24,000 nucleotides of DNA, taken from contig NZ_BMZP01000001.1 of assembly GCF_014652855.1 (NCBI RefSeq), positions 98,882-122,881 of the forward strand. The letters run 5' to 3'. This DNA comes from Novosphingobium pokkalii (GTDB taxonomy: Bacteria > Pseudomonadota > Alphaproteobacteria > Sphingomonadales > Sphingomonadaceae). The notes below the pieces were generated by a model. The model saw only the letters and a program-made list of their open reading frames with translations, did no database searches and was not told where the DNA came from. The translations under genes were made by a program, and so were the position numbers. Each line of letters begins with the position of its first letter. Positions within the stretch are counted from its first letter, which is position 1. Shown here in pieces: positions 1 through 24,000 of this stretch.

Positions 1-2
1 AT

Positions 3-506
3 GCGCGGATCAAGGGCTTTGAAGTGGAAGTGGTGGCCGCCCCGGTGCGCGGCCTGACGGTGACCGGCTCGCTCGGCTATACCGACGCCAAGTATACCAG
101 CGTCGATGGCCCCGCGCAGGTGGCAACCTCCACGCTCCAGGCCGGGGTCTTTGCCGGTGCCACGCTGCCCAAGACGCCCAAGTGGAAGTTCAACGTCTCG
201 CCGCGCTACCAGGCCGATCTGGGCAGCCACGGCAGCCTGGTGTTCCTGGCCGACGTCACGTTCACCAGCACGATGAAGAACGACACCGAAGGCACGTTCC
301 TGCTCGATCGTCCGAGCACCACCGTGCTCAACGGCTCGATCACCTATCGCGCGCCCGGCGGGAACTGGGAACTGACCGCCGGCGGCACCAACCTGACCAA
401 CGAGCGCTATCTCACCACCGGCCAGGCGCAGCTTGCCGGCGGCCAGATCTACGGCACCTACAGCCGCCCGGCCGAATGGTATGCCCGCGTTGGCGTGAAG
501 TTCTGA
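3..506 (+). CDS. TonB-dependent receptor, C-terminal fragment (5' end lies outside the window)
   Basis: The frame is open from the window edge (ARIKGFEVEVVAAP...). The sequence has the alternating beta-strand character of an outer-membrane barrel (GSLGYTDAKY, ITYRAPGGNWELTAGGTNLTNERY). It ends ...WYARVGVKF with a terminal Phe, the same style as the full-length receptor at 13665-15983 (...VRGTLKF). Confidence 0.8.
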   Translation, partial: ARIKGFEVEVVAAPVRGLTVTGSLGYTDAKYTSVDGPAQVATSTLQAGVFAGATLPKTPKWKFNVSPRYQADLGSHGSLVFLADVTFTSTMKNDTEGTFLLDRPSTTVLNGSITYRAPGGNWELTAGGTNLTNERYLTTGQAQLAGGQIYGTYSRPAEWYARVGVKF

Positions 507-515
507 TGCAAGCGA

Positions 516-548
516 CCGGGCGGTGGCCTGTCCGCCGCCCGGTTTCCT
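516..548 (+). terminator. Candidate intrinsic terminator after the receptor gene
   Basis: CCGGGCGG (516-523) pairs perfectly with CCGCCCGG (535-542). Up to 3 further pairs are possible inside the loop. It is followed by only TTT then CCTCCC, so the U-tract is weak. Confidence 0.4.
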
Positions 549-580
549 CCCTTGAAGTCTCCCCCCCTTGGAGAGTGCCC

Positions 581-1114
581 ATGCCCGAAGCCGCCCACAC
601 CGAATTCTGGAAAGACATCAAGCCGGTGGAGAAAGTCTTCCGCGACGGTGGCTTGCCCGAAGTCTACATGCCCAAGATCGCCGAAGGCGACGAACGCTAT
701 TGGGTGCCGATCAGCGAGACGGTGTTTTCCAAGCCCGTGTGGATCAGCCCGGCCAAGAACATGTGGGCCGACGTGCTGATGAGCAAGCAGGCCGGCCTGG
801 TCAACCGCCACTACCACCCGCACCCGATCTGGGCCTACACGATCAGCGGCAAGTGGGCCTATCTCGAACATTCGTGGACGGCCACCGCCGGTGACTTCAT
901 CTATGAAACGCCTGGCGAGAGCCACACGCTGGTCTGCTATGAACACGAAGACCCGATGAAAGTGTTCTTCGTGGTGTCCGGCCCGCTGATGTGGCTGGAC
1001 GAGGCCGGCAACACCATCGGCCATTACGACGTGTTCGACTACATGGCCGCCGCCCGCGCGCACTATGCCGCTGTGGGTATCGGCGCCGATTACGTCGACA
1101 CCCTGATCCGCTGA
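581..1114 (+). CDS. Cupin protein 1, 2,4'-dihydroxyacetophenone dioxygenase-like (ChrR-like cupin), 177 aa
   Basis: ATG at 581 is preceded by GGAGAG (569-574). The longer 182-1114 ORF overlaps the receptor gene in another frame. Cupin motifs: HYHPH...YLEH...GDFIYETPGESHTLV. The size (177 aa) and motif layout match my recollection of the DAD family. No search was run. Confidence 0.75.
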   Translation: MPEAAHTEFWKDIKPVEKVFRDGGLPEVYMPKIAEGDERYWVPISETVFSKPVWISPAKNMWADVLMSKQAGLVNRHYHPHPIWAYTISGKWAYLEHSWTATAGDFIYETPGESHTLVCYEHEDPMKVFFVVSGPLMWLDEAGNTIGHYDVFDYMAAARAHYAAVGIGADYVDTLIR

Positions 1115-1133
1115 ACGAACGGAGCATCCCCCC

Positions 1134-1670
1134 ATGACCGTGATGACCGCCCCGCCGTCTGACAAGGCCGCGATTGTCGACGTGAAATTCCCGCACAAGG
1201 CGCTGGTCGAGCGCCTCAGCCCCGGCGGCCGCTATATCGATGCCGCCACCGACGTGGACAGCCCCTGGGTGCCGTTCGGCGATGGCGCGGCGATCAAGCA
1301 CCTCGCCTTCGATGTGCGGCAGAACCTGTTTTCCAACATCCTGTGGGTCAAGGGGCCCGGCGTGATCGGCACGCATTTCCACCGCGGCACGATCACCATG
1401 GTCTGCCTGGAAGGGTCGGTCCGCTATCTGGAATACGATTGGGTGGCAACGCCGGGCGGCCTGATCCTAGAAACGCCGGGCGAAAGCCACACCCTGGTCA
1501 CCGATCATCCGCAGGGCTGCAAGCTGTTCGGCTGGATGCAGGGGCCGATCGACTTCTACGATGCCGATGCCAACCTGGTCGATACCACTGACGTGTGGTG
1601 GTTCATCAACCACTACGAAACGCACTGCCGCGAGCACGGCATCGCGATCAATCCCAAGCTCTATCTGTAA
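1134..1670 (+). CDS. Cupin protein 2, DAD-like paralog, 178 aa
   Basis: ATG at 1134 with GGAG at 1121-1124, 19 nt after the upstream stop. Motifs: SPWVPFGD...GVIGTHFHRG...RYLEYDWVATPGGLILETPGESHTLV...VWWFINHYETHCREHGI. Clear paralog of the 1681-2214 gene. Confidence 0.8.
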   Translation: MTVMTAPPSDKAAIVDVKFPHKALVERLSPGGRYIDAATDVDSPWVPFGDGAAIKHLAFDVRQNLFSNILWVKGPGVIGTHFHRGTITMVCLEGSVRYLEYDWVATPGGLILETPGESHTLVTDHPQGCKLFGWMQGPIDFYDADANLVDTTDVWWFINHYETHCREHGIAINPKLYL

Positions 1671-1680
1671 GGCGCGCGCC

Positions 1681-2214
1681 ATGGCATCGATGAAAGCACC
1701 GCCGTCCTCGGCCTATGAAATCGTCCAGGTTCCCGAACTCTATGGCGATCTGATCCGCGCGCGCGGGGTGGAAGGCACCTATGTCGGCGCCGGGGAGGCG
1801 GAAAGCCCGTGGGTGCCGTTCGGCGACAACGCCGCCATCCGCCACCTGGCGTTCGACGTGCGCGAGAACATCTACGTCAACATCCTGTGGATCAAAGGCC
1901 CCGGCGTGATCGGCACGCACAAGCACCGGGGCAAAGTTTGGGCGATCGGGCTGGAAGGCTCGTTCCGCTACCTGGAATACGACTGGGTGTGCCGGCCGGG
2001 CGAATTCATCACCGAGACCCCCGGCACCGCGCATACCCTGGTGACCGACGATCCCCAGGGCATGAAGGCCCTGTTCCACATGCAGGGCGCCAACGAGTTC
2101 TTCGATGCCCAGGGCAACCACGTGGAAACGCTCGACGTGTGGTGGTTCATGAACCACTACGAAAGCCATTGCCGCGAGCACGGCATTCCCATCAACAAGC
2201 AGCTCTACCTCTGA
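1681..2214 (+). CDS. Cupin protein 3, DAD-like paralog, 177 aa
   Basis: ATG at 1681, 10 nt after the previous stop. The ORF-track start at 1561 would overlap the previous gene. Motifs: SPWVPFGD...GVIGTHKHRG...RYLEYDWVCRPGEFITETPGTAHTLV...VWWFMNHYESHCREHGI. By eye it is roughly two-thirds identical to cupin 2 over the C-terminal ~135 aa. Confidence 0.8.
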   Translation: MASMKAPPSSAYEIVQVPELYGDLIRARGVEGTYVGAGEAESPWVPFGDNAAIRHLAFDVRENIYVNILWIKGPGVIGTHKHRGKVWAIGLEGSFRYLEYDWVCRPGEFITETPGTAHTLVTDDPQGMKALFHMQGANEFFDAQGNHVETLDVWWFMNHYESHCREHGIPINKQLYL

Positions 2215-2230
2215 ACGGCCGAGCCGTGTG

Positions 2231-3340
2231 ATGCAGGCGCCCGTGCTTTCCAATCCGGTTCTGGCCATCCCGGTTCTGGCCGGCCCGCCACGCGGCACTT
2301 ATCTGCGGCGGTGCTGGTATGTCGTGGGCTGGGCCGACGCCCTTGGCGAGAGCCCGCAGGACCGGATTTTCCTGGAGGAACCGGTCGCCCTGTTTCGCGA
2401 CGAGGCGGGGGTGGCCCATGCCGTGGGCGGGCGCTGTCCGCATCGCTTCGCGCCGCTGGGGCAGGGCAGGGTGCTGGGGGGCGCCCTGGCCTGCCCTTAT
2501 CACGGACTGCGCTTTGATGCGCAGGGCGCCTGCGTTCACAATCCCCATCCCGGCGGCCAGCTTCCAGCCGCGCGCCTGCCGGTCTATCCGCTGGTCGAGC
2601 GGCACGGTCTGCTGTGGATCTGGATGGGAGAGGCCGAGGTAGCCGATCCCGCGCTGATCCCGGACTTTGCCTGGCTCACCGATCCGGCCTGGGCCGTGGT
2701 GCGCGGCGCCACGCGGGCCGAAGGACACTATGAACTCTACAGCGACAACATCCTCGATCTCAGCCATGCCAACTTCGTGCATCCGGCCCTTGTCGCCCGC
2801 GCCTTCACCGAAGGCGAGCGGCGCTTCTGGCAGGATGGCGAGACGGTCCACGCCGAATATGTCCGCCTGGACGATACCCTGTCCAACGGCATCGGCGCGA
2901 TGCTCGGCCGCGTCGGGCAGCCGCAGGATTTCTATGGCGAAGTGACCTGGCATGCGCCGGCCGTGCTGCGCTTCGACTATGTCGCAGGGCCGCCGGGCAC
3001 GCCGCGAGACGCTTGCACCCTGCTGCCCTCGCTTCATGCCTTCACCCCCGAAACGCCCGACACCACGCACTATGTCTGGGCCACCGGGCGCGATTTCGCG
3101 CTGGGCGATGCTGCCTTTTCGCAAGCCATGCAGGCCGCGCTGGAACATGCCTTTGAACGGGAGGACATGCCGATCATCCGCGACAGCCACCGTCTTATGC
3201 GCGGGGCGGATTTCTGGTCGCTCAAGCCGCTGGTGCTGGGCGGCGATGGTGGCGGCATCCGCGCGCGCCGCCTGCTGCAACGCCTGATCGCGCGCGAGCA
3301 GGGCGCCGCGCTGCCCCAAGACAACGAAGCCGACGCCTGA
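2231..3340 (+). CDS. Rieske [2Fe-2S] non-heme-iron oxygenase, VanA / phthalate-family (class IA) oxygenase component
   Basis: Rieske motif CPHRFAPLGQG...CPYHGLRF. Mononuclear-iron motif NILDLSHANFVHP (D-x2-H-x4-H). Family-typical N-terminus CWYVVGWADAL. Start is ATG 2231 or GTG 2228. No reductase gene is adjacent. Confidence 0.85.
   Translation: MQAPVLSNPVLAIPVLAGPPRGTYLRRCWYVVGWADALGESPQDRIFLEEPVALFRDEAGVAHAVGGRCPHRFAPLGQGRVLGGALACPYHGLRFDAQGACVHNPHPGGQLPAARLPVYPLVERHGLLWIWMGEAEVADPALIPDFAWLTDPAWAVVRGATRAEGHYELYSDNILDLSHANFVHPALVARAFTEGERRFWQDGETVHAEYVRLDDTLSNGIGAMLGRVGQPQDFYGEVTWHAPAVLRFDYVAGPPGTPRDACTLLPSLHAFTPETPDTTHYVWATGRDFALGDAAFSQAMQAALEHAFEREDMPIIRDSHRLMRGADFWSLKPLVLGGDGGGIRARRLLQRLIAREQGAALPQDNEADA
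2255..2281 (+). repeat. Exact 12-bp direct repeat CCGGTTCTGGCC x2 (15-nt period) in the 5' end of the Rieske gene
   Basis: Copies at 2255-2266 and 2270-2281 are identical and separated by ATC. They encode PVLA-I-PVLA in the N-terminal extension upstream of the conserved WYV region. Confidence 0.9.
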
Positions 3341-3366
3341 GCGCGGCATTCCTGGAGAGGAACACC

Positions 3367-4206
3367 ATGGCCATTCTCGATCGTTTCAGCATCGCCGGGC
3401 GCAGTGCCTTTGTCACCGGCGCCGCCAGTGGCATCGGCCTCGCCTATGCCCAGGCCATGGCCGAAGGCGGCGCGGCCGTCACTCTCGCCGATGTCGACCA
3501 CGCCGGGGCCGAGCGCGAAGCCGCGCTGCTGCGCGAGGCCGGGCACGAGGCGCGCGCGGCGCACTGCGACGTATCCAGCTTCACCGCCGTGGCCGCCACG
3601 TTCGACGATCACGCGCAGGCCTATGGCGGGCTCGACATCTGCTTTGCCAACGCCGGGATCGATGCCGGCGCGGGCTTCTGGAATCCTGCCGGTCATCGCA
3701 ATCCCGATGGCCAGGTCGATACTTATGATCCCGCGCGCTGGGATCGCTCGATCGCGGTCAATCTCAATGGCGTGTTCTACACCGTGTCCAACGCGGTGCG
3801 GATCATGAAGCAACCCGGCCGCGCCAATGGCCGCAGCGGCGGCTCGATCATCTGCACCGCGTCCAACGCTGGGCTGGTGACAGAGCCGATCGTGGGCCTG
3901 CCCTATATGCCCGCCAAGGCCGGGGTGCTGCACATGGTCCGTGCGCTGGGCCTGGAACTGGCCGAATTCCGCATCCGCGTGAACGCCATCGCGCCCGGCC
4001 CTTTCGTGACCAACATCGGCGGCGGCTGGCTCAAGAAAGACCCGGTGGCCCGCGCCGCCTGGGACGCGATCGTGCCGCTGGGCAAACTGGCCGAAACCGA
4101 GCAGATCAAGCCGCTCGCCCTGCTGCTGGCCTCCGATGCGTCCGATTACATGACCGGCAGTCACGTGGTGATCGACGGCGGCATGATGCTGGGCAAGTAC
4201 CAGTAA
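3367..4206 (+). CDS. Short-chain dehydrogenase/reductase (classical SDR)
   Basis: RBS GGAGAGG lies upstream of ATG 3367. Motifs: TGAASGIGLA (TGxxxGxG), FANAGI, catalytic S...YMPAKAG (YxxxK) and a PG motif (IAPGPF). Confidence 0.9.
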   Translation: MAILDRFSIAGRSAFVTGAASGIGLAYAQAMAEGGAAVTLADVDHAGAEREAALLREAGHEARAAHCDVSSFTAVAATFDDHAQAYGGLDICFANAGIDAGAGFWNPAGHRNPDGQVDTYDPARWDRSIAVNLNGVFYTVSNAVRIMKQPGRANGRSGGSIICTASNAGLVTEPIVGLPYMPAKAGVLHMVRALGLELAEFRIRVNAIAPGPFVTNIGGGWLKKDPVARAAWDAIVPLGKLAETEQIKPLALLLASDASDYMTGSHVVIDGGMMLGKYQ

Positions 4207-5213
4207 TGCGCGCCGTGGTGATGCAGGGGCTGCACCGGCCCCTGGCGCTGGAAACCGTGCCCGATCCCACGCCCGGCGCGGGCGACATGGTGGTGCGCGT
4301 GGGCCGCTGCGGTATCTGCGGGTCTGATCTGCACATGACCGAGGATGCCGCCTATGGCCAGGGCGCGGGCTCGATTCTCGGCCATGAATTCGCCGGAGAA
4401 GTGGTCGCGCTGGGGCAGGGCGTCGAAGGCTGGCGCGTGGGCGATCGCGTGGCGGTCAGCCCACTCAAGAGTTGCGGGGCCTGCCCGGCCTGCCGCGCGG
4501 GCGAAGTGCAATGGTGCGCCGCTTTCGGCCTCCAGGGCGGTGGCTATGCCGAATATGCCCTGACCCGGCCCAACCAGTGCGTCCGCCTGCCGCACAGCGC
4601 GAGCCTGGCCGATGGCGCCATCATCGAGCCGCTGGCCGTGGCCTTGCACGGTATCGGCCTGTCTGGCCTGCGCCGGGGCGACAAGGTGCTGGTGCTCGGC
4701 GCCGGGCCGATCGGGCTGGCCGTGGCTTTCTGGGCGCGCCAGCATGGGGCGGGCCGGGTGGTGGTGCAGGATATCGCCCAATGGCAACGCGATCGCGCCC
4801 TGGCCATGGGCGCGCACGATTTCGTGGTGGCGCCCGACGATCCAGTCGGCACGGCGCAGCGCGCGCTGGGTGGCCCGGCTGATCTGGTGTTCGAGTGCGT
4901 CGGCGTCCCCGGCCTGATCGCGCAAGCCGTCGAGCAGTTGCGCAATCGCGGCACGGTGGTGCTGCTTGGCCTGTGCACCCGGCCCGATACGCTCAACACC
5001 TTTGCCATGCTGTCCAAGGAAGTGCGCCTCGTCACGTCCGCGTTCTTTACCACCGGGGAATACGCCGCTGCGCTCGACGCGCTCGATCGCGGCCTAACCG
5101 AACCGCGCCTTCTGGTCACCGATACCATCGCGCTGGCGCAGACGCCGGATGTGTTTGAAAGCCTGCGCCACCGCACCCACCAGTGCAAAGTCTTGATCGC
5201 GCCCGATGGCTAG
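4206..5213 (+). CDS. Zn-dependent alcohol dehydrogenase (MDR family)
   Basis: Its ATG overlaps the SDR stop (TAATG, 4204-4208). Catalytic-Zn motifs: CGICGSDLH and GHEFAGEV. Structural-Zn motif: CGACPACRAGEVQWC (C-x2-C-x2-C-x7-C). Rossmann motif: VLGAGPIGLA. Confidence 0.9.
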   Translation: MRAVVMQGLHRPLALETVPDPTPGAGDMVVRVGRCGICGSDLHMTEDAAYGQGAGSILGHEFAGEVVALGQGVEGWRVGDRVAVSPLKSCGACPACRAGEVQWCAAFGLQGGGYAEYALTRPNQCVRLPHSASLADGAIIEPLAVALHGIGLSGLRRGDKVLVLGAGPIGLAVAFWARQHGAGRVVVQDIAQWQRDRALAMGAHDFVVAPDDPVGTAQRALGGPADLVFECVGVPGLIAQAVEQLRNRGTVVLLGLCTRPDTLNTFAMLSKEVRLVTSAFFTTGEYAAALDALDRGLTEPRLLVTDTIALAQTPDVFESLRHRTHQCKVLIAPDG

Positions 5214-5944
5214 GCCTGGGCCAGGAACGCGCGCAGCAGGGTCTGGCCATCGGGCGTGTCGGCATTGGCGGCGCGCAGCGCGGGCACCGAAAAGCCGGCG
5301 CGGGTGATCGCCTCGGCATAGACGTCATAGCTGCCGGCCATGATCGCGGCGTCGAATTCGGGATGGAACTGCACGCCCCAGGCGCGCGGGGCATAGCGCA
5401 CCGCATGGTGCGGATCGTGCCCGCTGGTGGCCAGCACTTGCGCGCCTTCGGGCAGGGCCAGGACCGACTGGAAATGGAACACCATCATCCGCGCCACCGG
5501 GGGCAGCGCGGAAAACAGCGCGTCCTCCGCGCCCGCTGCGGTGCGGGCCACGTCCACCCCGCCAAACATCGCCCCGCGCGGATTGTCGGCCACCGTGCCG
5601 CCCAGGGCATGGGCCAGCAACTGGTGGCCAAAGCACACGCCCAGGATCGGCGCGCCCTGCGCCATGGCCGCGCGCGCCCAGGCGGCGGTGCGCTCGATCC
5701 ATGGGTGGCCGTCGGTCACCATGTCGATCGCCCCAGTGATGATCGTGGCGCGTACGTCTGCCGGATCGGGCAGCGGCTCGTCGCGATAGACTTTGACCGC
5801 CAGGATATCCTCGCGCGCCACGCCGCAGCCTGCGCCGAACCAGGCCAGTTCGTCGCCATGCACGGCGCAAGTGGCGGGCATGTCGTCATAGGATGTGGCG
5901 GGCTGGATGATGAGCAGGGGCTTGGGCAAGGAAAGGCCTTTCAC
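5210..5944 (-). CDS. Class-I glutamine amidotransferase-like protein (GuaA-type GATase domain, COG0518-like)
   Basis: Nucleophile elbow ILGVCFGHQLLAHALGG and the His/Glu of the triad in VQFHPEF. GTG start at 5944, 9 nt after the stop of the upstream fusion gene. No obvious SD, so translational coupling is possible. Confidence 0.8.
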   Translation of the reverse strand: MKGLSLPKPLLIIQPATSYDDMPATCAVHGDELAWFGAGCGVAREDILAVKVYRDEPLPDPADVRATIITGAIDMVTDGHPWIERTAAWARAAMAQGAPILGVCFGHQLLAHALGGTVADNPRGAMFGGVDVARTAAGAEDALFSALPPVARMMVFHFQSVLALPEGAQVLATSGHDPHHAVRYAPRAWGVQFHPEFDAAIMAGSYDVYAEAITRAGFSVPALRAANADTPDGQTLLRAFLAQA

Positions 5945-5953
5945 GGCTGGATG

Positions 5954-8227
5954 CTACAGGGTCTTGAGGCTTTTGCGCAGCGCCTCGACAAAGAACGCGA
6001 CTTCGCTTTCCGTCCAGGTGAGCGCAGGCCGCAGCTTGAATGCCGAACGGTGTGGGCCGGCCGTGCCCACCAGCACGCCGTTTTCGCGCATCGCCTCCAC
6101 CAGGCGCGCGGCCTGCGCGGTGGCCGGGGTGCGTGCGGCAGGATCACTGGTGAATTCCAGCCCGGTCAGCATGCCGCGCCCGCGCACATCACCGATCAGC
6201 GGAAAGGCCTGCGCCAGATCGCGCAACTGCGCGCGCAGCAGATCGCCGATGCGGTTGGCCCGCGTCAGCAGGTCCTCCCGCGCGATCACGTCGAGCACCG
6301 CCTGCCCGGCGGCACAGGCCACGCTGTTGCCGCCAAACGTGCTGAACACCTCGCACTGCGCGTAAAACGCCTGCCACAGCGCGCGGCGGGTGAGGACCAC
6401 GCCCAACGGATGGCCATTGCCCACCGGCTTGCCCAGGGTGATCAGGTCCACATGCTCCAGCCCTTGCACGGCAAAGCCCCAGAACTGCCCGAGCCGGCCA
6501 AGGCCCGCCTGCACTTCATCGGCAATCACCAGGGCTTCGCTCGCGCGGGCCGCCTTGGCCAGTCCTGCCATGTAGCCGGGCGGCTGGTCGGGCACGCCAT
6601 TGCTGGTCAGCGCCGTGTCCACCATCAGGAAGGCCGGGGCATGGCCGGCGCTGGCCAGGTGCGCCGTGGCTTCGGCCCAACTGGTCGCGGGATCGGGCGC
6701 GAACCCGCGATAGAGATCGGGGGCGGGCAGGCAGGCGACATGGGGCGGCGGCGCCTTGGTCAGCGGTGACAGTTCCACGGTGGCCGCCGTGATCCCGTGA
6801 TAGGCCCCTTCCATCACCACGGCGCCGTGCCGCCCGGTGGCAAAGCGGGCGATCTGCGCAGCCAGGTCGTTGGCCTCGCTGCCGGAATTGACGAAGGCGC
6901 AAACGTCGAACCCCGCCGGCGCCTGCGCCAGCAGGGCTTGCGCATAGGCGCCGGTACTGTCGGCCAGATAGCGCGTGTTGGCGTTGAGCGCGGCGGCCTG
7001 GCGGGCGATGGCGCGCACCACGGCGGGATGCGAATGGCCCACTTGCGGCACGTTGTTGTAGGCATCGAGATAGCGCGCGCCATCTGCCCCGATCAGCCAG
7101 GCCCCTTCGCCGCGCGTCAGGTGCAGCGGGCTCTGATAGAAATGCCAGACTTTGCCCATCGCTGCCTCGCGCTGGGCGATCAGTGCCGCCTGGGTCGCTG
7201 CCGGATCGGGCATGAGCGCTGGCACCGGAAAGCCGCAGGCACGGCGCAGCATGCGGGTCGCTTCCGTGCGCCCCACGGCCAGCAGCTTGCCCAGCATGGC
7301 GCCATGCTTGTGCCCGCCGCCCAGGTGCAGATCCGGCGCCGTGTCGGCCGGATCATGGCGCGCTGCCGCGACCAGCACGGTATTGACCAGGCGCAGGCAG
7401 CACAGATCGAACACCAGGTCGATTTCCGCCTCTTCCAGCGGGCACACCGCGTCAAAGCCTTGCGTCACGTCTGCCAGGATCGCCAGGGGATCGGCCTGCG
7501 CATCGGGAAAGCAATCGGCCGCCGTCGCCAGATCGGCCAGCAGCGGGCCGTGCAGCATGTCGCCAAAGTCGATCACGCCCACCACGCGCGTCGGCTCGGC
7601 GGGATCGACCAGCAAGTTGCCCATGTGTGCGTCCTGATGGACCACCTGGTGGCGGGTGCGCGCCAGGGCCGGATAGATGCGCGCGTCCGCCTCGGCCAGC
7701 ACCTGCGCGCATTGCGCGCGCAAGGCGTTGTCGGCAATGCGGGGCAGGGCAGGGGCCAGCGCCGTCACGCGGGCAAGATCCCAGTCGTGGCGATTGCTGC
7801 CCGCGTGCGGGTGGAAAAAGCCGCGCAGCGCCAGGCTCAGCCGCGCCACGAACCCGCCGATCGCCCGCCGCAGCCCGGCCGGATCGGCGCAGGCGGCAAA
7901 CACGTCCTGCGCGATGGCGCCATCCACATAGGTCAGGAGGCGCAGGATATGGTCCGTGCCGTCTTCGCCCCGGATCATGCTGCGCAATGCCCCGCCGCGT
8001 GTCTCCACCATGCGCGGCACGGGCAGCGCGGGATCGACCCGCGCGATATGGCCCAGCGCGCCGATCTGAAAATCCACCGTGCCCACTGCCTCGTCGCGGT
8101 GAGACAGTTTGACGATCACGCCGGGTCCATCGCCCGTGGTGAGATGCCAGGTCTGGTCCCGCTCCGATCGCAGCGGGCGCCAGTCGCCGCGCAGGCCCCA
8201 TTCCGCCAGCACCCGATCCTGCACCAT
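5954..8227 (-). CDS. Bifunctional fusion: N-terminal APH / hydroxylysine-kinase-like phosphotransferase plus C-terminal class-III PLP enzyme of the ETNPPL/PHYKPL (AGXT2L) type, 757 aa
   Basis: Kinase half (aa 1-~330): catalytic loop VVHQDAHMGNLLVD (H-x-D-x4-N) and VIDFGD. PLP half (aa ~345-757): NNVPQVGHSHP, NSGSEANDLA, AYHG, ADEVQAGLGRLG, TLGKPVGNGHP (Lys600 as Schiff-base candidate), FGGNSVACA, GPHR. GC3 becomes coding-like only downstream of ATG 8227. An alternative GTG at 8260 would add MTDGPPQFPLG. The rest of the 1283-aa ORF is antisense to the permease gene. Confidence 0.85.
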   Translation of the reverse strand: MVQDRVLAEWGLRGDWRPLRSERDQTWHLTTGDGPGVIVKLSHRDEAVGTVDFQIGALGHIARVDPALPVPRMVETRGGALRSMIRGEDGTDHILRLLTYVDGAIAQDVFAACADPAGLRRAIGGFVARLSLALRGFFHPHAGSNRHDWDLARVTALAPALPRIADNALRAQCAQVLAEADARIYPALARTRHQVVHQDAHMGNLLVDPAEPTRVVGVIDFGDMLHGPLLADLATAADCFPDAQADPLAILADVTQGFDAVCPLEEAEIDLVFDLCCLRLVNTVLVAAARHDPADTAPDLHLGGGHKHGAMLGKLLAVGRTEATRMLRRACGFPVPALMPDPAATQAALIAQREAAMGKVWHFYQSPLHLTRGEGAWLIGADGARYLDAYNNVPQVGHSHPAVVRAIARQAAALNANTRYLADSTGAYAQALLAQAPAGFDVCAFVNSGSEANDLAAQIARFATGRHGAVVMEGAYHGITAATVELSPLTKAPPPHVACLPAPDLYRGFAPDPATSWAEATAHLASAGHAPAFLMVDTALTSNGVPDQPPGYMAGLAKAARASEALVIADEVQAGLGRLGQFWGFAVQGLEHVDLITLGKPVGNGHPLGVVLTRRALWQAFYAQCEVFSTFGGNSVACAAGQAVLDVIAREDLLTRANRIGDLLRAQLRDLAQAFPLIGDVRGRGMLTGLEFTSDPAARTPATAQAARLVEAMRENGVLVGTAGPHRSAFKLRPALTWTESEVAFFVEALRKSLKTL

Positions 8228-8392
8228 GCCAAGGGGAAACTGTGGTGGCCCGTCCGTCACGCAATACCCCGCTGCTGCCTGTCGCTGCTGGGCATAGCGC
8301 CGCGCCAACTGAGATCGCAAGTGCAATGTGGTTGCGGGGCGCGGGCTGGGCGGCCATACCACTGCCCAACGTTTCCGGGGAATTCCTTGCAT

Positions 8393-9688
8393 ATGGCCAA
8401 CCCATCCTCTGCCAACCAGGCGCAGGCGCTCACCGACGGGCAGCGCCTGCGCGCGATCCTGGCCGGATCGGCCGGAAACCTGATCGAGTGGTACGATTTC
8501 TACATCTACGCCTTCACCTCGCTCTATTTTTCGGCGGAATTCTTCCCGGAAAGCGATGCGCTGGTGCAGGTCATGGCCACCAGCGGCATCTTTGCCGTGG
8601 GCTTCCTGCTGCGGCCCATCGGCGGCTGGTATTTCGGCCGCTTTGCCGATCGCCACGGGCGGCAACGGGCGATGGTCGTCTCGGTATTGATGATGGGGCT
8701 GGGCGCACTGCTGATCGCGGCGCTTCCCACTTATCGCCAGGTGGGCGTGGTGGCGCCGGCGCTGCTGCTGCTGGGCCGGATGATCCAGGGCTTTTCCACC
8801 GGCGGCCAATATGGCACCGCCGCCACCTATCTCAGCGAGATTGCCGGGCGCGGGCGGCGCGGGTTCTGGTCTTCGTTCCAGTATGTCACGCTGATCGGCG
8901 GGCAGTTGCTGGCCACGCTGGTGATCCTGGCGCTGCAACACGGCCTGGGCGAAGCGGCGATGAAGGCCTATGGCTGGCGCATCGGCTTTGTCCTCGGCGC
9001 AGGCGGGGCAGCGCTGATCCTGCTGCTCTCGCGGCACATGCACGAAACCGGGCAGGCGGCGCAGGGCCGGGCAGAGGCGGGCTCGCTGCGCGAACTGTTC
9101 GCCCACCACACGCGGCCGTTCCTGCTGGTCATGGCGCTCACGGCCGGGGGTAGCCTCTCGTTCTACACGTTCACCACCTACATGCAGAAGTACCTTGTGC
9201 TTACAGTGGGCATGACCAAACCCGATGCCACCCTGCTGATGACCGGCGTGCTGGTCGTGTTCATGCTGATCCAGCCAATGATGGGCGCCTTGTCCGATCG
9301 GATCGGGCGGCGCGCCAACATCCTGGTGTTCGCCGCGCTGTCGATGACGCTGACCGTGCCGATCTTCACGGCATTGGCCAGCGCGCCCGGCGTGTGGGCG
9401 GCAGCCGCCCTGGTGTTGGCGGGCCTGGTGATCAACAGTTTCTACACCTCGGTCAGCGGGCTGTTCAAGGCCGAGCTGTTCCCCGTCCATGTGCGCGCGC
9501 TGGGCGTCGGCCTGGCCTATGGCGTGGGCAATGCGCTGTTTGGCGGCACGGCCGAGAACGTCGCCCTGGCGTTCAAGCAGGCCGGCCACGAAAGCGGGTT
9601 CTATTGGTATGTCACCGCGCTTGCCGCCGTGTCGCTGGTCGCGGGTCTCATGCTGAAGGACACGCGGCGGGATGATCCGCTGGGGTGA
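8393..9688 (+). CDS. kgtP: MFS metabolite:H+ symporter, alpha-ketoglutarate permease (KgtP)-like, 431 aa
   Basis: Strong recalled similarity along the whole length to E. coli KgtP: NLIEWYDFYIYAFTSLYF, GFLLRPIGGWYFGRFADRHGR, GGQYGTAATYLSEIA, FQYVTLIGGQLLA, FYTFTTYMQKYLV, MLIQPMMGALSDRIGRR, KAELFPVHVRALGVG. The length also matches (KgtP 432 aa). The substrate is not proven. Confidence 0.85.
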   Translation: MANPSSANQAQALTDGQRLRAILAGSAGNLIEWYDFYIYAFTSLYFSAEFFPESDALVQVMATSGIFAVGFLLRPIGGWYFGRFADRHGRQRAMVVSVLMMGLGALLIAALPTYRQVGVVAPALLLLGRMIQGFSTGGQYGTAATYLSEIAGRGRRGFWSSFQYVTLIGGQLLATLVILALQHGLGEAAMKAYGWRIGFVLGAGGAALILLLSRHMHETGQAAQGRAEAGSLRELFAHHTRPFLLVMALTAGGSLSFYTFTTYMQKYLVLTVGMTKPDATLLMTGVLVVFMLIQPMMGALSDRIGRRANILVFAALSMTLTVPIFTALASAPGVWAAAALVLAGLVINSFYTSVSGLFKAELFPVHVRALGVGLAYGVGNALFGGTAENVALAFKQAGHESGFYWYVTALAAVSLVAGLMLKDTRRDDPLG

Positions 9689-10571
9689 GGCCCCGCGCCA
9701 TGGCAACCGGCAGTTCGGCGGCCAGCAAGGCGATGAAATCGGTGACCTTGCGCGGCACCAGGCGGCGGCGCGGGTGCATCGCCCAGACGGCTTCCTCGGT
9801 GGCACGAAAAGGGTTCAGCACCGGTTCCAGCCGCCCTTGCGCCAGGGCCTGCGCGGCATAGAAATCGGGCACCTGGCAGATGCCCAGGCCCGCCACCGCC
9901 GCTGCCGTCACTGCCGGCCCGTTGTTGCAGCGCCAGCGCCCCTGCGGCTGATAGGTCGTTTCCGCGCGGTTGCGCCGGAAATGCCAGACCTCGGCCGATC
10001 CCACCAGGCAATCGTGCGCATCCAGATCCTCGATCTCCTGCGGGCGCCCGCGCCGCGCGAGATATTCCGGGGCAGCGCAGGTCACCAGGTTGCGCCCGCC
10101 CAGCCGGTGCGCGGCGAGGCGCAGGTCTCCCTGCGGGCCTGTGCGGATCGCCACGTCGAACCCTTCGGCAACGATATCGACCACGCGATTGCTGAAATCC
10201 AGCGTCACGTCGAGCGAGGGGTTGGCCATGGCATGGCGCAGCGCCAGCGGCGCGATGAAGTATTCCCCCAGCGCCACGGGGCAGGTGATGCGCAACGATC
10301 CGCGCAGCCCGGTATCGCCGCTGGCCACGGCCAGCGCGGCGTCGCGCTCGTCGATGATCCGCCGTCCGCGCTCGGACAGTTCGCGCCCCGCCGCCGTCAG
10401 CGAGACCTGCCGCGTGGTGCGGTGGAGCAGCGTGGCCCCGGTGCGGTGCTCAAGCTGCGCGATAGCCCGGCTGACGTGCGAGGTGGAGCGGCGCAACTTG
10501 CGCGCCGCCGCCGCGAAAGTGCCGTTTTCGGCAATGGCGACAAGTTCTTCCAGACCGGTCCAGTCCGACAT
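9648..10571 (-). CDS. LysR-family transcriptional regulator, 307 aa
   Basis: ATG at 10571. N-terminal wHTH: LEELVAIAENGTFAAAARKLRRSTSHVSRAIAQLE. Typical LysR substrate-binding domain. Divergent from the formaldehyde dehydrogenase gene. Its 3' end overlaps the permease 3' end by 41 nt. Confidence 0.9.
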   Translation of the reverse strand: MSDWTGLEELVAIAENGTFAAAARKLRRSTSHVSRAIAQLEHRTGATLLHRTTRQVSLTAAGRELSERGRRIIDERDAALAVASGDTGLRGSLRITCPVALGEYFIAPLALRHAMANPSLDVTLDFSNRVVDIVAEGFDVAIRTGPQGDLRLAAHRLGGRNLVTCAAPEYLARRGRPQEIEDLDAHDCLVGSAEVWHFRRNRAETTYQPQGRWRCNNGPAVTAAAVAGLGICQVPDFYAAQALAQGRLEPVLNPFRATEEAVWAMHPRRRLVPRKVTDFIALLAAELPVAMARGLTPADHPAACPSA

Positions 10572-10585
10572 GGCATTATCCCGCA

Positions 10586-10625
10586 CAGGCAATAAACTTT
10601 TGCGCAAATGCGCTCTTTGTGCCTG
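10586..10625. promoter_or_regulatory. Nested dyad symmetries in the LysR/adhC divergent intergenic region (candidate LysR site)
   Basis: TTTGCGCAAA (10599-10608) is a perfect 10-bp palindrome. It overlaps GCGCA-AA-TGCGC (10602-10613). The flanks are CAGGCA (10586-10591) and TGCCTG (10620-10625). A strong SD AAGGAGG sits at 10656-10662 ahead of adhC. Confidence 0.4.
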
Positions 10626-10671
10626 CCATGCAATGATGTAGGCCAACGCGATCGATAAGGAGGACACCTTC

Positions 10672-11784
<1,113 letters not shown>

Positions 11785-11805
11785 TCATCCCATCGGATGG
11801 ACGGG

Positions 11806-11845
11806 AAAAGGGGCCGGTCCGGCAAGGACACGGCCCCTTTTTCTT
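11806..11845. terminator. Bidirectional intrinsic terminator between convergent adhC and Rieske-2
   Basis: GGGGCCG (11810-11816) pairs with CGGCCCC (11831-11837). An inner GTCC/GGAC extension is possible. An A-run (GAAAAG) lies 5' and TTTTTCTT lies 3', so it can act on both strands. Confidence 0.75.
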
Positions 11846-11850
11846 GGGCA

Positions 11851-12909
11851 TCAGGCAGCCAGTGCCTCGGCGCGGATCTGCGCCTCCAGCAGACGCCGCA
11901 CCTGTAGCGCGCCATTGTCCACCCGCGCGCTCACTTCGCGGGGCAGGGGCGCGTCGCCGCGCAGAACGGTCTCGATCGCGCTGATCGCGTCCACGTCCTC
12001 GGGCTGGATGCGCGTGCCCATGGCCAGGTTCATCGCGCCCAGCGCCGGGTTGTCGTGCCCGAAATCGCGCGCCGTCGCCACGAAGTAGTGCAGGCGGCCG
12101 GGCGCGGCAGGGGTGATCATGTGAATGAAGTTCTGCGTGCCCAGCGCTTTCCCGCTAGCATGGTCGCTGATCGTGCCGCCGGTGCGGATCAGGCACGGCC
12201 CCATGTATTGCGCGTCGAATTCCTGGTCCACCAGCGCGTCCTGATCGGGAAATTGCGCCTTGATCAAGGGATTGGGTGGAATGCCCACGGCCTTGCGCGC
12301 CACGGTCAGCCCACCGCTGCGCGCTTCCACCGTCACCGGTAGAGCCGCCACCTTTTCGCCCGAGGGAATGGTGGTCGCGTGGATGAAAGTCACATGGCTC
12401 AGGTCGAGCAGGTTTTCGATGAGCAGGGTATAGCGCGCTTCCACCGTGGCCACGGGGTGGATTTCCACTGTCCAGCCTGGCGCATCCAGCCCGATCGCCG
12501 CAAGGTCGGGCAGCAGGGCAGGATCGGCGGCGCTCTCCTCGCCGGTCCAGATCCACACCACGCCACCGCGCTCCACCACCGGATAGCGGCGCAGGGTGGC
12601 ATGCTGCGGCACGCCGTTCTGGCTCGGTACGCGCTGGCATGCGCCATCCGGCCCGAAAGTGAAGCCGTGATAGCCGCACTGCACACTGTCGCCCACCAGA
12701 CGCCCCTTTTCCAGGGGAAACGCCCGGTGCGGGCAAATGCCCGAGACGGCCACGGCCGTGCCGTCTTCCTTGCGGTAGAGCAGCACGCGCTCGCCCAGGA
12801 TGTCGCGCGCCACCAGGTTGCGGCTGACTTCCGTAGCGGTGGCTGCCGCCCACCACTGGCGGCGCGGATAGGGTTGCTCGGTGGTCAATGGATAGCTGGC
12901 ATGGGCCAT
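11851..12909 (-). CDS. Rieske [2Fe-2S] non-heme-iron oxygenase, VanA / phthalate-family, second copy, 352 aa
   Basis: Rieske motif CPHRAFPLEKG...CGYHGFTF. Iron motif NLLDLSHVTFIHA. Paralogous to the 2231-3340 gene (for example ERGGVVWIWTGEESAADPALLPD versus ERHGLLWIWMGEAEVADPALIPD). ATG at 12909 has GGGAGA about 8 nt upstream and is preferred over GTG at 12951. Confidence 0.85.
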   Translation of the reverse strand: MAHASYPLTTEQPYPRRQWWAAATATEVSRNLVARDILGERVLLYRKEDGTAVAVSGICPHRAFPLEKGRLVGDSVQCGYHGFTFGPDGACQRVPSQNGVPQHATLRRYPVVERGGVVWIWTGEESAADPALLPDLAAIGLDAPGWTVEIHPVATVEARYTLLIENLLDLSHVTFIHATTIPSGEKVAALPVTVEARSGGLTVARKAVGIPPNPLIKAQFPDQDALVDQEFDAQYMGPCLIRTGGTISDHASGKALGTQNFIHMITPAAPGRLHYFVATARDFGHDNPALGAMNLAMGTRIQPEDVDAISAIETVLRGDAPLPREVSARVDNGALQVRRLLEAQIRAEALAA

Positions 12910-12941
12910 GGCCCGATCTCCCGAAATTGTTCTGCGCCATG

Positions 12942-12979
12942 TTTGTCGCACGACAAAATCGAGTTTGTCAATTGACCAA
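12942..12979. promoter_or_regulatory. Two tandem palindromic operators (candidate TetR sites) in the Rieske-2/TetR divergent region
   Basis: Site 1: TTTGTCG-CA-CGACAAA (12942-12957), perfect 7-bp arms. Site 2: TTTGTCAA-TTGACCAA (12964-12979), one mismatch, with a perfect 10-bp core GTCAATTGAC. They share the half-site TTTGTC. Centres are 22 bp apart, about two helical turns. Confidence 0.6.
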
Positions 12980-12995
12980 GTCGGGTCCGCCGGGC

Positions 12996-13658
12996 ATGAC
13001 GCTTGGCATGACTGTCTCCACCACCAAATCGGCCAAGGCGCGCCGTCCGCAACGCTATGATGGTGCCGACAATCGCCGCGCCGTGCTCGATGCGGCGCTG
13101 ACGGTGTTTGCCGATCTGGGTTTCGAAGCGGCCAGCACCCGCGCCATCGCTGCTGCCGCCGGGCTGGAGCAAGGCCATCTCGCCTACTACTTTCCGTCCA
13201 AGGCCGCCCTCTGGCAACAAGTGGTGGAGGCCTTTGCCCGCGAAGGGGAAGACCTGCTGCGCGCGGCGCTGGAAGGGGACGACCTGTCTCGGCCTGAACA
13301 GACCGCGGCTCGCGTCCTGCCCGGCCTGCTGCGCGTGTTCGCCCGCAATCCGCGGCTCACGCGGCTGATGCTTCAGGAATTTTCCGTGCATTCGCCGCGC
13401 CACCAATGGGTGGTGGATACGTTCGGCGCCCCGGTGTGGCGCTTGCTGGAACCGCTGTTCGCGGCCTTGCGCGCGCACGGCCGCCTTTCGGGCGCGCCGC
13501 CGGCGGTGGCCTATTTCAACCTCGTCGGCGCGGCGCTGATCACCTTTGGCAATCGCGACCTGATCCTGCGCCTGGCCGGATGCGATACCGGCGAGGAAGC
13601 CACGGTCGACGCGGCCATTGCCTACATATTGGGGCCGGTGCTGGCACCGGCCCCCTGA
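12996..13658 (+). CDS. TetR/AcrR-family transcriptional regulator
   Basis: HTH region RRAVLDAALTVFADLGFEAASTRAIAAAAGLEQGHLAYYFPSKAALW. Start is ATG 12996 or 13008, neither with a clear SD. The ORF-track start at 12888 would overlap the Rieske-2 start region. Confidence 0.85.
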   Translation: MTLGMTVSTTKSAKARRPQRYDGADNRRAVLDAALTVFADLGFEAASTRAIAAAAGLEQGHLAYYFPSKAALWQQVVEAFAREGEDLLRAALEGDDLSRPEQTAARVLPGLLRVFARNPRLTRLMLQEFSVHSPRHQWVVDTFGAPVWRLLEPLFAALRAHGRLSGAPPAVAYFNLVGAALITFGNRDLILRLAGCDTGEEATVDAAIAYILGPVLAPAP

Positions 13659-13664
13659 TCCTGT

Positions 13665-15983
13665 TCAGAACTTGAGCGTACCACGTACGCCATAAGTGCG
13701 TGGCGGGCGCAACTGGTTGTAGATCACGCCGGGCTTGCCCGGGCTTTGCGTGGAATTGGCAAAGACCAGCGCGTTTTCCAGGTTGTTGACGAAGCCGGTG
13801 ATGGCCAGCGAGCCCGGCGCATTTTCCCAGGTGAGGCGCGCGTTCGACATCATGTAGCTGCCCTGCCGCCCAAGATCGAGATAGTCGATCGACAGATAGC
13901 GGGAGCTTTCGATGCGCGTGTCGGCCGCCGCGATGATCCGGCCCGAGCCGCCCAGGTCGAACGTGTGGTCATAGCCGGCATTGACCACCCAGCGCGGGGC
14001 ATTGACCAGCGGCTTGCCCGAGCAGTCCACGGTATAGATCCGCGCCGCCGCGCTGGCGCCGACCAGCGCAGTCGGTGTGATCGCGCAGCCCACCACCGGC
14101 GCCGGTCCCGTGGTGGAATAGGCCTGGTACTTGAGGCTGTCATAGCTCGTGTGCAGGTATTGCACGTTGAGCGAGAACAGGTCGTTGCGCGTGGGCTGCC
14201 ACAGCACTTCGGCTTCCGCGCCATAGAGCTTGGCGGCCCCTGCGTTTTCGGTGGCATAGACCGGGCCATAGATCGCCCCGCCGGGCGTCTGGGCCACCTG
14301 CACCGGCGCCAGGTGCGAGATCTGCTGGTCGCGGTAATCCCAGTAGAAGCCTTCGACGTTGACCTGCAACGTATTGGCAAAGAAACGGTTCTTCGTGCCG
14401 ATCGTATAGGCCGTCAGCCGTTCCGGGCGGGAATAGTTCTGCCCCAGCGCGGAAAACAGGATGCCCGATTTGAAGCCGGTGGACACCGTTGCATAGAGCA
14501 GCGAGTGCGGCCCGGCATCGAATTCCATGCCGGCCTTCCAGGTCAGCTTGCTGAAACCGACATCGGTGGTCGCGTTGGTTTGCAAGTCGAGGATGATCGG
14601 CGTGAAATTGGGATAGGCAGGCGGCACGAAGCCGACGAAGGGATAAGTGTGCGCCTCGGTGATCTGCGTCTTGGTATCGTGGGTATAGCGCAGCCCGCCG
14701 GTCAGGCGCCAACGCGGGGTCAGCGAATAAGTCGCTTCGCCGAACGCGGCATAGCTGTCGGTGTCGAGATCGGAATTGATCCGCGTGCCGTTGTTGCCCT
14801 GGTTGAAATATTGCCGCGCCTTGACGCTTTCGGTGAAGTAATAGCCGCCCAGCACCCACTTGAGCTGCGCATTCTGGTTGCCCAACCGCGCTTCGAGCGA
14901 CATCTGGTCCGACTTTTCGGTCACGTCGATCAGGAAGCTGGACGAATAGTTGACGAAATCGAGATCGGTGCGCCGCCACGCCGGGATCACGGTCAGCTTG
15001 GCAAAGCCCAGATCGGCGTTCACCGTCACCAGCGCGCCGTAATACTTGTTGTTCTGATAGCCGTCATTGCGCGCGATGATCTGCGGCACCGGCGCGGTGG
15101 GCGAGCGTGACAGATATTCGGCCAGCACGCGCGGATCACTCGGCCCCAGCCGGTTCTTGCCATCGAGCAGAGGCATGATCGTGCCACCTGATCCCTTGCC
15201 GCCGACATCGCCATAGTCGACCATCAGGTTGGCATTGAAGCCGTCGCCGGTGTCAAAGCGCAACTGGCCGCGCACGGCGGTGGTGTCTTCATCGTCATAG
15301 CCGTCGCTGAAATAGCCATCGTGCTGCGCGTGCTGGCCGGAAATGCGCAGCGCCGCCTGCGGGCCGAGCGGCAGGTTGACTGCGCCCGAGGCCTTGATCG
15401 CGTTGTAGTTGCCATATTCGCCGGTGACGAAGCCCGATGCCTCGCCCAGCTTGGGCTTGGCCGTGATCAGGTTGACCGCGCCGCCCGTGGCGTTGCGGCC
15501 ATAGAGCGTGCCTTGCGGCCCCTTGAGCACTTCCATCCGCTCCAGGTCATAGAACAGCGCGGCGGGGGCGGCGGGGCGCGAGAGATAGACGCCGTCGAGG
15601 TTGAAGGCCACGCCCTGTTCGGCGAAGGCATTGGCACCGAAGGTGCCGATGCCGCGCAAGTAGATCTGGGTGAACGAGGCGGCCGGCGCCACTTGCAGCG
15701 CCGGAACCAGGCGCGTGAGATCGTCGGCACGAGTCACGCTCTGCTTGGTCAGCACGTCGCCAGCCACGGCGCTCACCGGAATGGCGGCGCGTTGCAGGTT
15801 TTCGGTGCGGCGCTGCGCGGTCACGACGATTTCGGCGAGGCCGGCGGGCGCTGGTTGCTGGGCCTGGTCAGGTGCGGCCGGTTGCTGTGCCGCCTGTGCC
15901 TGCGCGGCATGGGCGGACACCGGCAGTGCCAGTACGGCGGCAAGCGCCAGCAACGACGCGACGGGGCGAATTTCGGAACGCAA
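13665..15983 (-). CDS. TonB-dependent receptor (full length, 772 aa)
   Basis: TTG start at 15983 with GGGAGAGG 4 nt upstream. Signal peptide ...LALPVSAHA/AQ, followed by an Ala/Gln/Pro-rich linker. TonB-box/plug region: LAEIVVTAQRRTENLQ...RGIG...MEVLKGPQGTLYGRNATGGAVN. C-terminus ends in ...LKF. Confidence 0.9.
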   Translation of the reverse strand: MRSEIRPVASLLALAAVLALPVSAHAAQAQAAQQPAAPDQAQQPAPAGLAEIVVTAQRRTENLQRAAIPVSAVAGDVLTKQSVTRADDLTRLVPALQVAPAASFTQIYLRGIGTFGANAFAEQGVAFNLDGVYLSRPAAPAALFYDLERMEVLKGPQGTLYGRNATGGAVNLITAKPKLGEASGFVTGEYGNYNAIKASGAVNLPLGPQAALRISGQHAQHDGYFSDGYDDEDTTAVRGQLRFDTGDGFNANLMVDYGDVGGKGSGGTIMPLLDGKNRLGPSDPRVLAEYLSRSPTAPVPQIIARNDGYQNNKYYGALVTVNADLGFAKLTVIPAWRRTDLDFVNYSSSFLIDVTEKSDQMSLEARLGNQNAQLKWVLGGYYFTESVKARQYFNQGNNGTRINSDLDTDSYAAFGEATYSLTPRWRLTGGLRYTHDTKTQITEAHTYPFVGFVPPAYPNFTPIILDLQTNATTDVGFSKLTWKAGMEFDAGPHSLLYATVSTGFKSGILFSALGQNYSRPERLTAYTIGTKNRFFANTLQVNVEGFYWDYRDQQISHLAPVQVAQTPGGAIYGPVYATENAGAAKLYGAEAEVLWQPTRNDLFSLNVQYLHTSYDSLKYQAYSTTGPAPVVGCAITPTALVGASAAARIYTVDCSGKPLVNAPRWVVNAGYDHTFDLGGSGRIIAAADTRIESSRYLSIDYLDLGRQGSYMMSNARLTWENAPGSLAITGFVNNLENALVFANSTQSPGKPGVIYNQLRPPRTYGVRGTLKF

Positions 15984-16050
15984 GATGCCTCTCCCTGCAT
16001 GTTGTTTATTGGGGGCAGTGTCGCGATCCGCTTGCCATAATGGAAATGAT

Positions 16051-16085
16051 TTGTTTTTATTGGTTCCAATCTGTAAAAATTATGG
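16051..16085 (+). promoter_or_regulatory. Candidate sigma70-type promoter of the NodD-type regulator with a palindrome in its spacer
   Basis: -35-like TTGTTT (16051-16056), a 17-nt spacer, and -10-like TAAAAA (16074-16079). The perfect palindrome ATTGG-TT-CCAAT (16059-16070) fills the spacer. Outer inverted repeat: CCATAAT (16035-16041) and ATTATGG (16079-16085). This is the most AT-rich stretch I noticed. Confidence 0.35.
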
Positions 16086-16091
16086 TGAGCC

Positions 16092-17024
16092 ATGCGCTTC
16101 AAGGGTCTCGATCTCAATCTCCTGATCTGCCTCGATGCGCTGCTCGATCTGCGCAACGTAACGCGCGCGGCCGAGCATCTCAGCCTCAGCCAGCCGGCCA
16201 TCAGCGCAGCGCTCGCGCGGCTGCGCACCTTCTTTGCCGATCCGCTATTGGTGCAGAACGGCAAGCGCATGATGCCCACGCCCTTTGCCCTGCGCCTGCA
16301 ACCGGCGATCCGCGCCATTCTCGAGGATGTCGATGGGCTCGTTGGCAGTTCCCCGCATTTCGATCCCGCCAGCAGCACGCGCGATTTTCGCATCTGCCTG
16401 TCCGATTACCTTGCCAGCGTGCTGCTCGCGCCGTTGCTGCGCCATCTTGCGCAAGTTGCGCCGGGGGTGCGGATCGACATGGTACCCTTGAGCGACGATG
16501 CGACCCAACGGCTGGACCGTGGCGAGATCGACCTGCTGTTGACCCCCGATAGTTATGTCAGTGACGAGCACCCGTCAGAACTGCTGTTCGAGGAGGAGCA
16601 CGTGGTGGTTGGCTGGCGCGGCAATCCGGTGATGGGCGGGCCGATCGATGTTGCCGCATTCGTGGCCGCCGGCCATGTCGCGGTGGAGATCGGCCGGTTC
16701 AACCGGGTGTCCTTTGCCGAAAGCTACATGCGCGCGCAAGGGATCGAGCGGCGGGTGGAAGTGCGCGTGGCGGCCTTCACGATCATTCCCGAACTGCTCG
16801 AAGGAACCATGCGCCTGGCTGTGATGCACGGGCGCTTGGCGGCCAAGGCTGCGCGCCACTGGCCTGTGTCTGTGGCGCCGCTGCCCTTTGCCATTCCACC
16901 GATGCGCGAAATGGTGCAGTTCCACCGCGCCCGTGCGGAAGACGCCGGGCTGCGCTGGCTGATCGATTCTTTCCACGCCGTCGCGCGTGGCGAAGGGGAT
17001 GGACCGGTTCCTGCGTTGGTTTAG
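16092..17024 (+). CDS. LysR-family regulator of the NodD/NahR subtype, 310 aa
   Basis: The N-terminus MRFKGLDLNLLICLDALLDLRNVTRAAEHLSLSQPAISAALARLRTFFADPLL closely matches the recalled NodD N-terminus (MRFKGLDLNLLVALDAL...LSQPAMSAAIARLR). Divergent from the TonB-dependent receptor. Confidence 0.85.
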   Translation: MRFKGLDLNLLICLDALLDLRNVTRAAEHLSLSQPAISAALARLRTFFADPLLVQNGKRMMPTPFALRLQPAIRAILEDVDGLVGSSPHFDPASSTRDFRICLSDYLASVLLAPLLRHLAQVAPGVRIDMVPLSDDATQRLDRGEIDLLLTPDSYVSDEHPSELLFEEEHVVVGWRGNPVMGGPIDVAAFVAAGHVAVEIGRFNRVSFAESYMRAQGIERRVEVRVAAFTIIPELLEGTMRLAVMHGRLAAKAARHWPVSVAPLPFAIPPMREMVQFHRARAEDAGLRWLIDSFHAVARGEGDGPVPALV

Positions 17025-17082
17025 AACGACCGTGTCAGCAGCGCGCTGGCGCTACAAAAGCACTTGGGAGGAAATCGATCCG

Positions 17083-17550
17083 ATGACGAATGCAGACCTG
17101 CATATCCGCCGCGAAACGGCCGTAAGCATGGCGATCAACACCGTGCTGAGCGGTGTCTTTTTCCTGGTGGCATTCGGGTTCGTCAATCCCGTGCCGGTCT
17201 GGGGCGTCGGGCACTTCGTCTTCGATTTCTGGGTGCAAGCCTTTGCGGTGGCATTCATGGGCACGCTGGTTCCTTGCGCGCTCTCGCGCCGGGCGCTGCG
17301 CTCCGGGCGCGTCGCTTCGCGTCCGTCGTCCATCCGCCTTCCGGCCAACCTCTTCCTGCGCTCCGTGGTGCTGGCCTTGCCGGCTGCGGTCCTGTCGCTG
17401 GCGATCGGCGCCGTGCTGTTCCGGGCGCTGGGCGTGGCACACATCGACTGGAACATCGCGCTGGCGATCAAGCTTGCCTTTGGCGCTGGCCTGGCGCTGG
17501 TGATCACCAGCCTTGCCCTGCGCGCCACCCTGGCCGAGGCGCAGGGCTAG
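17083..17550 (+). CDS. Hypothetical integral membrane protein, about 4 TM helices, 155 aa
   Basis: ATG at 17083 with GGGAGG at 17065-17070. Four hydrophobic stretches: AVSMAINTVLSGVFFLVAFGF, FVFDFWVQAFAVAFMGTLVPCAL, LFLRSVVLALPAAVLSLAIGAVLF, IALAIKLAFGAGLALVITSLAL. I recognise no family. The 16987 start would overlap the regulator gene. Confidence 0.55.
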   Translation: MTNADLHIRRETAVSMAINTVLSGVFFLVAFGFVNPVPVWGVGHFVFDFWVQAFAVAFMGTLVPCALSRRALRSGRVASRPSSIRLPANLFLRSVVLALPAAVLSLAIGAVLFRALGVAHIDWNIALAIKLAFGAGLALVITSLALRATLAEAQG

Positions 17551-17557
17551 GGCCCGT

Positions 17558-20500
17558 TCAGACCATCGCCATCAGGCTGGCGTTGCCGCCGGCCGCCGTG
17601 GTGTTGATCGACAGGCTCACTTCCTCCAGCAGCAGGTCGAGCGGATAGGCGCCGTGCTCGTCGGCCGCATGCAGCGCCACGATCATACCGTCGCGCGCTG
17701 CCAAGGCCTGGGCAACCGCCTGCGCCGGTTCGCCAGCCTGTTCCACCAACGCGGCGGCCAGGTCGGCCTCGCTCTTGGAAGCAAACGTGATCCGCTCCGC
17801 CACTGCGGCAGGAAACCCTGCGGGTAGGGCGCCCAGCGGTGCGCCAGCCGCGATCACCGCGCGATTGCCGGTGGCGAGCACCGCACCGACCTGCCGCCAC
17901 AGCCCGTCCAGAGTGGTGGCATGAAGCCCGATTGCCCCACGCGGCGCCAGGCGGTAGCGGTTGCTTTCGCCCACCGGTCCCGGCAGTTCCACATCCAGCC
18001 CCAGCCGGCTGCGCGCGGCATCGGCGCGGATGGCTGCGGCCAGCGCGGCCTTGCCTTCGCTTTCCAGCCAATCGGCCAGGATCGCTGCGGCCGGATCGGG
18101 CAGAGTCGCGGCCCCGGCGAGCGCGGGCGGCGTCGCCATCGCGCCGCGTACCAGGCGCGCCAGGTAGAGTGGTCCGCCGGCCTTGGGACCAGTGCCCGAT
18201 AGGCCCCGCCCACCGAACGGCTGCACGCCGACCACCGCGCCGATGGTGTTGCGGTTGACATAGAGGTTGCCCGCTTCCACCGCGCGCGTCACGCGGGCCA
18301 CGGTATCATCGAGCCGGGTATGCAGGCCGAACGTCAGGCCATAGCCGGTGGCGTTGATCGCGCCGATCAGGCGGTCAAGATCGCGCGCGGCAAAGCGCAC
18401 CACGTGCAGCACCGGGCCGAACACTTCGCGGCCCAGTGCCTCGATGCCGGGAATTTCGATCAGCGTCGGTGCCACGAACGTGCCATGATCGCAGGCGGCG
18501 GGCAGGGGCAGGCGGTGGACGATCGCCCCGCGCTGCGCCATCGCCGCGACATGCGCCTCAATCCCGTCGCGCGCCTGCGCGGTGATCACCGGGCCAACAT
18601 CGGTCGCCAGTTCATCCGGATTGCCCAGCGCCAGTTCGGCCATGGCCCCGCGCAGCATCGCCAGAGTGCGGTCGGCGACGTCGTCTTGCAGGCACAGCAC
18701 GCGCAGCGCCGAACAGCGCTGCCCTGCGCTGTCGAATGCCGAGGCGATGACGTCGGCTACCACCTGCTCGGCCAGCGCCGAGGAATCCACGATCATCGCG
18801 TTCTGCCCGCCGGTTTCGGCGATCAGCGGGATTGGTCGCCCCTGCGCATCGGCGCGCGAGGCCAGGGTGCGCTGGATGATCCGTGCCACTTCGGTCGATC
18901 CGGTGAACATCACCGCCGCCACGCCCGGTGCCTCCACCAGCGCCGCACCGATCGCGCCGTCGCCGGGCACCAGATGCAGCGCCTCGGCAGGAATGCCGGC
19001 GGCGTGGAACAGGCGCACCATCTGTGCCGCGATCAGCGGGGTTTCCTCGGCCGGCTTGGCCAGCACCGGATTGCCCGCCACCAGCGCGGCGGCGACTTGC
19101 CCGGCAAAGATCGCCAGCGGAAAATTCCAGGGCGAGATGCACACCACCGGGCCAAGCGGGCGGGTATGGGCCAGCCCGCTGCGCGCCTGGGCTGCATAAT
19201 AGCGCAGGAAATCCACCGCTTCGCGCACTTCGCCCACGGCATTTGCGGCGGTCTTGCCCGCCTCGCGCATGATCAGGCCGAGCAGGGCCGGGGCTTCTTC
19301 TTCCAGCAGGCCCGCCGCGCGTTCCAGCATCACCGCGCGCGCCGCCACGGGCGTTGCCGCCCAGACCGGCGCGGCGGCTTGCGCAGCGGCCACGGCGGCA
19401 CGCGCCTCGTCCGCCGTCATCGGCCAGACATGGCCCACCACATCGCGGTGATCGGCCGGATTGCGCACCGCTTCGCCGGCGTCTGCGTCACCGGGCGTGC
19501 CCGCTTGCCAGTCCGTTGCCGCGCTTGCGGCAAGGCGCGGCGCCAGGTTGGCTAGCACGGCCTCGTCGGCCAGGTCGATCCCGGCTGAATTGCGCCGCTC
19601 GGCAAAGAGCCGGGCGGGCAGGGCGACCGCCGCATGCGGCGCGCCGGGATCGCTGGCGGCCGCCACAGTGGCAGCCGGATCGGCGACCAGTTCGGCCACC
19701 GACACCGCCGGATCGTTGATGCGGTTGACGAACGAGGAATTGGCACCGTTTTCCAGCAGGCGTCGCACCAGATAGGCCAGCAGCGTCTCGTGCGTGCCCA
19801 CCGGCGCATAGACGCGGCACGGGCGGTTGAGCTTGTCCGCGCCCACGACCTGGTCATAGAGCCCTTCGCCCATGCCATGCAGGCACTGGAACTCGTAGTC
19901 GCCGATGCTGAAATCCGGCCCGGCGAGATGGAGCACGCTGGCCACCGATTGCGCGTTGTGCGTGGCAAACTGCGGGAACACCACGTCGCGCGCGGCGAGC
20001 AGCTTGCGCGCGCAGGCGACATAGGCCAGGTCGGTGTGAACCTTCTGGGTATAGACCGGAAAGTCGCTCAGCCCATCGACTTGCGCACGCTTGATTTCCG
20101 CGTCCCAATAGGCGCCCTTGACCAGCCGCACCATGATCCGCCGCTTGGCCCGCTGCGCCAGATCGACGATCCAGTCGATCACGAAGGGGCAGCGCTTCTG
20201 ATAGGCCTGGACCACGAAACCCAGCCCGTTCCAGCCCGCCAAGTCGGCGTCCAGCGCCAGGCTTTCCAGCAGGTCGAGCGACAGTTCCAGCCGATCGGCT
20301 TCCTCGGCATCGATGTTGAGGCCGATGTCGTAAGCCTTGGCCATCAGGCACAGCGCCTTCACGCGGGGCAGCAGCTCGGCCTTGACCCGCTCCACCTTGG
20401 CGCGGGCATAGCGCGGGTGCAGGGCGGACAGCTTGATCGAAATGCCCGGCCCGCCATAGATGCCACGCCCGGCGCTGGCCTGGCCGATGGCATCGATCGC

Positions 20501-21205
20501 CTGTTCGTAGGAGGCGTTGTAGCGGTCCGCATCGGCCGCGGTCATCGCGGCTTCGCCCAGCATGTCATAGGAAAAGGCAAAGCCCTTGGCTTCGCGCGGG
20601 GCAGCGCGGCGCAGCGCTTCGGCGATGGTCTCGCCGGTCACGAACTGTTCGCCCATCATCCGCATGGCGGCATCCACCGCGCGGCGGATGACCGGCTCGC
20701 CCATCCGCGCGATCAGGCGCGTCAGGCTGGCGCCAAGGCCATTCTCGTCTTCGGCCTGGACCAGCCGCCCGGTCACCAGCAGGCCCCACGAGGCGGCATT
20801 GACGAACAGCGGGCGATCCTTGCCGACATGGCCGCGCCAGTCGCCCGGTGCGATCTTGTCACGGATCAGCGCATCGCGCGTGGCCACGTCGGGGATACGC
20901 AGCAGCGCCTCGGCCAGGCACATCAGCGCCACGCCTTCCGGGCTGCTCAGCGCATATTCCTGCACCAGCGATTGCACCGCGCCCGGCCGGGCATCGGCCC
21001 GCAGTTGCGTGATCAGCGCGCCGGCCGTCGCTGCGATCGGCGCCTTGAGCGCTTCGGGCACGCTGGCTTGCGGCAGCAGCGCGGCAACGCAGGCCCGCTC
21101 GGCGCGGCGCGTGGCCGCGGTGATCGCGGCGCGCAACGGGCTTTGCCCGGCAAGCGGGGTGAAGAAGCGGGCGAAAGGCTGGCTGGCGGGCGCGGTCTGA
21201 TCCAT
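17558..21205 (-). CDS. putA: Bifunctional proline dehydrogenase / L-glutamate-gamma-semialdehyde (P5C) dehydrogenase PutA, 1215 aa, no N-terminal RHH domain
   Basis: PRODH region: QEYALSSPEGVALMCLAEALLRIPD...YDMLGEAA...SIKLSALHPRY. ALDH region: FTGSTEVAR, ETGGQNAMIVDSSAL and catalytic Cys in AGQRCSALRVL. A long C-terminal domain is present. Translation starts directly in the PRODH arm/linker region. Confidence 0.95.
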   Translation of the reverse strand: MDQTAPASQPFARFFTPLAGQSPLRAAITAATRRAERACVAALLPQASVPEALKAPIAATAGALITQLRADARPGAVQSLVQEYALSSPEGVALMCLAEALLRIPDVATRDALIRDKIAPGDWRGHVGKDRPLFVNAASWGLLVTGRLVQAEDENGLGASLTRLIARMGEPVIRRAVDAAMRMMGEQFVTGETIAEALRRAAPREAKGFAFSYDMLGEAAMTAADADRYNASYEQAIDAIGQASAGRGIYGGPGISIKLSALHPRYARAKVERVKAELLPRVKALCLMAKAYDIGLNIDAEEADRLELSLDLLESLALDADLAGWNGLGFVVQAYQKRCPFVIDWIVDLAQRAKRRIMVRLVKGAYWDAEIKRAQVDGLSDFPVYTQKVHTDLAYVACARKLLAARDVVFPQFATHNAQSVASVLHLAGPDFSIGDYEFQCLHGMGEGLYDQVVGADKLNRPCRVYAPVGTHETLLAYLVRRLLENGANSSFVNRINDPAVSVAELVADPAATVAAASDPGAPHAAVALPARLFAERRNSAGIDLADEAVLANLAPRLAASAATDWQAGTPGDADAGEAVRNPADHRDVVGHVWPMTADEARAAVAAAQAAAPVWAATPVAARAVMLERAAGLLEEEAPALLGLIMREAGKTAANAVGEVREAVDFLRYYAAQARSGLAHTRPLGPVVCISPWNFPLAIFAGQVAAALVAGNPVLAKPAEETPLIAAQMVRLFHAAGIPAEALHLVPGDGAIGAALVEAPGVAAVMFTGSTEVARIIQRTLASRADAQGRPIPLIAETGGQNAMIVDSSALAEQVVADVIASAFDSAGQRCSALRVLCLQDDVADRTLAMLRGAMAELALGNPDELATDVGPVITAQARDGIEAHVAAMAQRGAIVHRLPLPAACDHGTFVAPTLIEIPGIEALGREVFGPVLHVVRFAARDLDRLIGAINATGYGLTFGLHTRLDDTVARVTRAVEAGNLYVNRNTIGAVVGVQPFGGRGLSGTGPKAGGPLYLARLVRGAMATPPALAGAATLPDPAAAILADWLESEGKAALAAAIRADAARSRLGLDVELPGPVGESNRYRLAPRGAIGLHATTLDGLWRQVGAVLATGNRAVIAAGAPLGALPAGFPAAVAERITFASKSEADLAAALVEQAGEPAQAVAQALAARDGMIVALHAADEHGAYPLDLLLEEVSLSINTTAAGGNASLMAMV

Positions 21206-21309
21206 AGCGCCATGGTATCATGCCGCGTTCAGGCCATCGGTCCTATTTCGCCTCTGGAGCAGGCTAAACGATCTGAAAGCAGCGCCCCAAACAGGCCGCA
21301 TTGCTGCGA

Positions 21310-21660
21310 TCAGGCAGTCGCAGCGGTCACCACGATTTCCACGCGCCAGGCCGGATCGGCCAGGCGGGCCTGCCCGGTGGCGCGGGCCGGCGGCGGCACA
21401 TCGGCGACAAAGCCATCCCAGGCGCGGTTCATCTCGTCGAAATCGCCCATATCAGCCAGCCAGATCATCGCCGAAAGCATGTGGGCCTTGCTGCTGCCCG
21501 CCAGGCCCAACAGTCGCTCGATCTCGGCCAGCGCGGTCTGCGTCTGCTCGAACACGCTCTGACCAGCCTCGCCCACTTGCCCGGCCAGATAGACCGTGCC
21601 GTTGTGGACCACGGCCTCGCTCATGCGCGGGCCTTGTTCGATGCGGGTGATGGCAGACAT
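21310..21660 (-). CDS. RidA/YjgF/Rid-family protein, 116 aa
   Basis: MSAITRIEQGPRMSEAVVHNGTVYLAGQVGE...MIWLADMGDFDEMNRAW...ARATGQARLADPAWRVEIVVTA is typical of the family. ATG at 21660 with GAGG upstream. The longer 211-aa ORF runs into rnpB. Confidence 0.8.
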   Translation of the reverse strand: MSAITRIEQGPRMSEAVVHNGTVYLAGQVGEAGQSVFEQTQTALAEIERLLGLAGSSKAHMLSAMIWLADMGDFDEMNRAWDGFVADVPPPARATGQARLADPAWRVEIVVTAATA

Positions 21661-21689
21661 GCGGAAGCCTCTGGCAGGAAGGGAGAATG

Positions 21690-22116
<427 letters not shown>

Positions 22117-22120
22117 CGGG

Positions 22121-22825
22121 TCACCTAGCATGGCCCAGGTCGCGCGCCAACAGCAGTTCGAACAGCAAGGCACCGATTTGTCCGTCCACCTGCCCATCGA
22201 TCTTGTGCGGGCGCCAGCGCCGCTGGAATGCCGCCACAGCTGCTTCCTTGTCGCTCACGTCATAGCCAAAGCGTTCCAACGCCAGGAAAAACGCGCCCTC
22301 GTTGTCATAGAGCAGGCGCATCCTGGGGCGCGGGCGGGGCAGGGTGAGGTTGTAGCGGGCGAGCATGTCCCAATCGAACAGTTCGCCCGGGTCCAGCTTG
22401 CGCGCCGGCGCCACATCGGAATGGCCGACCACGTTGGCACGCGGGATGTCATGCCGGCGCACGATATCGCCCAGCAGCGGCACCAGCGCTTCCATCTGCG
22501 CATCGGGAAACGGGCGATAGCCGAATTCGTGGCCGGGATTGACCAGCTCGATGCCCACGCTCGCGGAATTGACGTCGGTGATCCCGCGCCAGAAGCTGCG
22601 CCCGGCATGCCAGGCGCGCTTGCTTTCATCGACCAGGCGCACGACGGTGCCGTCCTCGTCGATCAGATAGTGCGCGGAAACTTCCGCTGCCGGGTCTTTC
22701 AGCCGCTCCAGCGCCTGCGCCGCGCTCTGCATCCCGGTGTAATGCAGCACCACCATCGATACCGGCAGCCGCCGCTCGTTGAAATTGGGCGACGGTTCCT
22801 CGCGGTGGACCAGCCAGCGGTTCAT
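22121..22825 (-). CDS. N-acetylmuramoyl-L-alanine amidase, AmpD/AmiD type (amidase_2), with a C-terminal PG-binding-like tail
   Basis: SPNFNER...VVLHYTGM...SAHYLIDEDGTVV...AWHAG.S.W...NSASVGIELVN...VVGHSDVAP.RK.DPG is the amidase_2 signature. The C-terminal FLALERFGYDV...AAVAAFQRRWRP resembles a peptidoglycan-binding repeat. Confidence 0.9.
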   Translation of the reverse strand: MNRWLVHREEPSPNFNERRLPVSMVVLHYTGMQSAAQALERLKDPAAEVSAHYLIDEDGTVVRLVDESKRAWHAGRSFWRGITDVNSASVGIELVNPGHEFGYRPFPDAQMEALVPLLGDIVRRHDIPRANVVGHSDVAPARKLDPGELFDWDMLARYNLTLPRPRPRMRLLYDNEGAFFLALERFGYDVSDKEAAVAAFQRRWRPHKIDGQVDGQIGALLFELLLARDLGHAR

Positions 22826-22840
22826 GCGGCCCTGGGGCGC

Positions 22841-23482
22841 TCAGCGGACCGGCAGCACGGCGCCCAGCACCAGGGCATCGGCCGCGACATGGGTCTGGAA
22901 CCCGCCACCCAGGCCCTGTGCCAGTTGATGGAGCATGGCGGCGGGCGCGGTGCGGCTCGAAAGTTCGGCGGCGGGCAGGGTGCCGGCCAGGGCCTGGCCC
23001 ACCAGCGGATCGAACGCGATGCGCGGGCCACTGGCGCGGATCACCAGTTCGGTCGCGCCGTTTCTCACTTCACCGGCAATATCCAGCGTGCCGCCGCGCA
23101 CCAGCGCCTCGATCCCGATCAGCGCGAGGTTGAGCAGAGTCTTGACCGCCGCCTTGGGCAGCATGTCGTCGGCCAGCGCCCAGGCCACGCTGATGCGCGG
23201 ATTGGCCGCCACCAGAGCATCGACCAGTGCGCGCGGCTCGGCCACCGGCACCATGTCGCCAAAACCGCCCGCCGCGCCGAACGCCAGGCGGAAAAAGCGC
23301 AGCTTGTTGGCCGAACTGGTGGCGCTCTGTTCCAGCAATTCCATGCACTTCTGGCGCATTTCGGGGTCGCGTTCCTCGGCCAGCAGCTCCAACCCGTTGG
23401 TCAGCGCGCCCACTGGGCTCAACAAGTCGTGGCAAAGGCGCGAACAGAGCAGGCTGGCGAGATCGAGGGTGGCGATGGTCAT
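22841..23482 (-). CDS. chpT: Histidine phosphotransferase ChpT (CckA-ChpT-CtrA phosphorelay), 213 aa
   Basis: MTIATLDLASLLCSRLCHDLLSPVGALTNGLELL carries the phospho-accepting His in the ChpT-typical RxCHDL context. This is followed by ...RFFRLAFG... and an HK-like C-terminal fold. ATG at 23482. The ORF-track start at 23647 adds an implausible Arg-rich leader. Confidence 0.85.
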   Translation of the reverse strand: MTIATLDLASLLCSRLCHDLLSPVGALTNGLELLAEERDPEMRQKCMELLEQSATSSANKLRFFRLAFGAAGGFGDMVPVAEPRALVDALVAANPRISVAWALADDMLPKAAVKTLLNLALIGIEALVRGGTLDIAGEVRNGATELVIRASGPRIAFDPLVGQALAGTLPAAELSSRTAPAAMLHQLAQGLGGGFQTHVAADALVLGAVLPVR

Positions 23483-23556
23483 GGGACGTGGACAAGCCTT
23501 TACCAAATCATGCGTGGCAGACGATGCATGGCGCACCCTCTCCCCGGGCATTCGCC

Positions 23557-23976
23557 TTAACCGTCTGTGACGCGATAGGAAAGCGCCTGAAACACGGATG
23601 GCGTATCGCGCCAGATCGTAACTTTGCCCTGCGCCACGATCGCCCAAGTCCGCCGGTCGCCGGCAGCTTGCGCAGAATCGGTGGCAGAAGGCCTGGTCAA
23701 GCCATTGGGATGGCTATGAAAATAGCCCAGGACTTGCGGTGCGCCGGCCCGCGCTGCGCGATGCGCGGCGATCAGTGCGACCGGATCGATCTCGAAATGG
23801 TGCAGCGGATCTGGTGCCACATTGGTGCATTCCTGCGCCAGGGCGATGTGGTTTGCCTCGCCCAGCAGCAATCCGCAGGCTTCGCGCGGATGGGCGCGAT
23901 GGGCGGCGGCCAGCATGGTGGCTTGGGCGTTGGCGGTAATGGTGATGCCTGGCGCTGCGCCAGCGCCCTCCGACAA
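23557..23976 (-). CDS. JAB/MPN (JAMM) domain metalloprotease-like protein
   Basis: JAMM motif in GYFHSHPNGLTRPSATD (H-x-H-x7-S-x2-D) and the upstream Glu in PREACGLLLGE. The frame stays open to the window end. The 23976 start is a TTG, so the true start is uncertain and could lie outside the window. Confidence 0.75.
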   Translation of the reverse strand: MSEGAGAAPGITITANAQATMLAAAHRAHPREACGLLLGEANHIALAQECTNVAPDPLHHFEIDPVALIAAHRAARAGAPQVLGYFHSHPNGLTRPSATDSAQAAGDRRTWAIVAQGKVTIWRDTPSVFQALSYRVTDG

Positions 23977-24000
23977 GCTCAGGGCGAACGGGGGGTGGAG

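What the first reader, a model, noticed from the sequence alone, without database searches (positions are those of the whole stretch)
581..5213. Operon-like block of three DAD-type cupins, a VanA-type Rieske oxygenase, an SDR and a Zn-ADH behind a TonB-dependent receptor
What the sequence shows:
- Six same-strand genes are packed with gaps of 19, 10, 16, 26 and -1 nt. The last junction is TAATG coupling.
- The block sits directly downstream of an outer-membrane TonB-dependent receptor gene.

Established enzymology:
- The DAD family cleaves the C-C bond of an aryl alpha-hydroxyketone with O2: 2,4'-dihydroxyacetophenone gives 4-hydroxybenzoate plus formate.
- VanA-type Rieske enzymes O-demethylate or hydroxylate aromatic acids.
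- SDR and MDR dehydrogenases oxidise benzylic or side-chain alcohols.

Inference:
- This would be a pathway that imports an aromatic compound with an oxygenated C2/C3 side chain, such as a lignin- or bisphenol-derived aryl diol or ketol.
- The side chain would be oxidised to an alpha-hydroxyketone and then cleaved oxidatively, with ring demethylation or hydroxylation alongside.
- I know of no characterised pathway with this gene combination. TonB-dependent uptake of lignin-derived aromatics does have precedent in sphingomonads.
Basis: partly seen in the sequence, partly recalled or inferred. Interest (0 to 1): 0.75.

Follow-up and report, generated by a model that had tools for sequence, protein, structure and literature searches.

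The report
Aryl-ketol side-chain cleavage operon (sphingomonad)
This is a real gene cluster, conserved across sphingomonads, that most likely imports lignin-type aromatics with an oxygenated C2/C3 side chain, oxidises them to alpha-hydroxyketones and cuts the side chain off with O2; related strains switch it on with lignin fragments, but none of its enzymes has been tested on a natural substrate.

Summary
Six intact same-strand genes lie behind the 3' end of a TonB-dependent receptor (TBDR) gene, with gaps of 19, 10, 16, 26 and -1 nt. They encode three cupins, a VanA-type Rieske oxygenase, an SDR and a Zn-ADH. The organism is Novosphingobium pokkalii.

Cupin 1 is a true orthologue of 2,4'-dihydroxyacetophenone dioxygenase (DAD): 65% identity, and nearly all pocket residues kept. 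Cupins 2 and 3 belong to an uncharacterised sister clade. They keep the 3-His iron site and Tyr93, but their substrate pocket is remodelled.

The block is part of a larger conserved unit (MFS, AraC, TBDR, cupins, Rieske, SDR, ADH), divergent from MarK/acvCDEF-like aryl-ketone genes. It corresponds gene for gene to N. aromaticivorans Saro_1863-1874. There, Saro_1872 is the putative O-demethylase dmtS, and ligL follows directly.

A four-gene version in Novosphingobium sp. MBES04 is induced 45-89-fold by lignin fragments. The best inducers are beta-hydroxypropiovanillone and 2,4'-dihydroxyacetophenone. Minimal cupin-SDR-ADH modules with an MFS transporter, a porin and an aromatic-type regulator occur in beta- and gamma-proteobacteria.

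The substrate, and why there are three cupins, remain unknown.

The parts
1..506 (+). 3' end (last ~160 codons) of a TonB-dependent receptor gene; the gene starts upstream of the window
   Evidence: ORF 24-506. Weak TIGR01783 C-terminal match. The full 857-aa Plug + TonB_dep_Rec_b-barrel protein is present in identical contigs L002/L003. A TBDR is kept next to the cupins in 42 of 55 related loci.
514..544 (+). GC-rich 13-bp hairpin just after the TBDR stop codon: likely a partial terminator or attenuator between the TBDR gene and cupin 1
   Evidence: Centroid structure -33.3 kcal/mol, z = -2.66 against shuffles. A hairpin of different sequence sits at the same place in six other species, and one of them is followed by a T-run.
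581..1114 (+). Cupin 1: orthologue of 2,4'-dihydroxyacetophenone dioxygenase (DAD), 177 aa
   Evidence: E 9e-85 to PDB 4p9g; 65% identity and placement in the canonical DAD clade. It keeps His76/78/114, Tyr93, Trp61, Asp63, Phe129, Trp137 and Tyr153. Cupin_7 scores above the cut-off.
1134..1670 (+). Cupin 2: DAD-family paralogue of a sphingomonad-restricted subclade, 178 aa
   Evidence: E 1e-20 to DAD; 27% identical to cupin 1 and 60% to cupin 3. The 3-His site, Tyr93 and Glu108 are kept, but the pocket is changed: W61F, D63N, S49I, F129G, V131M, W137F, Y153F, M156H. The AF2 model is closest to DAD among solved folds. Homologues are more than 72% identical across Sphingomonadales.
1681..2214 (+). 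Cupin 3: DAD-family paralogue of a broadly distributed subclade, 177 aa
   Evidence: E 2e-19 to DAD. The 3-His site and Tyr93 are kept; W61Y, D63N, E112T. Homologues of 65-73% identity occur in Paraburkholderia, Paenalcaligenes, Chromohalobacter, Hyphococcus and Streptomyces. In Paraburkholderia and Chromohalobacter the gene sits directly upstream of SDR + ADH.
2231..3340 (+). VanA/DdmC-type Rieske non-haem-iron oxygenase, alpha subunit only (alternative GTG start at 2228); positional orthologue of N. aromaticivorans Saro_1872 'dmtS'
   Evidence: Rieske + VanA_C domains. Best solved relatives are DdmC 3gb4 (5e-64) and 7qwt (6e-60). CPH..CPYH and NxxDxxHxxxxH motifs are present. The N. aromaticivorans gene table places it at the same cluster position as Saro_1872. 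dmtS genetics are in PMC8091115. No reductase gene is in the window.
3367..4206 (+). Classical SDR, probably NAD-dependent, 279 aa
   Evidence: adh_short / adh_short_C2; TGAASGIG and YMPAK motifs. Best solved relatives are the Candida parapsilosis (S)-specific carbonyl reductases 3ctm/7dll (4e-39). Kept in 51 of 55 related loci.
4206..5213 (+). Zn-dependent MDR alcohol dehydrogenase of the polyol/butanediol-dehydrogenase type, 335 aa; its start overlaps the SDR stop (TAATG)
   Evidence: ADH_N + ADH_zinc_N. Catalytic and structural Zn motifs and GAGPIG are present. Best solved relatives are 4ej6, RspB, ketose reductase and (R,R)-butanediol dehydrogenase. Kept in 53 of 55 loci. The SDR/ADH stop-start overlap is also seen in Paraburkholderia and Chromohalobacter.

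Best explanation
The block is the catalytic core of a sphingomonad catabolic unit for phenolic compounds with an oxygenated C2/C3 side chain: aryl-1,2-diols, aryl ketols and Hibbert-type ketones from lignin. I propose the following mechanism.

(1) The substrate crosses the outer membrane through the TBDR and the inner membrane through the MFS transporter encoded just upstream. An AraC-type regulator senses an aryl ketol.

(2) The SDR and the MDR-type Zn-ADH oxidise the benzylic (C-alpha) alcohol of 1-aryl-1,2-diols to 2-hydroxy-1-aryl-ketones. They probably have opposite stereospecificity.

(3) The three Fe(II) cupins bind the alpha-hydroxyketone on a 3-His iron site and cleave the CO-C(OH) bond with O2. 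The products are the aromatic acid (4-hydroxybenzoate, vanillate or syringate) plus formate, acetate or glycolate. Cupin 1 takes DAD-like substrates (Ar-CO-CH2OH). Cupins 2 and 3 take ketols with other ring or C-beta substituents, or opposite C-beta enantiomers.

(4) The Rieske oxygenase (DmtS-like) O-demethylates the ring of a substrate or product, using a reductase encoded elsewhere.

What is shown: gene identities, catalytic motifs, conserved synteny, induction of an orthologous operon by aryl ketols, and the alphaS-specific benzylic dehydrogenase activity of the SDR at this cluster position.

What is inferred: the actual substrates, the direction of the dehydrogenase reactions, the division of labour among the cupins, and the role of the Rieske enzyme.
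For: Gene identities and intact active sites.

Cupins. Cupin 1 keeps essentially the whole DAD pocket described in PMC4219425. Cupins 2 and 3 keep the iron ligands, Tyr93 and Glu108. After DAD and two uncharacterised cupins (3ebr, 3cjx), the next solved fold is Dke1 (3bal), another 3-His C-C-cleaving dioxygenase.

Synteny. The cupin-SDR-ADH triad is the conserved core. It recurs with an MFS transporter, a porin and an AraC- or XylR-type regulator in Paraburkholderia, Chromohalobacter and a P. aeruginosa plasmid. Each cupin type occurs without the others in some genomes, so they are not obligate partners.

MBES04. Cluster G-II (cupin 2-type, cupin 3-type, SDR, ADH, with an adjacent AraC gene) is transcribed from one start site. 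It is induced 45-fold by GGGE and 89-fold by lignin. Its promoter responds best to beta-hydroxypropiovanillone and also to 2,4'-dihydroxyacetophenone, but not to vanillin. I tied it to this family through 87% identity of its promoter region to the sequence upstream of cupin 2 in N. profundi.

SG61-1L. SDR 474, which lies behind two DAD genes, oxidises only the alphaS isomers of GGE.

N. aromaticivorans. Saro_1868-1874 has the same gene order and is followed by ligL. Mean logCPM compared with glucose RPKM implies strong co-induction of Saro_1866-1875 in some aromatic condition other than PCA. The enzyme that cleaves the side chain of GP-1/GD in that organism is explicitly unknown.

Related loci carry a PCMH/VAO-type 4-alkylphenol flavoprotein inserted between the SDR and ADH genes. 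The cluster sits beside MarK/acvCDEF-like aryl-ketone genes.

The closest solved relatives of the SDR are the C. parapsilosis carbonyl reductases. From my own knowledge, these interconvert 2-hydroxyacetophenone and 1-phenyl-1,2-ethanediol.
Against: - No enzyme of this cluster has been assayed on an aryl ketol.
- MBES04 induces its version with beta-hydroxypropiovanillone but does not consume that compound, so the inducer need not be the substrate.
- SDR 474 is a poor GGE dehydrogenase (kcat/Km 0.013-0.08 per uM per s). I matched it to this SDR by the described gene context only, not by sequence.
- The N. aromaticivorans model expects vanillin as the cleavage product, whereas DAD chemistry gives the acid.
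- The induction inferred for Saro_1866-1875 is indirect, because the fold-change tables were truncated.
- The Rieske gene is missing from about 40% of related loci and has no reductase nearby.
- Cupin 3 scores just under Pfam's Cupin_7 cut-off.
- SDR and MDR similarity at 30-35% identity does not predict substrate.
Confidence: 0.55

Rival explanations
1. A 4-hydroxyacetophenone/acetovanillone route of the Alcaligenes sp. 4HAP type. The SDR or ADH oxidises 1-arylethanols to aryl methyl ketones. The Rieske enzyme acts as a side-chain monooxygenase that hydroxylates the methyl (or C-beta methylene) group to give the alpha-hydroxyketone. The cupins then cleave it.
For: Cupin 1 is a close DAD orthologue. 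From my own knowledge, the VanA family includes the methyl-group hydroxylase TsaM. A PCMH/VAO-type 4-alkylphenol flavoprotein is inserted in related clusters. The cluster adjoins aryl methyl ketone (MarK/acv) genes. MBES04 lacks the Rieske gene in its cluster and cannot consume beta-hydroxypropiovanillone.
Against: Wild-type N. aromaticivorans carries the whole cluster yet cannot grow on acetovanillone until MarK is mutated, and it then needs acvC and acvF. The genetic evidence for dmtS points to ring O-demethylation of 3-O-methylgallate. The Rieske gene is absent from many clusters that keep cupin, SDR and ADH. The closest solved relative is an O-demethylase, DdmC.
Confidence: 0.15
2. Only cupin 1 is a dioxygenase. 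Cupins 2 and 3 are metal-dependent ketol isomerases or tautomerases (for example interconverting Ar-CH(OH)-CO-R and Ar-CO-CH(OH)-R), or non-catalytic partners, that feed cupin 1.
For: The pockets of cupins 2 and 3 differ at 8-10 positions from DAD. Cupin folds include isomerases, such as the phosphomannose isomerases and KdgF lower in the fold list. GP-1/GP-2 interconversion is a recognised step for which an enzyme has not been excluded.
Against: Cupin 2/3-type genes occur with SDR + ADH but without any cupin 1 in MBES04, many Erythrobacteraceae, Paraburkholderia and Chromohalobacter, so they must give a productive reaction on their own. They keep Tyr93 and Glu108, to which the DAD structure paper assigns roles in peroxide chemistry and O2 access. 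Their nearest solved folds are C-C-cleaving dioxygenases.
Confidence: 0.1
3. The block is not one pathway. A cupin-SDR-ADH module for a non-lignin diol or ketol (for example phenylglycols from catecholamine or tyrosol-type compounds, or aliphatic acyloins) happens to lie beside an unrelated aromatic-acid O-demethylase and a TBDR.
For: The Rieske, TBDR, cupin 1 and cupin 3 genes are each variably present. The ADH's relatives are polyol/butanediol dehydrogenases. The Streptomyces cupin 3-type gene has a quite different context, beside a GCV_T-domain gene and an ABC transporter. The P. aeruginosa plasmid version lies near hpaBC and an aminotransferase.
Against: 28 of 55 loci keep all seven genes in the same order across genera at 60-95% protein identity. 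Inducers in MBES04 are lignin-type aryl ketols. Regulators are AraC/XylR aromatic-type. ligL, MarK/acv and PCMH-type genes are recurrent neighbours.
Confidence: 0.15

Closest known systems
2,4'-dihydroxyacetophenone dioxygenase (DAD, EC 1.13.11.41) of Alcaligenes sp. 4HAP / Burkholderia sp. AZ11 (PDB 4p9g, 5bpx)
   Same: Cupin 1 is 65% identical, the same length, and keeps the 3-His iron site and nearly every pocket residue. Cupins 2 and 3 share the fold, the 3-His site, Tyr93 and Glu108.
   Different: Cupins 2 and 3 are only 27-28% identical to DAD. They form a separate clade and replace the phenol-binding Trp61/Asp63 pair and most hydrophobic pocket residues. There are three paralogues in tandem, and they are embedded with dehydrogenases, a Rieske oxygenase and a TBDR. 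None has been assayed.
N. aromaticivorans DSM12444 Saro_1863-1875 (includes dmtS = Saro_1872 and ligL = Saro_1875; next to marK-acvCDEF, Saro_1862-1858)
   Same: Same genes in the same order: IclR, ADH, VOC, MFS, AraC, TBDR, three ~177-aa cupins, Rieske, SDR, Zn-ADH. This is the orthologous locus in the model organism.
   Different: In the window the cluster ends at the ADH gene, which meets a convergent glutamine amidotransferase gene; ligL and the intradiol dioxygenase are not adjacent. In N. aromaticivorans only dmtS has been studied, by deletion (minor 3-MGA demethylation; the protein was never purified).
Novosphingobium sp. MBES04 cluster G-II / L-III (MBENS4_1161-1158)
   Same: Cupin 2-type ('DAD'), cupin 3-type, SDR and Zn-ADH in the same order, with an adjacent AraC gene. 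They form one transcription unit induced by lignin fragments.
   Different: It lacks cupin 1, the Rieske gene and the TBDR, and lies behind a tRNA gene. The strain does not consume the best inducer. The authors left three of the four products as 'hypothetical'.
Candida parapsilosis carbonyl reductases (SCR, an SDR; RCR, an MDR) acting on 2-hydroxyacetophenone / 1-phenyl-1,2-ethanediol
   Same: SCR (3ctm, 7dll) is the closest solved relative of the SDR (4e-39). An SDR is paired with a Zn-MDR. The chemistry (aryl-1,2-diol to alpha-hydroxyketone) is what a DAD-type enzyme needs upstream. The substrate and pairing statements come from my own knowledge.
   Different: Identity is only about 30-35% and the system is fungal. 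The similarity is suggestive, not diagnostic. The MDR here is closer to polyol/butanediol dehydrogenases.
LigD/LigL/LigN/LigO C-alpha-dehydrogenases of the beta-aryl-ether pathway
   Same: They are stereospecific NAD-dependent SDRs that oxidise benzylic alcohols of lignin-derived compounds. The SDR at this cluster position in SG61-1L (474) oxidises the alphaS isomers of GGE. ligL abuts the cluster in N. aromaticivorans.
   Different: 474 lies outside the GGE-dehydrogenase clade, with 15-20% identity to the Lig enzymes, and is 100- to 1000-fold less efficient on GGE.
VanA / DdmC / TsaM-type Rieske monooxygenases
   Same: Rieske + VanA_C architecture and both metal motifs are present. DdmC is the best solved hit.
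   Different: No VanB/DdmA/B-type reductase or ferredoxin gene is in the cluster or the window. The substrate is unknown. NCBIfam finds no equivalog.

Membership tests
DAD family (2,4'-dihydroxyacetophenone dioxygenase-type cupins) | Single-domain cupin of ~177 aa with significant sequence similarity to solved DAD | tested here: met
   phmmer to 4p9g/5bpx: cupin 1 9e-85, cupin 2 1e-20, cupin 3 2e-19. Cupin_7 scores 36.4, 30.4 and 25.5 bits against a cut-off of 27, so cupin 3 is marginally below it. The cupin 2 AF2 model is closest to DAD.
DAD family (2,4'-dihydroxyacetophenone dioxygenase-type cupins) | 3-His iron site (His76, His78, His114) plus Tyr93 | tested here: met
   All three cupins have H-x-H ... 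H-T-L and the aligned Tyr.
DAD family (2,4'-dihydroxyacetophenone dioxygenase-type cupins) | Substrate pocket for a 4-hydroxyphenyl ketol (Trp61/Asp63 phenol contacts; Phe129, Trp137, Tyr153) | tested here: inconclusive
   Met for cupin 1: all are kept, with only F43I, V82I, F148Y and M156A differing. Not met for cupins 2 and 3: W61F/Y, D63N, F129G in cupin 2, W137F, Y153F, M156H. So cupin 1 is a member in the narrow sense. Cupins 2 and 3 are family relatives that probably take other substrates.
DAD family (2,4'-dihydroxyacetophenone dioxygenase-type cupins) | O2-dependent cleavage of an alpha-hydroxyketone to two carboxylic acids | not testable with these tools
   Needs enzyme assays.
VanA-type (phthalate-family) Rieske non-haem-iron oxygenase | Rieske [2Fe-2S] motif CxH...CxxH, mononuclear-iron motif, VanA_C catalytic domain | tested here: met
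   CPHRF...CPYH at residue 69 and NILDLSHANFVH at residue 173. Rieske 2.5e-18 and VanA_C 1.1e-44. DdmC 5e-64.
VanA-type (phthalate-family) Rieske non-haem-iron oxygenase | Cognate reductase (VanB-type) encoded alongside | tested here: not met
   No flavin/ferredoxin reductase gene is in the window. The same is reported for dmtS in N. aromaticivorans. This does not exclude membership of the oxygenase family; the electron donor is simply unknown.
Classical SDR | TGxxxGxG cofactor motif, NAG, catalytic YxxxK | tested here: met
   TGAASGIG (residue 17), NAG (95), YMPAK (180). adh_short 1.9e-41.
Zn-dependent medium-chain dehydrogenase (MDR) | Catalytic Zn ligands (Cys, His-Glu), structural Zn Cys4 loop, GxGxxG | tested here: met
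   CGICGSD (residue 35), GHE (59), CGACPACRAGEVQWC (90), GAGPIG (165). ADH_N and ADH_zinc_N.
Operon (single transcription unit) | Same strand, short or overlapping junctions, no internal terminators, conserved order | tested here: met
   Gaps of 19/10/16/26/-1 nt. No signals above chance. Order is conserved in 28 of 55 loci.
Operon (single transcription unit) | Co-transcription shown experimentally | not testable with these tools
   Available only for relatives. MBES04's four-gene version has one transcription start and graded induction. The co-induction pattern in N. aromaticivorans is indirect.
TonB-dependent receptor | N-terminal Plug plus 22-strand barrel with a C-terminal TonB-box-family terminus | tested here: met
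   Only the C-terminus is in the window. The full protein, with Plug + TonB_dep_Rec_b-barrel domains, is in identical contigs L002/L003.

The most novel reading that the evidence does not exclude
Cupins 2 and 3 would define a new functional class of DAD-like dioxygenases. They would cleave chiral, C-beta-substituted aryl ketols, such as the Hibbert ketone GP-1 (to vanillate + acetate) or 2,3-dihydroxy-1-guaiacylpropan-1-one (to vanillate + glycolate). The two paralogues, and the SDR/MDR pair, would each handle opposite stereoisomers. This would be an O2-dependent, cofactor-free route for removing lignin C3 side chains. It would supply the 'as yet uncharacterized' cleavage step of G-diketone/GP-1 catabolism in N. 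aromaticivorans and explain what the phenylpropanone-induced operon of MBES04 does.
Probability: 0.3. Interest if true: 0.7.

Novelty: new variant of a known kind. Interest (0 to 1): 0.5.

Why it matters
Bacterial funnelling of depolymerised lignin is limited by unknown 'upper pathway' steps for monomers that keep an oxidised C2/C3 side chain: Hibbert ketones, hydroxypropiovanillone, aryl glycols. This cluster is conserved in more than 200 species-level genomes, almost all of them sphingomonads. It lies next to ligL and the MarK/acv aryl-ketone genes in the main model organism, and it is one of the operons most strongly induced by lignin in another strain. Yet its cupins and dehydrogenases are annotated as 'hypothetical', or even as 'tRNA modification GTPase'. 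It gives named, directly testable candidates (Saro_1869-1871, 1873 and 1874, and their N. pokkalii orthologues) for an acknowledged missing C-C cleavage step. It also points to a compact three- or four-gene module that could be moved into production strains. If the cupins prove to be ordinary DADs with overlapping specificity, the finding is a useful annotation fix but not a surprise.

Tried and rejected
- Plasmid origin. Megablast found only partial 79-82% matches on Novosphingobium humi megaplasmids, which are unannotated there. The exact sequence is chromosomal-scale N. pokkalii.
- MBES04 sharing the TBDR context. It does not. Its promoter region contains a tRNA gene, and it matches the N. 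profundi arrangement that starts with the cupin 2-type gene.
- Fold-change data for Saro_1866-1875 on G-diketone, GP-1, vanillin and ferulate. The stored supplement is truncated to the PCA comparison and one glucose sample. Only an indirect inference from mean logCPM was possible.
- Literature by locus tag (Saro_1868-1874, SARO_RS09360-85) and by 'cupin' + hydroxypropiovanillone, Hibbert or acetovanillone. Nothing characterises the cupins, SDR or ADH.
- A reductase partner for the Rieske protein. None is in the window.
- Obligate hetero-oligomer of the three cupins. Rejected because each type occurs without the others in some genomes.
- Acetovanillone as the substrate through methyl hydroxylation. 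This is unlikely, because wild-type N. aromaticivorans with the full cluster cannot grow on it.
- Sequence-level confirmation that SG61-1L SDR 474 is the orthologue. Not done; the match rests on the context stated in that paper.
- NCBIfam gave no equivalog for any of the six proteins.

Full report
**Observation**

The window carries six intact + strand ORFs at the coordinates given:
- cupin 1, 581-1114
- cupin 2, 1134-1670
- cupin 3, 1681-2214
- Rieske oxygenase, 2231-3340
- SDR, 3367-4206
- Zn-ADH, 4206-5213

The intergenic distances are 19, 10, 16, 26 and -1 nt, and the SDR/ADH junction reads TAATG. The gene ending at 506 is the C-terminus of a TonB-dependent receptor. In the window it gives only a weak TIGR01783 match. 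The complete 857-aa Plug + barrel protein is present on contigs that carry an identical cupin 1.

Pfam finds Cupin_7 in all three small proteins, at 36.4, 30.4 and 25.5 bits against a cut-off of 27. It also finds Rieske + VanA_C, adh_short, and ADH_N + ADH_zinc_N. Catalytic motifs are intact everywhere:
- H-x-H...H-T-L in the cupins
- CPH...CPYH and NxxDxxHxxxxH in the Rieske protein
- TGAASGIG, NAG and YMPAK in the SDR
- both zinc sites and GAGPIG in the ADH

Promoter-like and terminator-like sites inside the block do not exceed the shuffle expectation.

**Organism and wider locus**

Cupin 2 is named by NCBI as a protein of Novosphingobium pokkalii. An identical cupin 1 lies on two NCBI assemblies and several JGI metagenome contigs. 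Those contigs show what lies upstream of the window: an AraC regulator, an MFS transporter, a VOC/glyoxalase-family protein, a second Zn-ADH and an IclR regulator. Divergent from these are a UPF0261 protein followed by biotin-carboxyl-carrier and biotin-carboxylase genes.

The divergent set matches the marK-acvCDEF acetovanillone genes of N. aromaticivorans, Saro_1862-1858 (PMC12624787). Downstream, the cluster ends at the ADH, whose stop meets a convergent glutamine amidotransferase gene (5210-5944).

**Comparative genomics**

A scan of one genome per species found relatives of cupin 2 in 208 genomes. The 80 best are nearly all labelled Sphingomonadales: Novosphingobium, Sphingomonas, Altererythrobacter, Aurantiacibacter, Erythrobacter, Chakrabartia and others. 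I mapped the window's proteins onto these loci. The recurrent order is IclR, ADH, VOC, MFS, AraC, TBDR, cupin 1, cupin 2, cupin 3, Rieske, SDR, ADH.

Among 55 loci with at least 9 kb upstream and 7.5 kb downstream of cupin 2, the counts of genes kept are:
- ADH: 53
- SDR: 51
- MFS: 49
- cupin 3: 47
- cupin 1: 45
- TBDR: 42
- Rieske orthologue: 33
- all six enzymes plus the TBDR: 28

So cupin-SDR-ADH is the core, and the Rieske gene is the most dispensable member. Some relatives carry insertions between the SDR and ADH genes: a flavoprotein of the p-cresol methylhydroxylase / vanillyl-alcohol oxidase family (E = 0 to PDB 9ffk, 7e-165 to 1dii), an MBL-fold hydrolase and extra dehydrogenases. That again points to 4-alkylphenol side-chain chemistry.

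**The three cupins**

Cupin 1 is 65% identical to the Alcaligenes sp. 4HAP enzyme and falls in the canonical DAD clade. I mapped the residues described in the DAD structure paper (PMC4219425) onto the alignment. Cupin 1 keeps:
- the iron ligands His76, His78 and His114
- Tyr93 and Glu108
- the phenol-binding Trp61 and Asp63
- Phe129, Val131, Leu135, Trp137 and Tyr153

Its only differences are conservative.

Cupins 2 and 3 are 60% identical to each other but only 27-28% identical to cupin 1 and DAD. They keep the three His, Tyr93 and Glu108, but the rest of the pocket is changed:
- W61 to F or Y
- D63 to N
- S49 to I
- V131 to M
- W137 to F
- Y153 to F
- M156 to H
- F129 to G, in cupin 2 only

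An AlphaFold model of cupin 2 has moderate confidence (mean pLDDT 74). It matches DAD best, followed by two uncharacterised cupins and then acetylacetone dioxygenase Dke1.

The most economical reading is the same chemistry on different substrates. The whole DAD-like family is small: 492 clusters at 50% identity with E <= 0.001 among 1.84 billion representatives.

Cupin 2-type proteins appear only in Sphingomonadales-type genomes, apart from three MAGs labelled otherwise: a Desulfuromonadales protein, and Hyphomonadaceae and Caulobacteraceae loci. Cupin 3-type proteins of 65-73% identity also occur in Paraburkholderia, Paenalcaligenes, Chromohalobacter, Hyphococcus and Streptomyces.

**A minimal module outside the sphingomonads**

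- In Paraburkholderia silvatlantica the cupin 3-type gene sits in: AraC (divergent) | MFS - cupin - SDR - ADH - porin.
- In Chromohalobacter it sits in: XylR-type sigma-54 activator | cupin - SDR - ADH - MFS - OprB porin.
- Both have the same SDR/ADH stop-start overlap as the window.
- A P. aeruginosa megaplasmid carries a canonical DAD (62% identical to cupin 1) followed by a homologous MFS gene (44%), an MDR annotated as 2,3-butanediol dehydrogenase (35% to the ADH), an SDR (30%) and a porin, with a divergent helix-turn-helix regulator 28% identical to the window's AraC.

A DAD-family cupin, an SDR, an MDR, an inner-membrane transporter, an outer-membrane channel and an aromatic-type regulator therefore form a recurrent unit. 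The sphingomonad version is an expanded form with three cupins, a TBDR instead of a porin, and often a Rieske oxygenase. Each cupin type occurs without the others somewhere, so an obligate hetero-oligomer is unlikely.

**Published evidence on orthologous loci**

(a) N. aromaticivorans DSM12444. The gene table in the supplement of PMC8612281 lists Saro_1863-1874 with the same products and sizes in the same order. They are followed by Saro_1875 (SARO_RS09390), which that paper identifies as ligL.

Saro_1872 was named dmtS in PMC8091115. Deleting it together with ligM made conversion of syringate and 3-O-methylgallate to PDC stoichiometric, which suggests a minor O-demethylase role. The protein could not be purified, and no vanB-like gene is nearby.

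The truncated RNA-seq supplement still shows a pattern. Saro_1866-1875 have mean logCPM values about 3-4 log2 units higher than their glucose RPKM would predict, relative to neighbouring genes. PCA does not induce them. This is indirect evidence for strong co-induction in some other aromatic condition. The same paper states that the enzyme cleaving the side chain of GP-1 or of the diol GD is 'as of yet uncharacterized'.

(b) Novosphingobium sp. MBES04. Cluster G-II/L-III (MBENS4_1161-1158) consists of a 'DAD', a protein annotated as 'tRNA modification GTPase', an SDR and a 'GroES' (ADH_N) protein, next to an AraC gene. The published 600-bp promoter fragment matches, at 87% identity, the region directly upstream of the cupin 2-type gene of N. 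profundi. There the order is cupin 2, cupin 3, SDR, ADH, AraC.

The four genes share one transcription start. They are induced 45-, 16-, 8- and 3-fold by GGGE, and up to 89-fold by a lignin preparation. The promoter responds most strongly to guaiacylhydroxypropanone (beta-hydroxypropiovanillone). It also responds to GGGE, MPHPV and 2,4'-dihydroxyacetophenone, but not to vanillin, veratryl alcohol, 2,6-dimethoxyphenol or guaiacol. MBES04 does not use the phenylpropanone as an energy source.

(c) Erythrobacter sp. SG61-1L. [quoted passage not shown] It oxidised only the (alphaS,betaR) and (alphaS,betaS) isomers of guaiacylglycerol-beta-guaiacyl ether, with NAD+ and low efficiency. I did not confirm the orthology by sequence.

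**Dehydrogenases**

The closest solved relatives of the SDR are the Candida parapsilosis (S)-specific carbonyl reductases (4e-39). From my own knowledge, these interconvert 2-hydroxyacetophenone and 1-phenyl-1,2-ethanediol and work alongside an MDR-type (R)-specific enzyme. The ADH's relatives are polyol, ketose and (R,R)-butanediol dehydrogenases, which oxidise vicinal diols to acyloins. At 30-35% identity this is a lead, not proof. It does fit an SDR/MDR pair that produces alpha-hydroxyketones from both enantiomers of an aryl-1,2-diol.

**Most likely mechanism (confidence about 0.55)**

- Uptake runs through the TBDR and the MFS transporter.
- An AraC regulator senses an aryl ketol.
- The SDR and ADH oxidise the benzylic alcohol of aryl-1,2-diols.
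- The cupins cleave the resulting 2-hydroxy-1-aryl-ketones with O2, giving the aromatic acid plus formate, acetate or glycolate.
- Cupin 1 handles DAD-type substrates. Cupins 2 and 3 handle other ring or C-beta substituents, or opposite C-beta enantiomers.
- The Rieske enzyme demethylates the ring.

Shown: gene identity, active-site conservation, synteny, induction of an orthologous operon by aryl ketols, and stereospecific benzylic dehydrogenase activity at this cluster position. Inferred: everything about the actual substrates and the division of labour.

**Rival explanations**

- The Rieske enzyme as a side-chain hydroxylase that feeds the cupins (0.15). This is weakened by the acetovanillone phenotype of wild-type N. 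aromaticivorans and by the dmtS genetics.
- Cupins 2 and 3 as ketol isomerases or partners of cupin 1 (0.1). This is weakened by clusters that lack cupin 1.
- A chance juxtaposition of modules acting on non-lignin diols (0.15). This is weakened by the conserved order and the lignin-type inducers.

**Novelty and interest**

The enzyme families are all known, and the orthologous locus has been noticed in three strains. This is not a new kind of system. Still, no paper I could search characterises the cupins, the SDR or the ADH, and cupins 2 and 3 belong to an unstudied sister clade of DAD. I rate it a new variant of a known kind, with interest 0.5. The main value is a concrete, easily tested set of candidates for a missing C-C cleavage step in the catabolism of lignin-derived ketols.

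Noticed in passing
window 514-544: A 13-bp GC-rich hairpin lies directly after the TBDR stop codon (-33 kcal/mol, z = -2.7). A hairpin of different sequence sits at the same spot in six other species, once with a T-run. It is probably a partial terminator or attenuator separating high TBDR expression from the enzyme genes.
   Followed up: partly
window 11851-12951 (-), 12888-13658 (+), 13665-15983 (-): There is a second VanA-type Rieske oxygenase, 33% identical to the first. It sits beside a TetR regulator and a second TonB-dependent receptor, and may be another aromatic uptake/oxidation unit. No reductase gene is here either.
   Followed up: partly
window 5210-8230 (-): A glutamine amidotransferase (PRK09065-type) has a stop that overlaps the ADH stop convergently. 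It is followed by a 758-aa fusion of an APH-family kinase domain and a class-III aminotransferase. In N. aromaticivorans this position is occupied by ligL and an intradiol dioxygenase instead.
   Followed up: no
L030 13282-14901; L054 13179-16668; L043 11987-14016: Related clusters carry insertions between the SDR and ADH genes: a p-cresol methylhydroxylase / vanillyl-alcohol-oxidase-type flavoprotein (E = 0 to PDB 9ffk), an MBL-fold hydrolase and additional SDR/MDR genes. This links the module to 4-alkylphenol side-chain oxidation.
   Followed up: partly
L089 4167-10902; L091 4934-12161; L087 7535-13860: Minimal cupin-SDR-ADH modules with an MFS transporter, a porin and an AraC- or XylR-type regulator occur in Paraburkholderia, Chromohalobacter and a P. 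aeruginosa megaplasmid. The SDR/ADH stop-start overlap is conserved in the first two.
   Followed up: yes
proteins P0055, P0291, P0317; MBES04 GAM04457.1: Cupin 2/3-type proteins are annotated as 'tRNA modification GTPase' in several public records. This looks like a propagated mis-annotation.
   Followed up: partly
L090 5695-12660 (Streptomyces sp. ME02-8801-2C): A cupin 3-type protein, 68% identical to the window's, sits in a quite different context: after a GCV_T (aminomethyltransferase-like) gene and before a branched-chain-type ABC transporter. The subfamily may have other roles outside proteobacteria.
   Followed up: no
L088 (N. humi plasmid) and L018, L019, L022: In N. humi and some other Novosphingobium the order is shuffled (TBDR, cupin 1, cupin 3, SDR, ~2.7 kb insertion, cupin 2, ADH) and the Rieske gene is absent. 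In N. humi the locus is on a 1.3-Mb megaplasmid/chromid.
   Followed up: partly
window 17558-21205 (-): A full-length PutA gene (proline dehydrogenase + aldehyde dehydrogenase with a DNA-binding domain) lies here, beside a LysR regulator at 16092-17024. It is ordinary and unrelated to the finding.
   Followed up: no

What the first reader, a model, noticed from the sequence alone, without database searches (positions are those of the whole stretch)
581..2214. Triplicated single-domain cupin array in two sequence classes, each copy keeping three conserved His at the expected cupin metal-ligand positions
What the sequence shows:
- Three consecutive genes encode cupins of 177, 178 and 177 aa.
- Copies 2 and 3 are close paralogs. 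They share SPWVPFGD, ILW.KGPGVIGTH.HRG, RYLEYDWV, HTLVTD.PQG and DVWWF.NHYE.HCREHGI.
- Copy 1 is much more divergent (HYHPHPIWAYTISGKWAYLEH) but aligns motif for motif.
- All three keep H-x-H in cupin motif 1 and the His of ETPG(E/T)(S/A)HTLV in motif 2. None has the canonical Glu after H-x-H.

Interpretation:
- The pattern fits a 3-His metal site like the one I recall for DAD, so none looks like a dead copy.
- Characterised DAD is a homo-oligomer encoded by one gene.
- Three co-transcribed paralogs suggest either a hetero-oligomeric dioxygenase or three substrate-specialised enzymes, for example for H/G/S-type ring substitution. Neither arrangement has been described for this family to my knowledge.
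Basis: partly seen in the sequence, partly recalled or inferred. Interest (0 to 1): 0.65.

Follow-up and report, generated by a model that had tools for sequence, protein, structure and literature searches.

The report
Three tandem DAD-family cupin dioxygenases
A Novosphingobium operon carries one clear counterpart of the known side-chain-cutting iron enzyme DAD, followed by two old, conserved, untested relatives with altered substrate pockets, which makes them reasonable but unproven candidates for a missing step in bacterial breakdown of lignin fragments.

Summary
Three adjacent genes (581-1114, 1134-1670, 1681-2214) encode cupins of 177, 178 and 177 aa.

- **Copy 1:** 65% identical to the crystallised Alcaligenes 2,4'-dihydroxyacetophenone dioxygenase (DAD).
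- **Copies 2 and 3:** 60% identical to each other and 28-30% identical to DAD.
- **Active site:** the three iron-binding His, Tyr93 and Glu108 are invariant in all 240 orthologues examined. All three genes are under strong purifying selection.
- **Conservation:** the triplet is not strain-specific. The three genes form three clean orthologous clades. The same triplet lies in 50 of the 80 nearest species-level loci, across several sphingomonad genera.
- **Independence:** copy 2 often occurs without copy 3 or DAD, and gene order is sometimes rearranged. This argues against an obligate three-way complex.
- **Pockets:** residues differ in fixed, clade-specific ways, for example Trp61/Asp63 to Phe/Tyr61/Asn63, and Phe129 to Gly in copy 2 only. 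This favours separate enzymes with different substrates.
- **Context:** the conserved core is copy-2-type cupin + SDR + Zn-ADH. What appears to be the same cluster in Novosphingobium sp. MBES04 is induced by lignin fragments.

Substrates and oligomeric state remain untested. The scan found the same triplet before in two other genomes.

The parts
3..506 (+). 3' end of a TonB-dependent outer-membrane receptor gene (cut by the window edge)
   Evidence: The full gene in the genome (L118:10539-13388) matches Pfam Plug and TonB_dep_Rec_b-barrel. A homologous receptor precedes DAD1 in most related loci.
514..544 (+). 13-bp G+C-rich hairpin just after the receptor stop codon, followed by UUUCC. It looks like a terminator or attenuator.
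   Evidence: Fold energy is -34.9 kcal/mol, z = -2.66. A GGGCGG...CCGCCC stem recurs at the same place in related loci. The simple terminator scan did not call it.
581..1114 (+). DAD1: orthologue of 2,4'-dihydroxyacetophenone dioxygenase (177 aa)
   Evidence: E = 9e-85 to 4P9G and 65% identity over 173 aa. It clusters with Alcaligenes DAD in the tree. It keeps His76/78/114, Tyr93 and Glu108, and also Trp61, Asp63 and Phe129.
1134..1670 (+). CUP2: class II DAD-family cupin (178 aa)
   Evidence: E = 1e-20 to DAD. The AlphaFold2 model has pLDDT 94, and its best structural matches are DAD 5BPX/4P9G with TM 0.85. It belongs to a clade of 99 orthologues with support 1.0. Ligands are invariant, and Gly replaces Phe129 in all 99.
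1681..2214 (+). CUP3: class II DAD-family cupin, sister subfamily of CUP2 (177 aa)
   Evidence: E = 2e-19 to DAD and 60% identity to CUP2. It belongs to a clade of 68 orthologues with support 0.92. Ligands are invariant. Tyr61, Phe129, Asn135 and Leu148 are fixed in the clade.
2228..3340 (+). VanA-type Rieske non-haem-iron oxygenase component (370 aa)
   Evidence: Matches Pfam Rieske and VanA_C. The nearest solved relative is dicamba O-demethylase DdmC, 3GB4, E = 5e-64. An orthologue is present in 40 of 100 related loci, and 38 of those 40 also carry CUP3.
3367..4206 (+). Short-chain dehydrogenase/reductase (279 aa)
   Evidence: Matches Pfam adh_short_C2. The nearest solved relatives are the Candida parapsilosis carbonyl reductases, including the (S)-specific one (3CTM, 7DLL). 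It follows the class II cupins in nearly all related loci.
4206..5213 (+). Zinc-dependent medium-chain alcohol dehydrogenase (335 aa). Its ATG overlaps the SDR stop codon by 1 nt.
   Evidence: Matches Pfam ADH_N and ADH_zinc_N. The nearest solved relatives are polyol/butanediol dehydrogenases, and the list also includes (R)-specific carbonyl reductase and acetophenone reductase. It is conserved at 67-92% identity in related loci.

Best explanation
The three genes encode three separately functional, mononuclear Fe(II), 3-His cupin dioxygenases of the DAD family. They act as isozymes with different substrate pockets, not as subunits of one obligate complex.

Shown:
- Copy 1 is an orthologue of DAD. 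DAD binds an aryl alpha-hydroxyketone to iron through its two side-chain oxygens and uses O2 to cut the C(=O)-C(OH) bond, giving the benzoic acid plus formate.
- Copies 2 and 3 are an old duplicated pair of a second subfamily, which I call class II. They keep the whole catalytic core: three His, Tyr93 and Glu108.
- Class II has replaced the residues that hold the phenol ring and its 4-OH in DAD.

Inferred:
- Class II enzymes carry out the same O2-dependent side-chain cleavage on different aryl ketols, probably methoxylated or longer-chain ones derived from lignin.
- All six genes are transcribed together.
- The SDR and Zn-ADH oxidise the benzylic alcohol of 1-aryl-1,2-diol side chains, possibly one enantiomer each, to make the ketols.
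- The VanA-type Rieske oxygenase demethylates or hydroxylates a substrate or product.
- The TonB-dependent receptor imports the compounds.
For: - Homology and fold.
- Ligand positions and catalytic residues: His76/78/114, Tyr93 and Glu108 are invariant in 73 DAD1, 99 CUP2 and 68 CUP3 sequences. The roles of these residues are taken from PMC4219425.
- Purifying selection acts on all three. Against N. capsulatum, omega is 0.025, 0.056 and 0.049 at dS 0.35-0.47.
- The three genes form three clean clades.
- Clade-fixed pocket changes occur at positions the DAD paper names as substrate contacts. Trp61/Asp63, which bind the phenol OH, become Phe/Tyr61 and Asn63. Phe129, which stacks on the ring, becomes Gly in CUP2 only. 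Leu135 becomes Ile (CUP2) or Asn (CUP3). Met156 becomes His.
- The genes occur independently. CUP2 is found without CUP3 in 15 sampled genomes and without DAD1 in 7 (class II as a whole lacks DAD1 in 8). CUP3 replaces CUP2 in the operon of G035 and G144. Rearranged orders are seen in N. sediminicola-type loci.
- Operon structure: gaps of 19, 10, 13 and 26 nt, a 1-nt overlap, and no terminator-like site between the genes (the scan's two hits lie inside the Rieske and Zn-ADH genes and are no more than shuffles give).
- In Novosphingobium sp. MBES04 the cluster DAD / 'tRNA modification GTPase' hypothetical / SDR / GroES-like ADH is transcribed from one promoter. It is induced 3- to 89-fold by a beta-O-4 dimer and by lignin, with guaiacylhydroxypropanone as effector (PMC10866074). 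'tRNA modification GTPase' is a recurrent misnomer for CUP2-class proteins.
- The SDR that lies directly after two DAD genes in Erythrobacter sp. SG61-1L has weak C-alpha-dehydrogenase activity on guaiacylglycerol-beta-guaiacyl ether (PMC4651090).
- The nearest solved relatives of the SDR are Candida parapsilosis carbonyl reductases. By my recollection, which I did not check here, these interconvert 2-hydroxyacetophenone and 1-phenyl-1,2-ethanediol.
Against: - No enzyme of class II has been assayed, so chemistry and substrates are inferred.
- No multimer prediction could be run.
- CUP3 almost always occurs in genomes that also have CUP2. The exceptions are two incomplete genomes, so CUP3 might depend on CUP2.
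- MBES04 accumulates guaiacylhydroxypropanone and does not grow on it although the cluster is induced. That compound is therefore probably not the substrate there.
- I could not retrieve the sequence of the second MBES04 gene, so its assignment to class II rests on its position and its odd name.
- The stereo-complementary role of the SDR and Zn-ADH is an analogy, not a result.
Confidence: 0.58

Rival explanations
1. Hetero-oligomeric dioxygenase: CUP2 and CUP3, with or without DAD1, assemble into mixed dimers or tetramers that form the functional enzyme.
For: - The genes are tightly spaced and usually in the same order. Median gaps are 17-18 nt across 61-66 loci.
- CUP3 is nearly always found in genomes that also carry a CUP2-type gene: 7 of 9 sampled genomes, with both exceptions only 80-87% complete.
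- DAD itself forms strand-swapped dimers and tetramers (PMC4219425).
- Interface position 130 differs between clades: Val in DAD1, Trp in CUP2, His or Trp in CUP3.
Against: - CUP2 occurs without CUP3 in 15 sampled genomes, and class II occurs without DAD1 in 8.
- CUP3 sits in the operon without CUP2 in G035 and G144.
- The order is rearranged or interrupted in several species.
- Every copy keeps a full active site and its own fixed pocket.
- No two-domain fusion appeared among the best 150 of 1.84 billion representatives.
Confidence: 0.12
2. Class II cupins perform different chemistry from DAD. One option is Dke1-type cleavage of a beta-dicarbonyl, such as vanilloyl acetaldehyde made from guaiacylhydroxypropanone by the two dehydrogenases. 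Another is a non-oxygenase reaction.
For: - The known inducer of the MBES04 cluster is a beta-hydroxyketone, not an alpha-hydroxyketone.
- Acetylacetone dioxygenase Dke1 (3BAL), another 3-His Fe(II) cupin, is a structural match to the CUP2 model with E = 3.5e-9.
- The residues that bind the substrate ring differ from those of DAD.
Against: - Tyr93, which hydrogen-bonds the alpha-hydroxyl in the DAD model, and Glu108 are invariant in class II.
- DAD is a much closer match than Dke1, with TM 0.85 at 31% identity against 15% identity for Dke1.
- MBES04 does not consume guaiacylhydroxypropanone.
Confidence: 0.18
3. Plain redundancy: the three enzymes have the same specificity and are kept for dosage or robustness.
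For: Sphingomonads are known for redundant aromatic-catabolic enzymes; one example is discussed in PMC8612281. All three copies keep the catalytic core.
Against: - The three clades have stayed distinct across genera, with clade-invariant pocket differences.
- Copy 1 is only 27-29% identical to copies 2 and 3.
- Redundant copies would not be expected to hold such fixed differences under omega below 0.1.
Confidence: 0.08

Closest known systems
2,4'-dihydroxyacetophenone dioxygenase (DAD, EC 1.13.11.41) of Alcaligenes sp. 4HAP, PDB 4P9G / 5BPX (PMC4219425)
   Same: It shares the single-domain cupin fold, the 3-His iron site (His76/78/114), Tyr93 and Glu108. Copy 1 is 65% identical and also keeps Trp61, Asp63 and Phe129. 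The CUP2 model superposes on DAD with TM 0.85.
   Different: Copies 2 and 3 are only 28-30% identical. They lack the Trp61/Asp63 pair that binds the phenol OH. CUP2 also lacks the stacking Phe129. Characterised DAD is a homo-oligomer from one gene, whereas here three paralogues lie in one operon. The sphingomonad DAD1 has Ile rather than Phe at position 43.
Cluster G-II of Novosphingobium sp. MBES04 (MBESNS4_1161-1158; PMC10866074)
   Same: The gene order is DAD, a small hypothetical protein misnamed 'tRNA modification GTPase', an SDR and a GroES-like Zn-ADH. This matches the DAD1-CUP2-SDR-ZnADH form of the module seen in many genomes. The cluster is co-transcribed and is induced by lignin fragments.
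   Different: The published four-gene cluster includes no third cupin and no Rieske oxygenase, and an AraC-type regulator lies next to it. I did not verify the sequence identity of its second gene. The paper calls the other three genes hypothetical and reports no enzyme assays.
Locus around SDR '474' (SZ64_16365) of Erythrobacter sp. SG61-1L (PMC4651090)
   Same: It is described as lying immediately downstream of two DAD genes and upstream of a benzyl alcohol dehydrogenase gene. That is the cupin-cupin-SDR-ADH arrangement found here.
   Different: It has two cupins, not three. Only the SDR was assayed, and it showed weak activity on two stereoisomers of a beta-O-4 dimer. The cupins were not studied.
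RmlC-like cupin Reut_A0381 of Ralstonia eutropha (PDB 3EBR) and acetylacetone dioxygenase Dke1 (PDB 3BAL)
   Same: These are the next-best sequence and structure matches: 3EBR at E = 6e-14 with TM 0.84, and 3BAL at Foldseek E = 3.5e-9. Dke1 is also a 3-His Fe(II) enzyme that cleaves a C-C bond.
   Different: 3EBR has no known function. Dke1 acts on beta-diketones and is only 15% identical.

Membership tests
DAD family (2,4'-dihydroxyacetophenone dioxygenase-like cupins; Pfam Cupin_7 region) | Single-domain cupin fold superposable on DAD | tested here: met
   All three match Pfam Cupin_7/Cupin_2. phmmer against 4P9G gives E = 9e-85, 1e-20 and 2e-19. The CUP2 AlphaFold2 model has pLDDT 94, and its top Foldseek hits are 5BPX/4P9G with TM 0.85. 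CUP3 and DAD1 were not modelled.
DAD family | Three His iron ligands at DAD positions 76, 78 (H-x-H, strand II) and 114 (strand VII), with no carboxylate ligand | tested here: met
   His is invariant at all three aligned positions in 73 DAD1, 99 CUP2 and 68 CUP3 sequences. The ligand assignment comes from PMC4219425. Metal binding itself was not tested.
DAD family | Invariant Tyr93 (hydrogen bond to the alpha-hydroxyl) and Glu108 (proposed O2 gate) | tested here: met
   Both are invariant in all 240 sequences. Their roles are as proposed in PMC4219425.
DAD in the strict sense (EC 1.13.11.41, substrate 2,4'-dihydroxyacetophenone) | Substrate contacts: Trp61 and Asp63 to the phenol OH; ring stacked between Phe43 and Phe129 | tested here: not met
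   This verdict applies to copies 2 and 3. CUP2 has Phe/Tyr61, Asn63, Phe43 and Gly129. CUP3 has Tyr61, Asn63, Phe43 and Phe129. Copy 1 meets three of the four, with Trp61, Asp63 and Phe129, but has Ile43.
DAD in the strict sense | O2-dependent cleavage of 2,4'-dihydroxyacetophenone to 4-hydroxybenzoate and formate | not testable with these tools
   This needs an enzyme assay. No assay of a class II member was found in the paper library.
DAD in the strict sense | Homo-oligomer (dimer in the crystal, tetramer in solution) of one gene product | not testable with these tools
   No multimer prediction tool was available. Comparative genomics shows that each gene can occur without the others.

The most novel reading that the evidence does not exclude
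The class II cupins (copies 2 and 3) are the missing O2-dependent C-alpha/C-beta-cleaving enzymes for lignin-derived aryl ketols. Candidate substrates are Hibbert-type 2-hydroxy-1-arylpropan-1-ones and oxidised arylglycol or arylglycerol side chains. Together with the SDR and Zn-ADH they would form a CoA-independent route from beta-O-4-derived phenylpropanoids to vanillate and syringate, with copies 2 and 3 tuned to different ring substitution or chain length. The step that produces vanillin or vanillate from these ketones was explicitly unassigned in N. aromaticivorans (PMC8612281).
Probability: 0.3. Interest if true: 0.6.

Novelty: new variant of a known kind. Interest (0 to 1): 0.4.

Why it matters
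DAD is one of very few oxygenases that cut an aromatic side chain rather than the ring, and only the single-gene homo-oligomeric form has been studied. This work defines a second DAD subfamily.

- It is uncharacterised and strongly conserved.
- It has a changed substrate pocket.
- It is largely confined to sphingomonads. In a phylum-wide sample it was found in 3 of 15 genomes of the window's own family and in 0 of 385 genomes of other families.
- It forms the core of a cupin + SDR + Zn-ADH module that a related strain switches on in response to lignin fragments.

If these enzymes cleave methoxylated or C3 aryl ketols, they would fill an unassigned step in bacterial lignin-monomer funnelling. 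They would also offer cofactor-free catalysts that convert mixed lignin ketones into vanillate or syringate. As it stands, this is a well-delimited target for enzymology rather than a surprise.

Tried and rejected
- Promoter and terminator scan of 1-5600: nothing above the shuffle expectation, and no terminator-like site between the genes of the block.
- NCBIfam: no curated model reaches its cut-off for any of the six proteins.
- Rosetta-stone test: among the best 150 of 492 matches in 1.84 billion representatives, no protein carries two full class II domains. The longer proteins match one partial stretch only. The 729-aa open frame around CUP2 in G081 is a spurious high-GC frame, not a fusion.
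- Attempt to tie MBES04 gene 1160 to class II by accession: a cluster look-up of ten CUP2-class proteins did not return the MBES04 accession. It did show 'tRNA modification GTPase' as a recurring wrong name for this class.
- Literature searches gave no biochemical study of class II and no paper assigning the ketol-cleavage step. The queries were cupin + hydroxypropiovanillone, DAD + acetovanillone, guaiacylhydroxypropanone + dioxygenase, G-diketone after 2022, and hydroxyacetovanillone/hydroxyacetosyringone. The one DAD + acetovanillone hit used 'DAD' for diode-array detection.
- Link to the acetovanillone carboxylase pathway: the biotin carboxylase and carboxyltransferase genes about 11-14 kb upstream in the genome look like a two-subunit pyruvate-carboxylase-type pair beside a UPF0261 gene. 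I rejected them as part of this unit.
- The VOC gene upstream in this genome and the VOC gene inserted between DAD1 and CUP3 in other loci are not homologous beyond the fold.
Full report
**1. The observation**

The window carries three co-directional ORFs at 581-1114, 1134-1670 and 1681-2214. They encode proteins of 177, 178 and 177 aa and are separated by 19 and 10 nt. I call them DAD1, CUP2 and CUP3.

- All three match Pfam Cupin_7 and Cupin_2.
- No NCBIfam model reaches its cut-off for any of them.
- The genome holds no further copy.
- CUP2 and CUP3 are 60% identical. DAD1 is 27-29% identical to either.

**2. Relation to the solved enzyme**

DAD1 matches the Alcaligenes sp. 4HAP 2,4'-dihydroxyacetophenone dioxygenase (PDB 4P9G/5BPX) at E = 9e-85, with 65% identity over 173 residues. 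CUP2 and CUP3 match it at about 1e-20, with 28-30% identity.

The structure paper gives the key residues (PMC4219425):

| Residue(s) in DAD | Role given in the paper |
|---|---|
| His76, His78, His114 | Iron ligands |
| Tyr93 | Hydrogen-bond partner of the substrate's alpha-hydroxyl |
| Glu108 | Invariant residue next to the proposed O2 site |
| Phe43, Phe129 | Stack on the substrate ring |
| Trp61, Asp63 | Bind the substrate's 4'-OH |

DAD numbering equals DAD1 numbering minus one. I aligned 240 orthologues taken from related loci, plus the DAD sequence. His76, His78, His114, Tyr93 and Glu108 are invariant in all 73 DAD1, 99 CUP2 and 68 CUP3 sequences. None of the three proteins has a Glu shortly after H-x-H.

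An AlphaFold2 model of CUP2, built on a 60-sequence alignment, has mean pLDDT 94. Its best matches among solved structures are, in order:

- DAD, with TM 0.85 at 31% identity
- the uncharacterised cupins 3EBR and 3CJX
- acetylacetone dioxygenase Dke1

Pairwise dN/dS against the nearest relative is 0.025 for DAD1, 0.056 for CUP2 and 0.049 for CUP3, at dS 0.35-0.47. These values are lower than those of the neighbouring dehydrogenases.

**3. Is the triplet conserved?**

A scan of species-representative genomes with a class II alignment found 405 stretches that encode relatives. The 80 nearest were fetched with names. The closest is Novosphingobium capsulatum NBRC 12533. Its proteins are 96-98% identical, and gene order is the same through the next two genes downstream. 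The window therefore comes from a close relative of that species.

Of the 80 loci:

- 31 have exactly DAD1-CUP2-CUP3-Rieske-SDR-ZnADH
- 11 have the same arrangement without the Rieske gene
- 50 in total hold all three cupins

The genera with the triplet include Novosphingobium, Chakrabartia, Altererythrobacter, Alteraurantiacibacter and Sphingomonas.

A maximum-likelihood tree of 241 sequences gives three clean clades:

- DAD1 together with Alcaligenes DAD
- CUP2, with support 1.0
- CUP3, with support 0.92

The CUP2/CUP3 duplication is therefore old.

**4. An evenly drawn sample of 200 genomes of the same family**

| Pattern | Genomes |
|---|---|
| Class II cupin present | 24 |
| CUP2-type present | 22 (one frameshifted) |
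| CUP3-type present | 9 |
| DAD1 orthologue present | 16, always together with class II |
| Class II without DAD1 | 8 |
| CUP2 without CUP3 | 15 |
| CUP3 without a clear CUP2 | 2, both only 80-87% complete |
| All three adjacent | 3, plus the window's own genome |

A phylum-wide sample of 400 genomes found class II only in the window's own family: 3 of 15 genomes there, and 0 of 385 in other families. In a library of 1.84 billion representatives, only 28 proteins match CUP2 at E <= 1e-30 and 165 at E <= 1e-10. The family is therefore small.

**5. The conserved module**

Synteny over 100 loci shows that the constant core is a class II cupin followed by an SDR and a Zn-ADH. DAD1 upstream, CUP3, and a VanA-type Rieske oxygenase are frequent additions. 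The Rieske orthologue is present in 40 loci, and 38 of those also have CUP3. These loci are related to one another, so this is not a statistical test.

A TonB-dependent receptor usually precedes the block. In this genome the receptor is itself preceded, on the same strand, by genes for an IclR regulator, an MDR-type oxidoreductase, a VOC protein and an MFS transporter.

Within the window:

- The gaps between genes are 19, 10, 13 and 26 nt.
- The Zn-ADH start overlaps the SDR stop by one base.
- No terminator-like site lies between the genes, and the scan's two hits, both inside genes, are no more than shuffles give.

Nearest solved relatives of the flanking enzymes:

- Rieske protein: dicamba O-demethylase DdmC.
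- SDR: Candida parapsilosis carbonyl reductases, including the (S)-specific one.
- Zn-ADH: polyol and butanediol dehydrogenases. The list also includes an (R)-specific carbonyl reductase and an acetophenone reductase.

By my recollection, which I did not check here, those yeast reductases interconvert 2-hydroxyacetophenone and 1-phenyl-1,2-ethanediol. The oxidised member of that pair, a 2-hydroxy-1-arylethanone, is the kind of ketol that a DAD-type enzyme cleaves.

**6. What the literature adds**

*Novosphingobium sp. MBES04.* In this strain, four tandem genes are transcribed from one start site. They are induced 3- to 89-fold by a beta-O-4 model dimer and by extracted lignin, with guaiacylhydroxypropanone as the effector (PMC10866074). 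The supplementary table names the four genes as follows:

- 2,4'-dihydroxyacetophenone dioxygenase
- hypothetical protein / 'tRNA modification GTPase'
- SDR
- 'molecular chaperone GroES'

Several CUP2-class proteins carry that same wrong name in public records. I therefore read the second MBES04 gene as a CUP2 orthologue and the cluster as the DAD1-CUP2-SDR-ZnADH form of this module. This is an inference, because I could not retrieve the sequence. The strain accumulates guaiacylhydroxypropanone and does not grow on it, so the inducer may not be the substrate.

*Erythrobacter sp. SG61-1L.* An SDR described as lying directly after two DAD genes and before a benzyl alcohol dehydrogenase gene oxidises two stereoisomers of a beta-O-4 dimer weakly at C-alpha (PMC4651090). 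This fits a benzylic alcohol dehydrogenase whose true substrate is something else.

*N. aromaticivorans.* The enzymes that turn the Hibbert ketols GP-1/GP-2 or the corresponding diol into vanillin or vanillate were left as unknown (PMC8612281). I found no later paper that assigns them.

No biochemical study of class II turned up in the library.

**7. Separate enzymes or one complex?**

The pocket positions named in the DAD paper differ between clades in a fixed way.

| DAD position | DAD1 | CUP2 | CUP3 |
|---|---|---|---|
| Trp61 | Trp | Phe (78) or Tyr (21) | Tyr |
| Asp63 | Asp | Asn | Asn |
| Phe129 | Phe | Gly, in all 99 | Phe |
| Leu135 | Leu | Ile | Asn |
| Phe148 | Tyr or Phe | Thr, Ala or Val | Leu |
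| Met156 | Ala (mostly) | His | His |
| Ser49 | Ser | Ile | Ile |

Each clade thus has its own conserved pocket around an unchanged catalytic core. This is the pattern expected of isozymes with different substrates.

The following points argue against an obligate complex:

- CUP2 commonly occurs alone, or with only DAD1.
- CUP3 takes CUP2's place in the operon in two genomes.
- The order is CUP3-CUP2, or is interrupted by other genes, in several species.
- No fused two-domain form was seen.

I cannot exclude a facultative CUP2/CUP3 heterodimer, for two reasons. CUP3 rarely occurs without CUP2 in the same genome. No multimer prediction tool was available.

**8. Mechanism proposed**

*Shown:*

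- DAD-family fold
- the 3-His/Tyr/Glu catalytic core
- three orthologous groups under purifying selection
- a conserved cupin-SDR-ADH module
- induction of what appears to be the orthologous cluster by lignin fragments

*Inferred:*

- The SDR and Zn-ADH oxidise the benzylic alcohol of 1-aryl-1,2-diol side chains to aryl alpha-hydroxyketones.
- Each cupin binds its ketol to Fe(II) through the two side-chain oxygens.
- O2 then cleaves the C(=O)-C(OH) bond, giving the substituted benzoate plus formate or another short acid.
- DAD1 takes the 4-hydroxyphenyl type. The class II enzymes take methoxylated or longer-chain types.
- The Rieske oxygenase demethylates or hydroxylates a substrate or product.

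The assignment of ring types to particular copies is speculation.

**9. Comparison, novelty and verdict**

Copy 1 is a new member of the DAD family in the strict sense. Copies 2 and 3 belong to the DAD family by fold and catalytic residues. They fail the substrate-contact features of the characterised enzyme, so I file them as an uncharacterised variant subfamily. NCBI already labels many of them 'DAD family protein'.

The gene arrangement had been noticed in passing in two papers but was never analysed.

The scan met the same triplet earlier in two other genomes (notes e1-4175064 and e1-5208833). The conclusions there were similar, and my analysis reached them independently. Other notes report class II-like cupins inside acetovanillone-type kinase/carboxylase operons of Acidobacteria (e1-4121594, e1-4121595). 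I could not test that lead here.

This is a solid, moderately interesting target for enzymology, with interest 0.4.

Noticed in passing
window 514-544: A 13-bp G+C-rich hairpin sits 8 nt after the TonB-dependent receptor stop codon and is followed by UUUCC. A GGGCGG...CCGCCC stem recurs at this spot in related loci, some with a clearer T-run. It may terminate or attenuate transcription between the receptor and the cupin operon.
   Followed up: partly
L118 (own genome, G000:C1:86000-99500), 5703-13388: Upstream of the window, on the same strand, lie genes for an IclR regulator, an MDR-type oxidoreductase, a Glyoxalase_4 (VOC) protein, an MFS transporter similar to aromatic-acid symporters, and the full TonB-dependent receptor. 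The catabolic cluster may therefore be about 11 genes long.
   Followed up: partly
L118 1025-5646 (minus strand): A biotin carboxylase, an HMGL/PYC_OADA carboxyltransferase and a UPF0261 protein lie together about 11-14 kb upstream of the cupins. They look like a two-subunit pyruvate-carboxylase-type pair with an uncharacterised neighbour. I found no link to the cupin operon.
   Followed up: no
L020 5841-6299; the same position in L033, L035 and L111: In loci of the form DAD1-gap-CUP3, the roughly 500-bp gap holds a 152-aa ORF whose sequence looks VOC/glyoxalase-like by eye. It was not scanned against Pfam. It is not homologous to the VOC gene upstream in this genome.
   Followed up: partly
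G176:C4:35905-36430: In one genome of the family, the CUP2 orthologue next to an intact DAD1 is split into two overlapping frames. It is probably a frameshifted pseudogene.
   Followed up: no
public records of CUP2-class proteins (for example P0057, P0165, P0168): Several class II cupins are named 'tRNA modification GTPase' in GenBank or UniRef. This is a propagated mis-annotation, and it also hides the second cupin of the MBES04 cluster.
   Followed up: yes
L049, L050, L053 (N. sediminicola and Novosphingobium spp. SG751A and SG707): These loci have a rearranged operon: DAD1-CUP3-SDR-second SDR-CUP2-ZnADH. In L107 and L117 a distant Rieske gene separates CUP2 from CUP3.
   Followed up: no
window 2228-3340 and related loci: The VanA-type Rieske orthologue is present in 40 of 100 related loci, and 38 of those also carry CUP3. 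This hints at a functional tie between the two. The loci are related to each other, so this is not a test. No reductase partner gene was seen in the window.
   Followed up: partly
window 10672-11784 and 11851-13658: A class III alcohol dehydrogenase (S-(hydroxymethyl)glutathione dehydrogenase) scores above the TIGR02818 cut-off, 613.9 against 543.95 bits. A second VanA-type Rieske oxygenase lies nearby, divergent from a TetR regulator gene.
   Followed up: no

What the first reader, a model, noticed from the sequence alone, without database searches (positions are those of the whole stretch)
5210..8227. Kinase / PLP-enzyme fusion (hydroxylysine-kinase-like plus ETNPPL/PHYKPL-like) co-transcribed with a class-I glutamine amidotransferase
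What the sequence shows:
- One 757-aa protein joins an APH-type phosphotransferase domain to a class-III PLP domain.
- The kinase half has HQDAHMGN and IDFGD.
- The PLP half has NNV.QVGHSHP, NSGSEANDLA, ADEVQ.G.GR.G, GKPVGNGHP, GGNSV.CA and GPHR. These match my recollection of the animal ammoniophospholyases ETNPPL/PHYKPL (AGXT2L1/2) better than ordinary transaminases.
- A GATase-like gene follows 9 nt downstream.

Established knowledge:
- In animals, hydroxylysine kinase (HYKK/AGPHD1) and PHYKPL act in sequence. The amino alcohol is phosphorylated, then PLP-dependent elimination yields a carbonyl, NH3 and Pi.
- Bacterial fusion or adjacency of such homologues has been noted. To my knowledge the substrates and roles of the bacterial fusions remain uncharacterised.

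Inference:
- This is a self-contained phosphorylate-then-eliminate module for an unknown amino alcohol or hydroxy-amino acid.
- The GATase-like partner has an intact Cys-His-Glu triad. It might process a gamma-glutamyl or amide-conjugated precursor. That combination is not described.
Basis: partly seen in the sequence, partly recalled or inferred. Interest (0 to 1): 0.7.

Follow-up and report, generated by a model that had tools for sequence, protein, structure and literature searches.

The report
Kinase–phospholyase fusion with amidase-like partner
A Novosphingobium-type bacterium encodes one protein that probably phosphorylates an unknown amino alcohol and then splits it into a carbonyl compound, ammonia and phosphate; this protein belongs to a common, already noticed family, but its conserved glutamine-amidotransferase-like partner gene is, as far as I could find, undescribed.

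Summary
**Observation:** confirmed. On the minus strand, 5954..8227 encodes a 757-aa protein joining an APH domain to a class-III PLP domain. The true start is probably the GTG at 8260, giving 768 aa. A 244-aa class-I GATase-like gene (5210..5944) follows after 9 nt.

**PLP half:** it belongs with the phospholyases, not ordinary transaminases.
- Its best solved relatives are Arthrobacter A1RDF1 and human ETNPPL, about 115 bits ahead of the next hit.
- It falls in a clade with 94% bootstrap support.
- It carries nine clade-specific residues.

**Kinase half:** it has intact catalytic motifs and folds like small-molecule hydroxyl kinases, including a mycobacterial aminopropanol kinase. Specific likeness to hydroxylysine kinase could not be tested.

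**How common:** the fusion is widespread (more than 586 metagenome relatives), so the fusion alone is ordinary.

**GATase link:** it is real but narrow.
- It marks one monophyletic clade of fusions (81% bootstrap).
- It is absent from all 80 more distant loci.
- The same GATase subfamily also follows an unrelated, unfused kinase plus lyase pair.

**Most likely function (not shown):** an amide or gamma-glutamyl hydrolase frees an amino alcohol, which is then phosphorylated and eliminated. The substrate is unknown, and no enzyme activity was tested.

The parts
5954..8227 (-). Fusion gene: APH-type kinase plus class-III PLP phospholyase-like enzyme. It is 757 aa from the ATG at 8227. The probable true start is the GTG at 8260, giving 768 aa.
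   Evidence: ORF and translation. Pfam PF01636 plus PF00202. There are 4422 database relatives at E<=1e-20, and the top 120 all carry both domains. The upstream codons align with the conserved N-terminus of homologues.
7472..8182 (-). Kinase (APH) domain, residues 16-252. Candidate nucleotide-binding Lys40; catalytic loop His197-x-Asp199-x4-Asn204; metal site Asp220-Phe-Gly-Asp223.
   Evidence: Pfam E 5.4e-28. The motif residues are invariant in 26 homologues, and K40 is K in 23 and R in 3. AlphaFold model pLDDT 92.5. Nearest solved folds are homoserine kinase II, N-acetylhexosamine kinase, amicoumacin kinase and aminopropanol kinase 6ef6.
5969..7129 (-). PLP domain, residues 367-753. Schiff-base Lys600 lies in TLGKPVGNGHP and PLP-binding Asp570 lies in ADEVQ. 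Phospholyase-clade signature residues: Y364, N391, N392, R419, Y420, W583, P601, F621, K731.
   Evidence: Pfam E 7.5e-68. PDB best hits are 5g4i at 3.4e-88 and 6tor at 1.9e-86, against 1.7e-52 for the next. Clade bootstrap 94%. Signature residues.
5945..5953 (-). A 9-nt junction (CATCCAGCC) between the fusion's TAG and the GATase GTG.
   Evidence: Sequence. No promoter-like or terminator-like site was found on this strand between the genes. Homologous pairs have gaps of -4 to 46 nt.
5210..5944 (-). Standalone class-I glutamine-amidotransferase / peptidase-C26-like gene, 244 aa, triad Cys104-His194-Glu196. It is the proposed amide or gamma-glutamyl hydrolase.
   Evidence: Pfam PF00117 and PF07722. 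NF006562 at 250.6 bits, above the 205 cut-off. The triad is invariant in 56 homologues. It stays next to the fusion in Novosphingobium, a Cellvibrionaceae MAG and metagenome contigs.
8228..8392 (.). Divergent intergenic region between the fusion and the MFS transporter gene. It is the presumed promoter and regulatory region, but nothing was detected by consensus scan.
   Evidence: Gene coordinates. The sigma-70 consensus scan found no site.
8393..9688 (+). Divergently transcribed MFS metabolite:H+ symporter, KgtP-like. It may be the importer for the pathway; this is an inference.
   Evidence: Pfam Sugar_tr and MFS_1. NCBIfam PRK10406 scores 542 bits against a 550 cut-off, and TIGR00883 (metabolite/H+ symporter) is the next match. 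Syntenic at about 90% identity in three Novosphingobium genomes.
9648..10571 (-). LysR-family regulator, about 307 aa from the Met at 10571. It may regulate the divergent pair; this is an inference.
   Evidence: Pfam HTH_1 plus LysR_substrate. Syntenic in L001-L003. A LysR gene also lies next to a GATase-less fusion in Mesorhizobium.

Best explanation
This is a compact catabolic module for a compound with neighbouring amino and hydroxyl groups (a vicinal amino alcohol or hydroxy-amino acid).

1. **Step 1 (inferred).** The GATase-like protein acts as a Cys-His-Glu amide hydrolase, not as part of a synthase. It releases the free amine from a gamma-glutamyl or other amide conjugate.
2. **Step 2 (inferred from family and intact motifs).** The N-terminal APH domain uses ATP or GTP to phosphorylate the hydroxyl group.
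3. **Step 3 (inferred from clade membership).** The C-terminal PLP domain binds the amine as an external aldimine and eliminates phosphate. It releases an enamine that hydrolyses to an aldehyde or ketone plus NH3.

The net result is a carbonyl compound, NH3 and Pi (plus glutamate, if the conjugate is gamma-glutamyl). Fusing the two domains keeps the phospho-intermediate between two active sites on one polypeptide. The LysR gene and the KgtP-like MFS gene next door are the likely regulator and importer. The substrate is not identified.
For: **Architecture and motifs**
- Domain architecture and catalytic motifs are confirmed.

**PLP half**
- Best solved relatives are the two characterised phospholyases: 5g4i/A1RDF1 at 299.6 bits and human ETNPPL 6tor at 293.9 bits. 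The next hit, a caprolactam racemase, scores 182 bits.
- In a neighbour-joining tree, all fusion PLP halves plus A1RDF1 and ETNPPL form a clade with 94% bootstrap support, separate from a racemase and two ordinary class-III transaminases.
- Nine positions are invariant in that clade, differ in the outgroups, and are all present here.

**Kinase half**
- The model is confident (pLDDT 92.5).
- Its nearest solved folds are small-molecule hydroxyl kinases, including the microcompartment aminopropanol kinase 6ef6.
- The characterised phospholyase A1RDF1 itself lies beside an APH-type kinase, a permease and an aldehyde dehydrogenase on plasmid pTC2. This shows the kinase plus lyase pairing also exists unfused.

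**GATase coupling**
- The gap is 9 nt, with no terminator between the genes.
- The pair is kept in three Novosphingobium genomes, a Cellvibrionaceae MAG and several metagenome contigs.
- GATase-linked fusions form one clade (81% bootstrap). Every member of known context has the GATase.
- None of the 80 more distant metagenome loci has the GATase, nor do three members of the sister clade.
- GATases 61-63% identical to this one follow an unfused class-III PLP enzyme plus APH kinase. That pair is only 36-37% and about 28-32% (partial alignments) identical to the halves here, and is closer to the A1RDF1 system.
- Overall, 12 of 15 determined contexts of GATases at least 50% identical include a kinase/lyase.

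**Hydrolase reading of the GATase**
- There is no synthase partner in the operon.
- More distant relatives sit with glutamine-synthetase-like genes, a GMC oxidoreductase and an aldehyde dehydrogenase.
- PauD2, IpuF-type proteins and GGP1 are standalone class-I GATases that hydrolyse gamma-glutamyl amides. One of them frees an amino alcohol (PMC8274714, PMC6776027, PMC12958103).
Against: - No activity of any of the three domains was measured, for this protein or for any fused homologue that I could find.
- Within the phospholyase clade, only ETNPPL, PHYKPL and A1RDF1 have known activities. Other reaction types inside the clade cannot be excluded.
- Most fusions (all 80 distant loci) work without the GATase, so it is not needed for the core chemistry.
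- No gamma-glutamyl synthetase, and no obvious source of a conjugate, is encoded in the 24-kb window.
- Two members of the GATase clade lack any kinase/lyase neighbour.
- The junction shows no clear ribosome-binding site.
- The KgtP-like transporter suggests an anionic substrate, which fits ethanolamine-type amino alcohols poorly.
Confidence: 0.6

Rival explanations
1. The fusion alone is the functional unit. It would be, for example, an ethanolamine or 1-amino-2-propanol kinase/phospholyase that yields acetaldehyde or propionaldehyde, an alternative to B12-dependent ethanolamine ammonia-lyase. The GATase gene would then be only a neighbour with an unrelated role, such as general gamma-glutamyl or glutamine turnover.
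For: - Most fusions lack the GATase (0 of 80 metagenome loci).
- Neighbours of fusions are heterogeneous.
- A1RDF1 acts on phosphoethanolamine, and its locus has no GATase.
- Some GATase clade members have no kinase/lyase neighbour.
- PRK09065-type GATases pair with other partners elsewhere, such as an Asp/Glu racemase.
Against: - The pairing is tight (-4 to 46 nt gaps).
- It is confined to one monophyletic fusion clade yet spans Alpha- and Gammaproteobacteria.
- The same GATase subfamily is independently attached to a distantly related, unfused kinase/lyase pair. That is hard to explain by chance adjacency.
Confidence: 0.22
2. The PLP domain is a genuine aminotransferase acting on a phosphorylated or otherwise modified terminal amine. 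The kinase would make or recycle its substrate, so the module would be biosynthetic or salvage rather than an elimination pathway.
For: - Public annotations call it an aminotransferase.
- Class-III enzymes are mostly transaminases (PMC8154272).
- Only three members of the clade have been assayed.
Against: - Scores are about 115 bits higher to the two solved phospholyases than to any transaminase, racemase or decarboxylase.
- The clade has 94% bootstrap support.
- All nine clade-specific residues are present. At position 731, Lys aligns with an Arg in one of the two transaminase outgroup sequences.
- No scanned equivalog transaminase model reaches its cut-off.
Confidence: 0.1
3. The module inactivates an amino-alcohol-containing antibiotic or toxin. 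An APH-type kinase would phosphorylate it, as in aminoglycoside or amicoumacin resistance, and the lyase and amidase would then destroy it.
For: Structural neighbours of the kinase half include amicoumacin kinase and aminoglycoside phosphotransferases.
Against: - Sequence similarity to resistance kinases is marginal: APH(3')-V scores E 0.0018, far below its cut-off.
- The better-supported relatives are metabolic kinases.
- The locus sits among catabolic genes with a metabolite symporter and a LysR regulator.
- The family is very widespread in free-living soil and marine bacteria.
Confidence: 0.04

Closest known systems
Animal hydroxylysine kinase (HYKK/AGPHD1) with 5-phosphohydroxy-L-lysine phospho-lyase (PHYKPL/AGXT2L2), and ethanolamine-phosphate phospho-lyase (ETNPPL/AGXT2L1)
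   Same: - Both use the same two-step logic: phosphorylate an amino alcohol, then eliminate phosphate and ammonia with PLP.
- The PLP half is 38% identical to human ETNPPL over 410 residues and shares all clade-specific residues.
- Papers in the library confirm the lyase activities, and that they were found by comparative genomics (PMC9283133, PMC5714238).
- From my own memory of Veiga-da-Cunha et al. 2012 (J Biol Chem 287:7246; not held in the library), bacterial bi- and tri-functional kinase fusions were the clue to that discovery.
   Different: - Here the two activities sit on one polypeptide, the substrate is unknown, and a GATase-like third gene is attached.
- Likeness of the kinase half to HYKK specifically was not testable.
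- In my tree, ETNPPL groups with other, more distant bacterial fusions (94% bootstrap), not with this clade.
Arthrobacter (Paenarthrobacter) aurescens TC1 phospholyase A1RDF1 (PDB 5g4i) and its locus on plasmid pTC2
   Same: - It is a bacterial, structurally solved phospholyase of the same clade, 40% identical to the PLP half.
- Its gene lies beside an APH-type 'homoserine kinase', an amino-acid permease and an aldehyde dehydrogenase. That is the same kinase plus lyase module.
   Different: - The genes are unfused and divergently arranged.
- The kinase belongs to a different APH lineage (26% identity, E 2.6e-6).
- There is no GATase.
- The regulator is TetR rather than LysR.
(S)-1-amino-2-propanol kinase of the mycobacterial RMM / aminoacetone-utilisation microcompartment (PDB 6ef6)
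   Same: - It is the only solved structure found by sequence search with the kinase half (E 1.6e-4).
- It is a top-10 structural neighbour (E 3.2e-11).
- It is an amino-alcohol kinase whose product is thought to go to a class-III phospholyase. That last point is from my own knowledge of Mallette and Kimber 2018, cited.
   Different: - Similarity is distant (18% identity over the structural alignment).
- It is encoded as a separate gene within a microcompartment locus.
- No microcompartment shell genes occur in this window.
Tri-functional relatives (NCBIfam PRK06148 / PRK06149; APH - peptidase M23 - class-III PLP enzyme, about 1000 aa)
   Same: - These are the best NCBIfam matches for both halves. 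The kinase half matches model positions 16-344 and the PLP half matches 583-1009 of PRK06148.
- Examples L080 and L097 carry all three Pfam domains.
   Different: - This protein lacks the roughly 240-residue M23 insert.
- It scores far below those models' cut-offs (633 bits against 1128).
- The tri-functional proteins fall in a different branch, with ETNPPL.
Gamma-glutamylation pathways for amines (Puu/Pau polyamine pathway with PauD2; Ipu isopropylamine pathway with IpuF)
   Same: - A standalone class-I GATase-type protein acts as a hydrolase that removes a gamma-glutamyl group. In the Ipu pathway it frees the amino alcohol L-alaninol (PMC8274714, PMC6776027).
- Relatives of this GATase at 48-50% identity lie next to glutamine-synthetase-like genes.
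   Different: - No gamma-glutamyl-amine synthetase, oxidoreductase or aldehyde dehydrogenase of such a pathway is in this operon.
- Orthology to PauD2 or IpuF was not tested.
- Here the partner is a kinase/phospholyase, a pairing I did not find described.

Membership tests
APH / phosphotransferase enzyme family (PF01636), protein-kinase-like small-molecule kinases | Significant match to the family profile | tested here: met
   PF01636 at 98.8 bits against a 23.2-bit cut-off, residues 16-252.
APH / phosphotransferase enzyme family (PF01636), protein-kinase-like small-molecule kinases | Catalytic loop HxDxxxxN, DFG-like metal-binding motif, and nucleotide-binding lysine | tested here: met
   H197, D199, N204 and D220-F-G-D223 are invariant in 26 homologues. 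K40 is K in 23 and R in 3.
APH / phosphotransferase enzyme family (PF01636), protein-kinase-like small-molecule kinases | Bilobal kinase-like fold | tested here: met
   AlphaFold model pLDDT 92.5, pTM 0.90. Foldseek against the PDB: 2ppq, 4wh2, 6sv5 and 6ef6 at E 2e-12 to 3e-11, with TM-scores 0.65-0.71 normalised to the query.
APH / phosphotransferase enzyme family (PF01636), protein-kinase-like small-molecule kinases | ATP- or GTP-dependent phosphorylation of a hydroxyl group | not testable with these tools
   This needs an enzyme assay.
Hydroxylysine kinase (HYKK/AGPHD1) orthologues | Closer to HYKK than to other APH-family kinases | not testable with these tools
   No HYKK chain was found in the PDB searches. 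The AlphaFold-database library was unavailable. No HYKK sequence could be fetched.
Class-III (fold-type I) PLP-dependent enzymes, PF00202 | Profile match, Schiff-base lysine and PLP-binding aspartate | tested here: met
   PF00202 at 229.5 bits. K600 and D570 are invariant and align with the corresponding residues of 5g4i and 6tor.
Ammoniophospholyase subgroup (ETNPPL, PHYKPL, A1RDF1) | Sequence closer to characterised phospholyases than to transaminases, racemases or decarboxylases | tested here: met
   299.6 and 293.9 bits to 5g4i and 6tor, against 182 or fewer for all other solved class-III enzymes. Clade bootstrap 94%.
Ammoniophospholyase subgroup (ETNPPL, PHYKPL, A1RDF1) | Clade-specific residues shared by ETNPPL and A1RDF1 | tested here: met
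   Y364, N391, N392, R419, Y420, W583, P601, F621 and K731 are conserved in at least 43 of 44 clade members and absent from the 3 outgroups; all are present here. This signature was derived here, not taken from a published definition.
Ammoniophospholyase subgroup (ETNPPL, PHYKPL, A1RDF1) | Releases Pi and NH3 by 1,2-elimination instead of transaminating | not testable with these tools
   This needs an enzyme assay.
Class-I glutamine amidotransferase / peptidase C26 fold | Profile match and Cys-His-Glu triad | tested here: met
   PF00117 E 6.7e-19 and PF07722 E 4.5e-11. NF006562 at 250.6 bits, above the 205 cut-off. C104, H194 and E196 are invariant in 56 homologues.
Two-component glutamine-dependent amidotransferase (glutaminase subunit plus synthase subunit) | A cognate synthase or acceptor subunit or domain encoded with it | tested here: not met
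   The protein is a standalone 244-aa domain. No synthase-type partner was seen in this operon or in homologous operons.
Gamma-glutamyl-amide hydrolases of GATase type (PauD2, IpuF, GGP1-like) | Hydrolysis of a gamma-glutamyl amide or isopeptide bond; association with gamma-glutamyl-amine synthetase genes | tested here: inconclusive
   GGP1 (9k7i) is among the best solved relatives, but only at E 2.9e-11. Relatives at 48-50% identity lie beside Gln-synt_C genes, but none is in this window. Activity was not testable.

The most novel reading that the evidence does not exclude
The GATase-linked clade may define an undescribed three-step 'deconjugate, phosphorylate, eliminate' route for amide-linked hydroxy-amino compounds.

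**Proposed steps**
1. A class-I GATase-like hydrolase frees the amine from a gamma-glutamyl or carboxamide precursor.
2. The kinase activates the neighbouring hydroxyl group.
3. The lyase yields a semialdehyde that feeds C5/C6 dicarboxylate metabolism.

**Possible substrates**
The precursor could be a 5-hydroxylysine-derived compound such as 5-amino-4-hydroxyvalerate or its amide, giving glutarate semialdehyde.

**Weak hints**
- Succinate-glutarate-CoA-transferase-like genes lie in two related operons.
- One of those operons also has an acyl-CoA dehydrogenase.
- Other neighbours include an ArgE-like deacylase and amino-acid transporters.
- The window itself has a KgtP-like symporter.
Probability: 0.2. 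Interest if true: 0.6.

Novelty: new variant of a known kind. Interest (0 to 1): 0.42.

Why it matters
**What is already known**
- Kinase plus phospholyase is an established way to degrade amino alcohols without vitamin B12.
- Examples are animal hydroxylysine and phosphoethanolamine breakdown, the Arthrobacter enzyme, and the mycobacterial aminopropanol pathway.

**What remains open**
- The bacterial fused enzymes are among the commoner 'aminotransferase' annotations in soil and marine genomes, yet I found none with an assigned substrate.
- Public annotation calls them aminotransferases, which is probably the wrong reaction class.

**What the GATase link offers**
- The conserved GATase-like partner gives a concrete, testable handle. 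It suggests that, in this clade, the true nutrient is an amide or gamma-glutamyl conjugate.
- It also picks out a small, tractable set of operons for substrate screening.

**If confirmed**
- It would add a new entry route into amino-alcohol catabolism.
- It would add a new role for standalone class-I GATases.

The fusion alone is not surprising to a specialist.

Tried and rejected
- **Key papers.** Looked for Veiga-da-Cunha 2012 and Mallette and Kimber 2018; neither is held in the library.
- **Literature searches.** Ten searches found no study of a bacterial kinase-phospholyase fusion or of a GATase partner.
- **HYKK test.** Tried to test likeness to hydroxylysine kinase through the AlphaFold-database fold library, but it was unavailable.
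- **Neighbour census.** Looked for a universal neighbour across 80 fusion loci. The neighbours (redoxin, ETF, MFS, Mo-oxidoreductase, SDR, class-III transaminase) are clade-specific and give no common substrate clue.
- **Zn-ADH and SDR.** Considered the convergent Zn-ADH and SDR genes (3367-5213) as pathway members. I rejected them as unproven. In N. rhizosphaerae a ThuA-like gene is inserted between them and the GATase, and they adjoin an aromatic-catabolism cluster. However, an unrelated SDR directly precedes the fusion in two other GATase-linked operons.
- **Plasmid search.** Searched the plasmid collection for close GATase relatives. Only hits at 45% identity or less turned up, in other contexts such as LysR plus Asp/Glu racemase.
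- **Tree run.** A first tree run timed out and was redone with a faster script.
- **Promoter and terminator scans.** They gave nothing usable.

Full report
**1. What is in the sequence**

The window is GC-rich (about 62-71% across 1-kb windows) and full of spurious ORFs. The real genes of the finding are on the minus strand.

- From the ATG at 8227 to the TAG at 5954 there is a 757-aa protein. Nine nucleotides later a GTG at 5944 opens a 244-aa ORF that ends at 5210.
- Pfam gives APH (PF01636, residues 16-252, E 5.4e-28) and Aminotran_3 (PF00202, residues 367-753, E 7.5e-68) for the large protein. It gives GATase and Peptidase_C26 for the small one.
- The small protein also passes the curated cut-off of NCBIfam NF006562/PRK09065, 'glutamine amidotransferase'.
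The in-frame upstream residues VTDGPPQFPLG align with a conserved N-terminal block (LPxFSL) of homologues that are 16-30 residues longer, and a GTG lies at 8260.
- The closest public relatives are from Novosphingobium. One public call of this gene, from N. pokkalii, is a 479-aa frameshifted chimera of two reading frames.

**2. The PLP half is a phospholyase-type enzyme, not an ordinary transaminase**

- Against all PDB sequences, the two best matches are the only solved ammoniophospholyases. Arthrobacter A1RDF1 (5g4i) scores 299.6 bits and human ETNPPL (6tor) scores 293.9 bits.
- The next hit, a caprolactam racemase, scores 182 bits. True transaminases score 144 bits or lower.
- I built a neighbour-joining tree of 47 sequences over 413 columns with 200 bootstraps. 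All fusion PLP halves, A1RDF1, ETNPPL and two unfused bacterial homologues form a clade with 94% support. The outgroup is the racemase and two ordinary class-III transaminases taken from neighbouring genes.
- Nine positions are invariant in at least 43 of 44 members of that clade and differ in all three outgroups: Y364, N391, N392, R419, Y420, W583, P601, F621 and K731. The window protein has all nine.
- The catalytic Lys600 and the PLP-binding Asp570 are invariant.

**3. The kinase half**

- The catalytic loop H197-x-D199-x4-N204 and the metal site D220-F-G-D223 are invariant in 26 fusions that are 45-82% identical. Lys40 is K in 23 and R in 3.
- An AlphaFold model built on 17 sequences is confident (pLDDT 92.5, pTM 0.90).
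- Its nearest solved folds are small-molecule hydroxyl kinases. These are type II homoserine kinase 2ppq, N-acetylhexosamine 1-kinase, amicoumacin kinase, and 6ef6, titled 'microcompartment-associated aminopropanol kinase'. 6ef6 is also the only PDB hit by sequence (E 1.6e-4).
- I could not test whether it is specifically like hydroxylysine kinase. No HYKK structure appeared in the PDB searches, and the AlphaFold-database library was not available.

**4. How common is the fusion?**

It is very common.

- The protein search returned 4422 relatives at E<=1e-20. The top 120 all carry both domains and are 44-95% identical (one further entry is a 99%-identical partial call). They come from Alpha-, Gamma- and Deltaproteobacteria, Chloroflexota and others.
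- A capped metagenome scan returned 586 confirmed relatives out of 600 rows.
- NCBIfam holds models for about 1000-aa relatives, PRK06148 and PRK06149. In these, a peptidase-M23 domain sits between the kinase and the PLP domain. I confirmed that architecture in two loci.
- From my own memory of Veiga-da-Cunha et al. 2012 (not held in the library), such bacterial bi- and tri-functional proteins were the clue that led to the identification of human HYKK, PHYKPL and ETNPPL. Held papers confirm only that the discovery was 'comparative genomics-assisted' and that the two human proteins are lyases.
- The characterised bacterial enzyme A1RDF1 sits on plasmid pTC2 beside an APH-type 'homoserine kinase', a permease and an aldehyde dehydrogenase. 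That is the same module, unfused.
- So the fusion is a new member of a known, though biochemically neglected, kind.

**5. The GATase link**

This is the part that adds something.

- The gene pair is kept, with the divergent MFS and LysR genes, in three Novosphingobium genomes.
- The pair alone is kept in a Cellvibrionaceae MAG (fusion 50% and GATase 53% identical). It is also kept in metagenome contigs whose fusions are 63% and 54% identical.
- Matching contig lengths link four more fusion/GATase pairs in the two protein searches.
- None of the 80 metagenome loci has the GATase; these fusions are 51% identical or less. Three further fusions at 47-50% identity also lack it.
- In the tree, the GATase-linked fusions form one clade of 12 with 81% bootstrap support. 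The three GATase-less cases fall in its sister clade (84%).
- Two contigs carry GATases 61-63% identical to this one directly after an unfused class-III enzyme and an APH kinase. The operon there is TonB receptor, amidohydrolase, PLP enzyme, kinase, GATase.
- Those two proteins are only 36-37% and about 28-32% (partial alignments) identical to the halves here. They are closer to the A1RDF1 system.
- Their GATases nevertheless nest inside the clade of fusion-linked GATases (84% bootstrap).
- The same GATase subfamily is therefore attached to two separate kinase/lyase lineages, which argues for a functional link rather than chance adjacency.
- Of 15 GATases at least 50% identical whose context I could determine, 12 have a kinase/lyase next door.

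**6. What the GATase-like protein probably does**

- It is a standalone domain with an invariant Cys104-His194-Glu196 triad. No synthase partner is present in any of the operons.
- Just outside the linked clade, relatives lie beside glutamine-synthetase-like genes. In Dasania the neighbour is Gln-synt_C. In Sphingobium amiense the set is Gln-synt_C, GMC oxidoreductase, GATase and aldehyde dehydrogenase. That is the layout of gamma-glutamylation pathways for amines.
- Published work describes standalone class-I GATases as gamma-glutamyl amide hydrolases:
  - PauD2 in polyamine catabolism (PMC8274714);
  - an IpuF-type amidotransferase that frees the amino alcohol L-alaninol from gamma-glutamyl-L-alaninol (PMC6776027);
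  - plant GGP1, together with the general statement that this fold is specific for a gamma-glutamyl P1 residue (PMC12958103).
- I therefore favour a hydrolase that releases the free amine for the kinase and lyase. This step is an inference.
- Other amide hydrolases recur in the linked operons: an ArgE-type M20 deacylase, Amidohydro_3 and peptidase S58. This fits a conjugated substrate.

**7. Substrate**

The substrate is not identified. There are only weak hints.

- Two operons of the linked clade carry a CoA-transferase whose best model is succinate-glutarate CoA-transferase (573-587 bits, below the 750 cut-off). One of them adds an acyl-CoA dehydrogenase and a polar amino-acid ABC transporter.
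- The window's divergent MFS gene is KgtP-like (542 bits against a 550 cut-off).
- These hints point loosely to an acidic C5/C6 hydroxy-amino compound rather than plain ethanolamine. They are not evidence of function.
- The rest of the window encodes aromatic O-demethylase-type oxygenases, cupins, formaldehyde dehydrogenase, a TonB receptor and PutA. It encodes no gamma-glutamyl synthetase.

**8. Co-transcription**

- Support comes only from the 9-nt gap, from equally short or overlapping junctions in homologues (-4 to 46 nt), and from the absence of consensus promoter or terminator sites between the genes.
- No clear Shine-Dalgarno sequence precedes the GATase start.

**9. Verdict**

- The fusion is ordinary and its kind is known.
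- The conserved, clade-specific GATase-like partner is a modest new variant that I did not find described in the held literature.
- Interest is moderate (0.42): not surprising to a specialist, but a clean and testable lead on a large family that is probably mis-annotated as aminotransferases.

Noticed in passing
window 5210-5213: The convergent GATase gene (minus strand) and Zn-dependent alcohol dehydrogenase gene (4206-5213, plus strand) end on the same palindromic CTAG, so their stop codons overlap by 4 nt. No intergenic space is left for terminators. In related Novosphingobium genomes the gap is 17 nt, or a ThuA-like gene is inserted.
   Followed up: partly
window 8228-8260: The fusion's start is probably the GTG at 8260, not the ATG at 8227. 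The 11 upstream codons align with a conserved N-terminal block of homologues, yet automated calls of the 95%-identical relative also use the shorter form.
   Followed up: partly
protein P0024 (Novosphingobium pokkalii record), equivalent to window ~6800-8200: The public 479-aa protein that is 99% identical to part of this gene is a chimera. Its first ~130 residues come from another reading frame (the same as the spurious window ORF 7452-8405, minus strand), and its last 14 residues are also out of frame. This implies frameshifts or sequencing errors in that record.
   Followed up: partly
window 182-3340 and 10672-15983: The flanks look like an aromatic (methoxy-aromatic) catabolic neighbourhood. 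They hold two VanA-type Rieske oxygenases (2228-3340 plus strand; 11851-12951 minus strand) and three cupin ORFs. They also hold a class-III/glutathione-type formaldehyde dehydrogenase-like Zn-ADH (10672-11784), a TetR regulator and a TonB-dependent receptor (13665-15983).
   Followed up: partly
window 17558-21205 (minus strand): A full-length PutA gene (DNA-binding domain, proline dehydrogenase and aldehyde dehydrogenase, 1215 aa). A LysR gene lies at 16092-17024 and a ChpT-like histidine phosphotransferase ORF at 22841-23647.
   Followed up: no
window 9648-9688: The MFS transporter gene (plus strand) and the LysR gene (minus strand) converge and overlap by 41 nt. The listed 382-aa LysR ORF is over-extended; the HTH position implies a start at the Met at 10571.
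   Followed up: partly
L080 6001-8973; L097 6001-8958: Tri-functional relatives carry a peptidase-M23 domain between the kinase and the PLP domain. In the tree they group with human ETNPPL and other distant bacterial fusions (94% bootstrap) rather than with the window's clade. The role of the M23 domain is unexplained.
   Followed up: partly
L108 (Ralstonia solanacearum megaplasmid) and L109 (Burkholderia pyrrocinia plasmid), locus positions ~4000-6540: GATase relatives at 42-43% identity are paired with an aspartate/glutamate racemase gene and a divergent LysR gene. This is a different, recurrent partnership for the PRK09065 family.
   Followed up: no
L101 233-7726; L104 385-7723: An operon of TonB-dependent receptor, Amidohydro_3, class-III PLP enzyme, APH kinase and GATase. 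The outer-membrane receptor and extra amidohydrolase suggest a larger conjugated substrate.
   Followed up: partly
plasmid collection search: Homologues of the A1RDF1 phospholyase occur on 387 plasmid records, including 118 Sinorhizobium, 50 Rhizobium, 42 Klebsiella and one E. coli clinical plasmid (NZ_CP107722.1, 48% identity). Their contexts were not examined.
   Followed up: no
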